From Mytilus californianus (lineage: Eukaryota): DNA of 64,000 nt. Where the stretch lies: NCBI RefSeq assembly GCF_021869535.1, contig NW_026262690.1, positions 92,380,001 through 92,444,000 of the forward strand, written 5' to 3'. A model generated the notes under the pieces. It worked only from the letters and a program-made list of their open reading frames with translations. It ran no database searches and was not told where the DNA came from. Below, piece after piece: positions 1 through 64,000 of this stretch. Position 1 is the stretch's first letter; each line of letters starts with the position of its first letter. The translations under genes and the position numbers were made by a program.

Positions 1-2281
1 GTATCATAATGGAGCCTGACTGATTGAATGAATAATTTATTGAAGACTAGGCCTTTTGGGAAAAATTTAAACTAAGAACAATATGGGCATATAAAAGTGC
101 TATCATGTGAAGAAGAATTGCTTAATAATCCTACCAACATTTAGGAATGAAGTGCCTCTGTTGTGCATCTGTAGGTATGCCATAAGATAAACAGAAGTTT
201 GAAAATTCATGTAATTTAATCTTGAAAATAAAACAGAAATTAAGAAAGTACTGATATACTATTACCTTGACCATCAGGTCCATAATTTAGACAACGGTCT
301 TTTTTGTTTGGATCAAAAAAACTTTATTGAGGCAGTATTCTTTTTGTGAACATGTAACATCTTTTAGAATGACATCAGTCTAAAGTATTATGCTGGAGGT
401 TATAATGCATTATTTGAAAACTCTTTAGAAAATAAAACTTTTTATCGAAAATTGAGAAATCCTATTTTTAATTAATTTTTTTAAACTGATTTTTTTGTCC
501 AATGTGAAGTGAATTTTTTATTCATTCTTATTAATTTTGGTTTATTTTGAGAATTTTAGAGATTTCAATTTGGACATCATTTATCACACTATACACATAA
601 ATAAGACTTGAAATCAATTTATTCTGTGTAGATAACTATTTAAATTCAAAGTCATGATTTTGAATATTGTTGGTTTTCCTATCACTTTGATTTGATACCA
701 AGTATTTTTATCATTAAATTGGATTAAAGCTTGTTTACTTGTACATTTTCACCAATATTCACTGATATTTACATTGTAGTAAAAGGGATTTATTTCATTT
801 ATTGAAATCTACAATAGCTTACAGAAATATAATTGATTGCATAATAAATCATTTTAAATCTGGTAAATTTTGTAAAGTCATTCTTTTAACAAATAATTTT
901 CTTTTTATATTTTATTCTTAATACAGGCTTTTCCTTGTTAATTTTTTTATGAAATTTACCTTGAAAATCTTCAAATATTGGCATTATTTGTATGTTTTGC
1001 AATAATACAATATTAAAAAAGTGCTATATAAAAAAATAGTTAAGGAAGCTAAATTTGAGGGGTAAGCAGCAGATAATTCTCAAAAGTAAAAAAATATGTT
1101 CCAGGTTTAAACATTTTTGTGTCTAAATAGTAGGAAAATACTTTCTATTAAAACTTGTTCTGCACAAAATTCTGGGAACAAAAATTTACATAATTACAAT
1201 GTAAGTCTAATGAAATACATTTATCTAAATATATCTACTTAAATGTAGTCTTGGTCTGTAAATGGATTATTGATTAATTTCTGTTCCTATGTATGATTTT
1301 AGCTTTTAATCGCAATCGCAATCGTAATCGGTCATTCAGATTTAAGAATGCATTAAGTTACATTACTTACATAGAGTTAAAATGGAGGTCAACTCTTATT
1401 AAGACATGAATAACAATAAGACCTATGCAATTAGCATTGACAGATTAATGTTTAGTCCCTTTATTTATCTTCAATTAAGTCAGCTATCCATGAGAAAATT
1501 ATTGCTTAACTTTCTATAGTTCAATTGCAAACTTGAATGAACATCTATAATTTAGATTGTTGCATGTGAATTTGTTTGTATTGAGGGGGTGTTGAAAATT
1601 ATATGATATAAAAGTTTGGAGAGTTAAGAACACTAGTCCAGTCATTCTAGCCAAAATATGACCAAACCTCAAACTAATTGCAACAGAATGTTCTTCTAGT
1701 TTTCCTAGCTGATTTTGGGTTACTGTTGAACATATGAAAAATCGAGAAAGTTTGGATGAAGGGAAATTGTTAATTTTGGGTGAAAACCTTGGATTTTGTT
1801 GAAAAATCGCTGAAAACTGGAAATTTGCCGTTATTAAAAAAGTAAAATAGCAACGTACATAATTTTTAATCAAGTCAATAGATCTTATTACAACAATGAA
1901 TTTTTGAAAATATGATGAACTTCAAAGTACAGGAAGTTGAAAATTTTGGGTGAAAATGTTGGATTTTTAGCAAAAAATCGATAAAAACTGGGAATTTATG
2001 TTTTCCTAAAAAAACCAAATTCAAATAAGATTATGAGTCTTCAAATTTACTTTGTATATGTTAAATATTGAGGGAGATCAAATAATGATAAATTCGTCAA
2101 GTCAATAGATCTTATAACAACAATAAAAACCGATTGACCGGTATGATACTTTTTCTTGAAACCAAAATAATTACGTTATAGGATAACAAAAACATGTAGT
2201 AGTTTTTACCCAAACCCCTTAACTATGCTAATTACGTTTTTTTTGTGTATTCTACATAGATCTTTTGAAGTTAATTGTCAC

Positions 2282-5200
2282 TTAATCGTCCATGTCAACT
2301 GTTTTGTTCGAATTTGTACAACCAGTTCCTTTACATTCGCCACATGCTACTGAACATTCAAGTCCGTTTTTTCTACAAGTACATCTTTTAGTGTCACAGT
2401 TTGTCTTACAATTGCATCGAAGAATGTTGAGTAATTTAGAGGGAGCTGCATCCATCGTACACTTAACTGGAACAAGGTTTCCATTAGCGACTTTCCAACC
2501 CCATTCACACGGATTTAAATTGTCCTTGTCCATCCACATTTCCATTTGAAGATAAGCCCTCTGGCTATGAAATGAAGCCGCATTTGATGTTGGCGGCAAA
2601 GTATGAATTTGAACGCACGTTTTGTTTGTCAATACTCTTGCAGCAAACTTTCTGTAGCGAAGAACGTTCAGTCCTTCATACGGAGCACCATTATATAGAG
2701 AGGAAATAATGTTTTCACCAGCAGAAATTACATCATCCTTTGTATTTGTATTGCATAATAACTGTGCCTGAGCCTTTACAAAGTCTTGTTCTCCGAATTT
2801 CTTTAGGGTCGCTGCTTTACTGACACCGAACATTCTTGAAGTTGTGTCACAACCACTGATAGCATGAATTAAAGGTAACAGTGTACATAGCTCCTCACCA
2901 AGAAGCGATTTGGTCTTCAAAATATCCCATATTTTAATATTTGTGTTGAGTTTTGACACATTGCCAGATTTGAATATCAGCGAATTTGATGTAACGTCCG
3001 CATGATAAAGAAGGAGTACCAGAAGATCAGTGTCCTCTCCTAGCAAAACAGTTGGTTTTGTTTTCGATGACTCGATTGCAGTAAGGGCTATCAATACATC
3101 AGCATCGGCATCTGAGTGTTTAGTTTCAATTCCCTTTTCTACCATCTTTGCACTCAAGAGATTAATGAAGTTTTGCTTGTTTTCGATGTTTGCTAGAAAT
3201 ATTTCTTTTTTAGATTTGAAAGGAGTTCTATCCGTGAATGAAACTTTTGTGCCTATGATTCCTTTGGTGCGTCGCTGGTGAGTGGCATCTTTAGTATCTG
3301 GACCCGAGGCATATCCATCAAATACAACTATAGCATTACTGTATTTCCGTTCTACGCTGTCAACGTACCTCTGGCAAATTTCACCGAAAGAAAGTCCGCT
3401 TTGCCAGTGTATACGATGGAGAAGAGAGCCGCCATCAATAATATACTGAGTTTTGTCGTTTTCGTTCATTTCAAATGCGCAACAATCGCCCTTTCCCCAA
3501 ATAGCATCTGCAAGACTAGACTTTTGTGCTGTTCGCATGAGCCCATTTGGATCAAACATTGAACTGGGATGACTACATAGTTCATAGGTGAATATTTCAG
3601 ACTGATCTTCATATATGCCATTTGATGCAGCAAGAAAGCGCTGAAAGAGAAGCTGTGAATCAACAGTAATGACATCATCATCAACTTTGATAGCCGATTT
3701 TGCACTTAAGATAATGGCCTGTTCTTTCCTTTTAAATGAAAATTCATCAATTTTCTGTCCGTCCATGGACTTTAGAATTTTAATCCCTAATTCCTTCGAA
3801 TTATCAACATTGACAAATTTGTCCGCCGAGACCCCTGTTTCTATATTTCGCAAACTGGTTTCCTCTACAAAAGGATTTCTGCTGATAAGAAACGATAAAA
3901 ATGTTTTCAAATCTTGACAGTCTCTCGATCTCCTTGAATCCCCACCTTCTTTATGTTGGTCACTTGTTCCATAATTGACTCCAGTAAACTCTTGCAAAGC
4001 ATTGTTCATTTCCGCGCAGTCTGGCATAGATAAAATCCATTGGGCTCGCTGACCCTCTGACATACCTCTGCCCCGAGTCATACCGCCTGTCGTCTTTAAG
4101 CTTCTCATTAAAACCTGTTCTATGACCAAATCAGAAGAAAGACCTGCCCAGAATTTATCACTCCTTCTTATAACATGATAACCTGATTGTAGAAAAGCTA
4201 ATACGTCAGGATGTGTTGTTTTCAAGTTCTGCATTTGTTGTAAGTATACTCGTGATGATTTGACATACAGATTGTGTCCCGAAGCTGCAAGATACGGAAG
4301 CATGTCTTTGACTGTTTGTAAATGTAGACCCCAGTTACCAGTCCTTTCAGCTTTGATGAATCTACGGAGTATATCTATCATATCCATATACTGGAACCAT
4401 AGTTGTGAAGTACGAAAACTTTTGTGTGACACCCGAAAGTTATCTATCCTAGATTTTATGTGATCTAATAAAACATTTTCGCAAGCTTTTTCGACGGATA
4501 TGTCCCCTTTCAGTAGTTCATCCAACATCGAATCTGCTTCATGCAACTCATCCGAAAGGTCCTCAGGGTTCATATCAGTAATGTCGGTATTTATGTAATT
4601 TGCCGGATTAATATCATTGGTTCCACTCTCATTTTCGATTTGATCTGGAAGTGGTATGCCGTATATGTGTGACAAGATTATTGACGTGAGAGCTGTGTCT
4701 ATCAGGAAATGTGCCCTTACTGCTCGTGCAATAGCCTTTCCACTAGTCATATGAGTTACTGCATTTGGTGCATACACTGTTTCAAGTAGCTCAGTAATTC
4801 CAGATCCTTCCATCAAGTGACCAATGCCGCCTACAAAACTCATTTCTAAATGAAAGCCTCCAAGTCTCAAGATAACTGACTTTAAAGGACTATCCAATGG
4901 TTCATCTTTAATTATGTTCATTGCCTTCCAATAGAGGGGTTGATCAAATGTCAAAATAGGTGAACAATGTTGAGCCTTTGCTTGCTTGCTTATGAAGTTA
5001 AGTGTTGAATTTATACATGTGAGATCACTAGGATTCATGTCTATCATTGGCAAAAAAACAACAGATGATTTTCCTGGATAATCACCGTCCATCACTTTGT
5101 GCATAATGGCTGACCAACTAGGTTGGTTGCATGTCAAAGGCCAGCATACTTTTGACAGAAGGTCTAACTTCCACGTTGTATCGACCATATTTGGCTCATA

Positions 5201-6700
5201 ATTCATGGTTGCGAACTCTGCCTGTAACGATTGTTTAGATTGCATCTTATAATAATCTATGTTAATCTTCGCTAAGTCAGAGACTTCCTTTAGTGTGGGA
5301 GACAGCCTAGGGACAGCTTTGTCAAGTCTAAATCCTGGAGTTACAGCTGCAATCATGCCCATACCATGAAATGTTCCATGACCATCTAAAGTGCGCAGGT
5401 TATGGTCTACGTTATCAGCTATATACTGAACGAAAGTGTCATTCCCAAACTGTGTGTCGGTTCTGTCATGAGCAGCAGCAGCAGCATTAAGTTCAAACCT
5501 TTGAACCTCTGTGTAAGAAGAAGCAAAACCAAGAGTGTTCAAAGTGTCCAACAAAAACCTTGATCCAAAGTGATGATGCATTTGTACACTGAGGGCAATT
5601 TGTAGCGGTGCAATAAGTGTTCTTGGTCGGGTTGCCTGAATTATAGCTTGACCAACAGATGCAACTTTAACAGTAGAGTCGTTTTGACTAAATAATGCAC
5701 TTAGAAATGTTCGTAACGAATCTGGGACAAAGGCAGTGTTTTGCTGTGAGTTTATATCAACAGAAGACGGATATATAGATTTTGAATCTTTAAGGCTCAT
5801 AATATCTGCTTTTATTAGCTTAGCTGCTGTTTCTATCATCGACAGCTTTTCATCTTCTGGACTCTTAGATGATGGTCTTCTGTAAAATTCGTTCAGTATA
5901 GATGATGCTGTTCTCCTAAATGTGACTATATTCGACTTTCCGTTTACTTCCGTGATGATGATATCGGATCCAAAATGAGTTTGCAGTCTCTTTTTCATGT
6001 GCACCACACTATACGCCTTCTCTCCGCAAATTTCTTCCATAGCCTGAACAAGATCGCTTACGGTTGCAGGTTCGTCTTGTGTTTCTTCTAATTGTCTAAC
6101 TATTTGCAGGAAAGCTTTCTCTGGTAAATCTTCTTTTGGTCGTCCTGGTGTCGTTCGTTTGACCTCTTTGTTTGCTTGCTTCGAAACGGGGATTTGCTTA
6201 CCAGTTCTAAAATTAACACTACATGTTTGGTGGTATATTGCATCTGCAGCGTGCAAATCGGATGGCGCAATGTTTAGCCTCCTCAAAACGTTTTCGGACC
6301 ATTCATCATTTCTTTCTTTGCAGATGTTTCTAAGGGTCTTAGAAAAATCTGTTGTCCTGACAGGAAACACGTCGATTCCCCTTTTGCTCTCCGAAAATTT
6401 TGCATAATTTCCACAAAATAAACAGTTCTTCTGGAACTCGAAAACAGGAGTGGAAGAGCGTAAGTCACGACTTAGCTCGGTTGTCGATAAATTCTTGTCT
6501 CGCAAGTCCTTCTTGATTGAATTAGCGTTTATGTAATCACGTCGACATTTCTGATGAACTTTTTGTCCTGGAGTTGTGTCGATCGTATCATTTCTGGTTT
6601 GGCTGGTCCTATTAACTGTGTTACATCCTTTTTCTCTTAGTTGTGTTATTTCTTCACCATTGTTTAGAGACACCCGACAGAAAACACAAGCATCCATCAT
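2282..6700 (-). CDS. Academ transposase (1472 aa): N-terminal Cys/His fingers, DDE-type core, XPG/FEN1 (PIN-fold) nuclease, C-terminal Cys8/CXC finger
   Basis: Uninterrupted ORF. Core motifs ADNVD, TFDQPLY, RLGGFHLE, SDLVIEQ. XPG/FEN1 acidic motifs IIDGG, VVFDGY, DADADV, GEDTDLLVLL, HAISGCDT. C-terminal CNCKTNCDTKRCTCRKNGLECSVACGECKGTGC. Confidence 0.9.
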   Translation of the reverse strand: MMDACVFCRVSLNNGEEITQLREKGCNTVNRTSQTRNDTIDTTPGQKVHQKCRRDYINANSIKKDLRDKNLSTTELSRDLRSSTPVFEFQKNCLFCGNYAKFSESKRGIDVFPVRTTDFSKTLRNICKERNDEWSENVLRRLNIAPSDLHAADAIYHQTCSVNFRTGKQIPVSKQANKEVKRTTPGRPKEDLPEKAFLQIVRQLEETQDEPATVSDLVQAMEEICGEKAYSVVHMKKRLQTHFGSDIIITEVNGKSNIVTFRRTASSILNEFYRRPSSKSPEDEKLSMIETAAKLIKADIMSLKDSKSIYPSSVDINSQQNTAFVPDSLRTFLSALFSQNDSTVKVASVGQAIIQATRPRTLIAPLQIALSVQMHHHFGSRFLLDTLNTLGFASSYTEVQRFELNAAAAAHDRTDTQFGNDTFVQYIADNVDHNLRTLDGHGTFHGMGMIAAVTPGFRLDKAVPRLSPTLKEVSDLAKINIDYYKMQSKQSLQAEFATMNYEPNMVDTTWKLDLLSKVCWPLTCNQPSWSAIMHKVMDGDYPGKSSVVFLPMIDMNPSDLTCINSTLNFISKQAKAQHCSPILTFDQPLYWKAMNIIKDEPLDSPLKSVILRLGGFHLEMSFVGGIGHLMEGSGITELLETVYAPNAVTHMTSGKAIARAVRAHFLIDTALTSIILSHIYGIPLPDQIENESGTNDINPANYINTDITDMNPEDLSDELHEADSMLDELLKGDISVEKACENVLLDHIKSRIDNFRVSHKSFRTSQLWFQYMDMIDILRRFIKAERTGNWGLHLQTVKDMLPYLAASGHNLYVKSSRVYLQQMQNLKTTHPDVLAFLQSGYHVIRRSDKFWAGLSSDLVIEQVLMRSLKTTGGMTRGRGMSEGQRAQWILSMPDCAEMNNALQEFTGVNYGTSDQHKEGGDSRRSRDCQDLKTFLSFLISRNPFVEETSLRNIETGVSADKFVNVDNSKELGIKILKSMDGQKIDEFSFKRKEQAIILSAKSAIKVDDDVITVDSQLLFQRFLAASNGIYEDQSEIFTYELCSHPSSMFDPNGLMRTAQKSSLADAIWGKGDCCAFEMNENDKTQYIIDGGSLLHRIHWQSGLSFGEICQRYVDSVERKYSNAIVVFDGYASGPDTKDATHQRRTKGIIGTKVSFTDRTPFKSKKEIFLANIENKQNFINLLSAKMVEKGIETKHSDADADVLIALTAIESSKTKPTVLLGEDTDLLVLLLYHADVTSNSLIFKSGNVSKLNTNIKIWDILKTKSLLGEELCTLLPLIHAISGCDTTSRMFGVSKAATLKKFGEQDFVKAQAQLLCNTNTKDDVISAGENIISSLYNGAPYEGLNVLRYRKFAARVLTNKTCVQIHTLPPTSNAASFHSQRAYLQMEMWMDKDNLNPCEWGWKVANGNLVPVKCTMDAAPSKLLNILRCNCKTNCDTKRCTCRKNGLECSVACGECKGTGCTNSNKTVDMDD

Positions 6701-6703
6701 TAC

Positions 6704-7660
6704 CTAAAAAAATGATAAAACTGTTAAGACGAGATTCAATTAATTTGGTTTTGCTTTCATATTATTTTATCAAAAGATTTGTTTTGGATACAATATTAAA
6801 AAAGATCTATGTTGACTTTTTTTATACTATAAAATAATTCATATGTAGTGTCTGTACTCATTTTGATTCAGGATTACAACAGTTATTTTTTTCATTTTGT
6901 TAATAGTTTCTATTTGTCGATATTCTGGTTTTATTTGTACTTTCCGCCGTAGTTCATTGTGTTTTTATTACTTTATCATGTTAACGCTTATACAGAAACA
7001 TATGACATTAATACAAGTATTAAGTGGCGCCCCTCCTCCTTTTCGGGTAAAATACCTGCTTGATGTATGCACAGAAAAACAACAGTAAAAAAAATTGCCC
7101 AAAAATGTAATATGAAGTTTGATAGAGTGCCTTTCCCCTGCTTGGTGCATGGTAGCTCAGTTAAATTGTATAATGGTAGCTTTGTTAAACTGGACAATTC
7201 TAATGTCCCTCTATCATTTGATTAATAAATATTCATCTTATTTTGGTAAAACAATTTGTCTGTATCGATTTTTAAATTTTATTATCAGTACAACTTCCTT
7301 TTTCCATGAATTCAATTTTGTTGGATTGTAACCTTTTTGGCACTAACGGCGTTCCATACTTTTTTTTTTCGTCAGCAACTCCTGGCAGTAGACTATAATT
7401 TCTTTTTTACGGGGCGATTTATATATGAAATGTATATAATTTAGTCCAAATATAAAAAGCAGAGCTGTTTTACACGTGATTTGTGGTTTAGACACCTCGG
7501 CAAACCGAAATGAACTCATTTCTGCCCTGTACTACTTTTTGCCGTCTCCCGTGTATTTACGCCTTTCAAAAACACCAAAAATACCTTGCATGACAGCTTT
7601 TACTCTTAAGAGTGCTAAATACATATAAAACTTTTATATATAAGTCTTATATTTACTTAC
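6704..7660 (-). other. Predicted 5'-UTR intron of the Academ transposase transcript
   Basis: Minus-strand donor CTG|GTAAGTAAAT at 7660; acceptor TTTTATCATTTTTTTAG| at 6704, three nt before the ATG. Confidence 0.6.
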
Positions 7661-8630
7661 CAGAATGAAAAGGATGGACACTAGATGCGTCGTCTGCAGT
7701 TGACCATTACGAGTTGTCTCCCATATCGTCATTCTCAATCTACGGGCGCCATATCTTTCCATAATATTTGAAGTAAAATCTTGATTTTTTTTTCGCCAAA
7801 ATTGACGACTTTCCCCTATTTCGATTTTTCTCGATTTTTAATATGTTTCTTATACGTTATATCTCTCACGAATTCCGCAAAAAACATTTCTGTTGCAATT
7901 AGTTTGAGGTATAACCATAGAATGACTGGACTACACGGTATATATTGTAGTTTGTTTGAACATAGAATATGATTCTTGGTATGAGAAAAAAAAAGGTGCG
8001 AGAAGATTGCCACAAATGTAAATTAAATTGATAATCATTAAGTCATAGCCTTAAAATAAAAAAAAAAAACATAGGATCATGTGTGAGATTGGTTTTTTTT
8101 TATTTAATTTTGATGGAGATGCAATCAGTAAATACAGCTATTGTAGAACCAATGAATGAAATAATTTTTTTTTTTTTTATCAGGATTCATAAAATGAAAG
8201 ATATTTGTGCCAGTGATATTTTACAACAAATGCACTCAGCTCTTATAGTCCAAGATTATTCTGACATCTGACATCCTTTCTTAGGAGTAGACTGACATTC
8301 GTCATTTTCACACAGTTATTGTTGAATATTTTAAGACATGCACATGTCAAATTTTGAATTAACAATTATAGAAATAAAATTTTGAAATTATCCATTCAAA
8401 CTAATCTTATATACAGATAAAAAAAAATGTAGTTGTCTGTATTTTTTTATATTCTAGTAACTCATTTTCTATGTTTATAAAACCACCTTCGAAATGAATA
8501 CATGCTTTTAAAAAACTCTTCGATTCTTGTATTGTGCTTTACAGAGCCCTTTGACAGTTACAGTTGATATTGATCCCTATGAGCGTTATTTTGTGGTCTC
8601 ATGTCAAACCTCATGATTAAGGCAAAATTA

Positions 8631-8855
8631 TACTCTAAATGCAGAAATTATTGAGACTGGTTTTTATTGTTGCGAATAATTGATATTTGATTTACATTGG
8701 GTGAGTTTCGCAATAATAAGAACTCACACTTTGGTATCTGATTCATTCATCTGTATGCAGATTTTCCTGAAATCACAATAATAAATCTCGCATTTTTGTT
8801 TATTCTTAAAAAATTGCAATAATAAGTGAATGCAATAACTTCTGAATTTACAGTA
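8631..8855. mobile_element. TA-flanked MITE family A (TACTGTAAATTCAGAAATTATTGC), diverged copy
   Basis: TACTCTAAATGCAGAAATTATTG...CAATAACTTCTGAATTTACAGTA. Confidence 0.6.
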
Positions 8856-9215
8856 CTTGATCTTTTGCACACCAGTTTTGAATTTTAGTAGATTTAACTT
8901 GAAAGTGAATTATTGAGCAAAAGAATGAAGGACATCCATATGAAGTATATAAGAAATCCAAAACCTTTCTAGTAAAAGAGAGGCAAAAGATACCAAACAG
9001 ATATCAAAACTCATGAGTCTAAAACGAATTGGCAACGTCATGGCAAAATAATGGAAAAAGACCAAAACACAAACAATTGCAAGATTCAATTTGCTTCTAA
9101 CACGAATACTTTCATTTATAAATAAATATTTGATTTTCCTTTGATGCCAGTGATTCCCTTGACTTTCAACTTAATGGTGATAGAGTAATAAACAGTAAAA
9201 TATTTTATCTTACAG

Positions 9216-9334
9216 TCACTAGCTGATACCGTCACAGGTCACAGAGATAATGTTGATGGACTACAGAGGAAGGGAACCAGGCTGGTGTCACGTGTCAGCA
9301 CCAGGGACAGGGCACTTGTTGAAGGAAGGATTGG
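9216..9334 (+). CDS. SYNE1: nesprin exon
   Basis: ttacag|SLADTVTGHRDNVDGLQRKG...RIG|gtgagt; ends in phase 2, matching the next exon. Confidence 0.85.
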
Positions 9335-10229
9335 GTGAGTACAAAATGATATAAAAATAAGGACATGTGGTATGATTGCCAATGAGACAACTGTACACCA
9401 GAGTTCAAATGATGTGGATGTAAGGCTTGTAAGCAACGGCTACATGCTTGTCACTGGCCAATGAAATGCGAAAAGGCAAAGTCAGCTAGATCTGTAGGAA
9501 AAAAAATTGTTGAACCAGTAGAACTTTGTTACGAACTAGATAAGCATTCATGTATTTATTATATGCGACTGTCATACAAGTGAGAGGTTTAGATTGCTAT
9601 TAAACCAGGTTTAATCCACCATGTTCTACATACAGAAATGCCTGAACCAAGTCAGGAATATGACAGTTGTTTTCCATTCGTTTGATATGTTTGATCTTTT
9701 CATTTTGCCATTTGATAAGGGCTTTCCGTTTTGAATTTTCCTTGGAGTTCGGTATTTATGTTGTTTTACTTTTTTTATACATCTTTAGCTTTCAAAGTAT
9801 TGGGTTTGAGCATTCATGTTGAAAGTAAATCCAGAAAAGCACTTCAGATGTACCAAATTAAAAATTGTTATTTTCAAATTTAAAGAGAACACATTTTCAA
9901 AATATAGAGTGTTATATATATATATATATATAATTCGTCTAAATAACAGCGCAACAATGTTAGGTCTGTAAATTTGCAGAAGCAAATTTTTTGTTCTTCC
10001 CTGGCCGGGATTCCAACTCATTCTACTGAGATATTGTGGCACTATGCCCGACGCTAGACCACTTGACCACCTAGGCTCGTCAAAATCAAGCTTTCGGTGG
10101 CCGGGTGTTACCTTTCCTCGTCAGTTTTTATCTAGCGTCGTAACACAGTACATGATATATAAGGCATGAAGATGGAATATTACAGATCAGCTGAATTATC
10201 TATCGTAGATCTTACAAATTAATGTAGGA

Positions 10230-10265
<36 letters not shown>

Positions 10266-13200
10266 AAAATTCTCTTGTAAACATATAAACATTTGTATGT
10301 GATATCTAGTACATACATATATGTAATAATTCATTTCTTTAGTGACTCTGAGAAGAAATTTGGAGATCTTGTGGATCAGGTGGAAAAGACGAAGAGACAA
10401 TATGACATTATTGATAATAACTTAGATGACATTCGAGATGAGGTTGACCAGTACCTAGCATGGCTAAAGGAAAAGGAAGACCTCCTGACTAGAGAGACAC
10501 CTAGAGGCTACAGTGTCAAAGAGGCTGAGGCTAAACTGGCCAAAAATAATGTAAGCGTATTTGTTGGTTGTGTTTTGTGTGAGAAGAAAGACAATCAATT
10601 TCAACTACCTATGTAGTTCTTATGATAATTAGGATGAGACAAGAAACTGAAAAAAAAAAAACATTTTTGTATATTCAGAAATTATTGTGTGCATTTAATA
10701 TTGTGAATTTTGAAGAATTGTCAAAAAATACTAGACTAGTTATTGCGATTTCAGGAAAATCTGCATACAGTTATATGTATCAGATATCAGATTGTGAATT
10801 CTTATTATTGCCATACTCATTCAGTTGCATTATTCGCATTGATAAAAAACGCAATAATGTCTGAATTTACGGTATAAGTTATAACAAGATGATTTTTTTA
10901 AGGGCAGGCTAATTTGAACAAGGTCAAGAAGGATTAAACTTCTTTTTCATAAGAAATGTTTTTCAAGAAAGAATAATAACAAACATGACAGAGTTTATTC
11001 AAGTTTAAAGAGAGGCAAAATTCAGATTATTTTCTGTAAATTGACATTTAAATGTTTTATGACGAGATGCTTATCAGTTATCAAGTATTACAAAAAAAAA
11101 TGATTACTCAAAAGAATATGTAAACATAGGTCTAATATGCTTACTTTTTTGCATTAATGATATCATATGATCAGTATAAATATTTGCTTAATAAATGATA
11201 GTATCAGTTTGTGACATTAGGGGAGAAAAGAATCAGAATCAGTTTAATTTTTTGTAATTGCTAGGAGATATAAAGTCTTGGTATTTAGTAATTTGGAATA
11301 CAAAACGATTTGTAAAACAATAATATGTCAGAAGCATTTCATCAATGTTTTTTATCAGATTAAGAAGATTTTGATCAAATGAAATGTACACCATACAACT
11401 AAGGCCTGACATGTTTTCTGCAATGTACATTTGATACAATTCAATATTACTGTCAAAATTTATAACACAAAAAAGGTACAAATAAAAGATAACAGGATTT
11501 AAGCATGCAGAATTGTTATAATTAATTCTTTTGTATTACAAATGTACTGTCAAAATTAATCAAGCATATTTTTCACAGGATCTGAGGAAAGAATTAGAAG
11601 AGAAAAGAGCAAATCTTGAAAATGTTAAACAGAAATCTGACAGCCTGATACAGGATTTGTCTCGGGTTGAACGTAACATGGTCGAACGATGGATAGCTAA
11701 ATTAACTACTGAAAGTCAAAAAGTCATGGACATTGTTGATAGTCAGAATAACGCACTTGCTGAACAAGCAGGAGAAAGAGCAGTGTTTCAGGAATCTCTT
11801 GACAAAGTCAACCTCTGGTTGCAAGATAAGGAACAGGAAGTACAGAAATTACAAGGTGTCCGTCTGGCATCTGGTGATGTGGAAAAACAGGTTGACAAAT
11901 GCAAGGTTTGTATAAAGTTCTTAGTGTTATGATACTAGTTTAATTTATTACAGTATTATATGAGCTGCGTCGGATAGAAATCGACCTTATGCAAGTGAGC
12001 GTATACATGTACATGTGTACGACTTTGATTAATTTTGTAACATTCAAATACGAAATAAAAGATGAATTTGGCCTGTTTTGTAGGGTTCTTATGTAGACTC
12101 AATTTTCAAACAGTTACAAATATTGCATAGAGATTTTTTCAACTTGAAATAAGTTAACAGAGGTATTGATATTTATTTGCATAAGGTCGATTTCTATCCG
12201 ACGCAACTCATATATTAAGAAATCCTAAAATTTTAAACAAATTATCCCTGAAAATAATTTAACCTTTTATATATTTCTATAAATGATTTGAGGCATTTGT
12301 ATCCTTAAAAATTTAGAATACTCTTTCTTGAATATAAAATGGACAAATATCTCACTTTCCTATCAATAGATAAAGAAAAGAAAAGAAACAAACTCCTTAA
12401 ACCAAACATGATACTTACTTACTTATTTCATGTTTGTACTTTAATTTCTTCTTGAAATTTATTAAAATCTAAAATTTAATGGATAAAACTTTATTTTGTT
12501 GAATAGAATTTACTTTCATGTTATTTGAAATTTTTTTTGTATGATGATAATGTATAAATATTGTGCTATAGGCTAATTCTGCTTATGAAAAACAAATTTA
12601 ACATTAATAATAAATTTGATAAATTCAATACACAAAGATTTCAAATTTCACCCAGTATAAACTTATGGTAACATAACAATTGAATTAAATTTAAATGTTA
12701 CATAACATTTTCAATTAATTTTTCAGTTCAAATATTTTGCATAAACATTTTGTTTAAAATGCGTTATAAAATTTCAAAATAATTACAATATAAGATTTTC
12801 TTTATTCACAGACGTTGCAATCCGAAGTTCAGGCATATCAACCTCATTTAGAGAAGTTACGCAAAATGGTAGAACCTTTGCTGCTGGATTGTTCTCCTGA
12901 ATTAGCTGCAGAACTGAAACACATGATATCAGGTAGGTCTATTTTTACATTGACAAACTATTTATAGGTTTCATAACCAGTGGGATTTGGATATCACTTG
13001 ATGTCAACTTGGGTTACTGTGGATTCATTATTCTTAGGAGACCAATTTTGGAAAATTTAGCATGAGTATAGGTTTAATTTAAAGTTCAACAAAGTAAAAA
13101 TTTTCAACGGGTTTGTGTACAGACTTTGTCAAAACCTTGCAATCAAATATTCACAAAAATACAATTTTTTCCTCAATGAACAAAATTGGTATCCATAGAA

Positions 13201-16200
13201 ATAAACAAATCCACAGTATTTAAGGTGGTACCAAACACCTTGACTAAAACTAATTTGGCTTGTTTAGTTTTCATTAAATTTTGACAAAATATATACTTTC
13301 ACCCTTTGACAAAAATATAAAAATTTCAAAAAACTTGAACCACACACTTTATCAGAAAAATTTCATTGGATATATAGCAGTTTGACAAACACTAATTTTG
13401 ATCATTGAGAAGCTTAATATTTCCTTAACAATAGAATGTGATCAAAACTTTCAGCTGATTTTTACAGAGTTATCTCCCTGTAGTGTTACGTACCACCTTA
13501 ATTTCAAATGATCTCAAATGATTATTATTTTAGAAGGTTTTATTGATTTTTTTATTTTATTTATATATACATTTGAATTTGAAAACCAGAAATTTTTTTT
13601 TGCTTACATTTAAAAATAATATATTAAAAATTCTATTACAGAAGTGGAGGATAGAAATGAAGGGCTCCTTGCTGCCTTGAAACAAGAGCAAGGACAGCTG
13701 AAAGATCATGCAGCAGCCAGAAAGTTGTTTGAGACAGATGTCCAGAAAGTTGACCGATGGTGTAAAGAAACCGAGATCTCATGTTCTACAGAACCTAACC
13801 TTGAATGTGCAATACAAGTCTTAGCAGAACAAAATAAACATTATAAGGTAAATATTTTGTGTGTTAATTATATTTTATGTGAAAGGTATAATATTACATT
13901 GTTTTCCATTCTATGCATCCATCCGTCCTTCAGTCCATTCATCCTTTGGTCAGTACTGTTTCAGGTTAAAGTTTTAGTTTAACATAGTTTACCATGAATT
14001 TGTGGTCACATCAATTTGAAATCTAGTACACTTGTTCATAATGATTTGAATTTTTAAAATATATGCCAAATTAGTGTTTTAAGTGTTATACAGCCAAAAC
14101 ATGGTATGTCACATCCAGTTTCATACAAAAAAAAGGGTAGAAAAAAAAATATTCCCTTGAATTTTACACTTGTGGTAACCCTGCATTTCATTGCAGAAAA
14201 AAATTTCAGTCATAAACATACATCTTGGGTTATTCAAAGCACCTTTTTTTTTTTAATTTGGTGTTTCTGTAAAATATTTTCGAAACTTGATGTGACATGG
14301 TTACTAAACCTTGTAAACTGGTAAGAAAGGGGTGAATATTTGATTGGTTAACTTCCAGTGATGGTTATTTTCTAATATGCAATGAAATGTTATGTGAAAT
14401 TTTGTCTGTAGTACTGGACAGAATAAAACTTTACTCATGCCAAGTATTTTTCTGTTTGTAACAAAGATGAATTCTGCATATTTTTTTGAAAAATGCTAAT
14501 TTAACAAAGACTAATAAGGGAAAACAATGGTGCTATTACTCCTAAAACACAGATTTCACGGTTCAGTGATTATTGAAATATGATAAAGCCTGGACACATA
14601 TTCTTTCTTACTCTTTTATTTTGTCTATTACTGGAGAGTTTGACTATTTTTCTTTCAGAATTTACAAAACACATCACAGTTATTTGCTTCACTAGTCAAA
14701 GAAGTAGAAGACAGAGGTGCCATATTTTTACCAGAAATCTATGAAGCTGACAAAGTCAAACTTGAGGGAACATTGAAATCGACAAGAGAAAAGTACAACA
14801 GGTAATACTGGACTGGATCCCAGTTATTTGACAACCTCCTTCCAATTTCTATCCTGGTAACTGTATGGATAATAAGAATAACTGATTCCTTCCTATATAT
14901 TTCTGTAAAAAAATCTGAATTGGAAAATTCATGCTTCTTGTTTATCTCTTGGTTTTTCAGATAATTCTTGATAGAAGTAGGGTATCAGTACAAATTTATT
15001 TGGATTTTTTTTTATAAGATTAATAACTTTAATTTTTTCAATATGATGTGCAAGAAATTTTGATATAAAAATCCAAAGAAAAAGTTAAATTGAATTGACA
15101 TGTATTGTCTTTTTTCCTTACCTTTTATCAATTTAAAAGAAAAAAAAATCCTTTCGAAAAAAAAAAAAGTATTTCAATGGACATTTTTTTTTTATTGAGA
15201 AAAATTAGTACTCAATAATATATTAATGGAATGCAAACATAATTTTTTCCTCTCAAAATTTTCTGTTTATACTTTAAAGCCAGATGGAGTTGGTACATAC
15301 TTATCAAACGAAGAAATAAAACACACAATGTTTATTTAATTATTTTTACAGAGTTGCTGCCCTTATCAAAGACAGAGCAGACAGTACAGATACTGCACTG
15401 CAATCTAGATCTCAGGTCCATGAGAGTGTGACAGAGGCTACTGATTGGCTGAACAATATTCAGGACGAAATCAAACAATTACAGGGAACACCTGTTGGTC
15501 CCACTACAGAAGATGCTAACTCACTACTAGAGAAATATGAGGTATGTTATAGAAAGCGGATCTTCATAAAACACCATTTGTATCATGCTACGGTAGTTCA
15601 TAAGGTAATACTGTAAATTCAGAAATTATTGCGTGCATTTATTATTGCGATTTTTTAAGAATGGACAAAAATGGGAGATTAATTATTTCTATTTCAGGAA
15701 AATCTCCATACAGATGTATGTTTCAGATATCAAAATGCAAGTTCTTATTATTGCGATACTCACACAGTCGCATTATTCGCATTAATAAAAACCTCGCAAT
15801 AATTTCTGTATTTACAGTAGTCGGCTGGAAGACATGTCACCTTCCAGACACATTATTCTCAAACTCAGTGCTCTTATTCATAAATGCTTGATGCTTCATT
15901 GAAGAGGAACATTTGACCTGACTTGGGACTAAACCCATGACCTCTTTATTAATAATAATAATAATAAAAATAATAATAACAATAATCTCTATTTCAAGAG
16001 GTTAAGATAAATTAGTATAAACGTTATTCTCCCTTTTTTTGGACACCACTGAGGCAACATAAAAAATTGCTCTATAGCAACAACATTGATTAGTCGAAAC
16101 AGAGTATTATATTTCACCAGTTCATGTGTTCAAACTGTTAAAGAAAAAACTTGTCCTATTTAGGTATTGTGAAAGGGCAAGTCTTGTATTATAAGTACAG

Positions 16201-19200
16201 GAAATATTGATGCATTATTTGGACTTTTATTGGAGAGTTCTCCTGATTTACATAGGGTGAAATTGATTTGTACTGCAAAATTTTTTAAATGAAGAATGAT
16301 ACATATCCAATTGGAAGTAGACAACTGTTGACTTTGTCTACTATTTTGAGTGGACACAGACTCTTATATAGGGCTGATTGATTGGTGTTTAACGCGACTT
16401 TCAAAACTATTGTGCTATTTTGTGGCGGTCAGTTTTTATTGGTGGAGGAAGCCGGAGAGAACCACCGACCTTCGGTAGGAAAACGGACAATCCTAATCAA
16501 TTAAGATTGGAGTCGAGTGCACCTGCCTCGTGCAGAATTCAAACTCTCATACTCAGTGTTGACAGGATAGTGGTACAGTAGTTCAACTACTTAGACCACT
16601 CGGCCACAGAGGGCCCCAAAATATAGGGATGAAATATGGAGAAAGATATAAAACTATAGAAATGTTATATAGCTAGTGAGTAGTGACTCAACGATGGCTG
16701 AAGGAGAATTATTCAGTTTTCCAATAGTATTCAGTGATTTGTAAAGTTCTAGTGACCTATTAAAGAGATAATATATGGAGAAGCATATTACTATAGAAAG
16801 GTTATTTATTTAGTGACCTACTAACGGCAGTAGAAAGTAAAATAACAAAAATACCGAACTCCAAGGAAAACTCAAAACGGAAAGTCCCTTTTCAAATGGC
16901 AAAGTGTAAAGCTCAAACATATCAAATGAATGGAAAACAACTGTCATATTCCTGACTTGGTACAGGCATTTCCTGACTTGGTACAGGTATTTCCTGACTT
17001 GGTACAGGTATTTCCTTATGTAGAAAATGGTTGAGTAGGAGGATCATTGATTGTCAAGTAGTTTCATTGACAATTTCTTTGGGTTATTGCCTTATTGTGA
17101 TATTAGATATATAAATGTTGAGGTTAATACTCTTATTGTCCATATAAGGTAAATATGATTCATATATAAAACTTTAATTGCTGTATAGCTTTCAAGTTAT
17201 TTTCATCAAAATATAAAAAAAAAATTTCCAAGAAAATTAGTGCATCAAATTTTCCATTGAGATTTAACATTTTGATCTGTACATTTTTCCTTATTTCCAT
17301 TCTCTTTTCTATTTTAACTTCCTCTGAGCATAATTAGATTATAAGTAGGTTTTTTTTCCAGGGAAAATTATCTTTTTTGTTAAAACAATACACTATGCAA
17401 TAAAAGGATACATTTTAATTTATTTTTTGGCCTTCAACAAAACTGAAATTGTCGACATGAGGCTGTAAATGGAAGATGATATAACACTTGCATATTTCAA
17501 ATATGACATCCACTGATTTACAGGCTCCTGAATTTTGACAGGCAGATAAAGAATGAGTTAACATGGATGGTTAATAAATTCACAGGCTCTTTTAACAACA
17601 TCCCAATAAAAATTAGGATTTGATATCGCATTTTAATAAGAATTCTACAGATACAGCCAAACTTTCAAACCAAGTCTTTGTATCTAAGAAAATATTGCTT
17701 GCTTATTTAAGATCTGACTGACAGCTAGCCTAACGAGTACTACATTTGTAGTACTATGCAAGTTTCACAGTCATGTAATGCTAACATGTTATTGCCCTGT
17801 TAAGTAATTCATTTGTCTAATATTTATTTGTCTTTAAATAGTAGCATGAAACATATTTTAAGATATTATGAATTTCTCTTCTTATGAACTACTTTCTAAT
17901 TTGAACCTTTGTTGCCTAGATGATTTTTATTTAAAGCTTTCAAATGCCATCTCATTGATGTCTACCCATATTTCTCCTTTTGTTTTTATCAGAGTATGAT
18001 TAAAATAAAAAAAGCTTTATGTTAGATTTACTTGATCAATATTGATAACTTTTCAAAAGGAGGTGCTCTGCATAATTCTGCTTTAAACAAGGATGATGCA
18101 GCCTGTACCAATTTTTAAAAGTCCTGAGAGTCATAAAAGCGTACTGAATTTTCAAGAACACAGTTGTTGTTTTGGGGTGTCTGAGCACTCACAAACTTAT
18201 AACATTGTATCATTCTTTCATTTTTATGTAAAGAACCTGCAGTTCAGTGGATTTTCTCTTCATGTCTTAAATTGATTTTGATGTGGTTTTCTTAAATTTC
18301 AGCAGGTTTTTTTTTTTTTTTTTTTGTAAGTTATACACGTATACTTTTTATATACTATGTATATAGTACCATCAATTGTTTGTTTTGAATTATACTACTA
18401 ATTTGTGTATTGTTTGGGCTAATTAGGGCTTGCCATGAATGGCTTGCATTCATTGTTGAAAACCATACTTTTTCATTCAAGTGTTAGTATACTGGCAATC
18501 ACACTCTATTACCAAATATTTGTATGGATATCAAATGAGTATAATTTTCCTTTGTTGACTTCCAAATTATTCTTCAGACTTCCCTTATTTTTCTTTAAAT
18601 CAGTAATAAAAAACGAAACTGTTCACAAATAATTCTCTTGTATTATTCTGCATGCATGATTACTGTTTTCTTAGTTTCATTTGTTTCACTAACTTCAGAT
18701 CTTAAATAATTAGATTCCAGGATATTCCAACTCATATAGTTTGGCCTTTGCAGTGTCTGGACAACCTTTGTCACTTACACATCCTATATAGATAGTTCTT
18801 GTTGTAGATAGAGCAAGGGAGTATGGATATATGATCCCCATGTCTTGGAGGGTATAGTAGGTAATAATTTGTCCTTGGTCAGTCAGTATATGCAATAAAT
18901 GATTATCCATATCTGTAACAATGATATTATCTGATGGTAGTGTTAGTATTCCACGAGGTGTAAACGGATCGTTATCAGTGTTGATTTCAGGGAGACCCTT
19001 GTAAATCCCTAGAATGTCTCCTCCTTGTGATAAGACTACCACTCGACCTCTGTAATCATCATCTAATCTGTCCACCACAAAGATATTACCCTTACTAGTG
19101 CTGGTAATACATCTAGGATAGGTGAATAAATTTTTGTTTTTGGTTAGAAATTTAGGCAACGTAACTGATCGTTTGTTATGTTTTTCATGTTCATATTCCT

Positions 19201-22200
19201 CTAGTTGTTTTCCTTCCTGATCGAGTACGATAACTGCACGACTTCCTATGGCAGGGAATAACATTCCTGAAGATTTGGCTCCTATGATAACTCTGTGATC
19301 GCTGGTCACATGGATACTGATGGGATACAATGGTTTTACATCATACACGGAATCTGTTATCTGTCCTGTTATGGTGTTGATTAGTTTGAGTTTAGTCTCA
19401 TCATGTGTTGTAACAAGAATGTTATTTGAATGAGTTTTTGCCATTCCATCTGTCTTAAAGTTTAAACTTCTTATAACTTCAGTACTATTCCCCCTAAGTG
19501 TGACATGTTGTAACTTGAATTTGGAATTATCGCCTATCCACATAGAACCATTAGAAAGTACTACTATATTTGTAAGATAAGTTGTATCTGATGTAAATTC
19601 TTCAGATATCTCAAACACAATCTTACTCTGCTGTTTTGGCGTTATTTCTACCTTGCCTTTATTATAGTCTTCCTCTTCTTTTAACTCATGTCCATTATGA
19701 ACTTTAACACTGCACTTAAAACAGATAAGTGTATTACAAGTTGTACAGTAAAGACAACAAGCCTGGTCAAAATGTACTTCACACTGGACATCACTGAATC
19801 TGAATGTTTCCTTCGACCTTTCCTGCTTTCCTATACCTGTAATGTCCAGTATCCTATGATCATTAGCAATCCTTGAATGGACCGTGCTCTTACATTTGTC
19901 TTTGCCTTTTTTAAAGTCTTCTTCGTCAATTAACTCATGTCCATTATGAACTTTAACGCTGCACTTAAAACAGATAAGTATATTACAAGTTGTACAGTAA
20001 AGACAACAAACCTGGTCAAAATGTACTTCACACTGGACATCACTGAATCTGAATGTTTCCTTCGACCCTTCCTGCTTTCCTATACCTGTAATGTCCAGTA
20101 TCCTATGATCATTAGTAATCCTTGAATGGACCGTGCCCTTACATTTTTCTTTGCCCTTATTAAAGTCTTCTTCCTCAATTAACTCATGTCCATTATGAAC
20201 TTTAGCGCTGCACTTAAAACAGATAAGTGTATTACAAGTTGTACAGTAAAGACAACAATCCTGGTCAGAATGTATTTCACACTGGACATCACTGAATGTG
20301 AATGTTTCATTTGACCCTTCATGTTTTCCTATATTATTAATGTTCAGTATTTTATGATCAATAGCAATCCTTAAATGGATTGTGGCCTTACATTTCTCAC
20401 ATATTAGTAAGTCACATTGTAAGCATTTCCATTTTATCTTTTTCCCACTTTCACATAACTGACATCCAATTGGAATCTGACTTTTTTGTAGTGAGGTTGT
20501 GAACGCCATTTCTATATTTGAAGATGTCTGACTTTATACTTCCTTTTCTGTTTGCCTCTCATCATGTGATTTTATACTTCCCTTTTAGCTTGAAAAGGAA
20601 GTATTAAGTCAGATGAAAATTTAATATCTATTTGAATTTTTCCTTTTCTACATTTACATCTACCGGTACATCTTTAAATTGCAAACTTTCCAGGGTCTTA
20701 CGCCCACCATATTTAGCATGTAATAATTACTCCAGAAACAATTTAAATTTGATCTGCATTCATTTATATGTTATGAATAAGCACCATATTGTATGACTGA
20801 CTTAGGACTTATGTGATGAGGCTGTTTTTGAATGCCTCTGCATCATATTTATTTAAGAGTTTTGTTGGTAAACTGTTCCAGTTCTTGGTGGTATGTGTAC
20901 GAGGAAAGCTGCTTTTGTTAGTGTAAGCAGATGATTAGAGCTCAATTAGAAGTCTCAAGGAGGTCTTTCAGATAAATTTAGTGTTGCATTTAATATTTTT
21001 ATAACAGCTTCTTTTTAAATTTGAATTGAAAAATTATTTAGTGAATGATAATAATGTATAGTGATAAGTATGAATGTAAAGAGATGTTGGTTACCTAAAA
21101 AAGAATACAAATCATTTAGAGACCGCAGAATTTAGATAGAAGACTGACAGATGACTTTTTAGCTCACCTGGGCTTTTAAGTTGATGTGAGCTATTGCCAT
21201 CACTTAGTGTCCCTCGTCATAGTCCTGTCCATCATCTTAAACTTTATAAAAAAAACTTCTCCTCTTAAACTACAAGACAAAACTTGGGTGAATGATCCTT
21301 AGGGTATCTAGTATAAGTTTATTTGTTTTTTTATTCATGTCCATCAAGAAACATGGCCATGGTGGCTAAAAATAGAACAGACAGGAATACATTAATTGTC
21401 TTATATCTTCAAAACTAAATTAACTAGAGAAATTGCTCACAATGTCAACTTCTACTTAGTTCTATTTCAATCAAAATTATCAGATGACTCCTTAAAGAGT
21501 TATTGCAATAACATGACCATTTTTTTGCTAGTTTTCATGTTTTTGCCTATTTACTCTAGAAGTATAATACATAGTTTATCTCAAGAACTATAAAATCATC
21601 AGCAATACATGTTATACAAAAAACAAGAATGTGCCCATAGTACACTGATGCCCCATTCGCACGATCAATTTCTATGTTCAGTAGACCGTGAAATTGGGGT
21701 TCAAACTCTAATTTGGCATTAAAATTAGAAAGATCATATCATAGGGAACATGTGTACTAAGTTTTAAGTTGATTGGACTTCAACTTCATCAAGAACTACC
21801 TTGACCAAAAACCTTAACCTGAAGCGAGACAGACAGACAAACAAACGGACGAACGAACGAATGAACGAACAGACGCACAGACCGAAAAACATAATGCCCC
21901 TCTACTATCCTAGGTGGGGCATAAAAAGCAAAATGACTAAAACCATTGGATGTGCCCTTCAAACAATTTTTGAATAACTTTTATAGTTTTGTAATTATCT
22001 TGAAAGCATTAATAGATAGATAGAAACTGTTAATAGCAAAAATGATCAGCTGTACAAGAGTACAAAAAAGCCAAATGGCTGAAACAATTTGGTGACTGAT
22101 TAAGAAGTTATTATCCTAGTATCAAGATTTTTGATTAATTTTTGTGTTTTTGTATAAAAAAATAGGTACAAACTGTGCACAGCAAAAATGATCAGCAATC

Positions 22201-24279
22201 TAAGATGGACCAAAATAAAATAACTGATTGTGATAAAGCACAAAATTAATGTTAAAATGGCATGTCTTTTACCAGGTGAGTGATTCAGGCTCTTATGAGC
22301 CTCTAGTTTAAATAATAGTGCTTATTTATGGTCTAAATAACTTGATTCCAATGTCAACTTCATTTAGATATAAATTCAATTCATATATTTACAGGATATC
22401 AGTGAAAAGATTGCAAACTTTCAACCATCTATAGCCCAGCTGAACCAGGCAGTTGAAAGATTAAGAAGTAATGGCCAGAATGTCGAGGCAGATGAGATAT
22501 TACAGCTCACGTCACAGTATGAGATGGCCATGGATAAGGTAGAACAAGAGAGTACCAAATGTAAACAGGCAGTGGCATTCAGACAGAACTATGCCACACA
22601 GAAAGCCCAGTTAGAGGCAGCTGTACAGGAGTGCGAGGATGAGATGAATGAGGTGGCTCAGTCAGGCATGCCTATTGGTGAAAGGATTGAAAGGTTTAAG
22701 GTTAGTTTGAGTAAATATCTTGTAGAAATGAGCAGCATTTATAGTGAAAACCACAAATTTGTTTTAAATAACTTTTTGAAAAATATTTTATATGCTATAA
22801 ACTGGGAAATTTAAGGGCTGTCTTTCATTGGGCGATTTGGTGACTCAATTCGAATTTGCAATTTCATGGTGGTATTTGAGTATCTACGGTCCTAGTCGTA
22901 TGAGTCTAGTTCCCACATAATATTCACGGTAGTTTTATTTTTTTGTTTCAACTTTTACCGTGAAAATAGAGAAAATAAAACTTCATAAAAAATTTCTCTG
23001 TTTATAGAAATCAAGAAAGGGAAATAATTTGGACTTGAAGCAGTATTTTACAAAAAATGCACAGGGACATACTCTTGTTTTCATTTTTTTTTTTAATTCT
23101 AATAATTTTTTTATACAGGCAATAACAGAGAAATTTCAGTCAATAGAACCTCTATTTATGGTTGTCAGTGATAAAGCCCAGCAACTGAGTGTTGAATCTG
23201 GTGAAGATGCTCGTCCAATCACAGACAGTGTTCAACATTTGAAATCTCACATGGATCAATTAAAGAAGCAGGCAGATAAGAAAACAAAACAGTGTGATAG
23301 AATACAGAAATCACGAACTGAGTTTGATAATTCCATTGATGATGCTATTTCATGGTTAGAACAGAAGGAAGATATTTTAGCATCATGTACTGCACAGGAA
23401 ATGGAACCTGACAAGGTCATGGGGTCATTACAGAAACACAATGTAAGTATTGATGTTGATATCCTATAAGTTGACTTCAAAAGATATTTTTTTATTGAAT
23501 TAAGAAGACAGATATTAGGATTAAGAAGTCAGACAAAAAATGAAGGACAGAGATTAAACTTCCTGATACAAAATAATTTTTATACAATTTGAAAAGGCAC
23601 CTACGTTGACCAGTAGATATGAAGATATTCACGTTCTGGTTCTTTGTATAAACTTACTTTTAATAGAAAAAAATGGAAGAAAAAATTAAACAATTCGATG
23701 TTTTTTCTTTTTAATGTATCTAATGAATTTCATTTGGGCAAGAAAAATATTTTAAATATGGAAGATGTCATGGTAGTTGTATGAACACTTTGAATATCTC
23801 TGACATGAATATGTTATAAAAATGTATCATGCTTACAAGGAGTATTTGCCAAAAATGCTGGTTGAGAGGTATCAAAATTTCTAAATCTGTTTAGGCGAGG
23901 GAAATTTGTTTACCTCGAAACCGGTATTTTTGGCATATACACCTTGTAAGCATGATATAATATTTTAATTCCACTGAATGTTCTTTGCATCCATCTCAAA
24001 GAAAAGTCAAGAGGTTTCGGACGTCACATTATTTTTAGACATGGTATTTCCCATCTGCCGTGGTATTTGATAGCAAATACCCCGGCACATGGAATTCCAT
24101 AATGCCAAATACACTGGCAGAGAAAAGAAAATCTCAATATATAGAAAATTTGTGAAAAATACCATTTCTCTCATCCAATCAAAATACAGCATTATTACAC
24201 AAGGTGGAATTATAAAGAAAATACTAATTTGATAAAGGAGATGAGATATGAAGTATTATTACATGAGATTGAATGATTG

Positions 24280-24312
<33 letters not shown>

Positions 24313-27300
24313 GGTTGCTTAACATCCAGTGCTATTACTTGAGAGAGACATGCTTTATATATATGTTTTACATTGTAGGCATTAGCTAGGGAGGCATTAG
24401 ATAAGATAGCTGCTGTCAAAGATAAGGCTAAGTTAGAGAAAGCTCATTATGAGAAACTAGGAGAACCTATTCCAGCCACCATGCAGGACAAACTCAATCA
24501 AATACAGAGTCTAGAGGATTCTATCAAGGTAAATGCTGGGGAAAGTTCAAGCATCAAATGATGCAACAAATGAAAAAAAGACTTTTAAGACACTACACGT
24601 AAAAATTGTCAGTCTAACAGCTTTAAACAAAAAGAGATATTCATGATTTGAATCATTTCATTTCTCTATTAGTTTCCTTATACATTGTACATATTTTTCC
24701 TTCCCTTTCTTTACCAATTTATATCTCATTTGTTGTTTCAGCAGAAACTAGAATGAGTTCAACTGTAGTGTAAAAATGTTCAGAGTTATTACCATTTGGC
24801 TTATATTAACATTATTTTTTCTACTGTAGAGTAAAAATGTTCAGAGTTATTTCCCTTTGGCTTACATTAACATTTTTTTTTCTATACAATAATGTTAAAA
24901 TTAGAACTTTTCCATGTTATACAGGAAGCAATTGCAAAGAAGGACAATTACTTAGAGGAGGCTAAGACAGACAGAATGCAGTTTGAGATGTCAATGAAGC
25001 AAATAAATGATTGGACAAGTGGTGCCGAAGAAATGTTAGACTCAGGATACGATGGACTAGATTATGACACGTTAACAGATACACTTAGTGAACATAGAGT
25101 AAGTTATATAGTACTCTGGATGTTGCTATGAATAAGTTGAGATATTGGATATACATAAATTGAGATATTGGATATACATAAATGAGATGGCAACTTTAAG
25201 GTAACACTACATTAAAACAAACAATTTACAAGTTTCCATACCAAAAATCACACTCTTAATCTGTTTTTTAATATACTGATTGAAAATATGCAGACATATA
25301 ACTATATTTTTAGAATACACAAAATGCTTTACAATTTAAAATTTAGATAATATATGATTAGAATAAGAATATGACAATAAAGTACATGGGAAATTTATTA
25401 CAACGAACAACAAAGTCTTCAAAAAAAATTAAAACCTGCTGTGGTTTGAGACTTTTTAATAAAGTATTACAGAGATTGAAAGAATTTCTTTTAGCCTGAA
25501 GGTTTAATAAGACAGTCAGTTTTAAAATGTATTTGCTTAGTCTGATTATGTTTACCTTTGTTATTATTTTTAGGACTACTTTTCTGAAGCCAGCATGTGT
25601 CAGGATGAAATGGAACAAGTTATGGAATTATCAGAACGTCTGCTTCCCACTTTAGATAATAATGATAAAGAGACATTACGACAAACTCTGAAAAATACAA
25701 ATAAAAAGTTAGCTGATGTCATGGCAGCCTCACAGAGACGTCAACAATCATTAGAAAAACATGCAGAAGACTGGCAAGATTATAAGGTACAGTAATTTCA
25801 GACCTTTCCTCTGCTCCAAGAAAGAAAAAAAAACAGTGAAGTCTTGTAAATAGAAGTTAAGAAAGGGATGTGGTGATTTTAAACTATATAGCAGTATTTT
25901 TTTTTCAGTAATTAGAGATGAATAAATCAAATGTTAATCACTCAATTTAACTTGGTGAGAACTTTAATTGGCTGAAATCTTTCAGGAGTTTCTCCAAACT
26001 TCAAAGTGAATAGCAGCTCAAGTCTGAATGGCAAATTGCCTACTGTTGTAATATTTTTGTTGTTTGCATATACCTTGTTAAATTTTTTTATAAGTCATCA
26101 ATTCTTTTTTTTTAAAGGACATGGTTTTCAATGTGACTGAACAACTTCAGGACTTAGAAGAACAGTGGACCACATGTGAACAGTTGCCAGTTGCCAACCC
26201 AGTCATGGTTCAACAACAACTGGCAAAATCAAAAGTAAGGAACCTAAGAATTTTAATAGATATTATTGCATTAAAACTTTTGATAGAATGATGGTTGTAA
26301 AATTGAACCCATTTTAAAGATTCACAAATAGGAAAGGAAGTTTGTGTAATTTCAATTTACATCTTTTACAGTAAAGTAACTCTAAAATTTATCCTCAACA
26401 ATAGTGAATTTATATCAGTTGCTGTAAAATCAGAGGTAATTGTGTGCTTTTACGAAATTGAATTTATTATTTCAGTAAAAATATTAAAATTGATTGATTT
26501 ATTTTTATACGACCGCAAAAAATTTTTCGTCGTCTGGCATCATCGTCCGAAGACACATTGGTTTTCACACTCTAACTTTAGTTTAAGTGAATGGATCTCT
26601 ATGAAATTTTACCATAAGGTTCAATACCACAAAAGGAAGGTGGGGATTGATTTTAGGGGTTATGGTACCAACAGTTAAGGAATTAGGGGCCAAAAATAAG
26701 CATTTTTGTAACTTCCAGACATAACTTGTGTGTTAGTGTATGGATCTCTCTGACATTGTACCACAAGGTTCCATATCACAAAGGGAATGCTGGGATTGAT
26801 TTTGGGGGTAATTGCCTCCAAATTTTAGGAATTAGGGGCCAAAAAGGGGCAAAAAACAAGCATTTTTCTAGTTTCATGACAATAACTTGTGTGTAAGTGT
26901 ATGGATCTTTATGAAATTGTACTACAAGGTTCCATATCACAAAGGGAAAGCTGGAATTGAGTTTGGGGGTAATTGCCCAAAACGTTTAGGAATAAGGGAC
27001 CAAAAAGGGGCAAAAAATAAGCATTTTTCTAGTTTCCAGACAATAACTTGTGTTCAAGTGTATGGCTCTCTCTGAAATTGTACTGCAAGTTACCATACAA
27101 CAAAGGGAAGGCTAGGATTGAATTTGGGGGTAATTGCCTCAAAATTTTAGGAATTAGGGGCCATAAAGGGGCAAAAAAACAAGCATTTTTCTAGTTTCAG
27201 GACAATAACTTGTGTGTAAGTGTATTGATCTTTATGAAATTGTACTACAAGGTTCCATATCACAAAGGGAAAGCTGGGTTTGAGTTTGGGGGCAATTGCC

Positions 27301-30300
27301 CCAAACGTTTAGGAATTTGGGGCCGAAAAGGGGCCAAAAAACAAGCATTTTTTTAGTTTCCAGACAATAACTTGTGTTCAAGTGTATGGATCTCTCTGAA
27401 ATTGTACTGCAAGTTACCATACCACAAAGGGAAGGCTGGGATTGAGTTTGGGGGTGATGAATCATAAGGGGGTTCAAAAAATTGGGGGGGGGGGATTTTT
27501 TTTCCTTTTTTTTCTTTAAAATTTTCCATTTTAAATTGGTTATTTCTAATTTTGACATATAAAAGCAAATAATAATGATATGGTTTGAATAGGTAAATTA
27601 AAAATTTTTAAGTTCTTAGACCACATTCATTCTGTGTCAGAAACCTATGCTGTGTCAAATATTTAATTACAATCCAAATTCAGTGCTGTATCAAGCTTGA
27701 ATGTTGTGTCCATACTTGCCCCAACTGTTCAGGTTTCGACCTCTGCGGTCGTATCAAGCTGCGCCCCAGCGGAGCATTTTATTAATTTTTTGTATATTAT
27801 AAAAATTGGCATTGTTGATAACATGAATTCTGAATTTTGAAATATATACTGGTACACTTTTACCATCTTGGTAACTTTCTTTATTCTGTAATTCTACCTC
27901 ATTTGTTTCATTATTATTCAGTTTTATTTTAAAATTTGTATTTTTCTCTTATAGGATTTCCTCGCCAAAGTTGAGGAAGTAAGAGGTGCAATGAGTGAAA
28001 TAAATGACAAGTCACATGACCTAGACAAGGATGGTAATGCTGGTAGCAGGTCCTTCATTAACAATCTGGTCGATGATCTCAATGATAGATATAATACATT
28101 AACTACTACAACAGAAAATAAACAAATGACTCTACAGGTATAATTTTAAAATACTTTTATTAAGTGTTACAAGTTAGCATGGGTTTTATGGTTTAAGAAA
28201 CACAAAAATTTTAAAATACTGAAATAGCATGCATTTTTCCCAGTACTGGTACATGTATTTTGTTCTGTGCAAAATCTAAAGGTAGAAATTCAATTTTTCC
28301 TGAACAAATTCAATATTTCTTGAACACATGGTATATTTCCTGAACAAATGATATAGAAAATTAAAAAAAAATGGAAACAAAAAAATACAAAAAATTGTAA
28401 TCACAAAGTGAGGTGAATAGTGTTTATGAATAAGAATAAGAATATTTATTGAATCCAATAAAAAGGCCCGTTTCTGAGCATATACACATATATATATATA
28501 GTATTAATTATACATTGATTTTTAAGATATAGTACATTAAAAATAAATGATTAAATAACAACACTCCATACCAGATGGTGTTTGAAAATAAATAAAATAG
28601 AATATTAACTCTCTCTTATTTCAAAACAAGTCTTGTATATGTGTTGCAAATGACTTTCAGTATGGTAAATAACATTGTTTTATGACTATGCATTTTTTTA
28701 TACAAGTAAATTATATTTAGAAAATATTCAACTAGTATGCAAACAGAATTGTTGGATTTTTTTCTCTTTTATTGGGAATAACCATTTTATATATACCGGG
28801 TAAAGCAAATACTGATCTTGCACAATTTTATTAATGGCTCATGTTAAATTTATACTGTAAGCATATTGGTCTTAAAGTGTATTTAACTTACATTTACAGA
28901 ACTTGAAGGGAACGTGGGATGAGTACACCACCCTTTTAGAGGATGTAGAGAATCTAGTCAACACAGCTGAACAGAGACTACCTACCATTGAGGTAGAATC
29001 AGCACCTAACCATGAACTACTGACACATCTCAATGAAACCAAGGTTTGTTTTTATTTAAAGTTGTGAACTGTAGGGAATATACTTTTAACAATTATAGAT
29101 ATCAGATATCAGAATAGAAATATATTCTTCTAATATTGCCAAATTTTTGTCAGCTTCACCTGAACTTAATATAATCAAGGCCCACCATACAGGGTGAAGT
29201 GGAGACAAAGATCTGAAATGGTTTGACCAAAGACCAAAGGATATGGATGTAAACAACTACATGTTATGGTTTGGCCTTCATCGATGAGCAAAACCTGATA
29301 GAAAGCTATAAAAAGGCCCAGGAAACAAAATATGAAACAGTTTTATTCTTGCCTTTCAAGCCAAAAATGCCAATGTTGCCGGCAAAAAAAGTTAAACAAG
29401 CAAGAGCAGTTAAATAATTTTTTTTTGTTTTTTTTGTTAGGGAGAAAAATTAACAATTTTTTTAGTAAAATATTCTAAAATTCATTATGGATTGACTTCT
29501 GAATTACAAAAGTCTTATTTTTGTTAATTAAGCAAATCTGTACTCAAATCCAAGTGAGTGAGCCTAAGATAGAGGCATTGAAGAGATGTACCGAGAACTT
29601 ACAGAGAAGTCTACCTACTGCTGAAGCAAAGATTCATACACAAGAGAAACTCATGAATTTGCTGGAAAAATTGGAAAGGTAAATACTATTTTTTAGTTTC
29701 ATGTAAAATAAAGTAAAAAAGTGACAATTTTTTTATCTATGTAAGTATTGTATTGAGTTATTCCCCTTTGAATATACCAATATTAATTTCCAAGTATTTA
29801 TTGATGTGAAAGGAATATTGGTAATTTATTCCATTTGTAGTGTACGTTAAAGTCAACCACTTGATATAGGGGCAATTGCAATGGGTTAAATCAAATAAAA
29901 GTGAATTTCTCCAAGCAAATTAGAATGGGCATTTGTTTCGCTGAATTCTAAAATGCCATTCTAGCTCTACACAATGAAAATAATCATGAATTCATTATGC
30001 TACATAATGGTATGTGTATGTGTACAAAAATTCCAGAGAGCTCCTTTGGCTGTTTTCTTCTTTTTTTTATAATAACTTATGCATTCAATTTTATTTGCAG
30101 AATACAAGATAATGCTAATGAGTACCATGTAGCCTTACAAGAGGAGGTGGATGACAGAGGAGCATTCCAAACTGAGGCTGACCAGACTGTCCAATGGCTG
30201 GCAGAGGCTAAAATGGAGCTAGAAAGATTGGATCCTGGTAAAGAGGTGGCAGATGTTATAGAAAGAATAGAAAAACAAAAGGTGGGTACCAGGTACCGCA

Positions 30301-33300
30301 TAAGCATTTCAAACAACATAATTATATTTTGAATAGTGTTTTAGGTTTTTGAGGGTTTTTTTTATGTTTCTGAATATTTAACACAAAGCCCTTTGTCCAA
30401 TGCAAAGTTTGGCACATGCCAAACAGTGCATAACAGATTTGAATTTTTAAAGCTGATATTCCTAGAGAAATATTTTAATGCAAATCTTCTACATAAAAAC
30501 TTGCTAAATTATTTCATGATTTTTTTTCTATTTTGTTTCAGGTATTACAGCAAGAAGTTGCCATACGTATGGACCAAATGGAGCAAGTCGCTCAACAGAA
30601 AAAGGCAAAATATAATGCATTAGGCAAAGACTTGCCAGAGGAACTTCTCAGACAAATAGTAGATATGAAAGCACTTGAAACAGATGTTGCCACTGTGATG
30701 AAGACAAAAGGAGAAGAATTACAGCACATTAAGGCAGATCGAGAGGAAGTCACCTCCTCACTTAAGGATGTCTCCCTCTGGTTGACTGATGCTGAACTCA
30801 GACTACAGGATAGAATCATCAACATCCCTGATAGTATTCATAATTTACAAGTAAGTTGTTTACAGTTTATGTTTATCAAATGATATTTCATAGCCGGCAA
30901 AGCAGAAATTTATAACACTAGATTCCATTCTTAGTAATCTGTTGATCATATTTACAAATGGCATGTATGTCCATTTTGTCCATTTATGTGCTTTCGCTGA
31001 TTAATTGATCATTTCTTTGGACTCCCTCAGCTGGCTTGGGGTAGCATGCTTACCTTGCAGGTGGTTGTTGGTTAGATCCTCAGCTGAGACTTCAAAATTG
31101 CTATTTGCATGCAGATCATATGGCAAGTTTTTGCATAAAGGAGTAAGGCAAAGACTGGTCGCCCTGGAGAGAAAATAATGTGTTTTAATTGGGTAGCCTT
31201 TCTTATTGAGAACATATACCTTGTGAGCAAGCAGATTTAAAAATATGTGTCATCTCATTGAACTAGAACAAAACAGGGTTCACATTCATATTTTATTGAC
31301 CTGTGATATATCACCTGTGACCTTAAGCAGTCATTAATCAATCAAATCATGATTTGGTTGACCATTATGAAATATCTTTTCGTAGATGACCATATATATA
31401 TTCCACTTGTCATAGTCACAATCCTGTACTCTTTTCTTGACTTTGATTTTCATGAATATGACTTATCGCATTATTTTTACTTACCATAAGATTGATTGAT
31501 TGATTGGTGTTTAACGCCACTTTCAACACTATTGTGCTATTTCATGGCGGTCAGTTTTTATTGGTGGAAGAAGCCTGAGAAAACCACGACCTTCGGTAGG
31601 AAAACACAATCTTAGTCAATTAAGATTAGAGTTGAGTGCACCCGCACAAGCGAGTTCGAACTCACAACCTCAGTGTTGACTGGCTAGTGATTACAGTAGT
31701 TGAACTACTTTGACCACTTGGCCGCTGAGGCCCCTCTTACCATGATAAAAACAATAAATGACAGTAGCTTACTGTTCTGGGGCACCTGAGTTAAGTTATT
31801 TTTTTAGTTTTTAGTGGGGTTTCGTGTTCCTCAATCTTTAAAGAAATTCCTTTTGAATGAGATTTGGTGGGCTAACTTATCCTTTTGAATGAGATTTGGT
31901 GGGCTAACTTATCCTTTTGAATGAGATTTGGTGGGCTAACTTATCCTTTTGAATGAGATTTGGTGGGCTAACTTATCCTTTTGAATGAGATTTGGTGGGC
32001 TAAATTATCAGTGATTTTGTTTGTTATAATGTTTTGTCATATTTATGCCAATAAGTTGCATAAATCTAAAAAATGTAATGAAGTTTTTTTTGTGTTGCAG
32101 TTGTCACAGAAACACATATATTCTTTGACTGGTAATTTTTGCAAGAATTTAGAGGTCAAAGGGTTGCCTAATTGATATGTGGTAACTTTTTAGGGCTATA
32201 TACAGATGACTATATTTCTTAGGTCAAACTGACGTAAATGTTTGTTAATAAAAATTGAAAAAAAATTCACATTCACAGATAGGTTGTGAATTCTTCCCTA
32301 GCTTTTAATTTATAATTATCAAAGGTTGGACTATTATTTATTTTCTTAAAAATTAGGTCATCCTGACCTATTAATTGAAAAGGTTATGTATCTTATAAAT
32401 ACATTGTGGAGGTTGCATTAACTTTGGATTGTCAACTCATTGAATTTGTTTTCTTAAACTAAATATGATTTATTCATTTAAAACAATGGTGTCTTTTTTT
32501 AACCCAGCTGCATAAAAATTAATTTTTCATAAATTTTATATATTTATTGAATTCTTTATCTTATTCATATGATATTTTCCTATGCAATTACTTTTCATTC
32601 ATGTTGAAATGGATCAAAGTAAAACAAATATCAAATTTTAATTGAATTGAACAAAAATCATGTTTTTTTTTTATTTTTGAGCAGAGAGATCTCAGGTTTC
32701 AGTCTTTTTATTAACCATGTAATTCTATAGTTCAGATTAAATGAGTCGTACTTTTGATATTTCCTCCATTCAACGGAACATTTATTTGAACAGTTTATCT
32801 CCAGATAATGTCTCACTGTGGAAAGTAAAATTTATGATAAAAATTAAAACCTAGTTAATTAATTACATGTTTTAAATTTAAATAGTAAGTACGAAGGTTG
32901 TTGTGTATTGGGGATATTTAAATATTTCAAAGGATTTTTGTTAGAAAAATAACTGAATGTCAGACTTCAAATTTTATCTCAAATTTCACATTAGATTTAA
33001 AGAACTGTAACATTGTTGTGTTTGTTTTTCTGTACTATATGTGATAATATTGTGGTTCCATTCTCAAACTATAGTAATGGTTGCTATAAACATACAATTA
33101 TGTGACCGTCTGCCAAAAGAAGATGCAGATATTTATCAAGGCATTATCAGCATCATTTGTCTTATTAAATTTAAACCTTTTCATTGAGAATTAACACTGT
33201 TTTACTCAGGTGTTGCAATCAGAGTTTGATGACATTAAACCTGTCCTGGACAAATTACGTAAACGAGGGAGTGATTTGATCCAACATACCCCAGATTCTA

Positions 33301-36300
33301 TAGAGAAGCAGCTTGTTCAAAAAGCTTTAGCTGATACTAATCGTCAGTGGCTAGCGGTACAAGGGAGAACTGCTGAGAGGTCACGTAAACTAGAAGACGC
33401 TAAGGACTTGTTGCAGAACTTTGATGAAGTTGCTGATTCTTTAGAGAAGTGGTTACCAGGTGCAGAGTCTCTTGTACAGAAAGATGCTACTTGGAGTAAC
33501 TTTGATACTGTGAAAGAACAATTGAAACAGCACAGGGTAAGAATTTTAACACTATTAGAATTATTAGAGAAGATGCATGGTGAAGTTTTTACTACTAGGG
33601 GATGTTTAATGACCTTGACTACCCATGCGGGTCTTGCATGCTCTGTGAAATTTTTGCTCAGTCTTATAGAACTATTTACAATGTCTTAAGAGAACTGCAG
33701 TGCATTTAATTTCTATCGACAGCAATATGAAGATTCAGTATTTTATCAAAAGTATTCAACATTAAGGTGTTATATTGCAAAGGAATGAATTACCTGTTAA
33801 AGTGTCATGCCTAGCATAGCCAGTGTCCAAATTTTCCAAAAAATTTTGCAAGTTTACAGAAAATTATGATTTTCACAGATTAAACAAATTTTAGCAGCAT
33901 ACCTATTGAGCGTATCATTTTCTTAAGATTGAAACTTGAAAGTAACAAGCTGCAAAGTGCTAAATAATTTGTTTGCATGCTATTTTTTTTACAACATAGC
34001 AAGTGGTCCACATTTTTTCCGTGTACAATTTTCTCATAGTAAAAGTAATGATAATGTAGTCCTGCTGACTTTGCACAATTTTATTTTCTAAACTACTGTC
34101 GAAGCATTGAGATTTTTGAGTCTAAACATTTATAAATTTAATTGTTTTGTTTTTGTTATACATTGTAAAACACAAATAAAAACAATTTACCAATAATTAT
34201 AGTTTCATTCATGTTTATTTTGGTTCCTTTGTTAATACAAATTTTTCAACTTGCTATTTGAATAATTTGAATACCTATATGACTTAAAATATAGTTTATT
34301 AGTTACCTGTTTAGAAATATTCAAGTTCATATAGAGCCCTCAGAAACCTGAAATGACCTTCCTCTTTTGAATATGTCCTCTTGATGAAAATCCATTAAAA
34401 AATTAGAATATTTTTTAATTTGATTTAAGGTGGTACCCAACACCTTGACATATATTAATCTGGCTCGTTTAATTTTCATAAAAATTTGACAAAATGTTTA
34501 CTTTGACCCTTTGACAAAAATATAAAAATTTCAAAAAAATTGAACCAACAACTTTATCAGAAAAATTTCATTGGTTATATAGCAGTTTGACAAACACTAA
34601 TTTTGATCATTGAGAAGCTTAATATTTCCTTAACAATACAACGTAATTAAAACGTTTAGCTGATTTTTACAGAGTTATCTCCCTGTAGTGTTAGGTACCA
34701 CCTTAAGAATAAAATGTCAAAATTAATATTGACCAAGGGGTTTAAGGATGTTCGCTCCTCTTGTTTTTGAATTTTTGCCAGATATTCGGAATCCTCTTGT
34801 TTTATCCATGTAATGCCAATAAAAATCTTATAAAATCCTTGTTATTTTTTCATAGTTTTTGAAATAAAAAAGGTGCCAATGTTAAATGTATGAAAAATCT
34901 AGAGAGAATTATTTCCCGCCAAATTTTCAATGGCTTATATCTCGAAAACAAGCACAAGGACCCTTCAATTTTTCTTCTGTTTTAGTTTCTTTAATTATAT
35001 ACTATCAATTTATAACAGTCTTTTAAAAAGTTTGTTATTTTGAAACAGAATAACGAACATCCTTAACTTGGCTTATGATGCCTATCAGCGATATCAAAGA
35101 TATGATTAAAATTAAAGATATACTAAGTACATAATTTGTAATTCATTTTACATGTATGAATGGTAATCATAATTTAGTTATTTATATGTCTTTGCATATA
35201 TTGACACACATTGTGCATGTTCTATTTTAGATTCATATGTGCAGAAATGTTGCAATCAAATATTTTACCGATTTTAATATAGAGTTAGTTTATATTGTAA
35301 AAGTCTTTTTCACTAATGATATCTAAAAAAACTTTACCGGTAATTGAATTCATCTGTTGATAACATTTCACATGAAGTTGAAATGTATTTAGAAAGACCT
35401 ATTGCACTATGAAAATTGGACTGATGTATTTAAGTGTCTTGCATAAAAAATATATTGTTTTAAAATGTATTGAAAAGAGCTTTAACCTTTTTTTTATTTT
35501 GACTGAATGTCTTTTCAGAGATAGCTATGTCAAAAATATAAATTTAAAATTAAAATTAATCATGTCTTTCTTTTATTTGACAGAAATTGACCAAAGATTT
35601 AGACCATCAGCAAGATAAACTATCTAGTCTAGGAACAATTAGTAAAAAGTTAGATCAGATTTGTGACGCCACATCTGCAAGAGATAGACTGTCTAAACTG
35701 AATAAAAGAATGTTTAATTTACATTCCAAAGGATCGGAGAAACTGAACACATTAGAAGAAATCAATGACGATATTGACGACTATGAGGACGAGCTTACTC
35801 GCCTGAGACTATGGATGGATGAGACGAGATCTCATCTCACTATGAGAGATACCACATTGACATTGAAAGAACAACTAGCAATACAAGAGGTAAGACAAAT
35901 CTCATAATACTGAAATTTTTAAGAACATCCAGTAATGCGAGAACTATGCACTATAATTAGACCATTGAACTTTTGAAGAACATCAAGCTATACAAAAAGT
36001 TTGCAAAATTACACTACATTGAAAACTTGCAAGAACAACTAGCAGTATTTCTTTAATTAGCAAAGACATAATTAATAATTAATAAATAACATTAAACACG
36101 AAAAGGCCTGGAGGCTTTATGATAGATAAATGTATGGATTTTGTGTCATGAATTATTATACATTGTACTCTATCTTTTTTTTTATTTCTCATTACAGTTC
36201 TCTTAAAGATAAACTAAGCAACAAAAAAAATAGACTCATCAAGCTAATTCTTGCATCAATTTGCTGTTTACTTTAATTAATCAAATGATTTCCACTTAGT

Positions 36301-39300
36301 ACTCACAGAGTTCCTGTGTTGTGAGTCTGTGTTTTGTTTTTCTATCCTGTTTGGTTTTCCTATCCTTAGATGCAATAATTCACCAATATCATATGATAAT
36401 GCTTTTTTTTAGATATTCATTTTTTTTTAGTAGCTTTGTATACAAATTATATTATTAAAATAATTAAAACTTTTTTTCCCTTTTTTATCAGAAAATACTG
36501 GAAGACATTGATAGCCACAAAGGCAAAGCCTTACTGGTTGAACAGAAGCAGTCGGAACTGAAGTCTTTAACAGGCAAGGAGGAGCCTGAGGCCGCTTTAG
36601 CCACTGAAATGTCTGAACTGCAACACATGGCTCGGCAGCAATGTGAAGAGTTACATGAATCCATCATACAGCAGGAACAGTATGAATCAGACATTCGTCA
36701 TTTGTCGTCTGCTATTACAGAAGCTCAAGACAAGCTTCTTAGTGCTCCTGTACAGGCTGCAGATGTAAACACATTGAAGAAGCAGATTGCAGAACATAAT
36801 GTAAGTCATAATTTTGTTTCTATTTGCTAAATATAATTTTTATGAAGAAGTGTGGTAGAATTTATTTATTTATGAATTATGGAATTTCACATGCTACTGT
36901 TTTACATGTGCACTCAATTTGGCAACACTGGTTCTTGGAAGAGATTTTAAGTTTTACCCTTGTCTGTCTGTACGTCCCGAAAATTGGTTTCTGTTCTCTA
37001 ACTTTAGTTTGCCTCTACCAAATGTTATAAATCTTATACATAATGCGTATTACCACAAAACATAAATCAAGTTCGAATTTTGGTGGCCTCAGGTTTACCG
37101 TTCTAGAATTATGCCCCTTTACAAATGGAAAAATTGCTGCTTTTTTTTTTACAAATAGCTGGCAGATGGATGATAAAAAGCCACAATAAAAATTGGGGAA
37201 AAAAAGCAAGTTCAATAAGCTTTGTGAAATTTCATGTAGAAATTGTTGATAACTGTTGATAATTCAGTTTGCTAAAATTCAGTTTATAATATATTTATTT
37301 ATAATGTCTATATTTTTTAAATCTGTCATTAAATAAATGTGGGAGAGGTAGAAAAATAATGGCATGTTCTTCATACAAGTGGGCGAGTTTCCATGTAAAG
37401 TAATTGGTCCTTAACAAAATAAAAAAAAATGAACCATGAAAAATAGCTTACCTCTTTATTTACTGTAGAGTTTGCAGAAAAAAAAGCATGTGCATGACTT
37501 TCTTTTTTGAAAAAGCACCACTGCTGAGCATCATGTCATTAATTTGTCAAATATTCTTAAGTGACAGAACTCAATTTTTTTACTTTCTGAAAAGATCTTT
37601 TTAAATAAGAATACGGTGGATTCAATTATATTGGTAGGTACTAATTTCTGTTGATTGAGGAAAAATTGTGTATTTGTGGTTTAACAAATTTTGCATACAT
37701 TAGTCTATAGGAAATTGTTTTTGGCAAACACTGAAAATTTTGATTACCCAAGAAATCAACAAAAATCAGTACCCCACAAATAGTGACGAATCCACAGTAT
37801 AAGTAAATGGAACATTGTCATTTTGGGGCCTTTTATAAATGACTAAGCGGTATGGGTTTTACTCATTGTTGAAGGCCGTACAGTGACCTTTAGTTGTTAA
37901 TTTCTGTGTCATTTGGTCTCCTGTGGAGGTTTGTCTCATTGGCAATCATACCACATCTTCTTATTTTTATATTGTGCATGTTTGTTTTGTAGAAAACTGA
38001 TATTCTTGGTACTAAAACTTTTTTCGCCGCTTAAGTGACTGACTAGCTATTCCTTATTAAGAATAAATGTCCTAAATGATAAAAAACCACAATTTTAAAA
38101 TTATATCAGTACAAAATGCTGTTCATGGGAAGTTTGAAGACTCACCATTATCATTTGGAAGATTTTTTTTTCAAATGAATTTCACTTTTTGACTGCATGA
38201 AGTCCAAACTAAATCTTCTCCATTGTGCTGTAGTTATTGAAGTAATTATAAAAAATATACTGTAGTTGTTGGCAATTTAAATTTATTTATTGCTAATTGG
38301 TATGCCAGTTCTTGTACATGTATAATACATAAAATATAGTCTGCATGTTGCTTTATCCATGTACTAATTTCAGGCTCTTGCATATCAAATCAAATCGTAC
38401 CAGGACAAAATTAATGACATTAACGAAAAAAGTAAACATTTAAGTGACAGAAGTCTAGGAATGAGACCTGCCATGGTAGAAAAATTGTCGCAAATGGGTT
38501 ATCGCTATCCATCGTCCTTGCCCTCATTAAAGGTCACTGGGGAGGCCGATAGATCAGGACCTGATAGTGGTATCTTTGTTTCACACGAGGGTTCGTTGAA
38601 TGCTACACAGAGATCTGTATCTGATGCAGATTTTTCATCATCAACCATGCGGTCAAGTAAATATGGACGCTCATCTGATAAAATGGGTTCTCGTCCAGAT
38701 GAACCAGGAAGTTTATCTGGTCGCTCTGACGACACAGATATCACTATAGAGAACTATCCTGGTCTGTTTGAAACCATGGATGTTAGAAAAACAAGAGGGC
38801 AAGGTCAGCCACACAGAAGTAGGTCACCATCACCTTTCTCTGAAGAAAAAATGGCCAAGCAGCATCATGAACCAGTCAAAATGTCATCACTAACACAGCC
38901 AGGCCGTGCTGGTGGCATGGGTCTTCACCGGAATGTAGCTAGTCAAAGCTTACAGCCTTTCTCTGAAATGGTAAATTGTCTATATTGAATAGTTGGGGTT
39001 AAGATAAAATTGATTTTGTTGCATGTGTTGTGTACTGAATGTATTTTGCATGCACTTTGAATGAAATTTCTCTTTTTCTGCATATTAGAATTCTCTACTT
39101 ATTTTAGATAAAGGTGAAAGTTTCAAAAATCTACATTGCAGAATAACCTATTATCATACTTCAAAAGTTATTTAAATCTGGTAGTGAAACTACTATTTTT
39201 TACAAATTTATACAAATGCGTAGATATTGATCACAATGTACAAGTGTAACCTTGAAAGTAGTAATGCAAGCATTTGGTACTAATTATCAAATTATTAACT

Positions 39301-42300
39301 TTCCCTTTACATTTAACGGAAAAATGTTTTTAGAATATTATGTTGCATTTTGGTTAATTATTCTTATCCATTATAGTTGTTTTGAGTAACAATACACAGG
39401 GTCAGTTTTAGTTTTGGAAAATTCCTTAATAAGTATTTCATGTAATTTCTTTTTTGTCTTGTTTTGTAAGAAAATCAAATTATGTCAATTGTAAGTGATA
39501 AATGTGGATTACAGAAACAATAACATTTGAAAGGGTAATTATCTTAAAGTATCAAAATGCTGCATTACATTTAACGATATTTAGGTTTATGCTTGTACAC
39601 GGTCGTAAACTTAAATTTTAAGTATTATGTTGGGAAGGAAATAATAATATAAGATTTAGAGGTAATTTTGTGACATTAACATTTCGGGAATAGGAATTTA
39701 GTTAAAAAAGATGTTTGATATTTTAATTTTAGTAGGGATATTATTACGTTATAGCTAAAGCACTGTTTGTTGTGTGGTTTTATATGTAGGCTTGCTGTTT
39801 TGTGTTGCATTATTATAAACTAGAACAAACAACTTTAGTGTCATGACTTTGATATAGTTTATTTTTCAAACTATAAATGTTGATATTATACAGCATGTTA
39901 TTCTAATGAAAACATCTTTTTTCAAATTTGCATAATATTGTATTCACCGCTAAAAGTTCATTATTTGAGGGTTATTTTCTTAATTTGTTAGGGAAAAATA
40001 GCAAAACTTACCCATTTTAATTATTTTCTTCATTTCTTAGGGGAAAATAGCAAAACTTGCCCAGCTTTTTATAATTTTCTAAATTTTATTGTTGGAAAAT
40101 GCAAAATTTGCCCAGCTCTAAAAATTTCCTGGCTTTCTTGTTGGAAAATAACAAAACTTGCTCAGCTCAATATTTTTCTGGATTTCTTATGGGAAAATTG
40201 CTAAACTTGCCCTGTCATTAATTTTGTTTTTTGGGGATAATATCAAAAAATTTATCAATTTAATAATTTCCTGGTTTTATTGTATGTATTTATCTCAATC
40301 AGCTGCCATTTTGCAATTAGGGCATGAATTTTTCAAAAAAAGAGTTACTGATAGACCTTGACCACACTCACTTCTTCATTGGCAGAGAAAAGTCAGATTA
40401 TATATATTGAAAAGGGATGTATTGACACCAGTCCAGGAATATAGTTGGGGAGCAATCCTGTAATTTGTGGCCTTTTATGCAAAATGTTTTTTCATTTTTA
40501 AAAAAGTTGAAATTTTTTTACCTGTTTATATGGGACTTAATCATCATTTCAGATGTAAGGTGGGCAAATGTATCATGCGAATTTTGCCTCAATTTCAGAT
40601 GTGAAAGTTCATTAGAAGGGAAAGTTTTCTATAACATTTTTCTTATAAAAAAAACATTATTGTACTACACAAAGTTGTTTGTTCTGACTTTTGGTGCTTG
40701 TTATATCCAGGAGGTCTCAGCTAGTGTACCTAATCTGCTACAACCAGAATTACACGGTCCACCAAGAGAAAGAAGTGCATCATTTGGTGCCAAATTAAAG
40801 CCGAAATTAGGAGAATTAGCTTTGCTGAATACCTCTTGGAATACTCTTCAACATCAGGTACTGGACATGTAGTCACATTTTTTTTTGTATCATCTTATCG
40901 TAATTCTTATTCACTGTTTCAAAATCTAATGTATTGTGGGTAATTTCATTGTTATTACCCTAATATAAGATTAGTGTCTCGTCATTGGTTGAATTCCCAT
41001 TGTTTACAACGGTGTAAGCCAATTACAACGTTTTGGTCTACACTTCAGAAAATATTGCCCAGAATACTTTAAATTCTGAAACTGCGAATCAGTGTAGGTA
41101 TTTTGTTGTAAATTGAACACTGCAGTTCCGCACTAAACTTTCACTTATATATTGTTAGTTTTTGTGATACATATATATATACATGCACATTAATTTTTAA
41201 ATTATCACTCGTTGAAATTACTTTAAATATACTTGAATGTAGATAAACAATGTGGACAATTTTTGTGATACATACGTATACATTCACATTAATTTGAAAG
41301 TTATCACGAGTTGAAATTACATGCAGATAAACAAAATACTGGTGTCAAAACATGCTGACAGGTGATTATCGCTGCATTTCTTTGCATCCATTATTTGTAT
41401 CCATAACATAATTTGAATAGATTTGTAGCTTTGGTATTTAAGGCTTTAGAATAAACTGATTAAAAATTCACAGCACATCAATTTTTTATTTTGGACTAAA
41501 AAAAACTGCTTTTAATAGGGGCAGTAGCTGTAGTTGAATAGTCAAATGAAAGTGTTCTGCTGATTTTGTCTTATCAAAGACTTATTGTAACATACTGCAC
41601 TACACACCTGACTTAGATTTAAAAACTTTATCATTTGTACGCACAGTTATTGTAAACATCACATTTTATCAAAGAGAATTTATTTAAATATTATTGATAT
41701 GGTGAAAATATACAAACCTTGCAGATTTTCTTTTTAAATGAAATCTAGTGGTTCTTGCCTAGGAACTGGACTCTTTCCAAATTTCTTTTGATAAAATATC
41801 TCTCCTTTTCTGATAGTTGAGTAAATTTTCTTTTTAAAACGTTGATTTTTTCTGACATTACTAAATTAAATTCATAACTGACTTAATTTGGTAGGAGGTA
41901 GAATTTACCAAAATTATTTTTTTTCCTGATTCAATATTAATTTTAGCATCGATTTAGAATTAGCTGTATATAAATCATTGATATTTCTATCAAGCTTGTA
42001 AAATTAAATAAATTAAAGACCATATTATTCAGCCGCATAAATAAACCTTTTTCAAATTATTCATCCATGAAGTGTAGAAATTTTGATTCAGCAGTACGGA
42101 CGTTATTCCTATTTGTGTTCACTGAGAAAGAAAACAACATAACGGTACTTTGGCATGACATGAGGGTGATGAATACGTATACCTGGGGAAGTTGCCAAGG
42201 TCTGGTCAGGTTCAAGTTGATTATAAATTCAACCCTATGAAATGACTTAATGTTAACTATAAATGTTTTTTTCACTCTTGAAATAACGCCAGTCAAGTAT

Positions 42301-45300
42301 ATATATTGATCTATTAATATACGACTATGGTAATTTCAAAAATTTATATCTATATGGTCGTCCCATTAACCTGTACATTCTAGAGTATCTGTCATTCGGT
42401 TAACAACATTGTATTTGAGATATGCTGACTTCAAAGAAAGGGAGTTTAATTCTTCTTGTGATATGATTATTATAGAGAGGAAAATTCACTAGCTTGTTCT
42501 AAATCATTGCGTACAATGGGATTTTGATTGTGAAAGAAAAATCATTAAATTTGTTTAAAATTTTTTCTGATGGCGTAATTTATGTCCTATCATAAGCTTT
42601 AAAACACAATAGACTTTTATGATGGATAAATTTTCTATATCATGAGCCAACAATCAAAATACATCACCTGGGATTATAAATATTAAATAAACATGCTTGG
42701 CACATTCCAAAATAAGGTCAATAAACCGAATAGTGCATCAGCAGTTTATAGAGCTAAACTTGTTTCCCAACAGCTTGGAGCCAGAGAACATGAACTCCAG
42801 GTGGCCCTACAGAAACAGGAAAGGTATCAGCAATCGGTGCAGGATGTAACACTAAAAATGGAGAGGACACAGAGTAAATTGGCTCGTACTTATCCCTCAT
42901 CTCTGGCGGATCTGGACAAACAGCTTAAAGACTATAAAGTAAGTGACTTAAATGAAATATAATTTGTAGCTGGCGTTCCTTTCATTTTCGTTTTTTTTTT
43001 TTTTTTTTTAAGTTGTTTCTAAAATATATTTTTTTCGACATGAATTTTGATTGTGCCCTTGGAATATCCTGACTCTTTTTTTAATAAATGTAAAAAAACA
43101 AAAAAGTTATGAAAAAAAATAGAAATAACTGTCCATTAGAGCAGAAATTGGTATTTTTAGATAGTCCCAATAATTTGTAAGGCACTTTTGTCATTTTTCT
43201 TAAAGGCATTCAAACATCAGAGAAAGGTGATTCTATTAAAAAGATCATATGAAAAAGCTATGCGCTATATGTTTTCTATAATAATTTGAAAACCACATCT
43301 CATTGAAAATTGTTGTCATAATTTACAAGAAAAAAATCAGTTTAGAGTCGTTTTAATAGTATTTTTAAATAGTTATGAATTTTAATAAAGAAAACATTAC
43401 AATACTGTTCTGTATTAAGAAAGATTCTATTGTTTCAAGTTTTATATTATTGTTTCATTTAAAGAATGTAATAATTGTTTCTAGTTTCAAACCTTAAAAT
43501 TAGTTTTAAAAGTCATGTCGGGACAAGTACGTGAAAAACATATTTTCACTTTTAAATTTCCAATACACTACAAGAAGAAATGTGTATTGGGTTTACTGAT
43601 ATGAAGTGGGCCAAAACATACCCTTCAATGTTACGGGTGGTATAATTTAAATGAAGATCACTTGTTCCATTGTTTTATGACGGACGCAGATGATACGATA
43701 CCCTAAATCTGATAATTGGTCGTCTGTCATTGTGTTTAAATATCGGTTTAAATACTGAATATTTGTTTTTATTTTACCTCTTAAAAGTACTTTTGAATAC
43801 TCAAAACAATTATGATATGAATTTAAGAATTTTAGCCAATATTTATTTTAGAATTTGAAGGATGTAACAGCTTATTGTAAAATCAATGTTTCCGTCACAT
43901 TTTAACAAAGTTTGTTATATGTCTTTACATTTAAATTCAGGAAAGAAGCGAATAAATGAAATAAATGTTCTTGGTGAATTTCTATGTTAATGGGTCTTTG
44001 ATGTAAATAAATGTTTGTGTTATTTTTCAACGTTTGAAATTGCTTCACTATTAAAACAGAACTTATTTTTCTTCATTGGATTTTTCTGCAAATAAAATTT
44101 ATAAGAATTTTTTTTTCTTTCGAAAAATGATTAATCTATTTATATTTGGTATGTGTAAAGAATATGAAATTAGATAAGAAGATCAATTGCTTCTTAAATT
44201 AAGTGAACCACTGAAAAAGAATTTTTTTTCTGAATGAATATGTAATTCGTCAACAATTTTTGGTACCACTCAGGATTATTTTTAGAAGGCAGAATAATGA
44301 CTTTAAACTCTCAGTATGATATAAAGATGATTTCCTGAGGAACAGATCGTTTTAATATATTGATTAATCTTATGCTTAGAATTTTTCAAAGTCATCTATA
44401 CTCAAGTTTACCATACCTATTCAACTTACTTTTACTGAATATGTTAGAAAGTCCTTGACTATAATTAATTACACTTTATTGGCCTACATGTATGGGGTGG
44501 AATATGAATGTTAACCTACATTAATTGACACATTTCCCATTTCCATTCTCAATTGTATTATAGTGTAAAAATTTAATGAAATTGGTGCATGTAGTTTAAA
44601 AGTATACACTAATTTAGTTTTCCTATCTCAAAGGACTAGTGAGAGCTTATGTAATCATTCTTGACAGAAATAATGTATTTAAAGTCCTTTATATTGATTC
44701 CTCGTTCCTTTTGATTTGGATGGAGACCCAGAGCCAAATTTTAATCTTGATTGATATGTATTCAAATTTCTTATCCCTTTAACAATATGGCCAATTTTTT
44801 AAAACTTTTTTGGAATAATGATTTGGAAATCTTTTACTAAGATTCTTCTTTTTGTACTGATTCTATGGCAAACATTATGGCAATGATGCCACTAGATTTC
44901 TACGGGAAATTACATTTTCATTGTTTTCTCTGAATTTCCTTTAGCCCTAATATCCAGAAAATGTTTTAGACTTTATGAAACTACCATTGTTTTATTAAGA
45001 TATTAATTTGAGAGTCTTTTTTAACAGGAATCCTTGATAGATATAGAGTCTATCAGAGAGGACATTGCCAGAGTGAGGGAGAGAGGGAGACAAATTGTAG
45101 AGATATCAGATCCTGAAGGCTATAACACTATGCAGGCCACCCTTACCATGTTAACAGACAGGGTAGATAATCTACAAGCTTTAGCAGAAGCCAAGGGCAA
45201 ACAACTCCAGGTAAGAATTTTTATGTCAAATTATTTAAATGCTTTAAAGTAAATATTGATTGGCAGTACATGTACTGCACTTCTGCTGTTAGGTAAAAAA

Positions 45301-48300
45301 TGCATGAAACCTTAACATGGAGATAAGTAAAAAGATTGTATCCAACCTTACACAAGCAAAAAAAGCTCTCAGTGATAGATTCATGACTTGCTTTTATCGA
45401 TATATGATGTATATGTCTTTGAAGGAACATGCTTGGGAAAAGTTATTTATTGATTCCAATATTTCTAGTTTGAAGACAGATAACTGGTCGATGTGTTTTT
45501 GGATTCGTGGCATTATACTTTGCACACATCAAGTTAAATATGCATTTCATTTAATATTATCAAATTCTAATTGTTTGTTACCATGACATCCTTCTGCACT
45601 GTTTTAGAATTTTTAAGCTCAGTGTAAACTTGACACTTTTATATTTATTTTAAATATTCTTAATGGTTAAATTTGAAGAAATATATATAACTTCCCTTAA
45701 ATGGTAAATCAATTCATTTTTAGAATAAAAGTTCAAATTACTTAACACTGTATTGAAAGCCATATGGTGACTAATAGATGCTAACATCCTTGTCATTTGG
45801 ACTCTGGTGGATAGTTGTCTTATAAGCATGCATACCGCATCTCCTTATTTATATATTGCTAACTAAGGTAATATTTCTTCTGTTTGTTGAAATTATATAA
45901 TTGAAGAAAATTTATTATTCTTGATGTTTTATTTTTTTTCAAAGAATGCTGTGAAGGATAAAGAAAAGCATGACATATCATTGACTGCATATAAAAAGCA
46001 CCTAAAAGACCTTGAAGATTGGGTTGAAGAAATGAAAATCAGACAAGCTGCCACACCCCTACCTACAGACAGTGTTCAGTCTCTTCGTCAATATCTCCAT
46101 GACAACCAAACATTGCAGGAAGAATTGAACAATCGTCTTCAGGTGGTGTCAGATCTTGCGGTGCAATGTGATGCTTTATGTGAGAGGGAAACACCCGCAA
46201 AGGCCGACAAATTACGATCTCAGTTGACAAACCTTCAAACACAGCTTGGAAATCTGAAACTAGCTGCCATAGAAAAACAAGGCCCAATTAGGGCTGCTAT
46301 CAAAGAAAGTGAAAAACGGCATAAAGAAATGGATGATTATGAAAAGAAAGTTAAGAAGTTGCAAGACTGGGTAGTTGACACTAAACAATTAGCCATGGTA
46401 CCTCCCAAAATAGAAACCCTCATATTACCAGAAAATCGCCAGAGTCTTCAACAGGTATGCTGATTAAGTCCCCAAAATTTTTTTTTGTCTTGTTGGAAAC
46501 ATCATTTTGGTGATTTTCTTAAATTGTTTATTGTCCTATCAGATTTGATATTCGTTTTTTATTGCAAATTAGAGATTGTTAAATAAATGATAAGTAAAAT
46601 TGATTTCACTGTTTATAACTTCCATTTCAATGAATGGTATATTGACATTTTGGTCTTCATCTTTTTATGCCACCTCCGTAAGCGACTGCGGCAGTGTTAC
46701 CCTTGATCATCCATCTTTCTGTCCGTCTGTCCATCCTATTTTCTTTGCAAAGCATTCGTGTCCTCAGACACATTCTTCTTTTAATTTTTAAACAGTTTTT
46801 ATAAATAATAATACAAGTGTACAATAATATAGTCTTAAGAGTTTTAGATTTGCTTTATTAATGCAAATAAGACATGAGTAGAGATGCTTTTGATTTTATA
46901 TTTCTTGATACACTTTGTAATTCAAATACACTTTACCTTATTAACATTTAGTACTGCAGTAATGATATACAATTTACATTTTTTGTAGCAACTTAGATCA
47001 GATTTATCAGAACATCGACAACTTGTGCAACAACTTTCTACTGATGCCCCATCATATCAAAGTAGGGGACCAGAATTGCCAATAGCACCACCTATAAGTG
47101 AAGAGGAACTGGTCCACAGGTGGCAAGAACTTAATGATGAGCTTAACCAGAAAAAAGAACAGTTAGAAGACCTTTTGAGAGGCAGGGGACATCTGGTAAT
47201 TTATGCTTAATAATATTATGTAGAAATGAAGTCAGAATTGTAGATTATTTGTGTATCTTAAAGTACAAAATATTATAATATTATAGATGATATAACTATC
47301 CTTGGTAAAGTGTATCTTGAAGTACAAAATAACAGGATGTCATAAATAATATAACTATCCTGGAAGACTTGATGAACTTCATTATTACATGAAATGCTCA
47401 ATTTAAAGAAACAAATTTGTAAATGGCCTATTCATCTGGCTAATCTCTCCATTACAATCTTTAAAGTCCTTATTTCTGTTTTCATTCAAGCATGAAAAAT
47501 TTGGTTTTTATTAATTTGCAAATTTTGTCTGTAGGAGCCTAGAAGTAGTTATAGTTGGTTGTCACCATCAGACCCTCAAGGTCAACTGAATGACATTAGA
47601 CATAATCTTGATGAACTCAATAACCTTTGGCAGCAGCTCAATACTCAGGTGGAAGACAAACAGTTGAGATTGGACCAAGCATTGGATTATCAACAAAAGT
47701 ACCAGGATGCATTGCAAAATATCTCACAATGGCTGGATCTGGCTGAGCAGAAGATACTGTCTCCTGATAGTGATAAAGACTCTCAGCAGAAACTTAGAGA
47801 AAACGAGGTTATATATTGTTCTTGACCAAACTTAAGATATAAGGATTTTCAACACCTGGAACCTACTAAAATGATGTGCTTTTTTCCAAAATTTTGCTTA
47901 CATTGTAAACAAAGCAAATTTCAAAAGAGATAATAAACCTTGCATAAGATGATTTCAGTCTTTCAAACCAAAGTACACAGGATATTTTGTATTCAAGTTC
48001 TAAGTACCTATGACTTCCCTTTTTTATTCTTAATTGTCCTTTTTCTTTAACACACACTATATCTACAATCTACATATATAATTTATATACTTAATTTTAA
48101 AGTATACAATATTGTGTGTATATTATAAAAAAGAAGATGTGGTATGATTGCCAATGAGACAACTCTCCACAAGAGACCAAATGACACAGAGATTAGTTTG
48201 TCATCATGAATTAATTTGTAAATGCTTGTTGTGTACAATCTTTTTTTTTTTGTTTTGTTTTCAGGCCTTACAAAGAGACATTAAATCCCTTCAAAATGAA

Positions 48301-51300
48301 ATATCTGCCATGGCAAGAAATTCTCAGGACTTATTAACCTCAACAAACAGAGAATCTCAGGAACTTGTCACTTGTAGCTTGGCTAACCTAAATGAAAGGG
48401 TCCAGATGTTAGAAAACCAGGCTCAACTCCAAGGGGAGAAACTCCGACAAGCTGATCGTAAATGGAAAGAATACAGAGTAATTTTTTTCTTTATTTTTCT
48501 AAGAATATTTTGATATAGATTGTATGAAATGCAAAGTTCTGTTGGTTAAACTTTTTGTGCTGTCCAGTGGGACTTTCTTTAAATTTACTGTAAAGTACAA
48601 AGGATTTCAAAAAATTGTCTGTATGGTACTGAACCACCTCAGAGGTCTCGTGGTATAGTGTTCACCTCGAGTGTGGGAGTTTGTGGGTTAGACCCTCAAC
48701 TGGGTCCAACTATAGACTTTAAAATTGGTATTTGCTGCTTCTCCGCTAAGCATGTGGCATTAAGGAGTAAGAGCAAAGATTGTTTGGCTCGAAGTCAGAA
48801 TAATGTGTCTGGGTACAGTTACATGTCTTCCTGCGAACTGTTACCTTGTAAACTAGCACGTTAAAAATCCTGCTCAGTGTGTCGGTCTAGTACAAAGCAG
48901 GGTTAATATTCATATTACATTAACATGTTCTCGTCCTGAATATGCATATCAATTTGCCACTGGACGTTAAGCAGCCATCCATCATTATCTGTATGGTACT
49001 GTATATGTACACATGGTTTCAAATTTTTCATTTAATTTTTCTATGAATACATTGATTATTGAAAGCTTGTGAAATACGAAATAGAAAAATATTCATTGCT
49101 TATGTAAAATTCATTCTTGTTTTGTTAATATGCTGAGAAGGTAATTTTAAATCTTATTATAAAGGATGAAGTTCAGAGTTTACAGAGGAAGTTGGCTGAA
49201 ATCAGATCTGCCATGGCAACACAAAGTCCGTCTGCTTCACTAGATGAGCTTGTATCACATATGCAGGTATGATTTATTGTCTGAAAATTCATAGTGAAAA
49301 ATAAGAAACACTTTATGAAAAACTTTTCAATGAATTTGACAAAGAAATTCATGTTTTAATAAAATTAAAATGAAAAAAGGGAGACTATGAAATATTAAAT
49401 TTGTCAGCAAATTGCATTATGAATGTTTGGCATGCAACTCAAAATTATATATACTGGCTTACTAGCTTAAAAAGGGGCTTATTCTTGATGAGAATTAATT
49501 TATCTAAGGATATCTTGCTTTCTTACTGTAATATGTTTTTTCATGTAACCCTTATAAAATTTAAATGTCTTACAGTTTTTTTGGGTTTTTTTTTTTTTGC
49601 TAGCATGACATTTTAAGATGTGATTCATGGCATATGAACTTGGCATGCCGCATATAAGCATATTAACATGCCTAAGAAATAGTGGAATTTGAACTTAAGT
49701 TGTTGAATTGTCTGCATTTTGTTTTTTGATAATATTTTGAAGTTGTTTGCAATAGATAATTAGTGATTTAATTCTTAGTATAATCCTTATGATTTTATTT
49801 TATAACCTTACAATTTATGTATGATTTTGTATTAGGATGCAATTTTTCGTACAGAGGTAATTTCAGAATCAATGTTGTCACCATCTTTTGAGCAATTCTT
49901 GCCATTTCACTACTTTTGCTTATGAGAGTTATTTTTCCCAAAAAAGGAATGAAAGAAAGAAATAAAAACATCAGATAAACCTATAAAAAACTATTAAATT
50001 GGAATGATAAGACCTAAAGGGAAATCACACTTGAAAAATTAAAGAGAATGCACTTTTTTGTAAGATGACAAGATTTTGCTCTATATTGAAAAAAAAAAAT
50101 ATACAGTAGATACAAATTTGCATGTGACCTCCCTGATAGCAATTCATTTTTTCCCCTAGTGCATGAAATGAATATGAATTGAAAAGATAGAAACTAACTG
50201 TTTCAAGTTTCAAACCCCATATAGAGGCAAGAAAAATAGATTTGAAATTATTTAACTATTACACCTGTTAGGAGTTCTAGGAAAAACAAATGTCAGCTTA
50301 TCATACATTTACAACTTATAAGTCAGTTGGTTTTTTTTCTTTACAAGAAACCAAAGAAATTAATAATATTCCCAAGACAACTAAGGGTAGATAACATTTA
50401 CCTACAAGATTTGACAGAAAAAATAAAAATTATCTCCCCTTAGTTGGTAGTACTGACTAACTAATGGTAAAACATTAAATGTCCATGAAAAGTAAATATG
50501 AAGTGAAGTTTGCTCTAACTTGTAAAATTTGATTACCAAGTTTTCAATTGCATTTCGATTATAAAAGGAGTTGTTTAAAAAAAATTAAAATGTAGCAAAA
50601 TTCTGGTTAATTTAAGGTGGAGTCAAAGGAAATAAGCAATTTTTGATTCAAGAGCTAACTATTTTTTAAACATCATGTTACAGTCTGAAAAAATTTTTCA
50701 GGTTGATAAATAAAATACTGTACGGAGTTGTCTTAGCAGTGATACAAACACTTTTTGAAAATCTTTTATTTCTGAGTTTGGCTTTTCACACATCTGCGGC
50801 TAGCATGGTTTCAGATTTTTATTCTTGTTTTGTTTGAAAGCACTAAAGCATGATAACATTCCCTTGTTAGGCAGCTTGCTGTAAATACAGCTTTCATTAG
50901 ATTAAAATAAGATACTATAAATTCGTTATTTACAACTAGTTCTAAGCTAAACACGCTGACATCACTATGAAGTGTTGTTGTCATTTATAGAAATTTTAAG
51001 TTTTGCAATAGATTGCATTAATTGACAACCTTATATACCAAGGTGTCAATTTCAGGAGACTCTATCGAGATGATTTTTGTCGAGCCTTCGACTTTAGTCG
51101 AAAAAGCAAGACATAGCGATCCTACATTCCGTCGGCGTCGTCGGCGGCGTCCACAAATATTCACTCTGTGGTTAAAGTTTTTGAAATTTTGATAACTTTC
51201 TTAAACTATCCTGGATTTCTTCCAAACTTGGACAGAAGCTTGTTTATGATCATAAGATAGTATCCAGAAGTAAATTTTGTAAAAATAAAATTCCATTTTT

Positions 51301-54300
51301 TCCGTATTTTACTTATAAATGGACTTAGTTTTTCTGCCGGGAAATATTACATTCACTCTGTGGTTTAAAGTTTTTAAAATTTTAATAACTTTCTTAAACT
51401 ATCCTGGGTTTGTACCAAACTTGGACAGAAGCTTGTTTATGATCATAAGATAGTATCTAGAAGTAAATTTTGTAAAAAAATAAATCCATTTTTTCCTTAT
51501 TTTACTTTTAAATGGACTTAGATTTTCTGCCAGGAAACAACACATTCACTCTGTGGTTAGAGTTTTTAAAATTTTAATAACTTTCCTATACTATTTTGGA
51601 TTTGTACCAAACTTGGACAGAAGCTTGTTTATGATCAAAAGCTAGTATCTAGAAGGAATATTGTAAAAAAATATATCCGTATTTTACTTTTAAATGGACT
51701 TAGATTTTCTGCCAGGAAATAACATATTCACTCTGTGGTTAAAGTTTTTAAAATTTTAATAACTTTCTTATACTATTTTGGATTTGTACCAAACTTGGAC
51801 AGAAGCTTGTTTATGATCAAATGCTAGTATCTAGAAGGAAATTTTGTTTTCTTCAAGTTAACATTACATTCAGTCTGCAGTTAAAGTTTTTAAACATTTA
51901 TTAGATTCATAAACTATCCTGGATTTTTACCAAACTTGGACAGAAGCTTCTTTCAAGATAGTATCAAGAGGAATATTTTTATTGATTAACTTCCTCATTT
52001 TTGTTGAGCCTGCGATTAACAGAAAAAGTAGGCGAGACACTGGGTTCCGCGGAACCCTTACGAATTTTTAAATGCAATGGTTCGTTCTTTGGAGTTTAGT
52101 TCCAAATTAGTTTATTATTCCAGTTAATAAGAACTTCATAAACAATGCTTACAGCAAAGATTAGTACAAGAGTACCATGACTTTCCCAGAAAGTGTCAAC
52201 TTCATAATGAAAAAAAATTGTTCGAGTGGATCTCTATTTTTACTTCCTTATGAGCTTCTTCCATCTAGTGTTTATGTCTAGAGCTGAAGATTTAAAATAC
52301 AAAATTAATGAACATTGATGCAAATTTAAAGCTAGCCATAAATTGACTACCTTTTTAGCAACACCAAACCTGGACAAAGCGTAGCTAGTTACTGCATGAA
52401 AGATTATCTCCCCCCCCGAATGTAAATGTTAGTCTTAACTATTGTACTAGAATTTTTTCTATTCAAACACATTTTGCTTTTGCAAATATTTAAGATATTC
52501 ATATTAGCTAAATGTCTATGGTTGTCAAACTATGTTTTTGTTACATGTTTGTCAGTAAATTAAAAAGAATTTATGTAGTTATTGTAGATTTACAGACAAA
52601 ACACCATTGCACTTTCAGTCATCGATGGAAACTAAAACATTGTTTCCTGGAAAAACTAAAGCACATGGGAAAAGGACAAATTATTGCACACAAATTTAAA
52701 AAGTCTTCAAATAAAAGAGAATTTAATTCATTTAAGTGGTCAACTGTTTAAAAGTAAACATTGATTTGGACAATAAAAATAAATCTTTGATATTTTTTTT
52801 GAAGAAGTTAGAATTCAACAAATTACAAAAATACACAATCAAGCTAATGGTCATAAAATCATGACAATAATTGTAATTGTGTTTTTTTTTAGAAAATGGA
52901 GGCCCAGTTGAAGACTTGTGAGGGACAATTAAGAGATCTTCGACAAAGAGGGGAAGAGTTATCTGTTGTTGCTCCAAAGATGATTAATCCTACAGAAATC
53001 AAAGCATTACAGACTAGCTATATGGAACTGCAACAAAAGGTAACCTTTTTGAATACTTGAAAATCCTGAATCAACAGACTGTTGACAAATTATACTTGAT
53101 ATCATTAAATTTTTCATTATATTTAAATTATACATTTCTGGTAAGAGGTATCTTACTTAAGGAATTATGAAAATAATTTATATCTTTCATATCTAAATAA
53201 TTTTATATTTATTTCAGGTGATGGACAAGAAAGCTGACATACTGCAGTCTGTGTCAGTACAGGATCAGTATGAGAAACTTCTACAGGACTATGCTGAGTT
53301 CCTGGAAACAGCCAATGAAAAACTGAAAACAGAAACCATTAATGTCAAGGACCTTCATCAACTCAAACAACAGCTGGCTGCTCATAAAGTATGTATAACA
53401 TATATAGATGAGGGTCCTAAGGGGTGATTTGTGTAAGGAAGAATGTGAAAAAAAAAAAAAATTTAATGATTGTTTCTTTTTGGACATAACACCATGAGTA
53501 GCAACCTTTTAGCACAAATAATTTGAAATAAAAACTAATAAACTAATAAAGGATGAATCAAAAATGAAACTATCACTTGATGAGCTATAAGACCAAAAGG
53601 GAGTTAGAACCAAAGTTTCTAAATAATTTCTATGGTAAATTGGTTGACAGAGACAATTTTAGAAAGGTATGTTATAGGTCATGTCAATACACATGCATCT
53701 ATTTTCCCTCAGTTGTAAATAACTGATAATTGTAAATATAATTTTTTTTACAGGACTTCTTCAGTGATTTGGAAGTCAATAGAGCCATGTTAGATACCCT
53801 GTCTCAACAGTGTGATAAAAATACCCAGCAATCCCATCTCTCCATGCACACACGGCTAAACAACCTGACCTACATTATCCTAGACAAAGCCAGTTTACAT
53901 GGACAAAGACTTGAAAGACTCGTAAGACAATGGCAGGAATTATCTGAAAAGCATGACCAATTACATTCCTTTCTGGAAGACATTGAAAGACAAATGCCGA
54001 GACCTGTAGCAAGTAACGATTCCATTATGGCAATTCAGGAAAAGATCAGCACATACCAGAGGCTACAGAGGGAATTGACTGATGAGAAACCTATGGTGTT
54101 CCAAGTTGTTGATAAGGGGAAACAACTCTTGCACAGTGTCAACTGTCCTGGGTTGGAGGCAGAGGTCACTGAATTAGCAGAAAAATGGGTTAACCTGAAT
54201 ACAGCATTATCTTTAGAATTAAAGAGGTGAGTTAATGTGTCTGATGTAAAGATAAATTACCTCGTCAGTCATGGGTCTTTTGTGTCAAAGAATTTTGATA

Positions 54301-57300
54301 TAATTTGAAATATTTCTGTTTTGAAGAAACAAAAATGTGTAACTATGTTCTTTTGATATACCTTATCCTCACATGATTTTTTTCATAAAAATGATCATTC
54401 AATTTCTTTTTAGTTCTGTTTAGTATTTTTCTTTTCTTTTCTTCAGAACTGAGAAGTTGGGAGAGCAACTTCAAGCATTTGAGGCTGAGGCAGCTGTGTT
54501 GAGAACGTGGCTACTGACAGCTAAGATGAAACTTACTGATATCAAACATTTATCTGACCAAGATCAACAGAGTATTGCCACCATAAGGAGTAAAAATGAT
54601 AAACTCTTGGTAAGTTTAGAAAGCACTGAAAAATTTAAGGAAAAGTCCAAAAGATATTTTTTTATGTTTCTTGCTACCTGATTACCTTCTGTTATAACCC
54701 CAAACTCATATAAAAAACAAATACAAATATGGTATGTATTAGAACAGAGACGAATTCTTTGGGATATTTCAAGGATTTTTTTTCTGCCCTGTATATGGGC
54801 TGTTTTGGTCATGATCAATGTATATTTTATACATAAATGTTTTCATTTTTACAGGAATTCAGAAAAGAAGTAGAAAACCAAGAAGGCCTGAAGAGTAAGA
54901 TTATGTTTGTTGGTAAACAGTTATCAGAAAACCAGACATATGATACTGCAGGCCTGGAGAAAAACATGGCATGGTTAGAGGAACAGTGGGGCTTACTGGA
55001 ACATGATATAAACAAAGCTGAAGAGTACCTACATCAAGCTCAGATGGACCTGATGCCCTCACGTCAAGCTCTGACTGAATTGGCAACATGGCTGAATGAA
55101 ATGGAGGAGGGAGTCAGACAGGAGATATCAAAGCCTGTCAAAAATATGGCCGACATTGAGATCTCCCTTAAAAAGTTCAAGGTAAATTTTCACATACTGT
55201 CGACACAAATATTGAAATTGCCAAGGCCCTGAACTGATGTTATAAAAAGTAAATAAAATTTGAAACAAAAAAAATAGTTATGCAATGTTAAAATATGAAA
55301 CTAATTTTTTTGAAGTTATGTTCTGAATGAAGAAAAAAATATAAAAGAATGTCTGACACTATTTTTACATTACCAGATAATCAGTAAGAAAGGGAACCAT
55401 TTTTAAAACTGATTAAGTTTGATTTAACGAAAATAAGAAACTATTTATAATTTAAAGGTTGAAAAATAGGAATTGGCATAGGATATCCATAGAAAAAATT
55501 TGAATATTATCATCTTTGCCAAATTCTGAGCTTGAAATTATACGTAGAAAATTTCAAGTATATAGAATTTGAGAAAAGTACCTTCCAATTTTCATATTCC
55601 AACTTTAAGGACATGTTTTATTAATAATTGCAGGATTTCAAAATTGAGCTCCAAAATAAGCAGTTGACTATAGATTTCGTAAACCAGTCATCTTTACAAA
55701 TTGGTACCCAGGATTCAGAGTCCACATCTCACATGTCATCTGACAAAACAGAATTTGCTGAACGTCTCGGCAGTTTGAACAAACGATGGCAGGCTCTCAG
55801 CCATGATGTAAATGAACAATTGAGAACATTTGAAATGTTACAAAAGAAATGGGAAGAGTATGAATCTAGTCTGTCACGATTACAAGACTGGTTCCAGGAA
55901 CAAGAGGACAAAGTTAAACAGTACCGTCTGATTGGTCATGAAATCAGTGTCAAACAAACTCAGAAGGAATCAAAGGTTCGATGATTTTTAGCGATAATCA
56001 TAAGATCAGAAGCATTTTGAATAAAATTTATCAAAGTTTTAAGAAAATATACATGATACTTAAGTTGTAGATTTGGTGCTGTATGCTTTGGATATGTAGA
56101 ATATAAGAAAACTAGAAGTCAAAATTGACCAGGAAAATGTGTTTTTGGTTGTAGAAATACAATTTGCATACAGTATTTTGAATTTTTGAATTTAGGGTAC
56201 CGTTAATAGTTCCCTTGCACCAGTTAGAAACTAGCGTTTGATTTTTTCAAATGAAAAAATATACTTTTTTTATCACACTACCAATTATTGAAAAATCTAT
56301 ATTTGCTGGTATAATATTGAAAATATTTCTAGTTTCTATCATAAATGAAAGCTTGATGAAAACAGTAAGTTACTGTGGAATTTTAAAAAATCTTGGTCAC
56401 TTATAGACTGTCTGACACTAATAGACAGAATAAATTATTCTGCAATCAATTTTGATAATTGACAAAGTGAATACATCTTTTTTATATTTATGATATAATA
56501 GATGCTGCAGCAAACTTTGAAAGCCAAAGAAGACGAGATAGATCACGCTCGCAGTCTTGGAGAACGATTGGTTGAACTAAGTCGCGATTCTCCTGGTTGT
56601 CAACGTAGCATTCAGTCTAGTCTAGATCACCTTAACAGAAGGTGGCAGCACCTGTATGACCAGGTACAGGATCTCCAGAGTATTTTGAATGAACTTCTGA
56701 GTCAGTGGGAAGCTTATCATAAAGAATTACAGGGAGTCAATCAGGTGTTATCAGAGACAGAATATTGCCTGAGTAGATATTCAAGTGTTGGAGCTGATCT
56801 TATCACACTGAGGATGCAAGTGGAAAAATTAAAGGTTAGTAGATATTTTGATTTCAATACTTCACATATGTTAGGCCAGTTTTTGGATTACATAGAAAAT
56901 ATAATAATATAAATGCTAAAAATTAAATCAAAATTAGAAATAATCATTGATGATTTGGATGTTGCCATCTTTTTTCAAGAAATATTATCCAAACTACAAT
57001 TTAAGAAAATCTGATTAAGAATCATTTATGGATGATTTTTATTGCTTTATAGCTTATTTCCTATTGAAAAAACTTTGAAAAAAAATAAATGCTGAATTTT
57101 TTATACCAGTACAAACCCTGATCAGTGGGGATTTTGTTAACTCAAAGGGTCACCCAAGTTCACTCAAGTTATGAAAGAAGCATAAAAATAAGAAATGTCT
57201 TTCTGTATTACAGGGTCTTCAAAGTGATGTAAATAAGAATACACAGAAATATGACAGATGTTTGGCTTTAGGTTCTCAGTTGATGCAGGTCTGTGAGACT

Positions 57301-60300
57301 CCAGCCAAACAAGACATACAGAAGAATCTGGCAGATTTACAGAGCAGGTTTGTTCTTTGTCCTTTTCAATTATCTGTGTACAGCAGTTGAAAATCTTATT
57401 TTTTATATCACAACATGGAATATTAGAGAATCAATCAATGTTGTGCTAATAACTAATTGTCAAGTGTCAAAAGTGAGGCGAAAGATACAAATGGGACATT
57501 CAAACCCATTAGTTTAAAATAAACTGACGCCATGGCTAAAAATGAATAAGACAAACAAACAACAGTACACAAAACTCAACATGGAAAACTAAAGACTGAG
57601 CAACACAAACCCCACCAAAAACCGTCAAATGTCCTTTTTGTGCTGCTATAAGCATCATAGATAGCAATAAAAGAATAATTGGGTTATGCATCAAATAAAC
57701 CGCGACCTAACTGCAAATGAAAAAAACCCAACTGAAGACAATTAGTAGTCCAAAAACGAATCGACCGATGTCTATATCATATATTAAGCTCTGAATCGAT
57801 CTGAGTCTAAATAATTTGGGAATGAATTTAATAATGCCAAATAAAAAATATGATTAAAGAAAATCACAAGCGAGGTTCTTGCCTTCTTGAATGGTGTTTC
57901 GGTTGTCACTATTATGGCTATATATGATGATAACTGATATCCAATGTATTCAAGGATAAAGGAAGAAAATAAGAACTGGTCTATATTACTACAGATCTAG
58001 AAATTAAGGTCACAGTTCATTGGTAAATTGGGATTTTTTATAATGACCAAAACAATTTTTTTATTGAAGGTGGCAAAGCATGACGGGTGATCTCCGCGAC
58101 AGATTAGCCATGTTTGAAGCATGCTTAACTCAATGGCAACAGTATGAACAAGAATATAACAAAGCCAGAAGATGGCTTGATGCCAAAGAGAGGCTCTGTA
58201 ATGAACTGGTAGCCATTAGGGAAGATAGCAGTAGGAGGGATGAGTGCCTACAAGAGAGCAAGGTTTGTTTTATGCTGTGTTATCATGTTGAAAATCATAT
58301 GCTAATGCCCCTGTAACCAGTTTTTCCTGCAACTGCTCAGTTTAGTTATGATTTTATTCAGAGCAATTTAAAAAAAGTAAGGTGTTGAACTCTGATTTGT
58401 ATTAAAATTTGTGATGTTTTTTATTCTCTATGAAATTCAAAAATTTAAATGCTTTAAATAAAAGTTCTTTTACACTACAGATCTTGAAAATGGAAAAAAA
58501 AACAAGAGTTATTGCGATTAAGATTGCATTGATTTATATTAGGTAGAAGATAAGAGGCTGTATCTCCTTAAACAATATCGAAAAACTGAACATAACAAAT
58601 CTGTTTATTATAAAGTTGACTAATTCAGTGTTATTATTTTTTTTAATTTTTAGACTCTACAACGAGATCTGGACAACTTCCAAACACAATTATCTAGTCT
58701 TTACCATCTAAGTGATTCCGTAACTAAAAACATGGACAATTCATCAATCGTTAATCTTACCTCACGTCTTTCATCATTGGACCAAAGAGTCATGGCATTA
58801 AGACAAATCTTATCAAAACAAGTAGAAGCATTACAAGGTGACTTATCACAGCGACAGAGATTCAAAGTATTGTTCGATTCAGTGACAGCCTTCGTGAATC
58901 GGGCGGCAAGGACACTTGGTGAAGCAGAACCGGTAAAGACTTCAGACACATTAGTGTTACAAAGTCGACATGAGAAACTTAAACATTTAACCTCAGAATT
59001 TGCTGATAATATGACAGAACTAGACAATTTGAATGATCTTGGATATAGACTTGCCCTCGATGAGACTAGTGCTATTAACTTACGAGAACTGAACCATAAA
59101 TGGCATGAATTATATAGTGAGGCTAAGGAAAGGAGTAAGGACGTGCAAGGTCATTTACTTGCACAACAAGATTTCACTGGTAAATGTGACACTTGGATGA
59201 CCTTCTTAGCTGAAACTGAGCAAGATCTGTCCACAGAAATTGGCAGCAATTTACCAGAACTAGTCAGTCAGCTCAGAAAATGTGAGGTAAATTAGACGAG
59301 TTCACTAAACTTTCATATTTCATGATTCTTTATAATAGAAGAGATCTGTAATATGGAATGAAAGAAATTCTCAATCTTTTTCATTATGTACAATATATGA
59401 TCTACCCTAATTCGCAAAATGGCATTAAATAGTCAAAAGCAATCTAAACCCAACACAAACTTATTTCAAATCATGACTGTTTCATAAAGCAGAGATCATA
59501 GTTTCAGTCCTCTGTAGGCAATAATATATTTTATTGTACTTCATGTTAAAATGCCAGATTTTGAATGGCTTATACGAGGGAGATAATTTACTATATCCCA
59601 TGGCTCAACGGATGTCAATTTTATGAATGGAACCCTCTTGTGCAGGCCAACACAATCTGCAATTTAAAGGACAATGAATTGAATTTACATCAGTAATTTT
59701 AAAGACAATGCTTAAGTTCTACGTTTTATATAAAAGATACATCTTGCTTTACTTTTGTTGTTTTTCTAATAACTGTTACATTGTTATGTACATGACGTCA
59801 TAGTCAATTAATTTCAATTTAAAATTTTAAAGACAATAATGGTAGAACATTCAGTATAATAAATTAAATAACACATAGTCGAGAGAGTAATAGAGCTTTG
59901 CCTTTGTGACAATGTTTTCTCAGGGTAACAATCTGCTCTATAAGTTACACTCTCAGTTACTGTGGATTCATTAATATTCGTTGAATACCAATTTTCGTGG
60001 ATTTCGTAGGTACAGGGGAACCACGAAATTCAAATGTTCAATGAATTGCTAATTGTGTAAAGGAATGTATGCAAACTTTGCCAAAACCACGAAATTAAAT
60101 ATCCACGAAAATGCAAGTTTTCCTCAATCCACGAAAATAAATGAATCCACAGTATGTGTTATTTGTATATTGTTTGTGACTTCAGATCATACATAATGTA
60201 ATTGTAAGGTTGTAAATTCTTAGGCAAAGTTGATCTTAGACAATTTTTAACGTTCTGTTGACCATTTTCTTTATTTTGTTTCACAGAAATTTGAGTCAGA

Positions 60301-61950
60301 TATGTATAGTAAACAACAAATCCTCCATGCCATTATCAGTGATGGTCAGAAAATGATGAAAGATGGTGAAGTTGAAAACAAGAAAGAATTCCAAAATAAA
60401 CTCCATCTATTGGCTGAGCAGTGGCAGAGTGTGGTCCGAAGAGCCAATCAGAGAAAGTCTATCATAGAGTCCTCCATAAAGCAGTGGAGAGATTTCAATG
60501 ATCTTACAGAGAAGCTTCGTGATTGGTTGGCCAATAAAGAGTATGCAATGACAGCATTTGATGTTGATTCTGTGTCACTGCAAAAAGTCAAGAATATATT
60601 AGAAAAAGCTCAGGTTAGTAAAGAAATAAGGGTAATTTTAATGGATATGTTTTACTGGATTCTGTGAACAGTTACTTTTTGAACAAATTTGTAAGTTACT
60701 TATAAGCACTAAATTTCTCCAATTAATTTTCTCTATAGAAAATTAGGTTTTCTTTAACTATTCAAGACTTTTAGAATGAAAGAAGATTTAGGAAAACATT
60801 TTTTTTTTTTCAAATTTCAATTTTTATTCTATAACAAAATTATTTATGTGTTTATTATTTTAGGTAAAAGCTGAAACTAGGGTTATATTTAAAAATTGCT
60901 CCATGTTAATCTCCTTAAAATGTTTTCTTATTATTTTCCATTCAAACAGAACATGCAAAATGAATTCAAACTGCAGGAAGAATCACTGAAGCAGATAAAG
61001 GAACATTCCAAGCCATTGTTACAGAACGGCAATGATAAAGCCAGGGAACAAATCAGAGTCAGTACGGCACAGTTACAACAACACTGGCACCAACTTAACA
61101 CCAAATTAGATGAACAGTGTAAACATCTGGAAGGAGTGTTAAAACAGTGGCAGGAGTGTGAAGGGGAGATTGAGGACATTCTATCCTGGTTAAAAGACAC
61201 ACGACAAACTCTCACAGCAGAGTTACCTACTGCATATGATCAATTGCAGGCTGAACTCAGTAAATGCAAGGTGCGTTTGAAAGTATTATTAGATTGTATG
61301 AACATGAAGGGTTGAATAGAGAAAAAAATTATGGTAATATTTTTAAAAAATAGTATAAAGAATAAACCTTCGCATTAATTTGTGTAGTCATGAATAAGTT
61401 GAAAATTTTAATGATGTCAAAAGGATAATTATACTATTTTATGTGAATAATGTGTAATGAAAACTATTTAAAAACATGAAAATAAATTTTACATCAGTTA
61501 GATTCAGACTGAGAAAGACTATTTAAGGTCTGCTTTCAAAATAATCTATAGAAGGTTCAAGTTTTGTGCTCTGTATTGAAGGCCTCACTTTGGGAAAATT
61601 TTGTTTGAATTATTTTATATTTTATAAAATTTTAGGACATTGAAGCTGAATTTGCAAACAGTGAACCTAAAAAACAATCTCTGTTGGAAAAAGAACGAAA
61701 GTTAGGGGAGATAATTCAACCAGAAGATTTGAATGTTTTGCACCAGAGGATAAGATTACTCAACAAACAGTGGGATGAACTACGCAATCAGGCACTATTA
61801 CGACAACAGAAAATAACTGACAATATGTGCCGCTGGGGAAGCTTTAGCGATCGTGTCAGGGAAATGCATGACTGGATGGAAAAAATGGAAATCAAGGTCG
61901 TTTCTAGTCAAGAATATCATATTGAGGACTTGTTACGCAAACTGCAGCAG
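9216..61950 (+). CDS. SYNE1: Nesprin-1 / Msp300-like giant spectrin-repeat protein, internal part (43 exons, about 3593 aa; start and KASH end lie outside the window)
   Basis: Exons join in frame with consistent phases and GT-AG boundaries; the translation is a spectrin-repeat rod (W..L...L heptads). The C-proximal segments QQILHAIISDGQKMMKDGEVENKKEFQNKLHLLAEQWQSVVRRANQRK and LHQRIRLLNKQWDEL...EYHIEDLLRKLQQ resemble the nesprin-1 C-terminal rod as I recall it; not aligned. Confidence 0.88.
9550..9778. repeat. Dispersed repeat family, present in inverted orientation at about 16835-17030
   Basis: CCTTGGAGTTCGGTATT and AAGTCAGGAATATGACAGTTG match the reverse complements at about 16850 and 16940; the second copy has a 21-bp unit (TCCTGACTTGGTACAGG.ATT) triplicated. 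Confidence 0.7.
9933..10232 (-). mobile_element. Unclassified 300-bp element between two (TA)n tracts, with an internal tRNA-like module
   Basis: (TA)n at 9913-9932 and 10233-10263; minus-strand A box TGGTCAAGTGG (10059-10069) and B-box-like GTTGGAATCC (10008-10017). Confidence 0.5.
10343..10550 (+). CDS. SYNE1: nesprin exon
   Basis: ctttag|..DSEKKFGDL...KLAKNN|gtaagc. Confidence 0.9.
10669..10874. mobile_element. MITE family A copy
   Basis: Colinear with 15609-15819; ends CTGAATTTACGGTA. Confidence 0.65.
11579..11905 (+). CDS. SYNE1: nesprin exon
   Basis: tcacag|DLRKELEE...VDKCK|gtttgt. Confidence 0.9.
11961..12210. mobile_element. MITE with 34-bp TIRs
   Basis: TGAGCTGCGTCGGATAGAAATCGACCTTATGCAA versus the reverse complement of the right end, one mismatch; TA/ATAT flanks. 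Confidence 0.85.
12812..12932 (+). CDS. SYNE1: nesprin exon
   Basis: tcacag|TLQSEVQAYQ...KHMIS|gtaggt; phase 1. Confidence 0.88.
13015..13218. mobile_element. TA-flanked MITE family B (TACTGTGGATTC)
   Basis: TACTGTGGATT...AATCCACAGTA; abuts the Kolobok-type MITE. Confidence 0.65.
13224..13497. mobile_element. Non-autonomous Kolobok-type MITE, 274 bp (copy 1)
   Basis: TTAA TSD at 13220-13223 and 13498-13501; GGTGGTAC...GTACCACC termini (RR...YY). Confidence 0.75.
13642..13847 (+). CDS. SYNE1: nesprin exon
   Basis: ttacag|(E)VEDRNEG...NKHYK|gtaaat. Confidence 0.9.
14659..14801 (+). CDS. SYNE1: nesprin exon
   Basis: tttcag|NLQNTSQLF...REKYN(R)|gtaata; phase 2. Confidence 0.88.
15352..15541 (+). 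CDS. SYNE1: nesprin exon
   Basis: ttacag|..VAALIKDR...LLEKYE|gtatgt. Confidence 0.9.
15609..15819. mobile_element. MITE family A copy
   Basis: TACTGTAAATTCAGAAATTATTGCG...CGCAATAATTTCTGTATTTACAGTA inverted repeats. Confidence 0.75.
16377..16620 (-). mobile_element. tRNA-derived SINE
   Basis: Minus strand: A box TGGCCGAGTGG, B-box-like GTTTGAATTC, (AATC)n tail; TSD ATATAGGG(C/A)TG at 16366 and 16621. Confidence 0.8.
18710..20509 (-). CDS. Nested intronless TRIM-like protein (599 aa): B-box1, three tandem B-box2 units, NHL-like beta-propeller; no RING, no coiled coil
   Basis: Intact ORF. CQLC...CLQCDLLICEKC...H..H (B-box1-like); 3x C.xH...C..YC..C...IC..C....H.GH (B-box2). C-terminal propeller repeats such as FTYPRCITSTSKGNIFVVD and FTPRGILTLPSDNIIVTD. 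Confidence 0.85.
   Translation of the reverse strand: MAFTTSLQKSQIPIGCQLCESGKKIKWKCLQCDLLICEKCKATIHLRIAIDHKILNINNIGKHEGSNETFTFSDVQCEIHSDQDCCLYCTTCNTLICFKCSAKVHNGHELIEEEDFNKGKEKCKGTVHSRITNDHRILDITGIGKQEGSKETFRFSDVQCEVHFDQVCCLYCTTCNILICFKCSVKVHNGHELIDEEDFKKGKDKCKSTVHSRIANDHRILDITGIGKQERSKETFRFSDVQCEVHFDQACCLYCTTCNTLICFKCSVKVHNGHELKEEEDYNKGKVEITPKQQSKIVFEISEEFTSDTTYLTNIVVLSNGSMWIGDNSKFKLQHVTLRGNSTEVIRSLNFKTDGMAKTHSNNILVTTHDETKLKLINTITGQITDSVYDVKPLYPISIHVTSDHRVIIGAKSSGMLFPAIGSRAVIVLDQEGKQLEEYEHEKHNKRSVTLPKFLTKNKNLFTYPRCITSTSKGNIFVVDRLDDDYRGRVVVLSQGGDILGIYKGLPEINTDNDPFTPRGILTLPSDNIIVTDMDNHLLHILTDQGQIITYYTLQDMGIIYPYSLALSTTRTIYIGCVSDKGCPDTAKAKLYELEYPGI
19652..20398 (-). repeat. Three tandem 249-bp (83-aa) coding repeats in the nested gene
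   Basis: Near-identical DNA at a 249-bp period (compare 19688 with 19937 and 20186); unit runs from EKCK to KGK. Confidence 0.95.
20790..20930 (-). mobile_element. Degenerate 3' end of a non-LTR retrotransposon (CR1/L2/RTE-like ORF2 C-terminus)
   Basis: Minus-strand frame reads AYTNKSSFPRTHTTKNWNSLPTKLLNKYDAEAFKNSLIT*, matching the SFFPRT..WNSLP.....E.FK..L tail of these LINEs; a stop lies just upstream in the same frame. Confidence 0.55.
21156..22308 (+). mobile_element. Helentron-type non-autonomous element (HINE/DINE-1-like)
   Basis: T-rich start; sub-terminal inverted repeat CTCACCTGG (21163-21171) / CCAGGTGAG (22272-22280); 3' hairpin AGGCTC-TTAT-GAGCCT (22287-22302); no TSD. Confidence 0.7.
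21622..21927 (-). mobile_element. Small HINE-type element nested in the previous one, opposite orientation
   Basis: Sub-TIR ATGCCCC (21648-21654) / GGGGCAT (21916-21922); GACA/GAAC microsatellite at about 21826-21885; short terminal palindrome; A/T-rich insertion site. Confidence 0.65.
22395..22700 (+). CDS. SYNE1: nesprin exon
   Basis: ttacag|DISEKIANF...IERFK|gttagt. Confidence 0.9.
23119..23442 (+). CDS. SYNE1: nesprin exon
   Basis: atacag|AITEKFQ...LQKHN|gtaagt. Confidence 0.9.
23815..24212. repeat. Unclassified repeat with a large terminal foldback
   Basis: About 47-bp imperfect inverted repeat spanning 23825-23957, followed by a segment bounded by TAATTCCAC / GTGGAATTA. Confidence 0.5.
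24379..24528 (+). CDS. SYNE1: nesprin exon
   Basis: ttgtag|ALAREALDKI...EDSIK|gtaaat. Confidence 0.88.
24763..24885. repeat. 61-bp tandem duplication
   Basis: CTGTAG.GTAAAAATGTTCAGAGTTATT at 24763 and 24824. Confidence 0.85.
24925..25098 (+). CDS. SYNE1: nesprin exon
   Basis: atacag|EAIAKKD...LSEHR|gtaagt. Confidence 0.9.
25574..25786 (+). CDS. SYNE1: nesprin exon
   Basis: ttttag|DYFSEASM...WQDYK|gtacag. Confidence 0.9.
26118..26234 (+). CDS. SYNE1: nesprin exon
   Basis: ttaaag|DMVFNVTEQL...LAKSK|gtaagg. Confidence 0.85.
26502..27780 (+). mobile_element. HINE-type element with internal array of 161-162-bp monomers
   Basis: Perfect sub-TIR ATACGACCGC (26507-26516) / GCGGTCGTAT (27745-27754); 3' hairpin GCTGCGC-CCCA-GCGGAGC; monomer starts (ATAACTTG) at 26721, 26882, 27043, 27205, 27367. 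Confidence 0.75.
27955..28137 (+). CDS. SYNE1: nesprin exon
   Basis: ttatag|DFLAKVEE...QMTLQ|gtataa. Confidence 0.88.
28900..29043 (+). CDS. SYNE1: nesprin exon
   Basis: ttacag|NLKGTWDEY...LNETK|gtttgt. Confidence 0.88.
29533..29678 (+). CDS. SYNE1: nesprin exon
   Basis: attaag|QICTQIQV...EKLE(R)|gtaaat; phase 2. Confidence 0.82.
30101..30281 (+). CDS. SYNE1: nesprin exon
   Basis: ttgcag|..IQDNANEY...IEKQK|gtgggt. Confidence 0.9.
30542..30850 (+). CDS. SYNE1: nesprin exon
   Basis: tttcag|VLQQEVA...IHNLQ|gtaagt. Confidence 0.9.
31020..31290 (+). mobile_element. Old, degraded copy of the 48632-48987 SINE family
   Basis: Shared blocks AAAATTGCTATTTGC, AAGGAGTAAGGCAAAGACTGG, ATAATGTGT, ACAAAACAGGGTT. 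Confidence 0.55.
31488..31735 (-). mobile_element. tRNA-derived SINE (same family as 16377-16620)
   Basis: Colinear copy with (AATC)n tail; TSD CTTACCAT at 31480-31487 and 31736-31743. Confidence 0.8.
31849..32008. repeat. 32-bp minisatellite, about 5 copies
   Basis: CCTTTTGAATGAGATTTGGTGGGCTAACTTAT starts at 31849, 31881, 31913, 31945, 31977. Confidence 0.95.
33210..33536 (+). CDS. SYNE1: nesprin exon
   Basis: actcag|VLQSEFDD...LKQHR|gtaaga. Confidence 0.9.
34429..34702. mobile_element. Non-autonomous Kolobok-type MITE, 274 bp (copy 2)
   Basis: TTAA TSD at 34425-34428 and 34703-34706; same termini and colinear interior as 13224-13497. Confidence 0.78.
34746..35062. mobile_element. Second Kolobok-type MITE family, 317 bp
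   Basis: TTAA at 34742-34745 and 35063-35066; TIR GGATGTTCG / CGAACATCC. Confidence 0.7.
35584..35889 (+). CDS. SYNE1: nesprin exon
   Basis: tgacag|KLTKDLDH...LAIQE|gtaaga. Confidence 0.9.
36492..36800 (+). CDS. SYNE1: nesprin exon
   Basis: tatcag|KILEDIDSH...IAEHN|gtaagt. Confidence 0.9.
37612..37799. mobile_element. MITE family B copy
   Basis: TACGGTGGATTC...GAATCCACAGTA. Confidence 0.6.
37845..37970 (-). repeat. Abundant short dispersed repeat (AAGAAGATGTGGTATGATTGCCAATGAGACAACT family); other copies at about 9356, 45790, 48128 and 62190
   Basis: The same 35-60-bp core is seen in both orientations at five or more loci. Confidence 0.7.
38374..38970 (+). CDS. SYNE1: nesprin exon with Ser/Arg/Pro-rich low-complexity insert
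   Basis: tttcag|ALAYQIKSY...PFSEM|gtaaat. Confidence 0.87.
39985..40250. repeat. Degenerate minisatellite of about 50 bp, 5-6 copies
   Basis: GCAAAACTTGCCC core at 40001, 40050, 40101, 40151, 40200. Confidence 0.75.
40711..40857 (+). CDS. SYNE1: nesprin exon
   Basis: atccag|EVSASVPN...WNTLQHQ|gtactg. Confidence 0.85.
42774..42938 (+). CDS. SYNE1: nesprin exon
   Basis: caacag|LGAREHEL...LKDYK|gtaagt. Confidence 0.87.
45028..45210 (+). CDS. SYNE1: nesprin exon
   Basis: taacag|ESLIDIES...GKQLQ|gtaaga. Confidence 0.9.
45945..46454 (+). CDS. SYNE1: nesprin exon
   Basis: tcaaag|NAVKDKEK...QSLQQ|gtatgc. Confidence 0.9.
46662..46781 (+). mobile_element. Minimal, internally deleted HINE-type element
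   Basis: TTTTTATGCC start, CTGT/CCGT microsatellite, 3' GTGTC...GACAC palindrome followed by ATTCTT; same ends as the 21622-21927 family. Confidence 0.5.
46989..47195 (+). CDS. SYNE1: nesprin exon
   Basis: ttgtag|QLRSDLSEH...GRGHL|gtaatt. Confidence 0.88.
47535..47807 (+). CDS. SYNE1: nesprin exon
   Basis: ctgtag|EPRSSYSW...LRENE|gttata. Confidence 0.87.
48265..48477 (+). CDS. SYNE1: nesprin exon
   Basis: tttcag|ALQRDIKS...WKEYR|gtaatt. Confidence 0.9.
48632..48987 (+). mobile_element. tRNA-derived SINE with a conserved central domain (possibly Meta- or CORE-type)
   Basis: 14-bp TSD TCTGTATGGTACTG at 48618-48631 and 48988-49001; degenerate tRNA head; central AAATTGGTATTTGCTGCTTCTCCGCTAAGCA; CCAT tail. 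Confidence 0.78.
49165..49266 (+). CDS. SYNE1: nesprin exon
   Basis: ataaag|DEVQSLQRK...VSHMQ|gtatga. Confidence 0.85.
51074..52068 (+). mobile_element. HINE-type element with internal array of about 182-193-bp monomers
   Basis: 5' TTTTTGTCGAGCC plus hairpin TTCGACTTTAGTCGAA; CGTCGG microsatellite; TCACTCTGTGG recurs at 51161, 51353, 51546, 51728; 3' perfect palindrome GGGTTCCGCGGAACCC (52042-52057). Confidence 0.7.
52893..53039 (+). CDS. SYNE1: nesprin exon
   Basis: ttttag|KMEAQLKT...ELQQK|gtaacc. Confidence 0.88.
53218..53388 (+). CDS. SYNE1: nesprin exon
   Basis: tttcag|VMDKKADI...LAAHK|gtatgt. Confidence 0.9.
53754..54226 (+). CDS. SYNE1: nesprin exon
   Basis: ttacag|DFFSDLEV...LELK(R)|gtgagt; phase 2. 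Confidence 0.9.
54447..54609 (+). CDS. SYNE1: nesprin exon
   Basis: cttcag|..TEKLGEQL...NDKLL|gtaagt. Confidence 0.9.
54855..55181 (+). CDS. SYNE1: nesprin exon
   Basis: ttacag|EFRKEVEN...LKKFK|gtaaat. Confidence 0.9.
55634..55975 (+). CDS. SYNE1: nesprin exon
   Basis: ttgcag|DFKIELQN...QKESK|gttcga. Confidence 0.9.
56502..56834 (+). CDS. SYNE1: nesprin exon
   Basis: taatag|MLQQTLKA...VEKLK|gttagt. Confidence 0.9.
57214..57347 (+). CDS. SYNE1: nesprin exon
   Basis: ttacag|GLQSDVNK...DLQS(R)|gtttgt; phase 2. Confidence 0.88.
58070..58262 (+). CDS. SYNE1: nesprin exon
   Basis: ttgaag|..WQSMTGDL...LQESK|gtttgt. Confidence 0.88.
58654..59286 (+). CDS. SYNE1: nesprin exon
   Basis: ttttag|TLQRDLDN...LRKCE|gtaaat. 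Confidence 0.9.
59958..60154. mobile_element. MITE family B copy
   Basis: TACTGTGGATTCATT...AATGAATCCACAGTA with internal CCACGAAA repeats. Confidence 0.75.
60287..60613 (+). CDS. SYNE1: nesprin exon
   Basis: tcacag|KFESDMYSKQQIL...LEKAQ|gttagt. Confidence 0.9.
60950..61270 (+). CDS. SYNE1: nesprin exon
   Basis: aaacag|NMQNEFKL...LSKCK|gtgcgt. Confidence 0.9.
61636..61950 (+). CDS. SYNE1: nesprin exon
   Basis: ttttag|DIEAEFAN...RKLQQ|gtaaaa. Confidence 0.9.
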
Positions 61951-62539
61951 GTAAAATTTCATTTAGTACTATTAAAAATGTGCATATTGATAAAAACCAT
62001 ACATCATTATTTAAGTCACATTTTGATATTATTCATATAATCTGATTTTTTTTAATCATGTGTCGTCTGCTGAATTTCATTTCATTTGGTTGACTCTCAT
62101 TTTGCTTTCTTTTACACTGTACATTATCATTTGCCCTTCTTAGGCATTCTTTATTAATGAAAATCTCTGAAAAAACAAAAAAAAGAAGAAGAAAATGTGG
62201 TGTGATTACCATTGAGACAACTCTCCACCAGCGACCAAATGACGCAGAAGGTTAGCAAGTATAGTTCACTGTACAGCCTTCTAAAGCATTTTTTTTCTTC
62301 AAATTCTTAGTAGTTGGACTTAAATCTTTAACAATAAGAATTTATATCGTCAGTAATGATACATTTTAATTCATTGTATTTTATTTGCTATAAAGAAAGA
62401 GGTAAGGAAGGTGTTATGTCACTAATGCATGTTTTCGTCAATTCTAAAATGATGTCAGAATGTCACGAGCTTTTCCCCTTTTTTCACATTGTCATATTAA
62501 CTTCACTTTATGTTTTAAAATGTCCGTCCCTTTTCATTC

Positions 62540-62910
62540 ACTGCCTTTCACAAATTTATAAGTAGTCAAAGGTCTCAGTTTCAAAATTAACGAATGTAAA
62601 AAAGTCTTAGTCACAAGATTTGCAAACAGTAAAAAGTCTTAGTCACAATTTACAAGTAGTCAGAAGCTGCAGTCACAAATTACAAGTAGAAATCATGTTC
62701 ACAGAATTTACAAACAATTCAAAGTTTTAAACACAAAATTTTATGACGAGGAAAAAATCTTGGTCACAAAATTGTAAAGTCATCAAAAGTCTTAATCTCA
62801 GTAAATTGAAGTTGTCAAAAGTTGCCGTCACAAAATTTTTCAGATGTCAAAATTTTTTAGATGTCAAAAATCTTAAACATTAATTTCAAGAAAAGTCTGA
62901 ATCACAAAAT
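62540..62910. repeat. Degenerate minisatellite of about 30 bp
   Basis: AGTCACAA core at 62609, 62641, 62671 and decayed copies at a similar spacing. Confidence 0.65.
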
Positions 62911-64000
62911 CTGTGATATTATTCTGTATAAGTCCATCATTTAGTTTGATCTGTTGATAATTCCTCATACAGATAATATAACAATGAAAGTTTATTTTAC
63001 AATATTGTAAGAAACAGAAATCTTTTGAAAGAACTAATCCATTACTACCTGTATTTAGAATACTTTGGAGAACAGTAATGGTTTATATGTTTCAAAAATT
63101 GTTGGTTTACTTGTAAATGCACAGTTCTCTCCATAACACTGGATTAACAAATGATTTTTATGATAAATATAATTGTAAAGTATCTCATCGATAGATTAAA
63201 GAATTCCATTTAAATGAATTATGGATCTGCACTCATTCATAGCATACCTGTAGTCACCTGTATCATTTTATCATTGAATAACCTCAAAAGGTCAAAAGGT
63301 ACTGTATTTACAAATACTATATAGTATATATTTTGTTATACCAGAGAGTTAAAGATGCACATTCAGTCAACACTGATAAAATGGTGAAAATTTGGTTTTG
63401 GTGGTGTTAAATGAATAACAGATATTGTAATAAAATATTAGAAACTACTTTTAGAATCAAACTGGAATATATTGCATTTGTGTCATAGAAAGGTTTATTG
63501 GGTTAACATTGTTCTAATTTATCATAGTAATTAGAAATTTAGTAAAATTATGAAGAATTTGTTGTAAACATATTTTCTTACAACAAATCAAGTCTATTCA
63601 GAAAGTATATCTGTTGACAAACTTGATCTATTGACCAGTTATATTGGAGTAAGATATTTTTCTTAATCCAAACCAGGATACTCTTTACTGTACATAAAAA
63701 ATTGTATCCAATTCCTTGTAATAGATTATACATGTAATAACAATTTGTAGAATTTAAATAAGGTATAATTAATTTGGTTATAATATTATAGATTTAACAG
63801 GGTTTTGGTGATTATTTCTTGCCAAATATTTAAACCAAATATGGCAAGTGTATGACTTCTTTCCATATTCATGATTGGACTATAATATTGGATCCAATAA
63901 AATGCTATATACTCACAGATTTGAATCACACATTTATGAATAAATCATGGAACCGAGTGAGCTATAAATCTCAATTTGATTAATGTAAATTGTTAGTCAC

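What the first reader, a model, noticed from the sequence alone, without database searches (positions are those of the whole stretch)
1634..7933. Apparently intact, recently inserted AcademX transposon: transposase fused to an XPG/FEN1 nuclease
Seen in sequence: both termini, a perfect CAC TSD, and a 4.4-kb ORF with no stops that keeps the acidic motifs of both the putative DDE core and the XPG/FEN1 domain, plus all eight C-terminal cysteines. Established: this architecture defines Academ. Inference: this is a candidate active autonomous copy. Why a cut-and-paste transposase carries its own flap/gap endonuclease is, to my knowledge, unresolved (hairpin opening, flap trimming or gap repair are possibilities). 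A complete element with defined ends is the substrate needed to reconstitute the system.
Basis: partly seen in the sequence, partly recalled or inferred. Interest (0 to 1): 0.7.

Follow-up and report, generated by a model that had tools for sequence, protein, structure and literature searches.

The report
Intact young AcademX transposon copy
This is a complete, evolutionarily young copy of a known kind of cut-and-paste jumping gene (AcademX) in a mussel-like genome, whose single protein joins a transposase to an EXO1/FEN1-like DNA nuclease; the insertion is absent from other individuals' chromosomes, so it is recent, but elements of this kind are common in bivalves.

Summary
Window 1634-7933 is a 6,300-bp DNA transposon with perfect 16-bp terminal inverted repeats, a CAC target-site duplication and one uninterrupted 1,472-aa ORF (2282-6700, minus strand).

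- **Copies:** about ten full-length copies are 97.8-99.75% identical to each other. Eleven have matching 3-bp duplications at different sites. Only two, this one included, keep the open frame.
- **Recent insertion:** contigs of two independent DNA studies carry the exact empty site, so the insertion is not fixed.
- **Nuclease:** single-sequence Pfam finds nothing. A 42-homologue profile hits human EXO1 (E 3e-4) with six catalytic carboxylates aligned. An AlphaFold model (pLDDT 90.5) matches EXO1/FEN1/XPG at Z 14-16.7.
- **Transposase:** the core model is an RNase H-like DDE transposase, nearest the P element transposase (Z 11.2).
- **C-terminus:** a tail with nine invariant cysteines, CXC-like.

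These features fit AcademX as described in the literature. Direct comparison with Repbase references was not possible.

Current activity is unproven: RNA reads are very few and at least one pair comes from another copy. Why the nuclease is there remains inference. I favour cleavage of the non-transferred 5' strand.

This is a new member of a known, bivalve-rich superfamily, of moderate interest.

The parts
1631..1633 (.). Left copy of the 3-bp target-site duplication (CAC)
   Evidence: The empty-site contigs in runs X1 and X5 carry a single CAC joining 1600-1633 directly to 7937 onward.
1634..7933 (-). Complete 6,300-bp AcademX-type DNA transposon (gene on the minus strand)
   Evidence: Own-genome DNA search finds about 10 full-length copies with exactly these ends. 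This copy differs from the majority of copies at 15 of 6,299 sites.
1634..1649 (+). Left terminal inverted repeat, perfect 16 nt (TAGTCCAGTCATTCTA)
   Evidence: pair I9. There are 37 exact occurrences genome-wide.
1650..1790 (.). Left subterminal region with blocks complementary to the right end; candidate transposase-binding sites
   Evidence: a 23-nt perfect block (ACCTCAAACTAATTGCAACAGAA) and an AACATAT..AAAAATCGAGAAA block. pairs I1 and I2. Binding is inferred, not tested.
2282..6700 (-). Single-exon ORF of 1,472 aa plus stop: N-terminal Cys/His region, DDE transposase core, XPG/FEN1-like nuclease, CXC-like tail
   Evidence: More than 140 homologues of similar length in molluscs, corals, Nematostella and a rotifer.
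6101..6700 (-). N-terminal region (aa 1-200) with two CxxC...HxxC motifs (C5/C8/H49/C52 and C93/C96/H157/C160); presumed zinc-binding DNA-recognition module
   Evidence: These residues are invariant or at least 90% conserved. No Pfam family and only unnamed Atlas clusters. The function is inferred.
3701..5713 (-). Transposase core (aa 330-1000): RNase H-like fold with a roughly 270-aa all-helical insertion. Candidate catalytic residues are D429/D432 (5405-5416), D586 (4943-4945) and E861 (4118-4120).
   Evidence: AlphaFold2 pLDDT 85. VIA Z 11.2 to P element transposase 6pe2, 7.7 Transib, 7.6 Hermes, 6.3 RAG1. Residues invariant in 42 homologues. DUF6589 hits in 13 of 42 homologue cores.
2510..3526 (-). 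XPG/Rad2/FEN1-superfamily 5' nuclease domain (aa 1059-1397) with carboxylates D1089, D1128, D1199, D1201, D1223, D1225, D1285 and gateway K1137/R1143
   Evidence: Family profile against PDB hits human EXO1 at E 3.4e-4, aligning with D78, E150, D152, D171, D173, D225 and R92. AlphaFold2 pLDDT 90.5. Foldseek probability 1.00 to FEN1, EXO1, Rad2 and XPG. VIA Z 16.7 EXO1, 16.3 FEN1, 14.6 XPG, 12.9 GEN1.
2312..2416 (-). C-terminal cysteine cluster (aa 1429-1463, nine invariant Cys), CXC / tesmin-TSO1-like
   Evidence: Sources name homologues 'Tesmin/TSO1-like CXC domain-containing'. Only sub-threshold Pfam hits to preSET_CXC and TCR and no PDB sequence hit.
6701..7933 (-). 1.2-kb 5' non-coding part (promoter and 5' UTR presumed) including the right subterminal blocks
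   Evidence: No ORF of 100 aa or more. Homologues start at the same Met. A few RNA reads fall at 6800-7199 and 7800-7999.
7918..7933 (-). Right terminal inverted repeat, perfect 16 nt
   Evidence: pair I9.
7934..7936 (.). Right copy of the 3-bp target-site duplication (CAC)

Best explanation
This is a structurally complete, evolutionarily young autonomous DNA transposon of the AcademX type, present at this locus on some chromosomes of the species and absent from others.

Its one protein has four parts:
- An N-terminal Cys/His region, presumed to recognise the transposon ends.
- An RNase H-like DDE transposase core (D429/D432, D586, E861) interrupted by a large helical insertion. It is structurally nearest the P element transposase.
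- A complete EXO1/FEN1-like 5' nuclease domain with all seven carboxylates.
- A nine-cysteine CXC-like tail.

Shown here: the anatomy, the 3-bp staggered integration, the multi-copy young family, neutral decay of most copies, the insertion polymorphism, and the folds with their conserved active sites.

Inferred mechanism:
- The DDE site nicks the 3' ends of the element and joins them to target DNA cut with a 3-bp stagger.
- The fused structure-specific nuclease cuts the other, non-transferred 5' strand at the branched or single-strand/duplex junction at each end, before or just after strand transfer. This frees the element from donor flanking DNA.
- This is a two-nuclease division of labour like TnsB/TnsA of Tn7, or flap removal after Mu integration.

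My odds are about 0.9 for the identity and youth of the element, about 0.45 for this role of the nuclease, and about 0.5 that the family is still mobile today.
For: - Ends, duplication and ORF.
- Copy set: about 10 full-length copies at 97.8-99.75% pairwise identity, and 11 of 11 matching 3-bp duplications at different sites.
- Open frames: only the window copy and L009 keep the 1,473-codon frame.
- Decay: changes in the other copies have a nonsynonymous:synonymous ratio of about 1.4-4 plus stops and frameshifts, as expected for neutral decay.
- This copy: its 5 private amino-acid changes miss the strongly conserved columns (at most 78% conserved).
- Polymorphism: empty-site contigs in X1 (study P1) and X5 (study P2) join 1600-1633 directly to 7937 onward with a single CAC.
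- Nuclease: EXO1 profile hit with catalytic residues aligned; model pLDDT 90.5; Z 16.7 over 258 residues covering EXO1 residues 2-312.
- Core: Z 11.2 to P element transposase, and the top 24 rows are all DDE transposases or recombinases.
- Selection: both active sites are invariant or at least 90% conserved across homologues from molluscs, cnidarians and a rotifer, so both are selected in the family.
- Literature: AcademX makes 3-4-bp duplications and carries a nuclease (PMC10045372). Academ is abundant in bivalves and averages 5.6 kb (PMC10294476).
Against: - No reference Academ sequence (Repbase, Dfam, Yuan and Wessler profiles) could be compared, so the family name rests on architecture, duplication length and indirect DUF6589 hits.
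- Single-sequence Pfam and PDB searches are blank.
- Expression is barely detectable (10 read mates in about 10.3 million records). One read pair carries non-window letters at 6931 and 6957, so this copy's transcription is unproven.
- No de novo insertion or excision event was observed.
- The best nuclease matches, EXO1 and FEN1, normally need a free 5' end to thread. A 5' strand still joined to chromosomal flanking DNA does not offer one, which weakens the second-strand-cleavage idea.
- The P element transposase, the nearest fold, cuts both strands with its DDE site alone.
Confidence: 0.8

Rival explanations
1. Same element, but the nuclease does not cleave transposon ends. It works on repair instead. 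One version: it trims short 5' flaps while the 3-nt gaps beside the new insertion are filled. Another version: it resects the double-strand break left at the donor site, EXO1-style, so the break is repaired by homologous recombination from the sister or homologue. That would restore the element and give a net copy gain.
For: - The closest structural relatives are EXO1 and FEN1 (Z 16.7 and 16.3), enzymes of resection and flap trimming that need free 5' ends, rather than XPG or GEN1.
- The gateway Lys/Arg and all carboxylates are kept.
- The sister lineage AcademH carries an SF2 helicase instead (PMC10045372, PMC10799480). From general knowledge, host long-range resection uses either EXO1 or a RecQ helicase with DNA2, so the two accessory enzymes parallel the two resection routes.
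- The nearest transposase fold, the P element, needs no second nuclease.
Against: - Host cells already supply FEN1 and EXO1, so it is unclear why an element would carry its own.
- Covalent fusion to the transposase, in every one of 42 homologues, argues for action inside the transpososome at the ends.
- The literature links the nuclease/helicase difference to duplication length, an integration-step property (PMC10045372).
- There are no data here on donor-site repair products.
Confidence: 0.3
2. The copy is intact only because it is young. The family is no longer mobile, for example because it is silenced or carries family-wide disabling changes, and this copy is a dead-on-arrival or already inactive relic rather than an autonomous source element.
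For: - Eight of ten full-length copies are already broken.
- RNA is nearly absent in the one raw-read RNA run examined.
- The protein departs from the homologues' residue at 28 of 426 columns that are at least 80% conserved, for example F837L, L623V and F1315L.
- The copy has 15 private substitutions, so it is not brand new.
Against: - The deviations are conservative, and no invariant catalytic or cysteine column is affected.
- Two copies keep a 4.4-kb frame, which is unlikely to persist long under neutral decay.
- The insertion is still polymorphic.
- Pairwise distances go down to 0.25%.
- The tissue and library of the RNA run are not known to be germline.
Confidence: 0.45
3. The ORF is a host gene derived from a transposase (domestication) rather than a mobile element.
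For: A long intact ORF with strongly conserved domains; homologues are annotated as ordinary proteins in several genomes.
Against: - The locus has inverted repeats and a target-site duplication and is absent from other haplotypes.
- About 10 near-identical copies lie at unrelated loci, each with its own duplication.
- The copies decay neutrally.
- There are hundreds of related cores in the genome.
Confidence: 0.02

Closest known systems
AcademX lineage of the Academ superfamily (Kapitonov and Jurka 2010, Repbase Reports; Kojima 2020, Mobile DNA 11:15; summarised in PMC10045372)
   Same: A DNA transposon bounded by terminal inverted repeats, with a 3-bp target-site duplication, a large DDE-type transposase with a nuclease in the same element, a length of about 6 kb, and bivalve hosts (PMC10294476 reports 100 curated bivalve Academ consensus sequences, mean 5,565 bp).
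   Different: Nothing found that departs from the description. This particular family (16-bp terminus TAGTCCAGTCATTCTA; best database protein only 52% identical) could not be matched to a named Repbase or Dfam entry. I could not check whether the CXC-like tail and the P-element-like fold of the core are already described, because the primary papers are not held.
AcademH lineage (Academ with helicase)
   Same: According to the literature it shares the Academ transposase core. Some homologue cores hit Pfam DUF6589, which the one relevant held paper mentions in a rust fungus.
   Different: AcademH carries an SF2 helicase instead of the nuclease and makes 9-10-bp duplications (PMC10045372). Here there is no helicase and the duplication is 3 bp.
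Drosophila P element transposase (PDB 6pe2/6p5a)
   Same: The best structural match to the core: Z 11.2, 361-367 residues aligned, an RNase H-like fold split by a large insertion domain.
   Different: About 11% identity. The P element makes 8-bp duplications, has a THAP domain and a GTP-binding insertion, and has no fused nuclease (general knowledge). No THAP hit was found here.
Human EXO1 / FEN1 / XPG (Rad2-XPG 5' nuclease superfamily)
   Same: The same fold over the whole catalytic domain (Z 16.7, 16.3 and 14.6). Six carboxylates plus the gateway arginine align by sequence profile.
   Different: Only 13-14% identity. Here the domain is embedded in a transposase polypeptide and followed by a CXC-like zinc cluster instead of the PCNA- or MMR-interaction tails. 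Substrate is unknown.
Tn7 TnsB (DDE) + TnsA (endonuclease), and flap removal after phage Mu integration
   Same: Functional analogy only: a DDE enzyme handles 3' ends and a second nuclease activity handles the 5' strand or flanking flaps (general knowledge).
   Different: The proteins are unrelated. TnsA has a restriction-enzyme fold and is a separate polypeptide. The analogy is untested for Academ.

Membership tests
AcademX (Academ superfamily) | DNA element bounded by terminal inverted repeats that makes 3- or 4-bp target-site duplications (PMC10045372) | tested here: met
   16-bp perfect inverted repeats. 11 of 11 copies have matching 3-bp duplications. The empty site has a single CAC.
AcademX (Academ superfamily) | Encodes a DDE/RNase H-like transposase | tested here: met
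   AlphaFold2 model at pLDDT 85. All top structural matches are DDE transposases, Z 11.2 to the P element. D429/D432, D586 and E861 are invariant. Catalysis itself is not tested.
AcademX (Academ superfamily) | Carries an XPG-type nuclease (a nuclease per PMC10045372; XPG type from my knowledge of Kapitonov and Jurka 2010 and Kojima 2020) | tested here: met
   Profile hit to EXO1 at E 3.4e-4. Foldseek probability 1.00. Z 16.7, 16.3 and 14.6 to EXO1, FEN1 and XPG.
AcademX (Academ superfamily) | No helicase (which would define AcademH) | tested here: met
   No helicase Pfam hit in the whole protein. The parts with an assigned fold (core, nuclease, CXC-like tail) are not helicases, and the N-terminal region has no Pfam family.
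AcademX (Academ superfamily) | Significant sequence similarity of the core to reference Academ transposases (Repbase, Dfam, Yuan and Wessler alignment) | not testable with these tools
   No Repbase or Dfam library is available. Kojima 2020 and Yuan and Wessler 2011 are not held. The supplement that should hold the curated bivalve library contains SINEs in the part read. Indirect evidence only: DUF6589 hits in 13 of 42 homologue cores.
Rad2/XPG/FEN1 5' nuclease superfamily | PIN-like alpha/beta core with helical gateway and H2TH region, spanning the whole catalytic domain | tested here: met
   Model residues 35-373 align to EXO1 residues 2-312: 258 residues, rmsd 3.9, Z 16.7.
Rad2/XPG/FEN1 5' nuclease superfamily | Seven active-site carboxylates and the gateway basic residues | tested here: met
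   D1128, D1199, D1201, D1223, D1225 and D1285 align with EXO1 D78, E150, D152, D171, D173 and D225. R1143 aligns with R92, and K1137 is adjacent to K85. D1089 is invariant at the end of the first strand, but its equivalence to EXO1 D30 is inferred.
P element superfamily (considered) | 8-bp duplication, THAP DNA-binding domain | tested here: not met
   The duplication is 3 bp and there is no THAP or other Pfam hit in the N-terminus. Only the core fold resembles it.
hAT superfamily (considered) | 8-bp duplication, hAT C-terminal dimerisation domain | tested here: not met
   3-bp duplication, no Pfam hAT domain, and Hermes matches only at Z 7.6.
Tesmin/TSO1-like CXC (CRC) domain | Nine-cysteine CXC pattern recognised by the family profile | tested here: inconclusive
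   Nine invariant Cys, and sources name the homologues as CXC-containing. However, Pfam TCR and preSET_CXC hits are sub-threshold (best E 0.0098-0.015 in 3-4 of 42 members) and there is no PDB sequence hit.

The most novel reading that the evidence does not exclude
The two alternative accessory enzymes of Academ elements are an EXO1-like nuclease in AcademX (shown here) and an SF2 helicase in AcademH. They mirror the cell's two long-range end-resection routes: EXO1, or a RecQ helicase with DNA2. On this reading the element carries its own resection factor. That factor would channel the double-strand break left by excision into homologous recombination, so the donor copy is restored and cut-and-paste becomes effectively replicative. 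A polymorphic copy with an open frame and defined ends, like this one, would let that be tested.
Probability: 0.12. Interest if true: 0.8.

Novelty: new member of a known kind. Interest (0 to 1): 0.4.

Why it matters
To my knowledge, no Academ transposase has been studied biochemically or structurally, and the reason these elements carry a flap or gap endonuclease is unknown. A copy with exact ends (confirmed by an empty-site allele), an open frame, and both active sites intact is a suitable starting point for ordinary excision, integration and cleavage assays.

The structural results add concrete hypotheses:
- The core is closest to the P element transposase.
- The nuclease is closest to EXO1 and FEN1 rather than XPG proper.
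- A CXC-like zinc tail follows the nuclease.

Against this, Academ elements are already catalogued in large numbers in bivalves, and this genome alone holds several other families with open frames. The finding is therefore a good specimen rather than a discovery.

Tried and rejected
- **Single-sequence searches:** Pfam on the whole protein and PDB phmmer on the C-terminal 472 aa gave nothing. Family profiles and structure prediction were needed.
- **Primary papers:** Kojima 2020 and Yuan and Wessler 2011 are not held. No held paper contains both 'Academ' and 'XPG'.
- **Bivalve TE library:** the supplement labelled as the class II library (PMC10294476, file 14) contains SINE sequences in the part read (part 1 of 2), so no reference Academ DNA could be compared.
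- **N-terminal region:** no Pfam family; the Atlas gives only unnamed clusters.
- **Cysteine tail:** a profile search against PDB gave no hit.
- **Core against the ESM Atlas by shape:** only unnamed eukaryotic clusters, one with DUF6589.
- **Helicase-bearing Academ element:** I tried to locate the one noted earlier in this genome (s1-330668), to test whether its core is related. The region I derived from the stated offset (L031, L032) has no similarity, so the coordinates were probably misread. Abandoned.
- **Further polymorphic insertions from contig flanks in other runs:** the X1 flank lies next to a reference copy at C110:42297416, so it is not polymorphic evidence. The X7 flank (another species label) is absent from this genome.
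- **Both junctions in one read-laying run:** not possible, because the element is 6,300 bp and the limit is 6,000. The right junction plus the ORF was laid.
- **Large representative protein search:** left unused, because the family scans did not leave the protein open.
- **Domestication:** considered and rejected (see rivals).

Full report
**What is in the sequence**

Window 1634-7933 is bounded by a perfect 16-nt inverted repeat, TAGTCCAGTCATTCTA at 1634-1649 and its complement at 7918-7933. Aligning the left end with the reverse complement of the right end shows further conserved blocks over about 150 bp, including a perfect 23-nt block. Mean identity is 76% over 281 columns.

The three bases outside each end are CAC (1631-1633 and 7934-7936). 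They form a direct repeat, not an extension of the inverted repeat.

Inside lies one ORF, 2282-6700 on the minus strand, 1,472 aa, with a stop two codons upstream of the first ATG. Homologues begin at the same methionine, so the gene is a single exon. It has 1.2 kb of non-coding sequence upstream and 0.65 kb downstream. The coding part is 38-42% G+C against 22-30% in the flanks.

**Copies in the same genome**

The window is G000:C110:92380001-92444000 of a 1.65-Gb assembly in 175 contigs.

- The element finds ten copies that span or nearly span its length, at 98-100% identity by the search. Older pieces are 81-96% identical, and there are more distant relatives at 65-71%.
- The exact 16-nt terminus occurs 37 times. 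A one-mismatch variant, TAGTCCAGTCAATCTA, is also frequent and points to a sister family.
- Eleven copies with both ends recovered all have matching 3-bp duplications of different sequence: CAC, AAT, TAG, TTA, ATA, AGA, TAA, TAT, TTA, CGA, TAT. They lie at unrelated loci with no strict target consensus.
- Pairwise substitution distances among the ten copies are 0.25-2.2%. The window copy differs from the majority letter at 15 of 6,299 sites, or 0.24%.
- Only the window copy and L009 (C110:31.48 Mb) keep the 1,473-codon frame. L009 also has a 98-bp insertion in the upstream non-coding part. The other eight have stops, frameshifts or deletions.
- Changes in those copies are nonsynonymous:synonymous at about 1.4-4:1, as expected for neutral decay after insertion.
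- The window copy's eight private coding changes comprise three synonymous and five nonsynonymous (A712P, Q747H, A1318T, K1387E, I1427L). None lies in a strongly conserved column (at most 78% conserved).

**The insertion is not fixed**

I laid contigs from three DNA runs and raw reads from one RNA run on window 2200-8199.

- **Run X1 (study P1).** A contig aligns from 7933 rightwards, and its preceding 30 letters are exactly window 1600-1629. Because 1630-1633 (ACAC) equals 7933-7936, the contig reads left flank, one CAC, right flank. This is the precise empty site.
- **Run X5 (study P2).** The same junction appears with two nearby single-base differences (at 1606 and 7937), so it is an independent allele.

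This confirms the element's boundaries and the 3-bp duplication, and it shows a presence/absence polymorphism. The empty alleles have no footprint, so they look like never-occupied sites rather than excisions.

None of the contigs in X1, X5 or X7 carries the window copy's private letters. Contigs drop minority variants, however, so this does not show absence.

Depth over the element is roughly 10-15 times that of low-depth neighbouring contigs, in line with the reference copy number.

A run under another species label (X7, organism B) holds 80% of the sampled words. It has its own flank, which is not found in this genome.

**Expression**

In the one raw-read RNA run (X22), 10 read mates laid out of about 10.3 million records read, scattered over the element. 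The two mates covering 6931 and 6957 carry the letters of other copies. The family is transcribed at a very low level in that sample. Transcription of this copy is not shown.

**What the protein is**

Single-sequence Pfam and PDB searches are blank. The word-index protein search returns more than 140 relatives of similar length. They come from Mytilus, Mercenaria, Patella, Mya, Pinctada, Porites, Nematostella and the rotifer Seison. The best full-length hit is 52% identical. A chimeric Mytilus edulis model matches at 86% over a third of the query, which fits an earlier agent's description of a mussel-like genome.

An alignment of 42 homologues (A1) shows four conserved modules.

- **N-terminal region.** Two CxxC...HxxC motifs (C5/C8/H49/C52 and C93/C96/H157/C160). 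No family could be assigned. I take it as the likely end-recognition module; this is inference.
- **Transposase core (aa 330-1000).** AlphaFold2 with the alignment gives pLDDT 85.
  - The model has the beta1-beta2-beta3-alpha-beta4-alpha-beta5 order of an RNase H-like domain. The invariant DNVDHN (D429, D432) sits on the first strand, TFDQP (D586) just after the fourth strand, and IEQ (E861) on a helix beyond a roughly 270-residue all-helical insertion.
  - Foldseek alone is weak (best E 0.028, Hermes). Re-alignment gives Z 11.2 to the Drosophila P element transposase (361-367 residues), 7.7 to Transib, 7.6 to Hermes, 6.9 to ISCth4 and 6.3 to RAG1. All top 24 rows are DDE transposases or recombinases.
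  - Thirteen of 42 homologue cores hit Pfam DUF6589, best E 6.7e-7. The one relevant held paper mentions this family in a rust fungus, and rust fungi are among the fungi richest in Academ elements (PMC5751038). This is only a lead.
- **Nuclease (aa 1059-1397).**
  - The family profile hits human EXO1 at E 3.4e-4. D1128, D1199, D1201, D1223, D1225 and D1285 align on EXO1 D78, E150, D152, D171, D173 and D225. R1143 aligns on R92, and K1137 sits beside K85.
  - The AlphaFold2 model of aa 1025-1472 has pLDDT 90.5.
  - Foldseek's top 50 are all FEN1-superfamily or related XRN 5' nucleases, at probability 1.00.
  - Re-alignment gives Z 16.7 to EXO1 (258 residues, rmsd 3.9, covering EXO1 2-312), 16.3 to FEN1, 14.6 to XPG and 12.9 to GEN1.
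  - D1089 is invariant at the end of the first strand, where the seventh carboxylate is expected; this equivalence is inferred.
  - Two of 42 members reach sub-threshold Pfam XPG_I hits.
- **Cysteine tail.** Nine invariant cysteines (aa 1429-1461). Sources name several homologues 'Tesmin/TSO1-like CXC domain-containing'. Pfam hits are sub-threshold and a PDB profile search is blank. A Zn3Cys9 CXC cluster is likely but not established.

**Comparison with what is known**

The literature held here says that Academ has two lineages: AcademX, with 3-4-bp duplications and a nuclease, and AcademH, with 9-10-bp duplications and a helicase (PMC10045372, citing Kojima 2020). It also says that Academ is especially abundant in bivalves, with 100 curated full-length consensus sequences and a mean length of 5,565 bp (PMC10294476).

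That the nuclease is of the XPG type is my recollection of Kapitonov and Jurka 2010 and Kojima 2020, which I could not read.

Every architectural feature tested fits AcademX. The one test I could not run is direct comparison with reference Academ sequences.

This genome holds many more cores of this type: 824 first-look candidates, with several other families keeping open frames of 1,395-1,472 aa. Earlier notes of this scan also report Academ-like elements here.

**How it probably works**

Shown: integration with a 3-bp stagger, and two separately conserved nuclease active sites in one polypeptide across phyla.

Inferred:
- The DDE site nicks the 3' ends and performs strand transfer.
- The FEN1/EXO1-like domain cuts the non-transferred 5' strand at the branched or single-strand/duplex junction at each end, before or just after strand transfer.
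- This is comparable in logic to TnsA with TnsB in Tn7, or to flap removal after Mu integration (general knowledge).

I put this at about 0.45. Two points weigh against it. EXO1 and FEN1 normally thread a free 5' end. And the nearest transposase fold, the P element, cuts both strands by itself.

The main rival, at about 0.3, is a repair role: trimming flaps during gap filling, or resecting the donor break to favour homologous restoration. The resection idea gains some appeal because the sister lineage carries a helicase, which parallels the cell's two resection routes. Catalytic-mutant assays would separate these readings.

**Verdict**

- Present-day activity and the nuclease's role remain untested.
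- This is a new member of a known and, in bivalves, common kind. It is useful as a defined substrate for the first mechanistic work on Academ and is otherwise ordinary.

A majority letter was used inside a script only to count differences.

Noticed in passing
window 18710-20509 (-): Intronless 599-aa ORF with B-box zinc fingers (E 1e-18) and an NHL repeat: a TRIM-NHL-like gene about 11 kb from the transposon.
   Followed up: partly
window 45921-46463 and 58732-59295 (+): Two ORFs with spectrin repeats, probably exons of one large spectrin-repeat gene.
   Followed up: partly
G000 genome-wide: A one-mismatch variant of the terminus, TAGTCCAGTCAATCTA, makes up about half of the one-mismatch places listed. 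It points to a sister family or non-autonomous derivatives sharing nearly the same ends.
   Followed up: no
G000:C154:28144815-28162009 (L014-L016, L018, L020, L021): Three head-to-tail partial copies of the element (query 1-2949 followed by 2945-4489/4943) with a period of about 5.56 kb, 95-96% identical to the query. This is a tandemly duplicated, internally rearranged derivative.
   Followed up: no
L009 = G000:C110:31478684-31485080: The only other copy with the full open frame. It differs from the window copy by 11 amino acids and carries a 98-bp insertion, which looks like a tandem duplication of query 5752-5850, in the upstream non-coding part.
   Followed up: partly
G000, e.g. C99:787789-789741, C13:23190669-23192636, C132:23994251-23996203: Other families of the same transposase-nuclease type with open frames of 1,395-1,472 aa. 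The core profile gave 824 first-look candidates in this genome.
   Followed up: no
L019 = G000:C121:106983990-106988909: An older copy (about 91% identical) in which the terminal repeat with its flank occurs twice, 125 bp apart. This is a local duplication across the element boundary.
   Followed up: no
runs X7 (organism B), X10-X14 (organisms C, D): DNA runs under other species labels hold 38-80% of the element's sampled 31-letter words. Near-identical copies therefore exist in related species. Whether this reflects shared ancestry, introgression or horizontal transfer was not examined.
   Followed up: no
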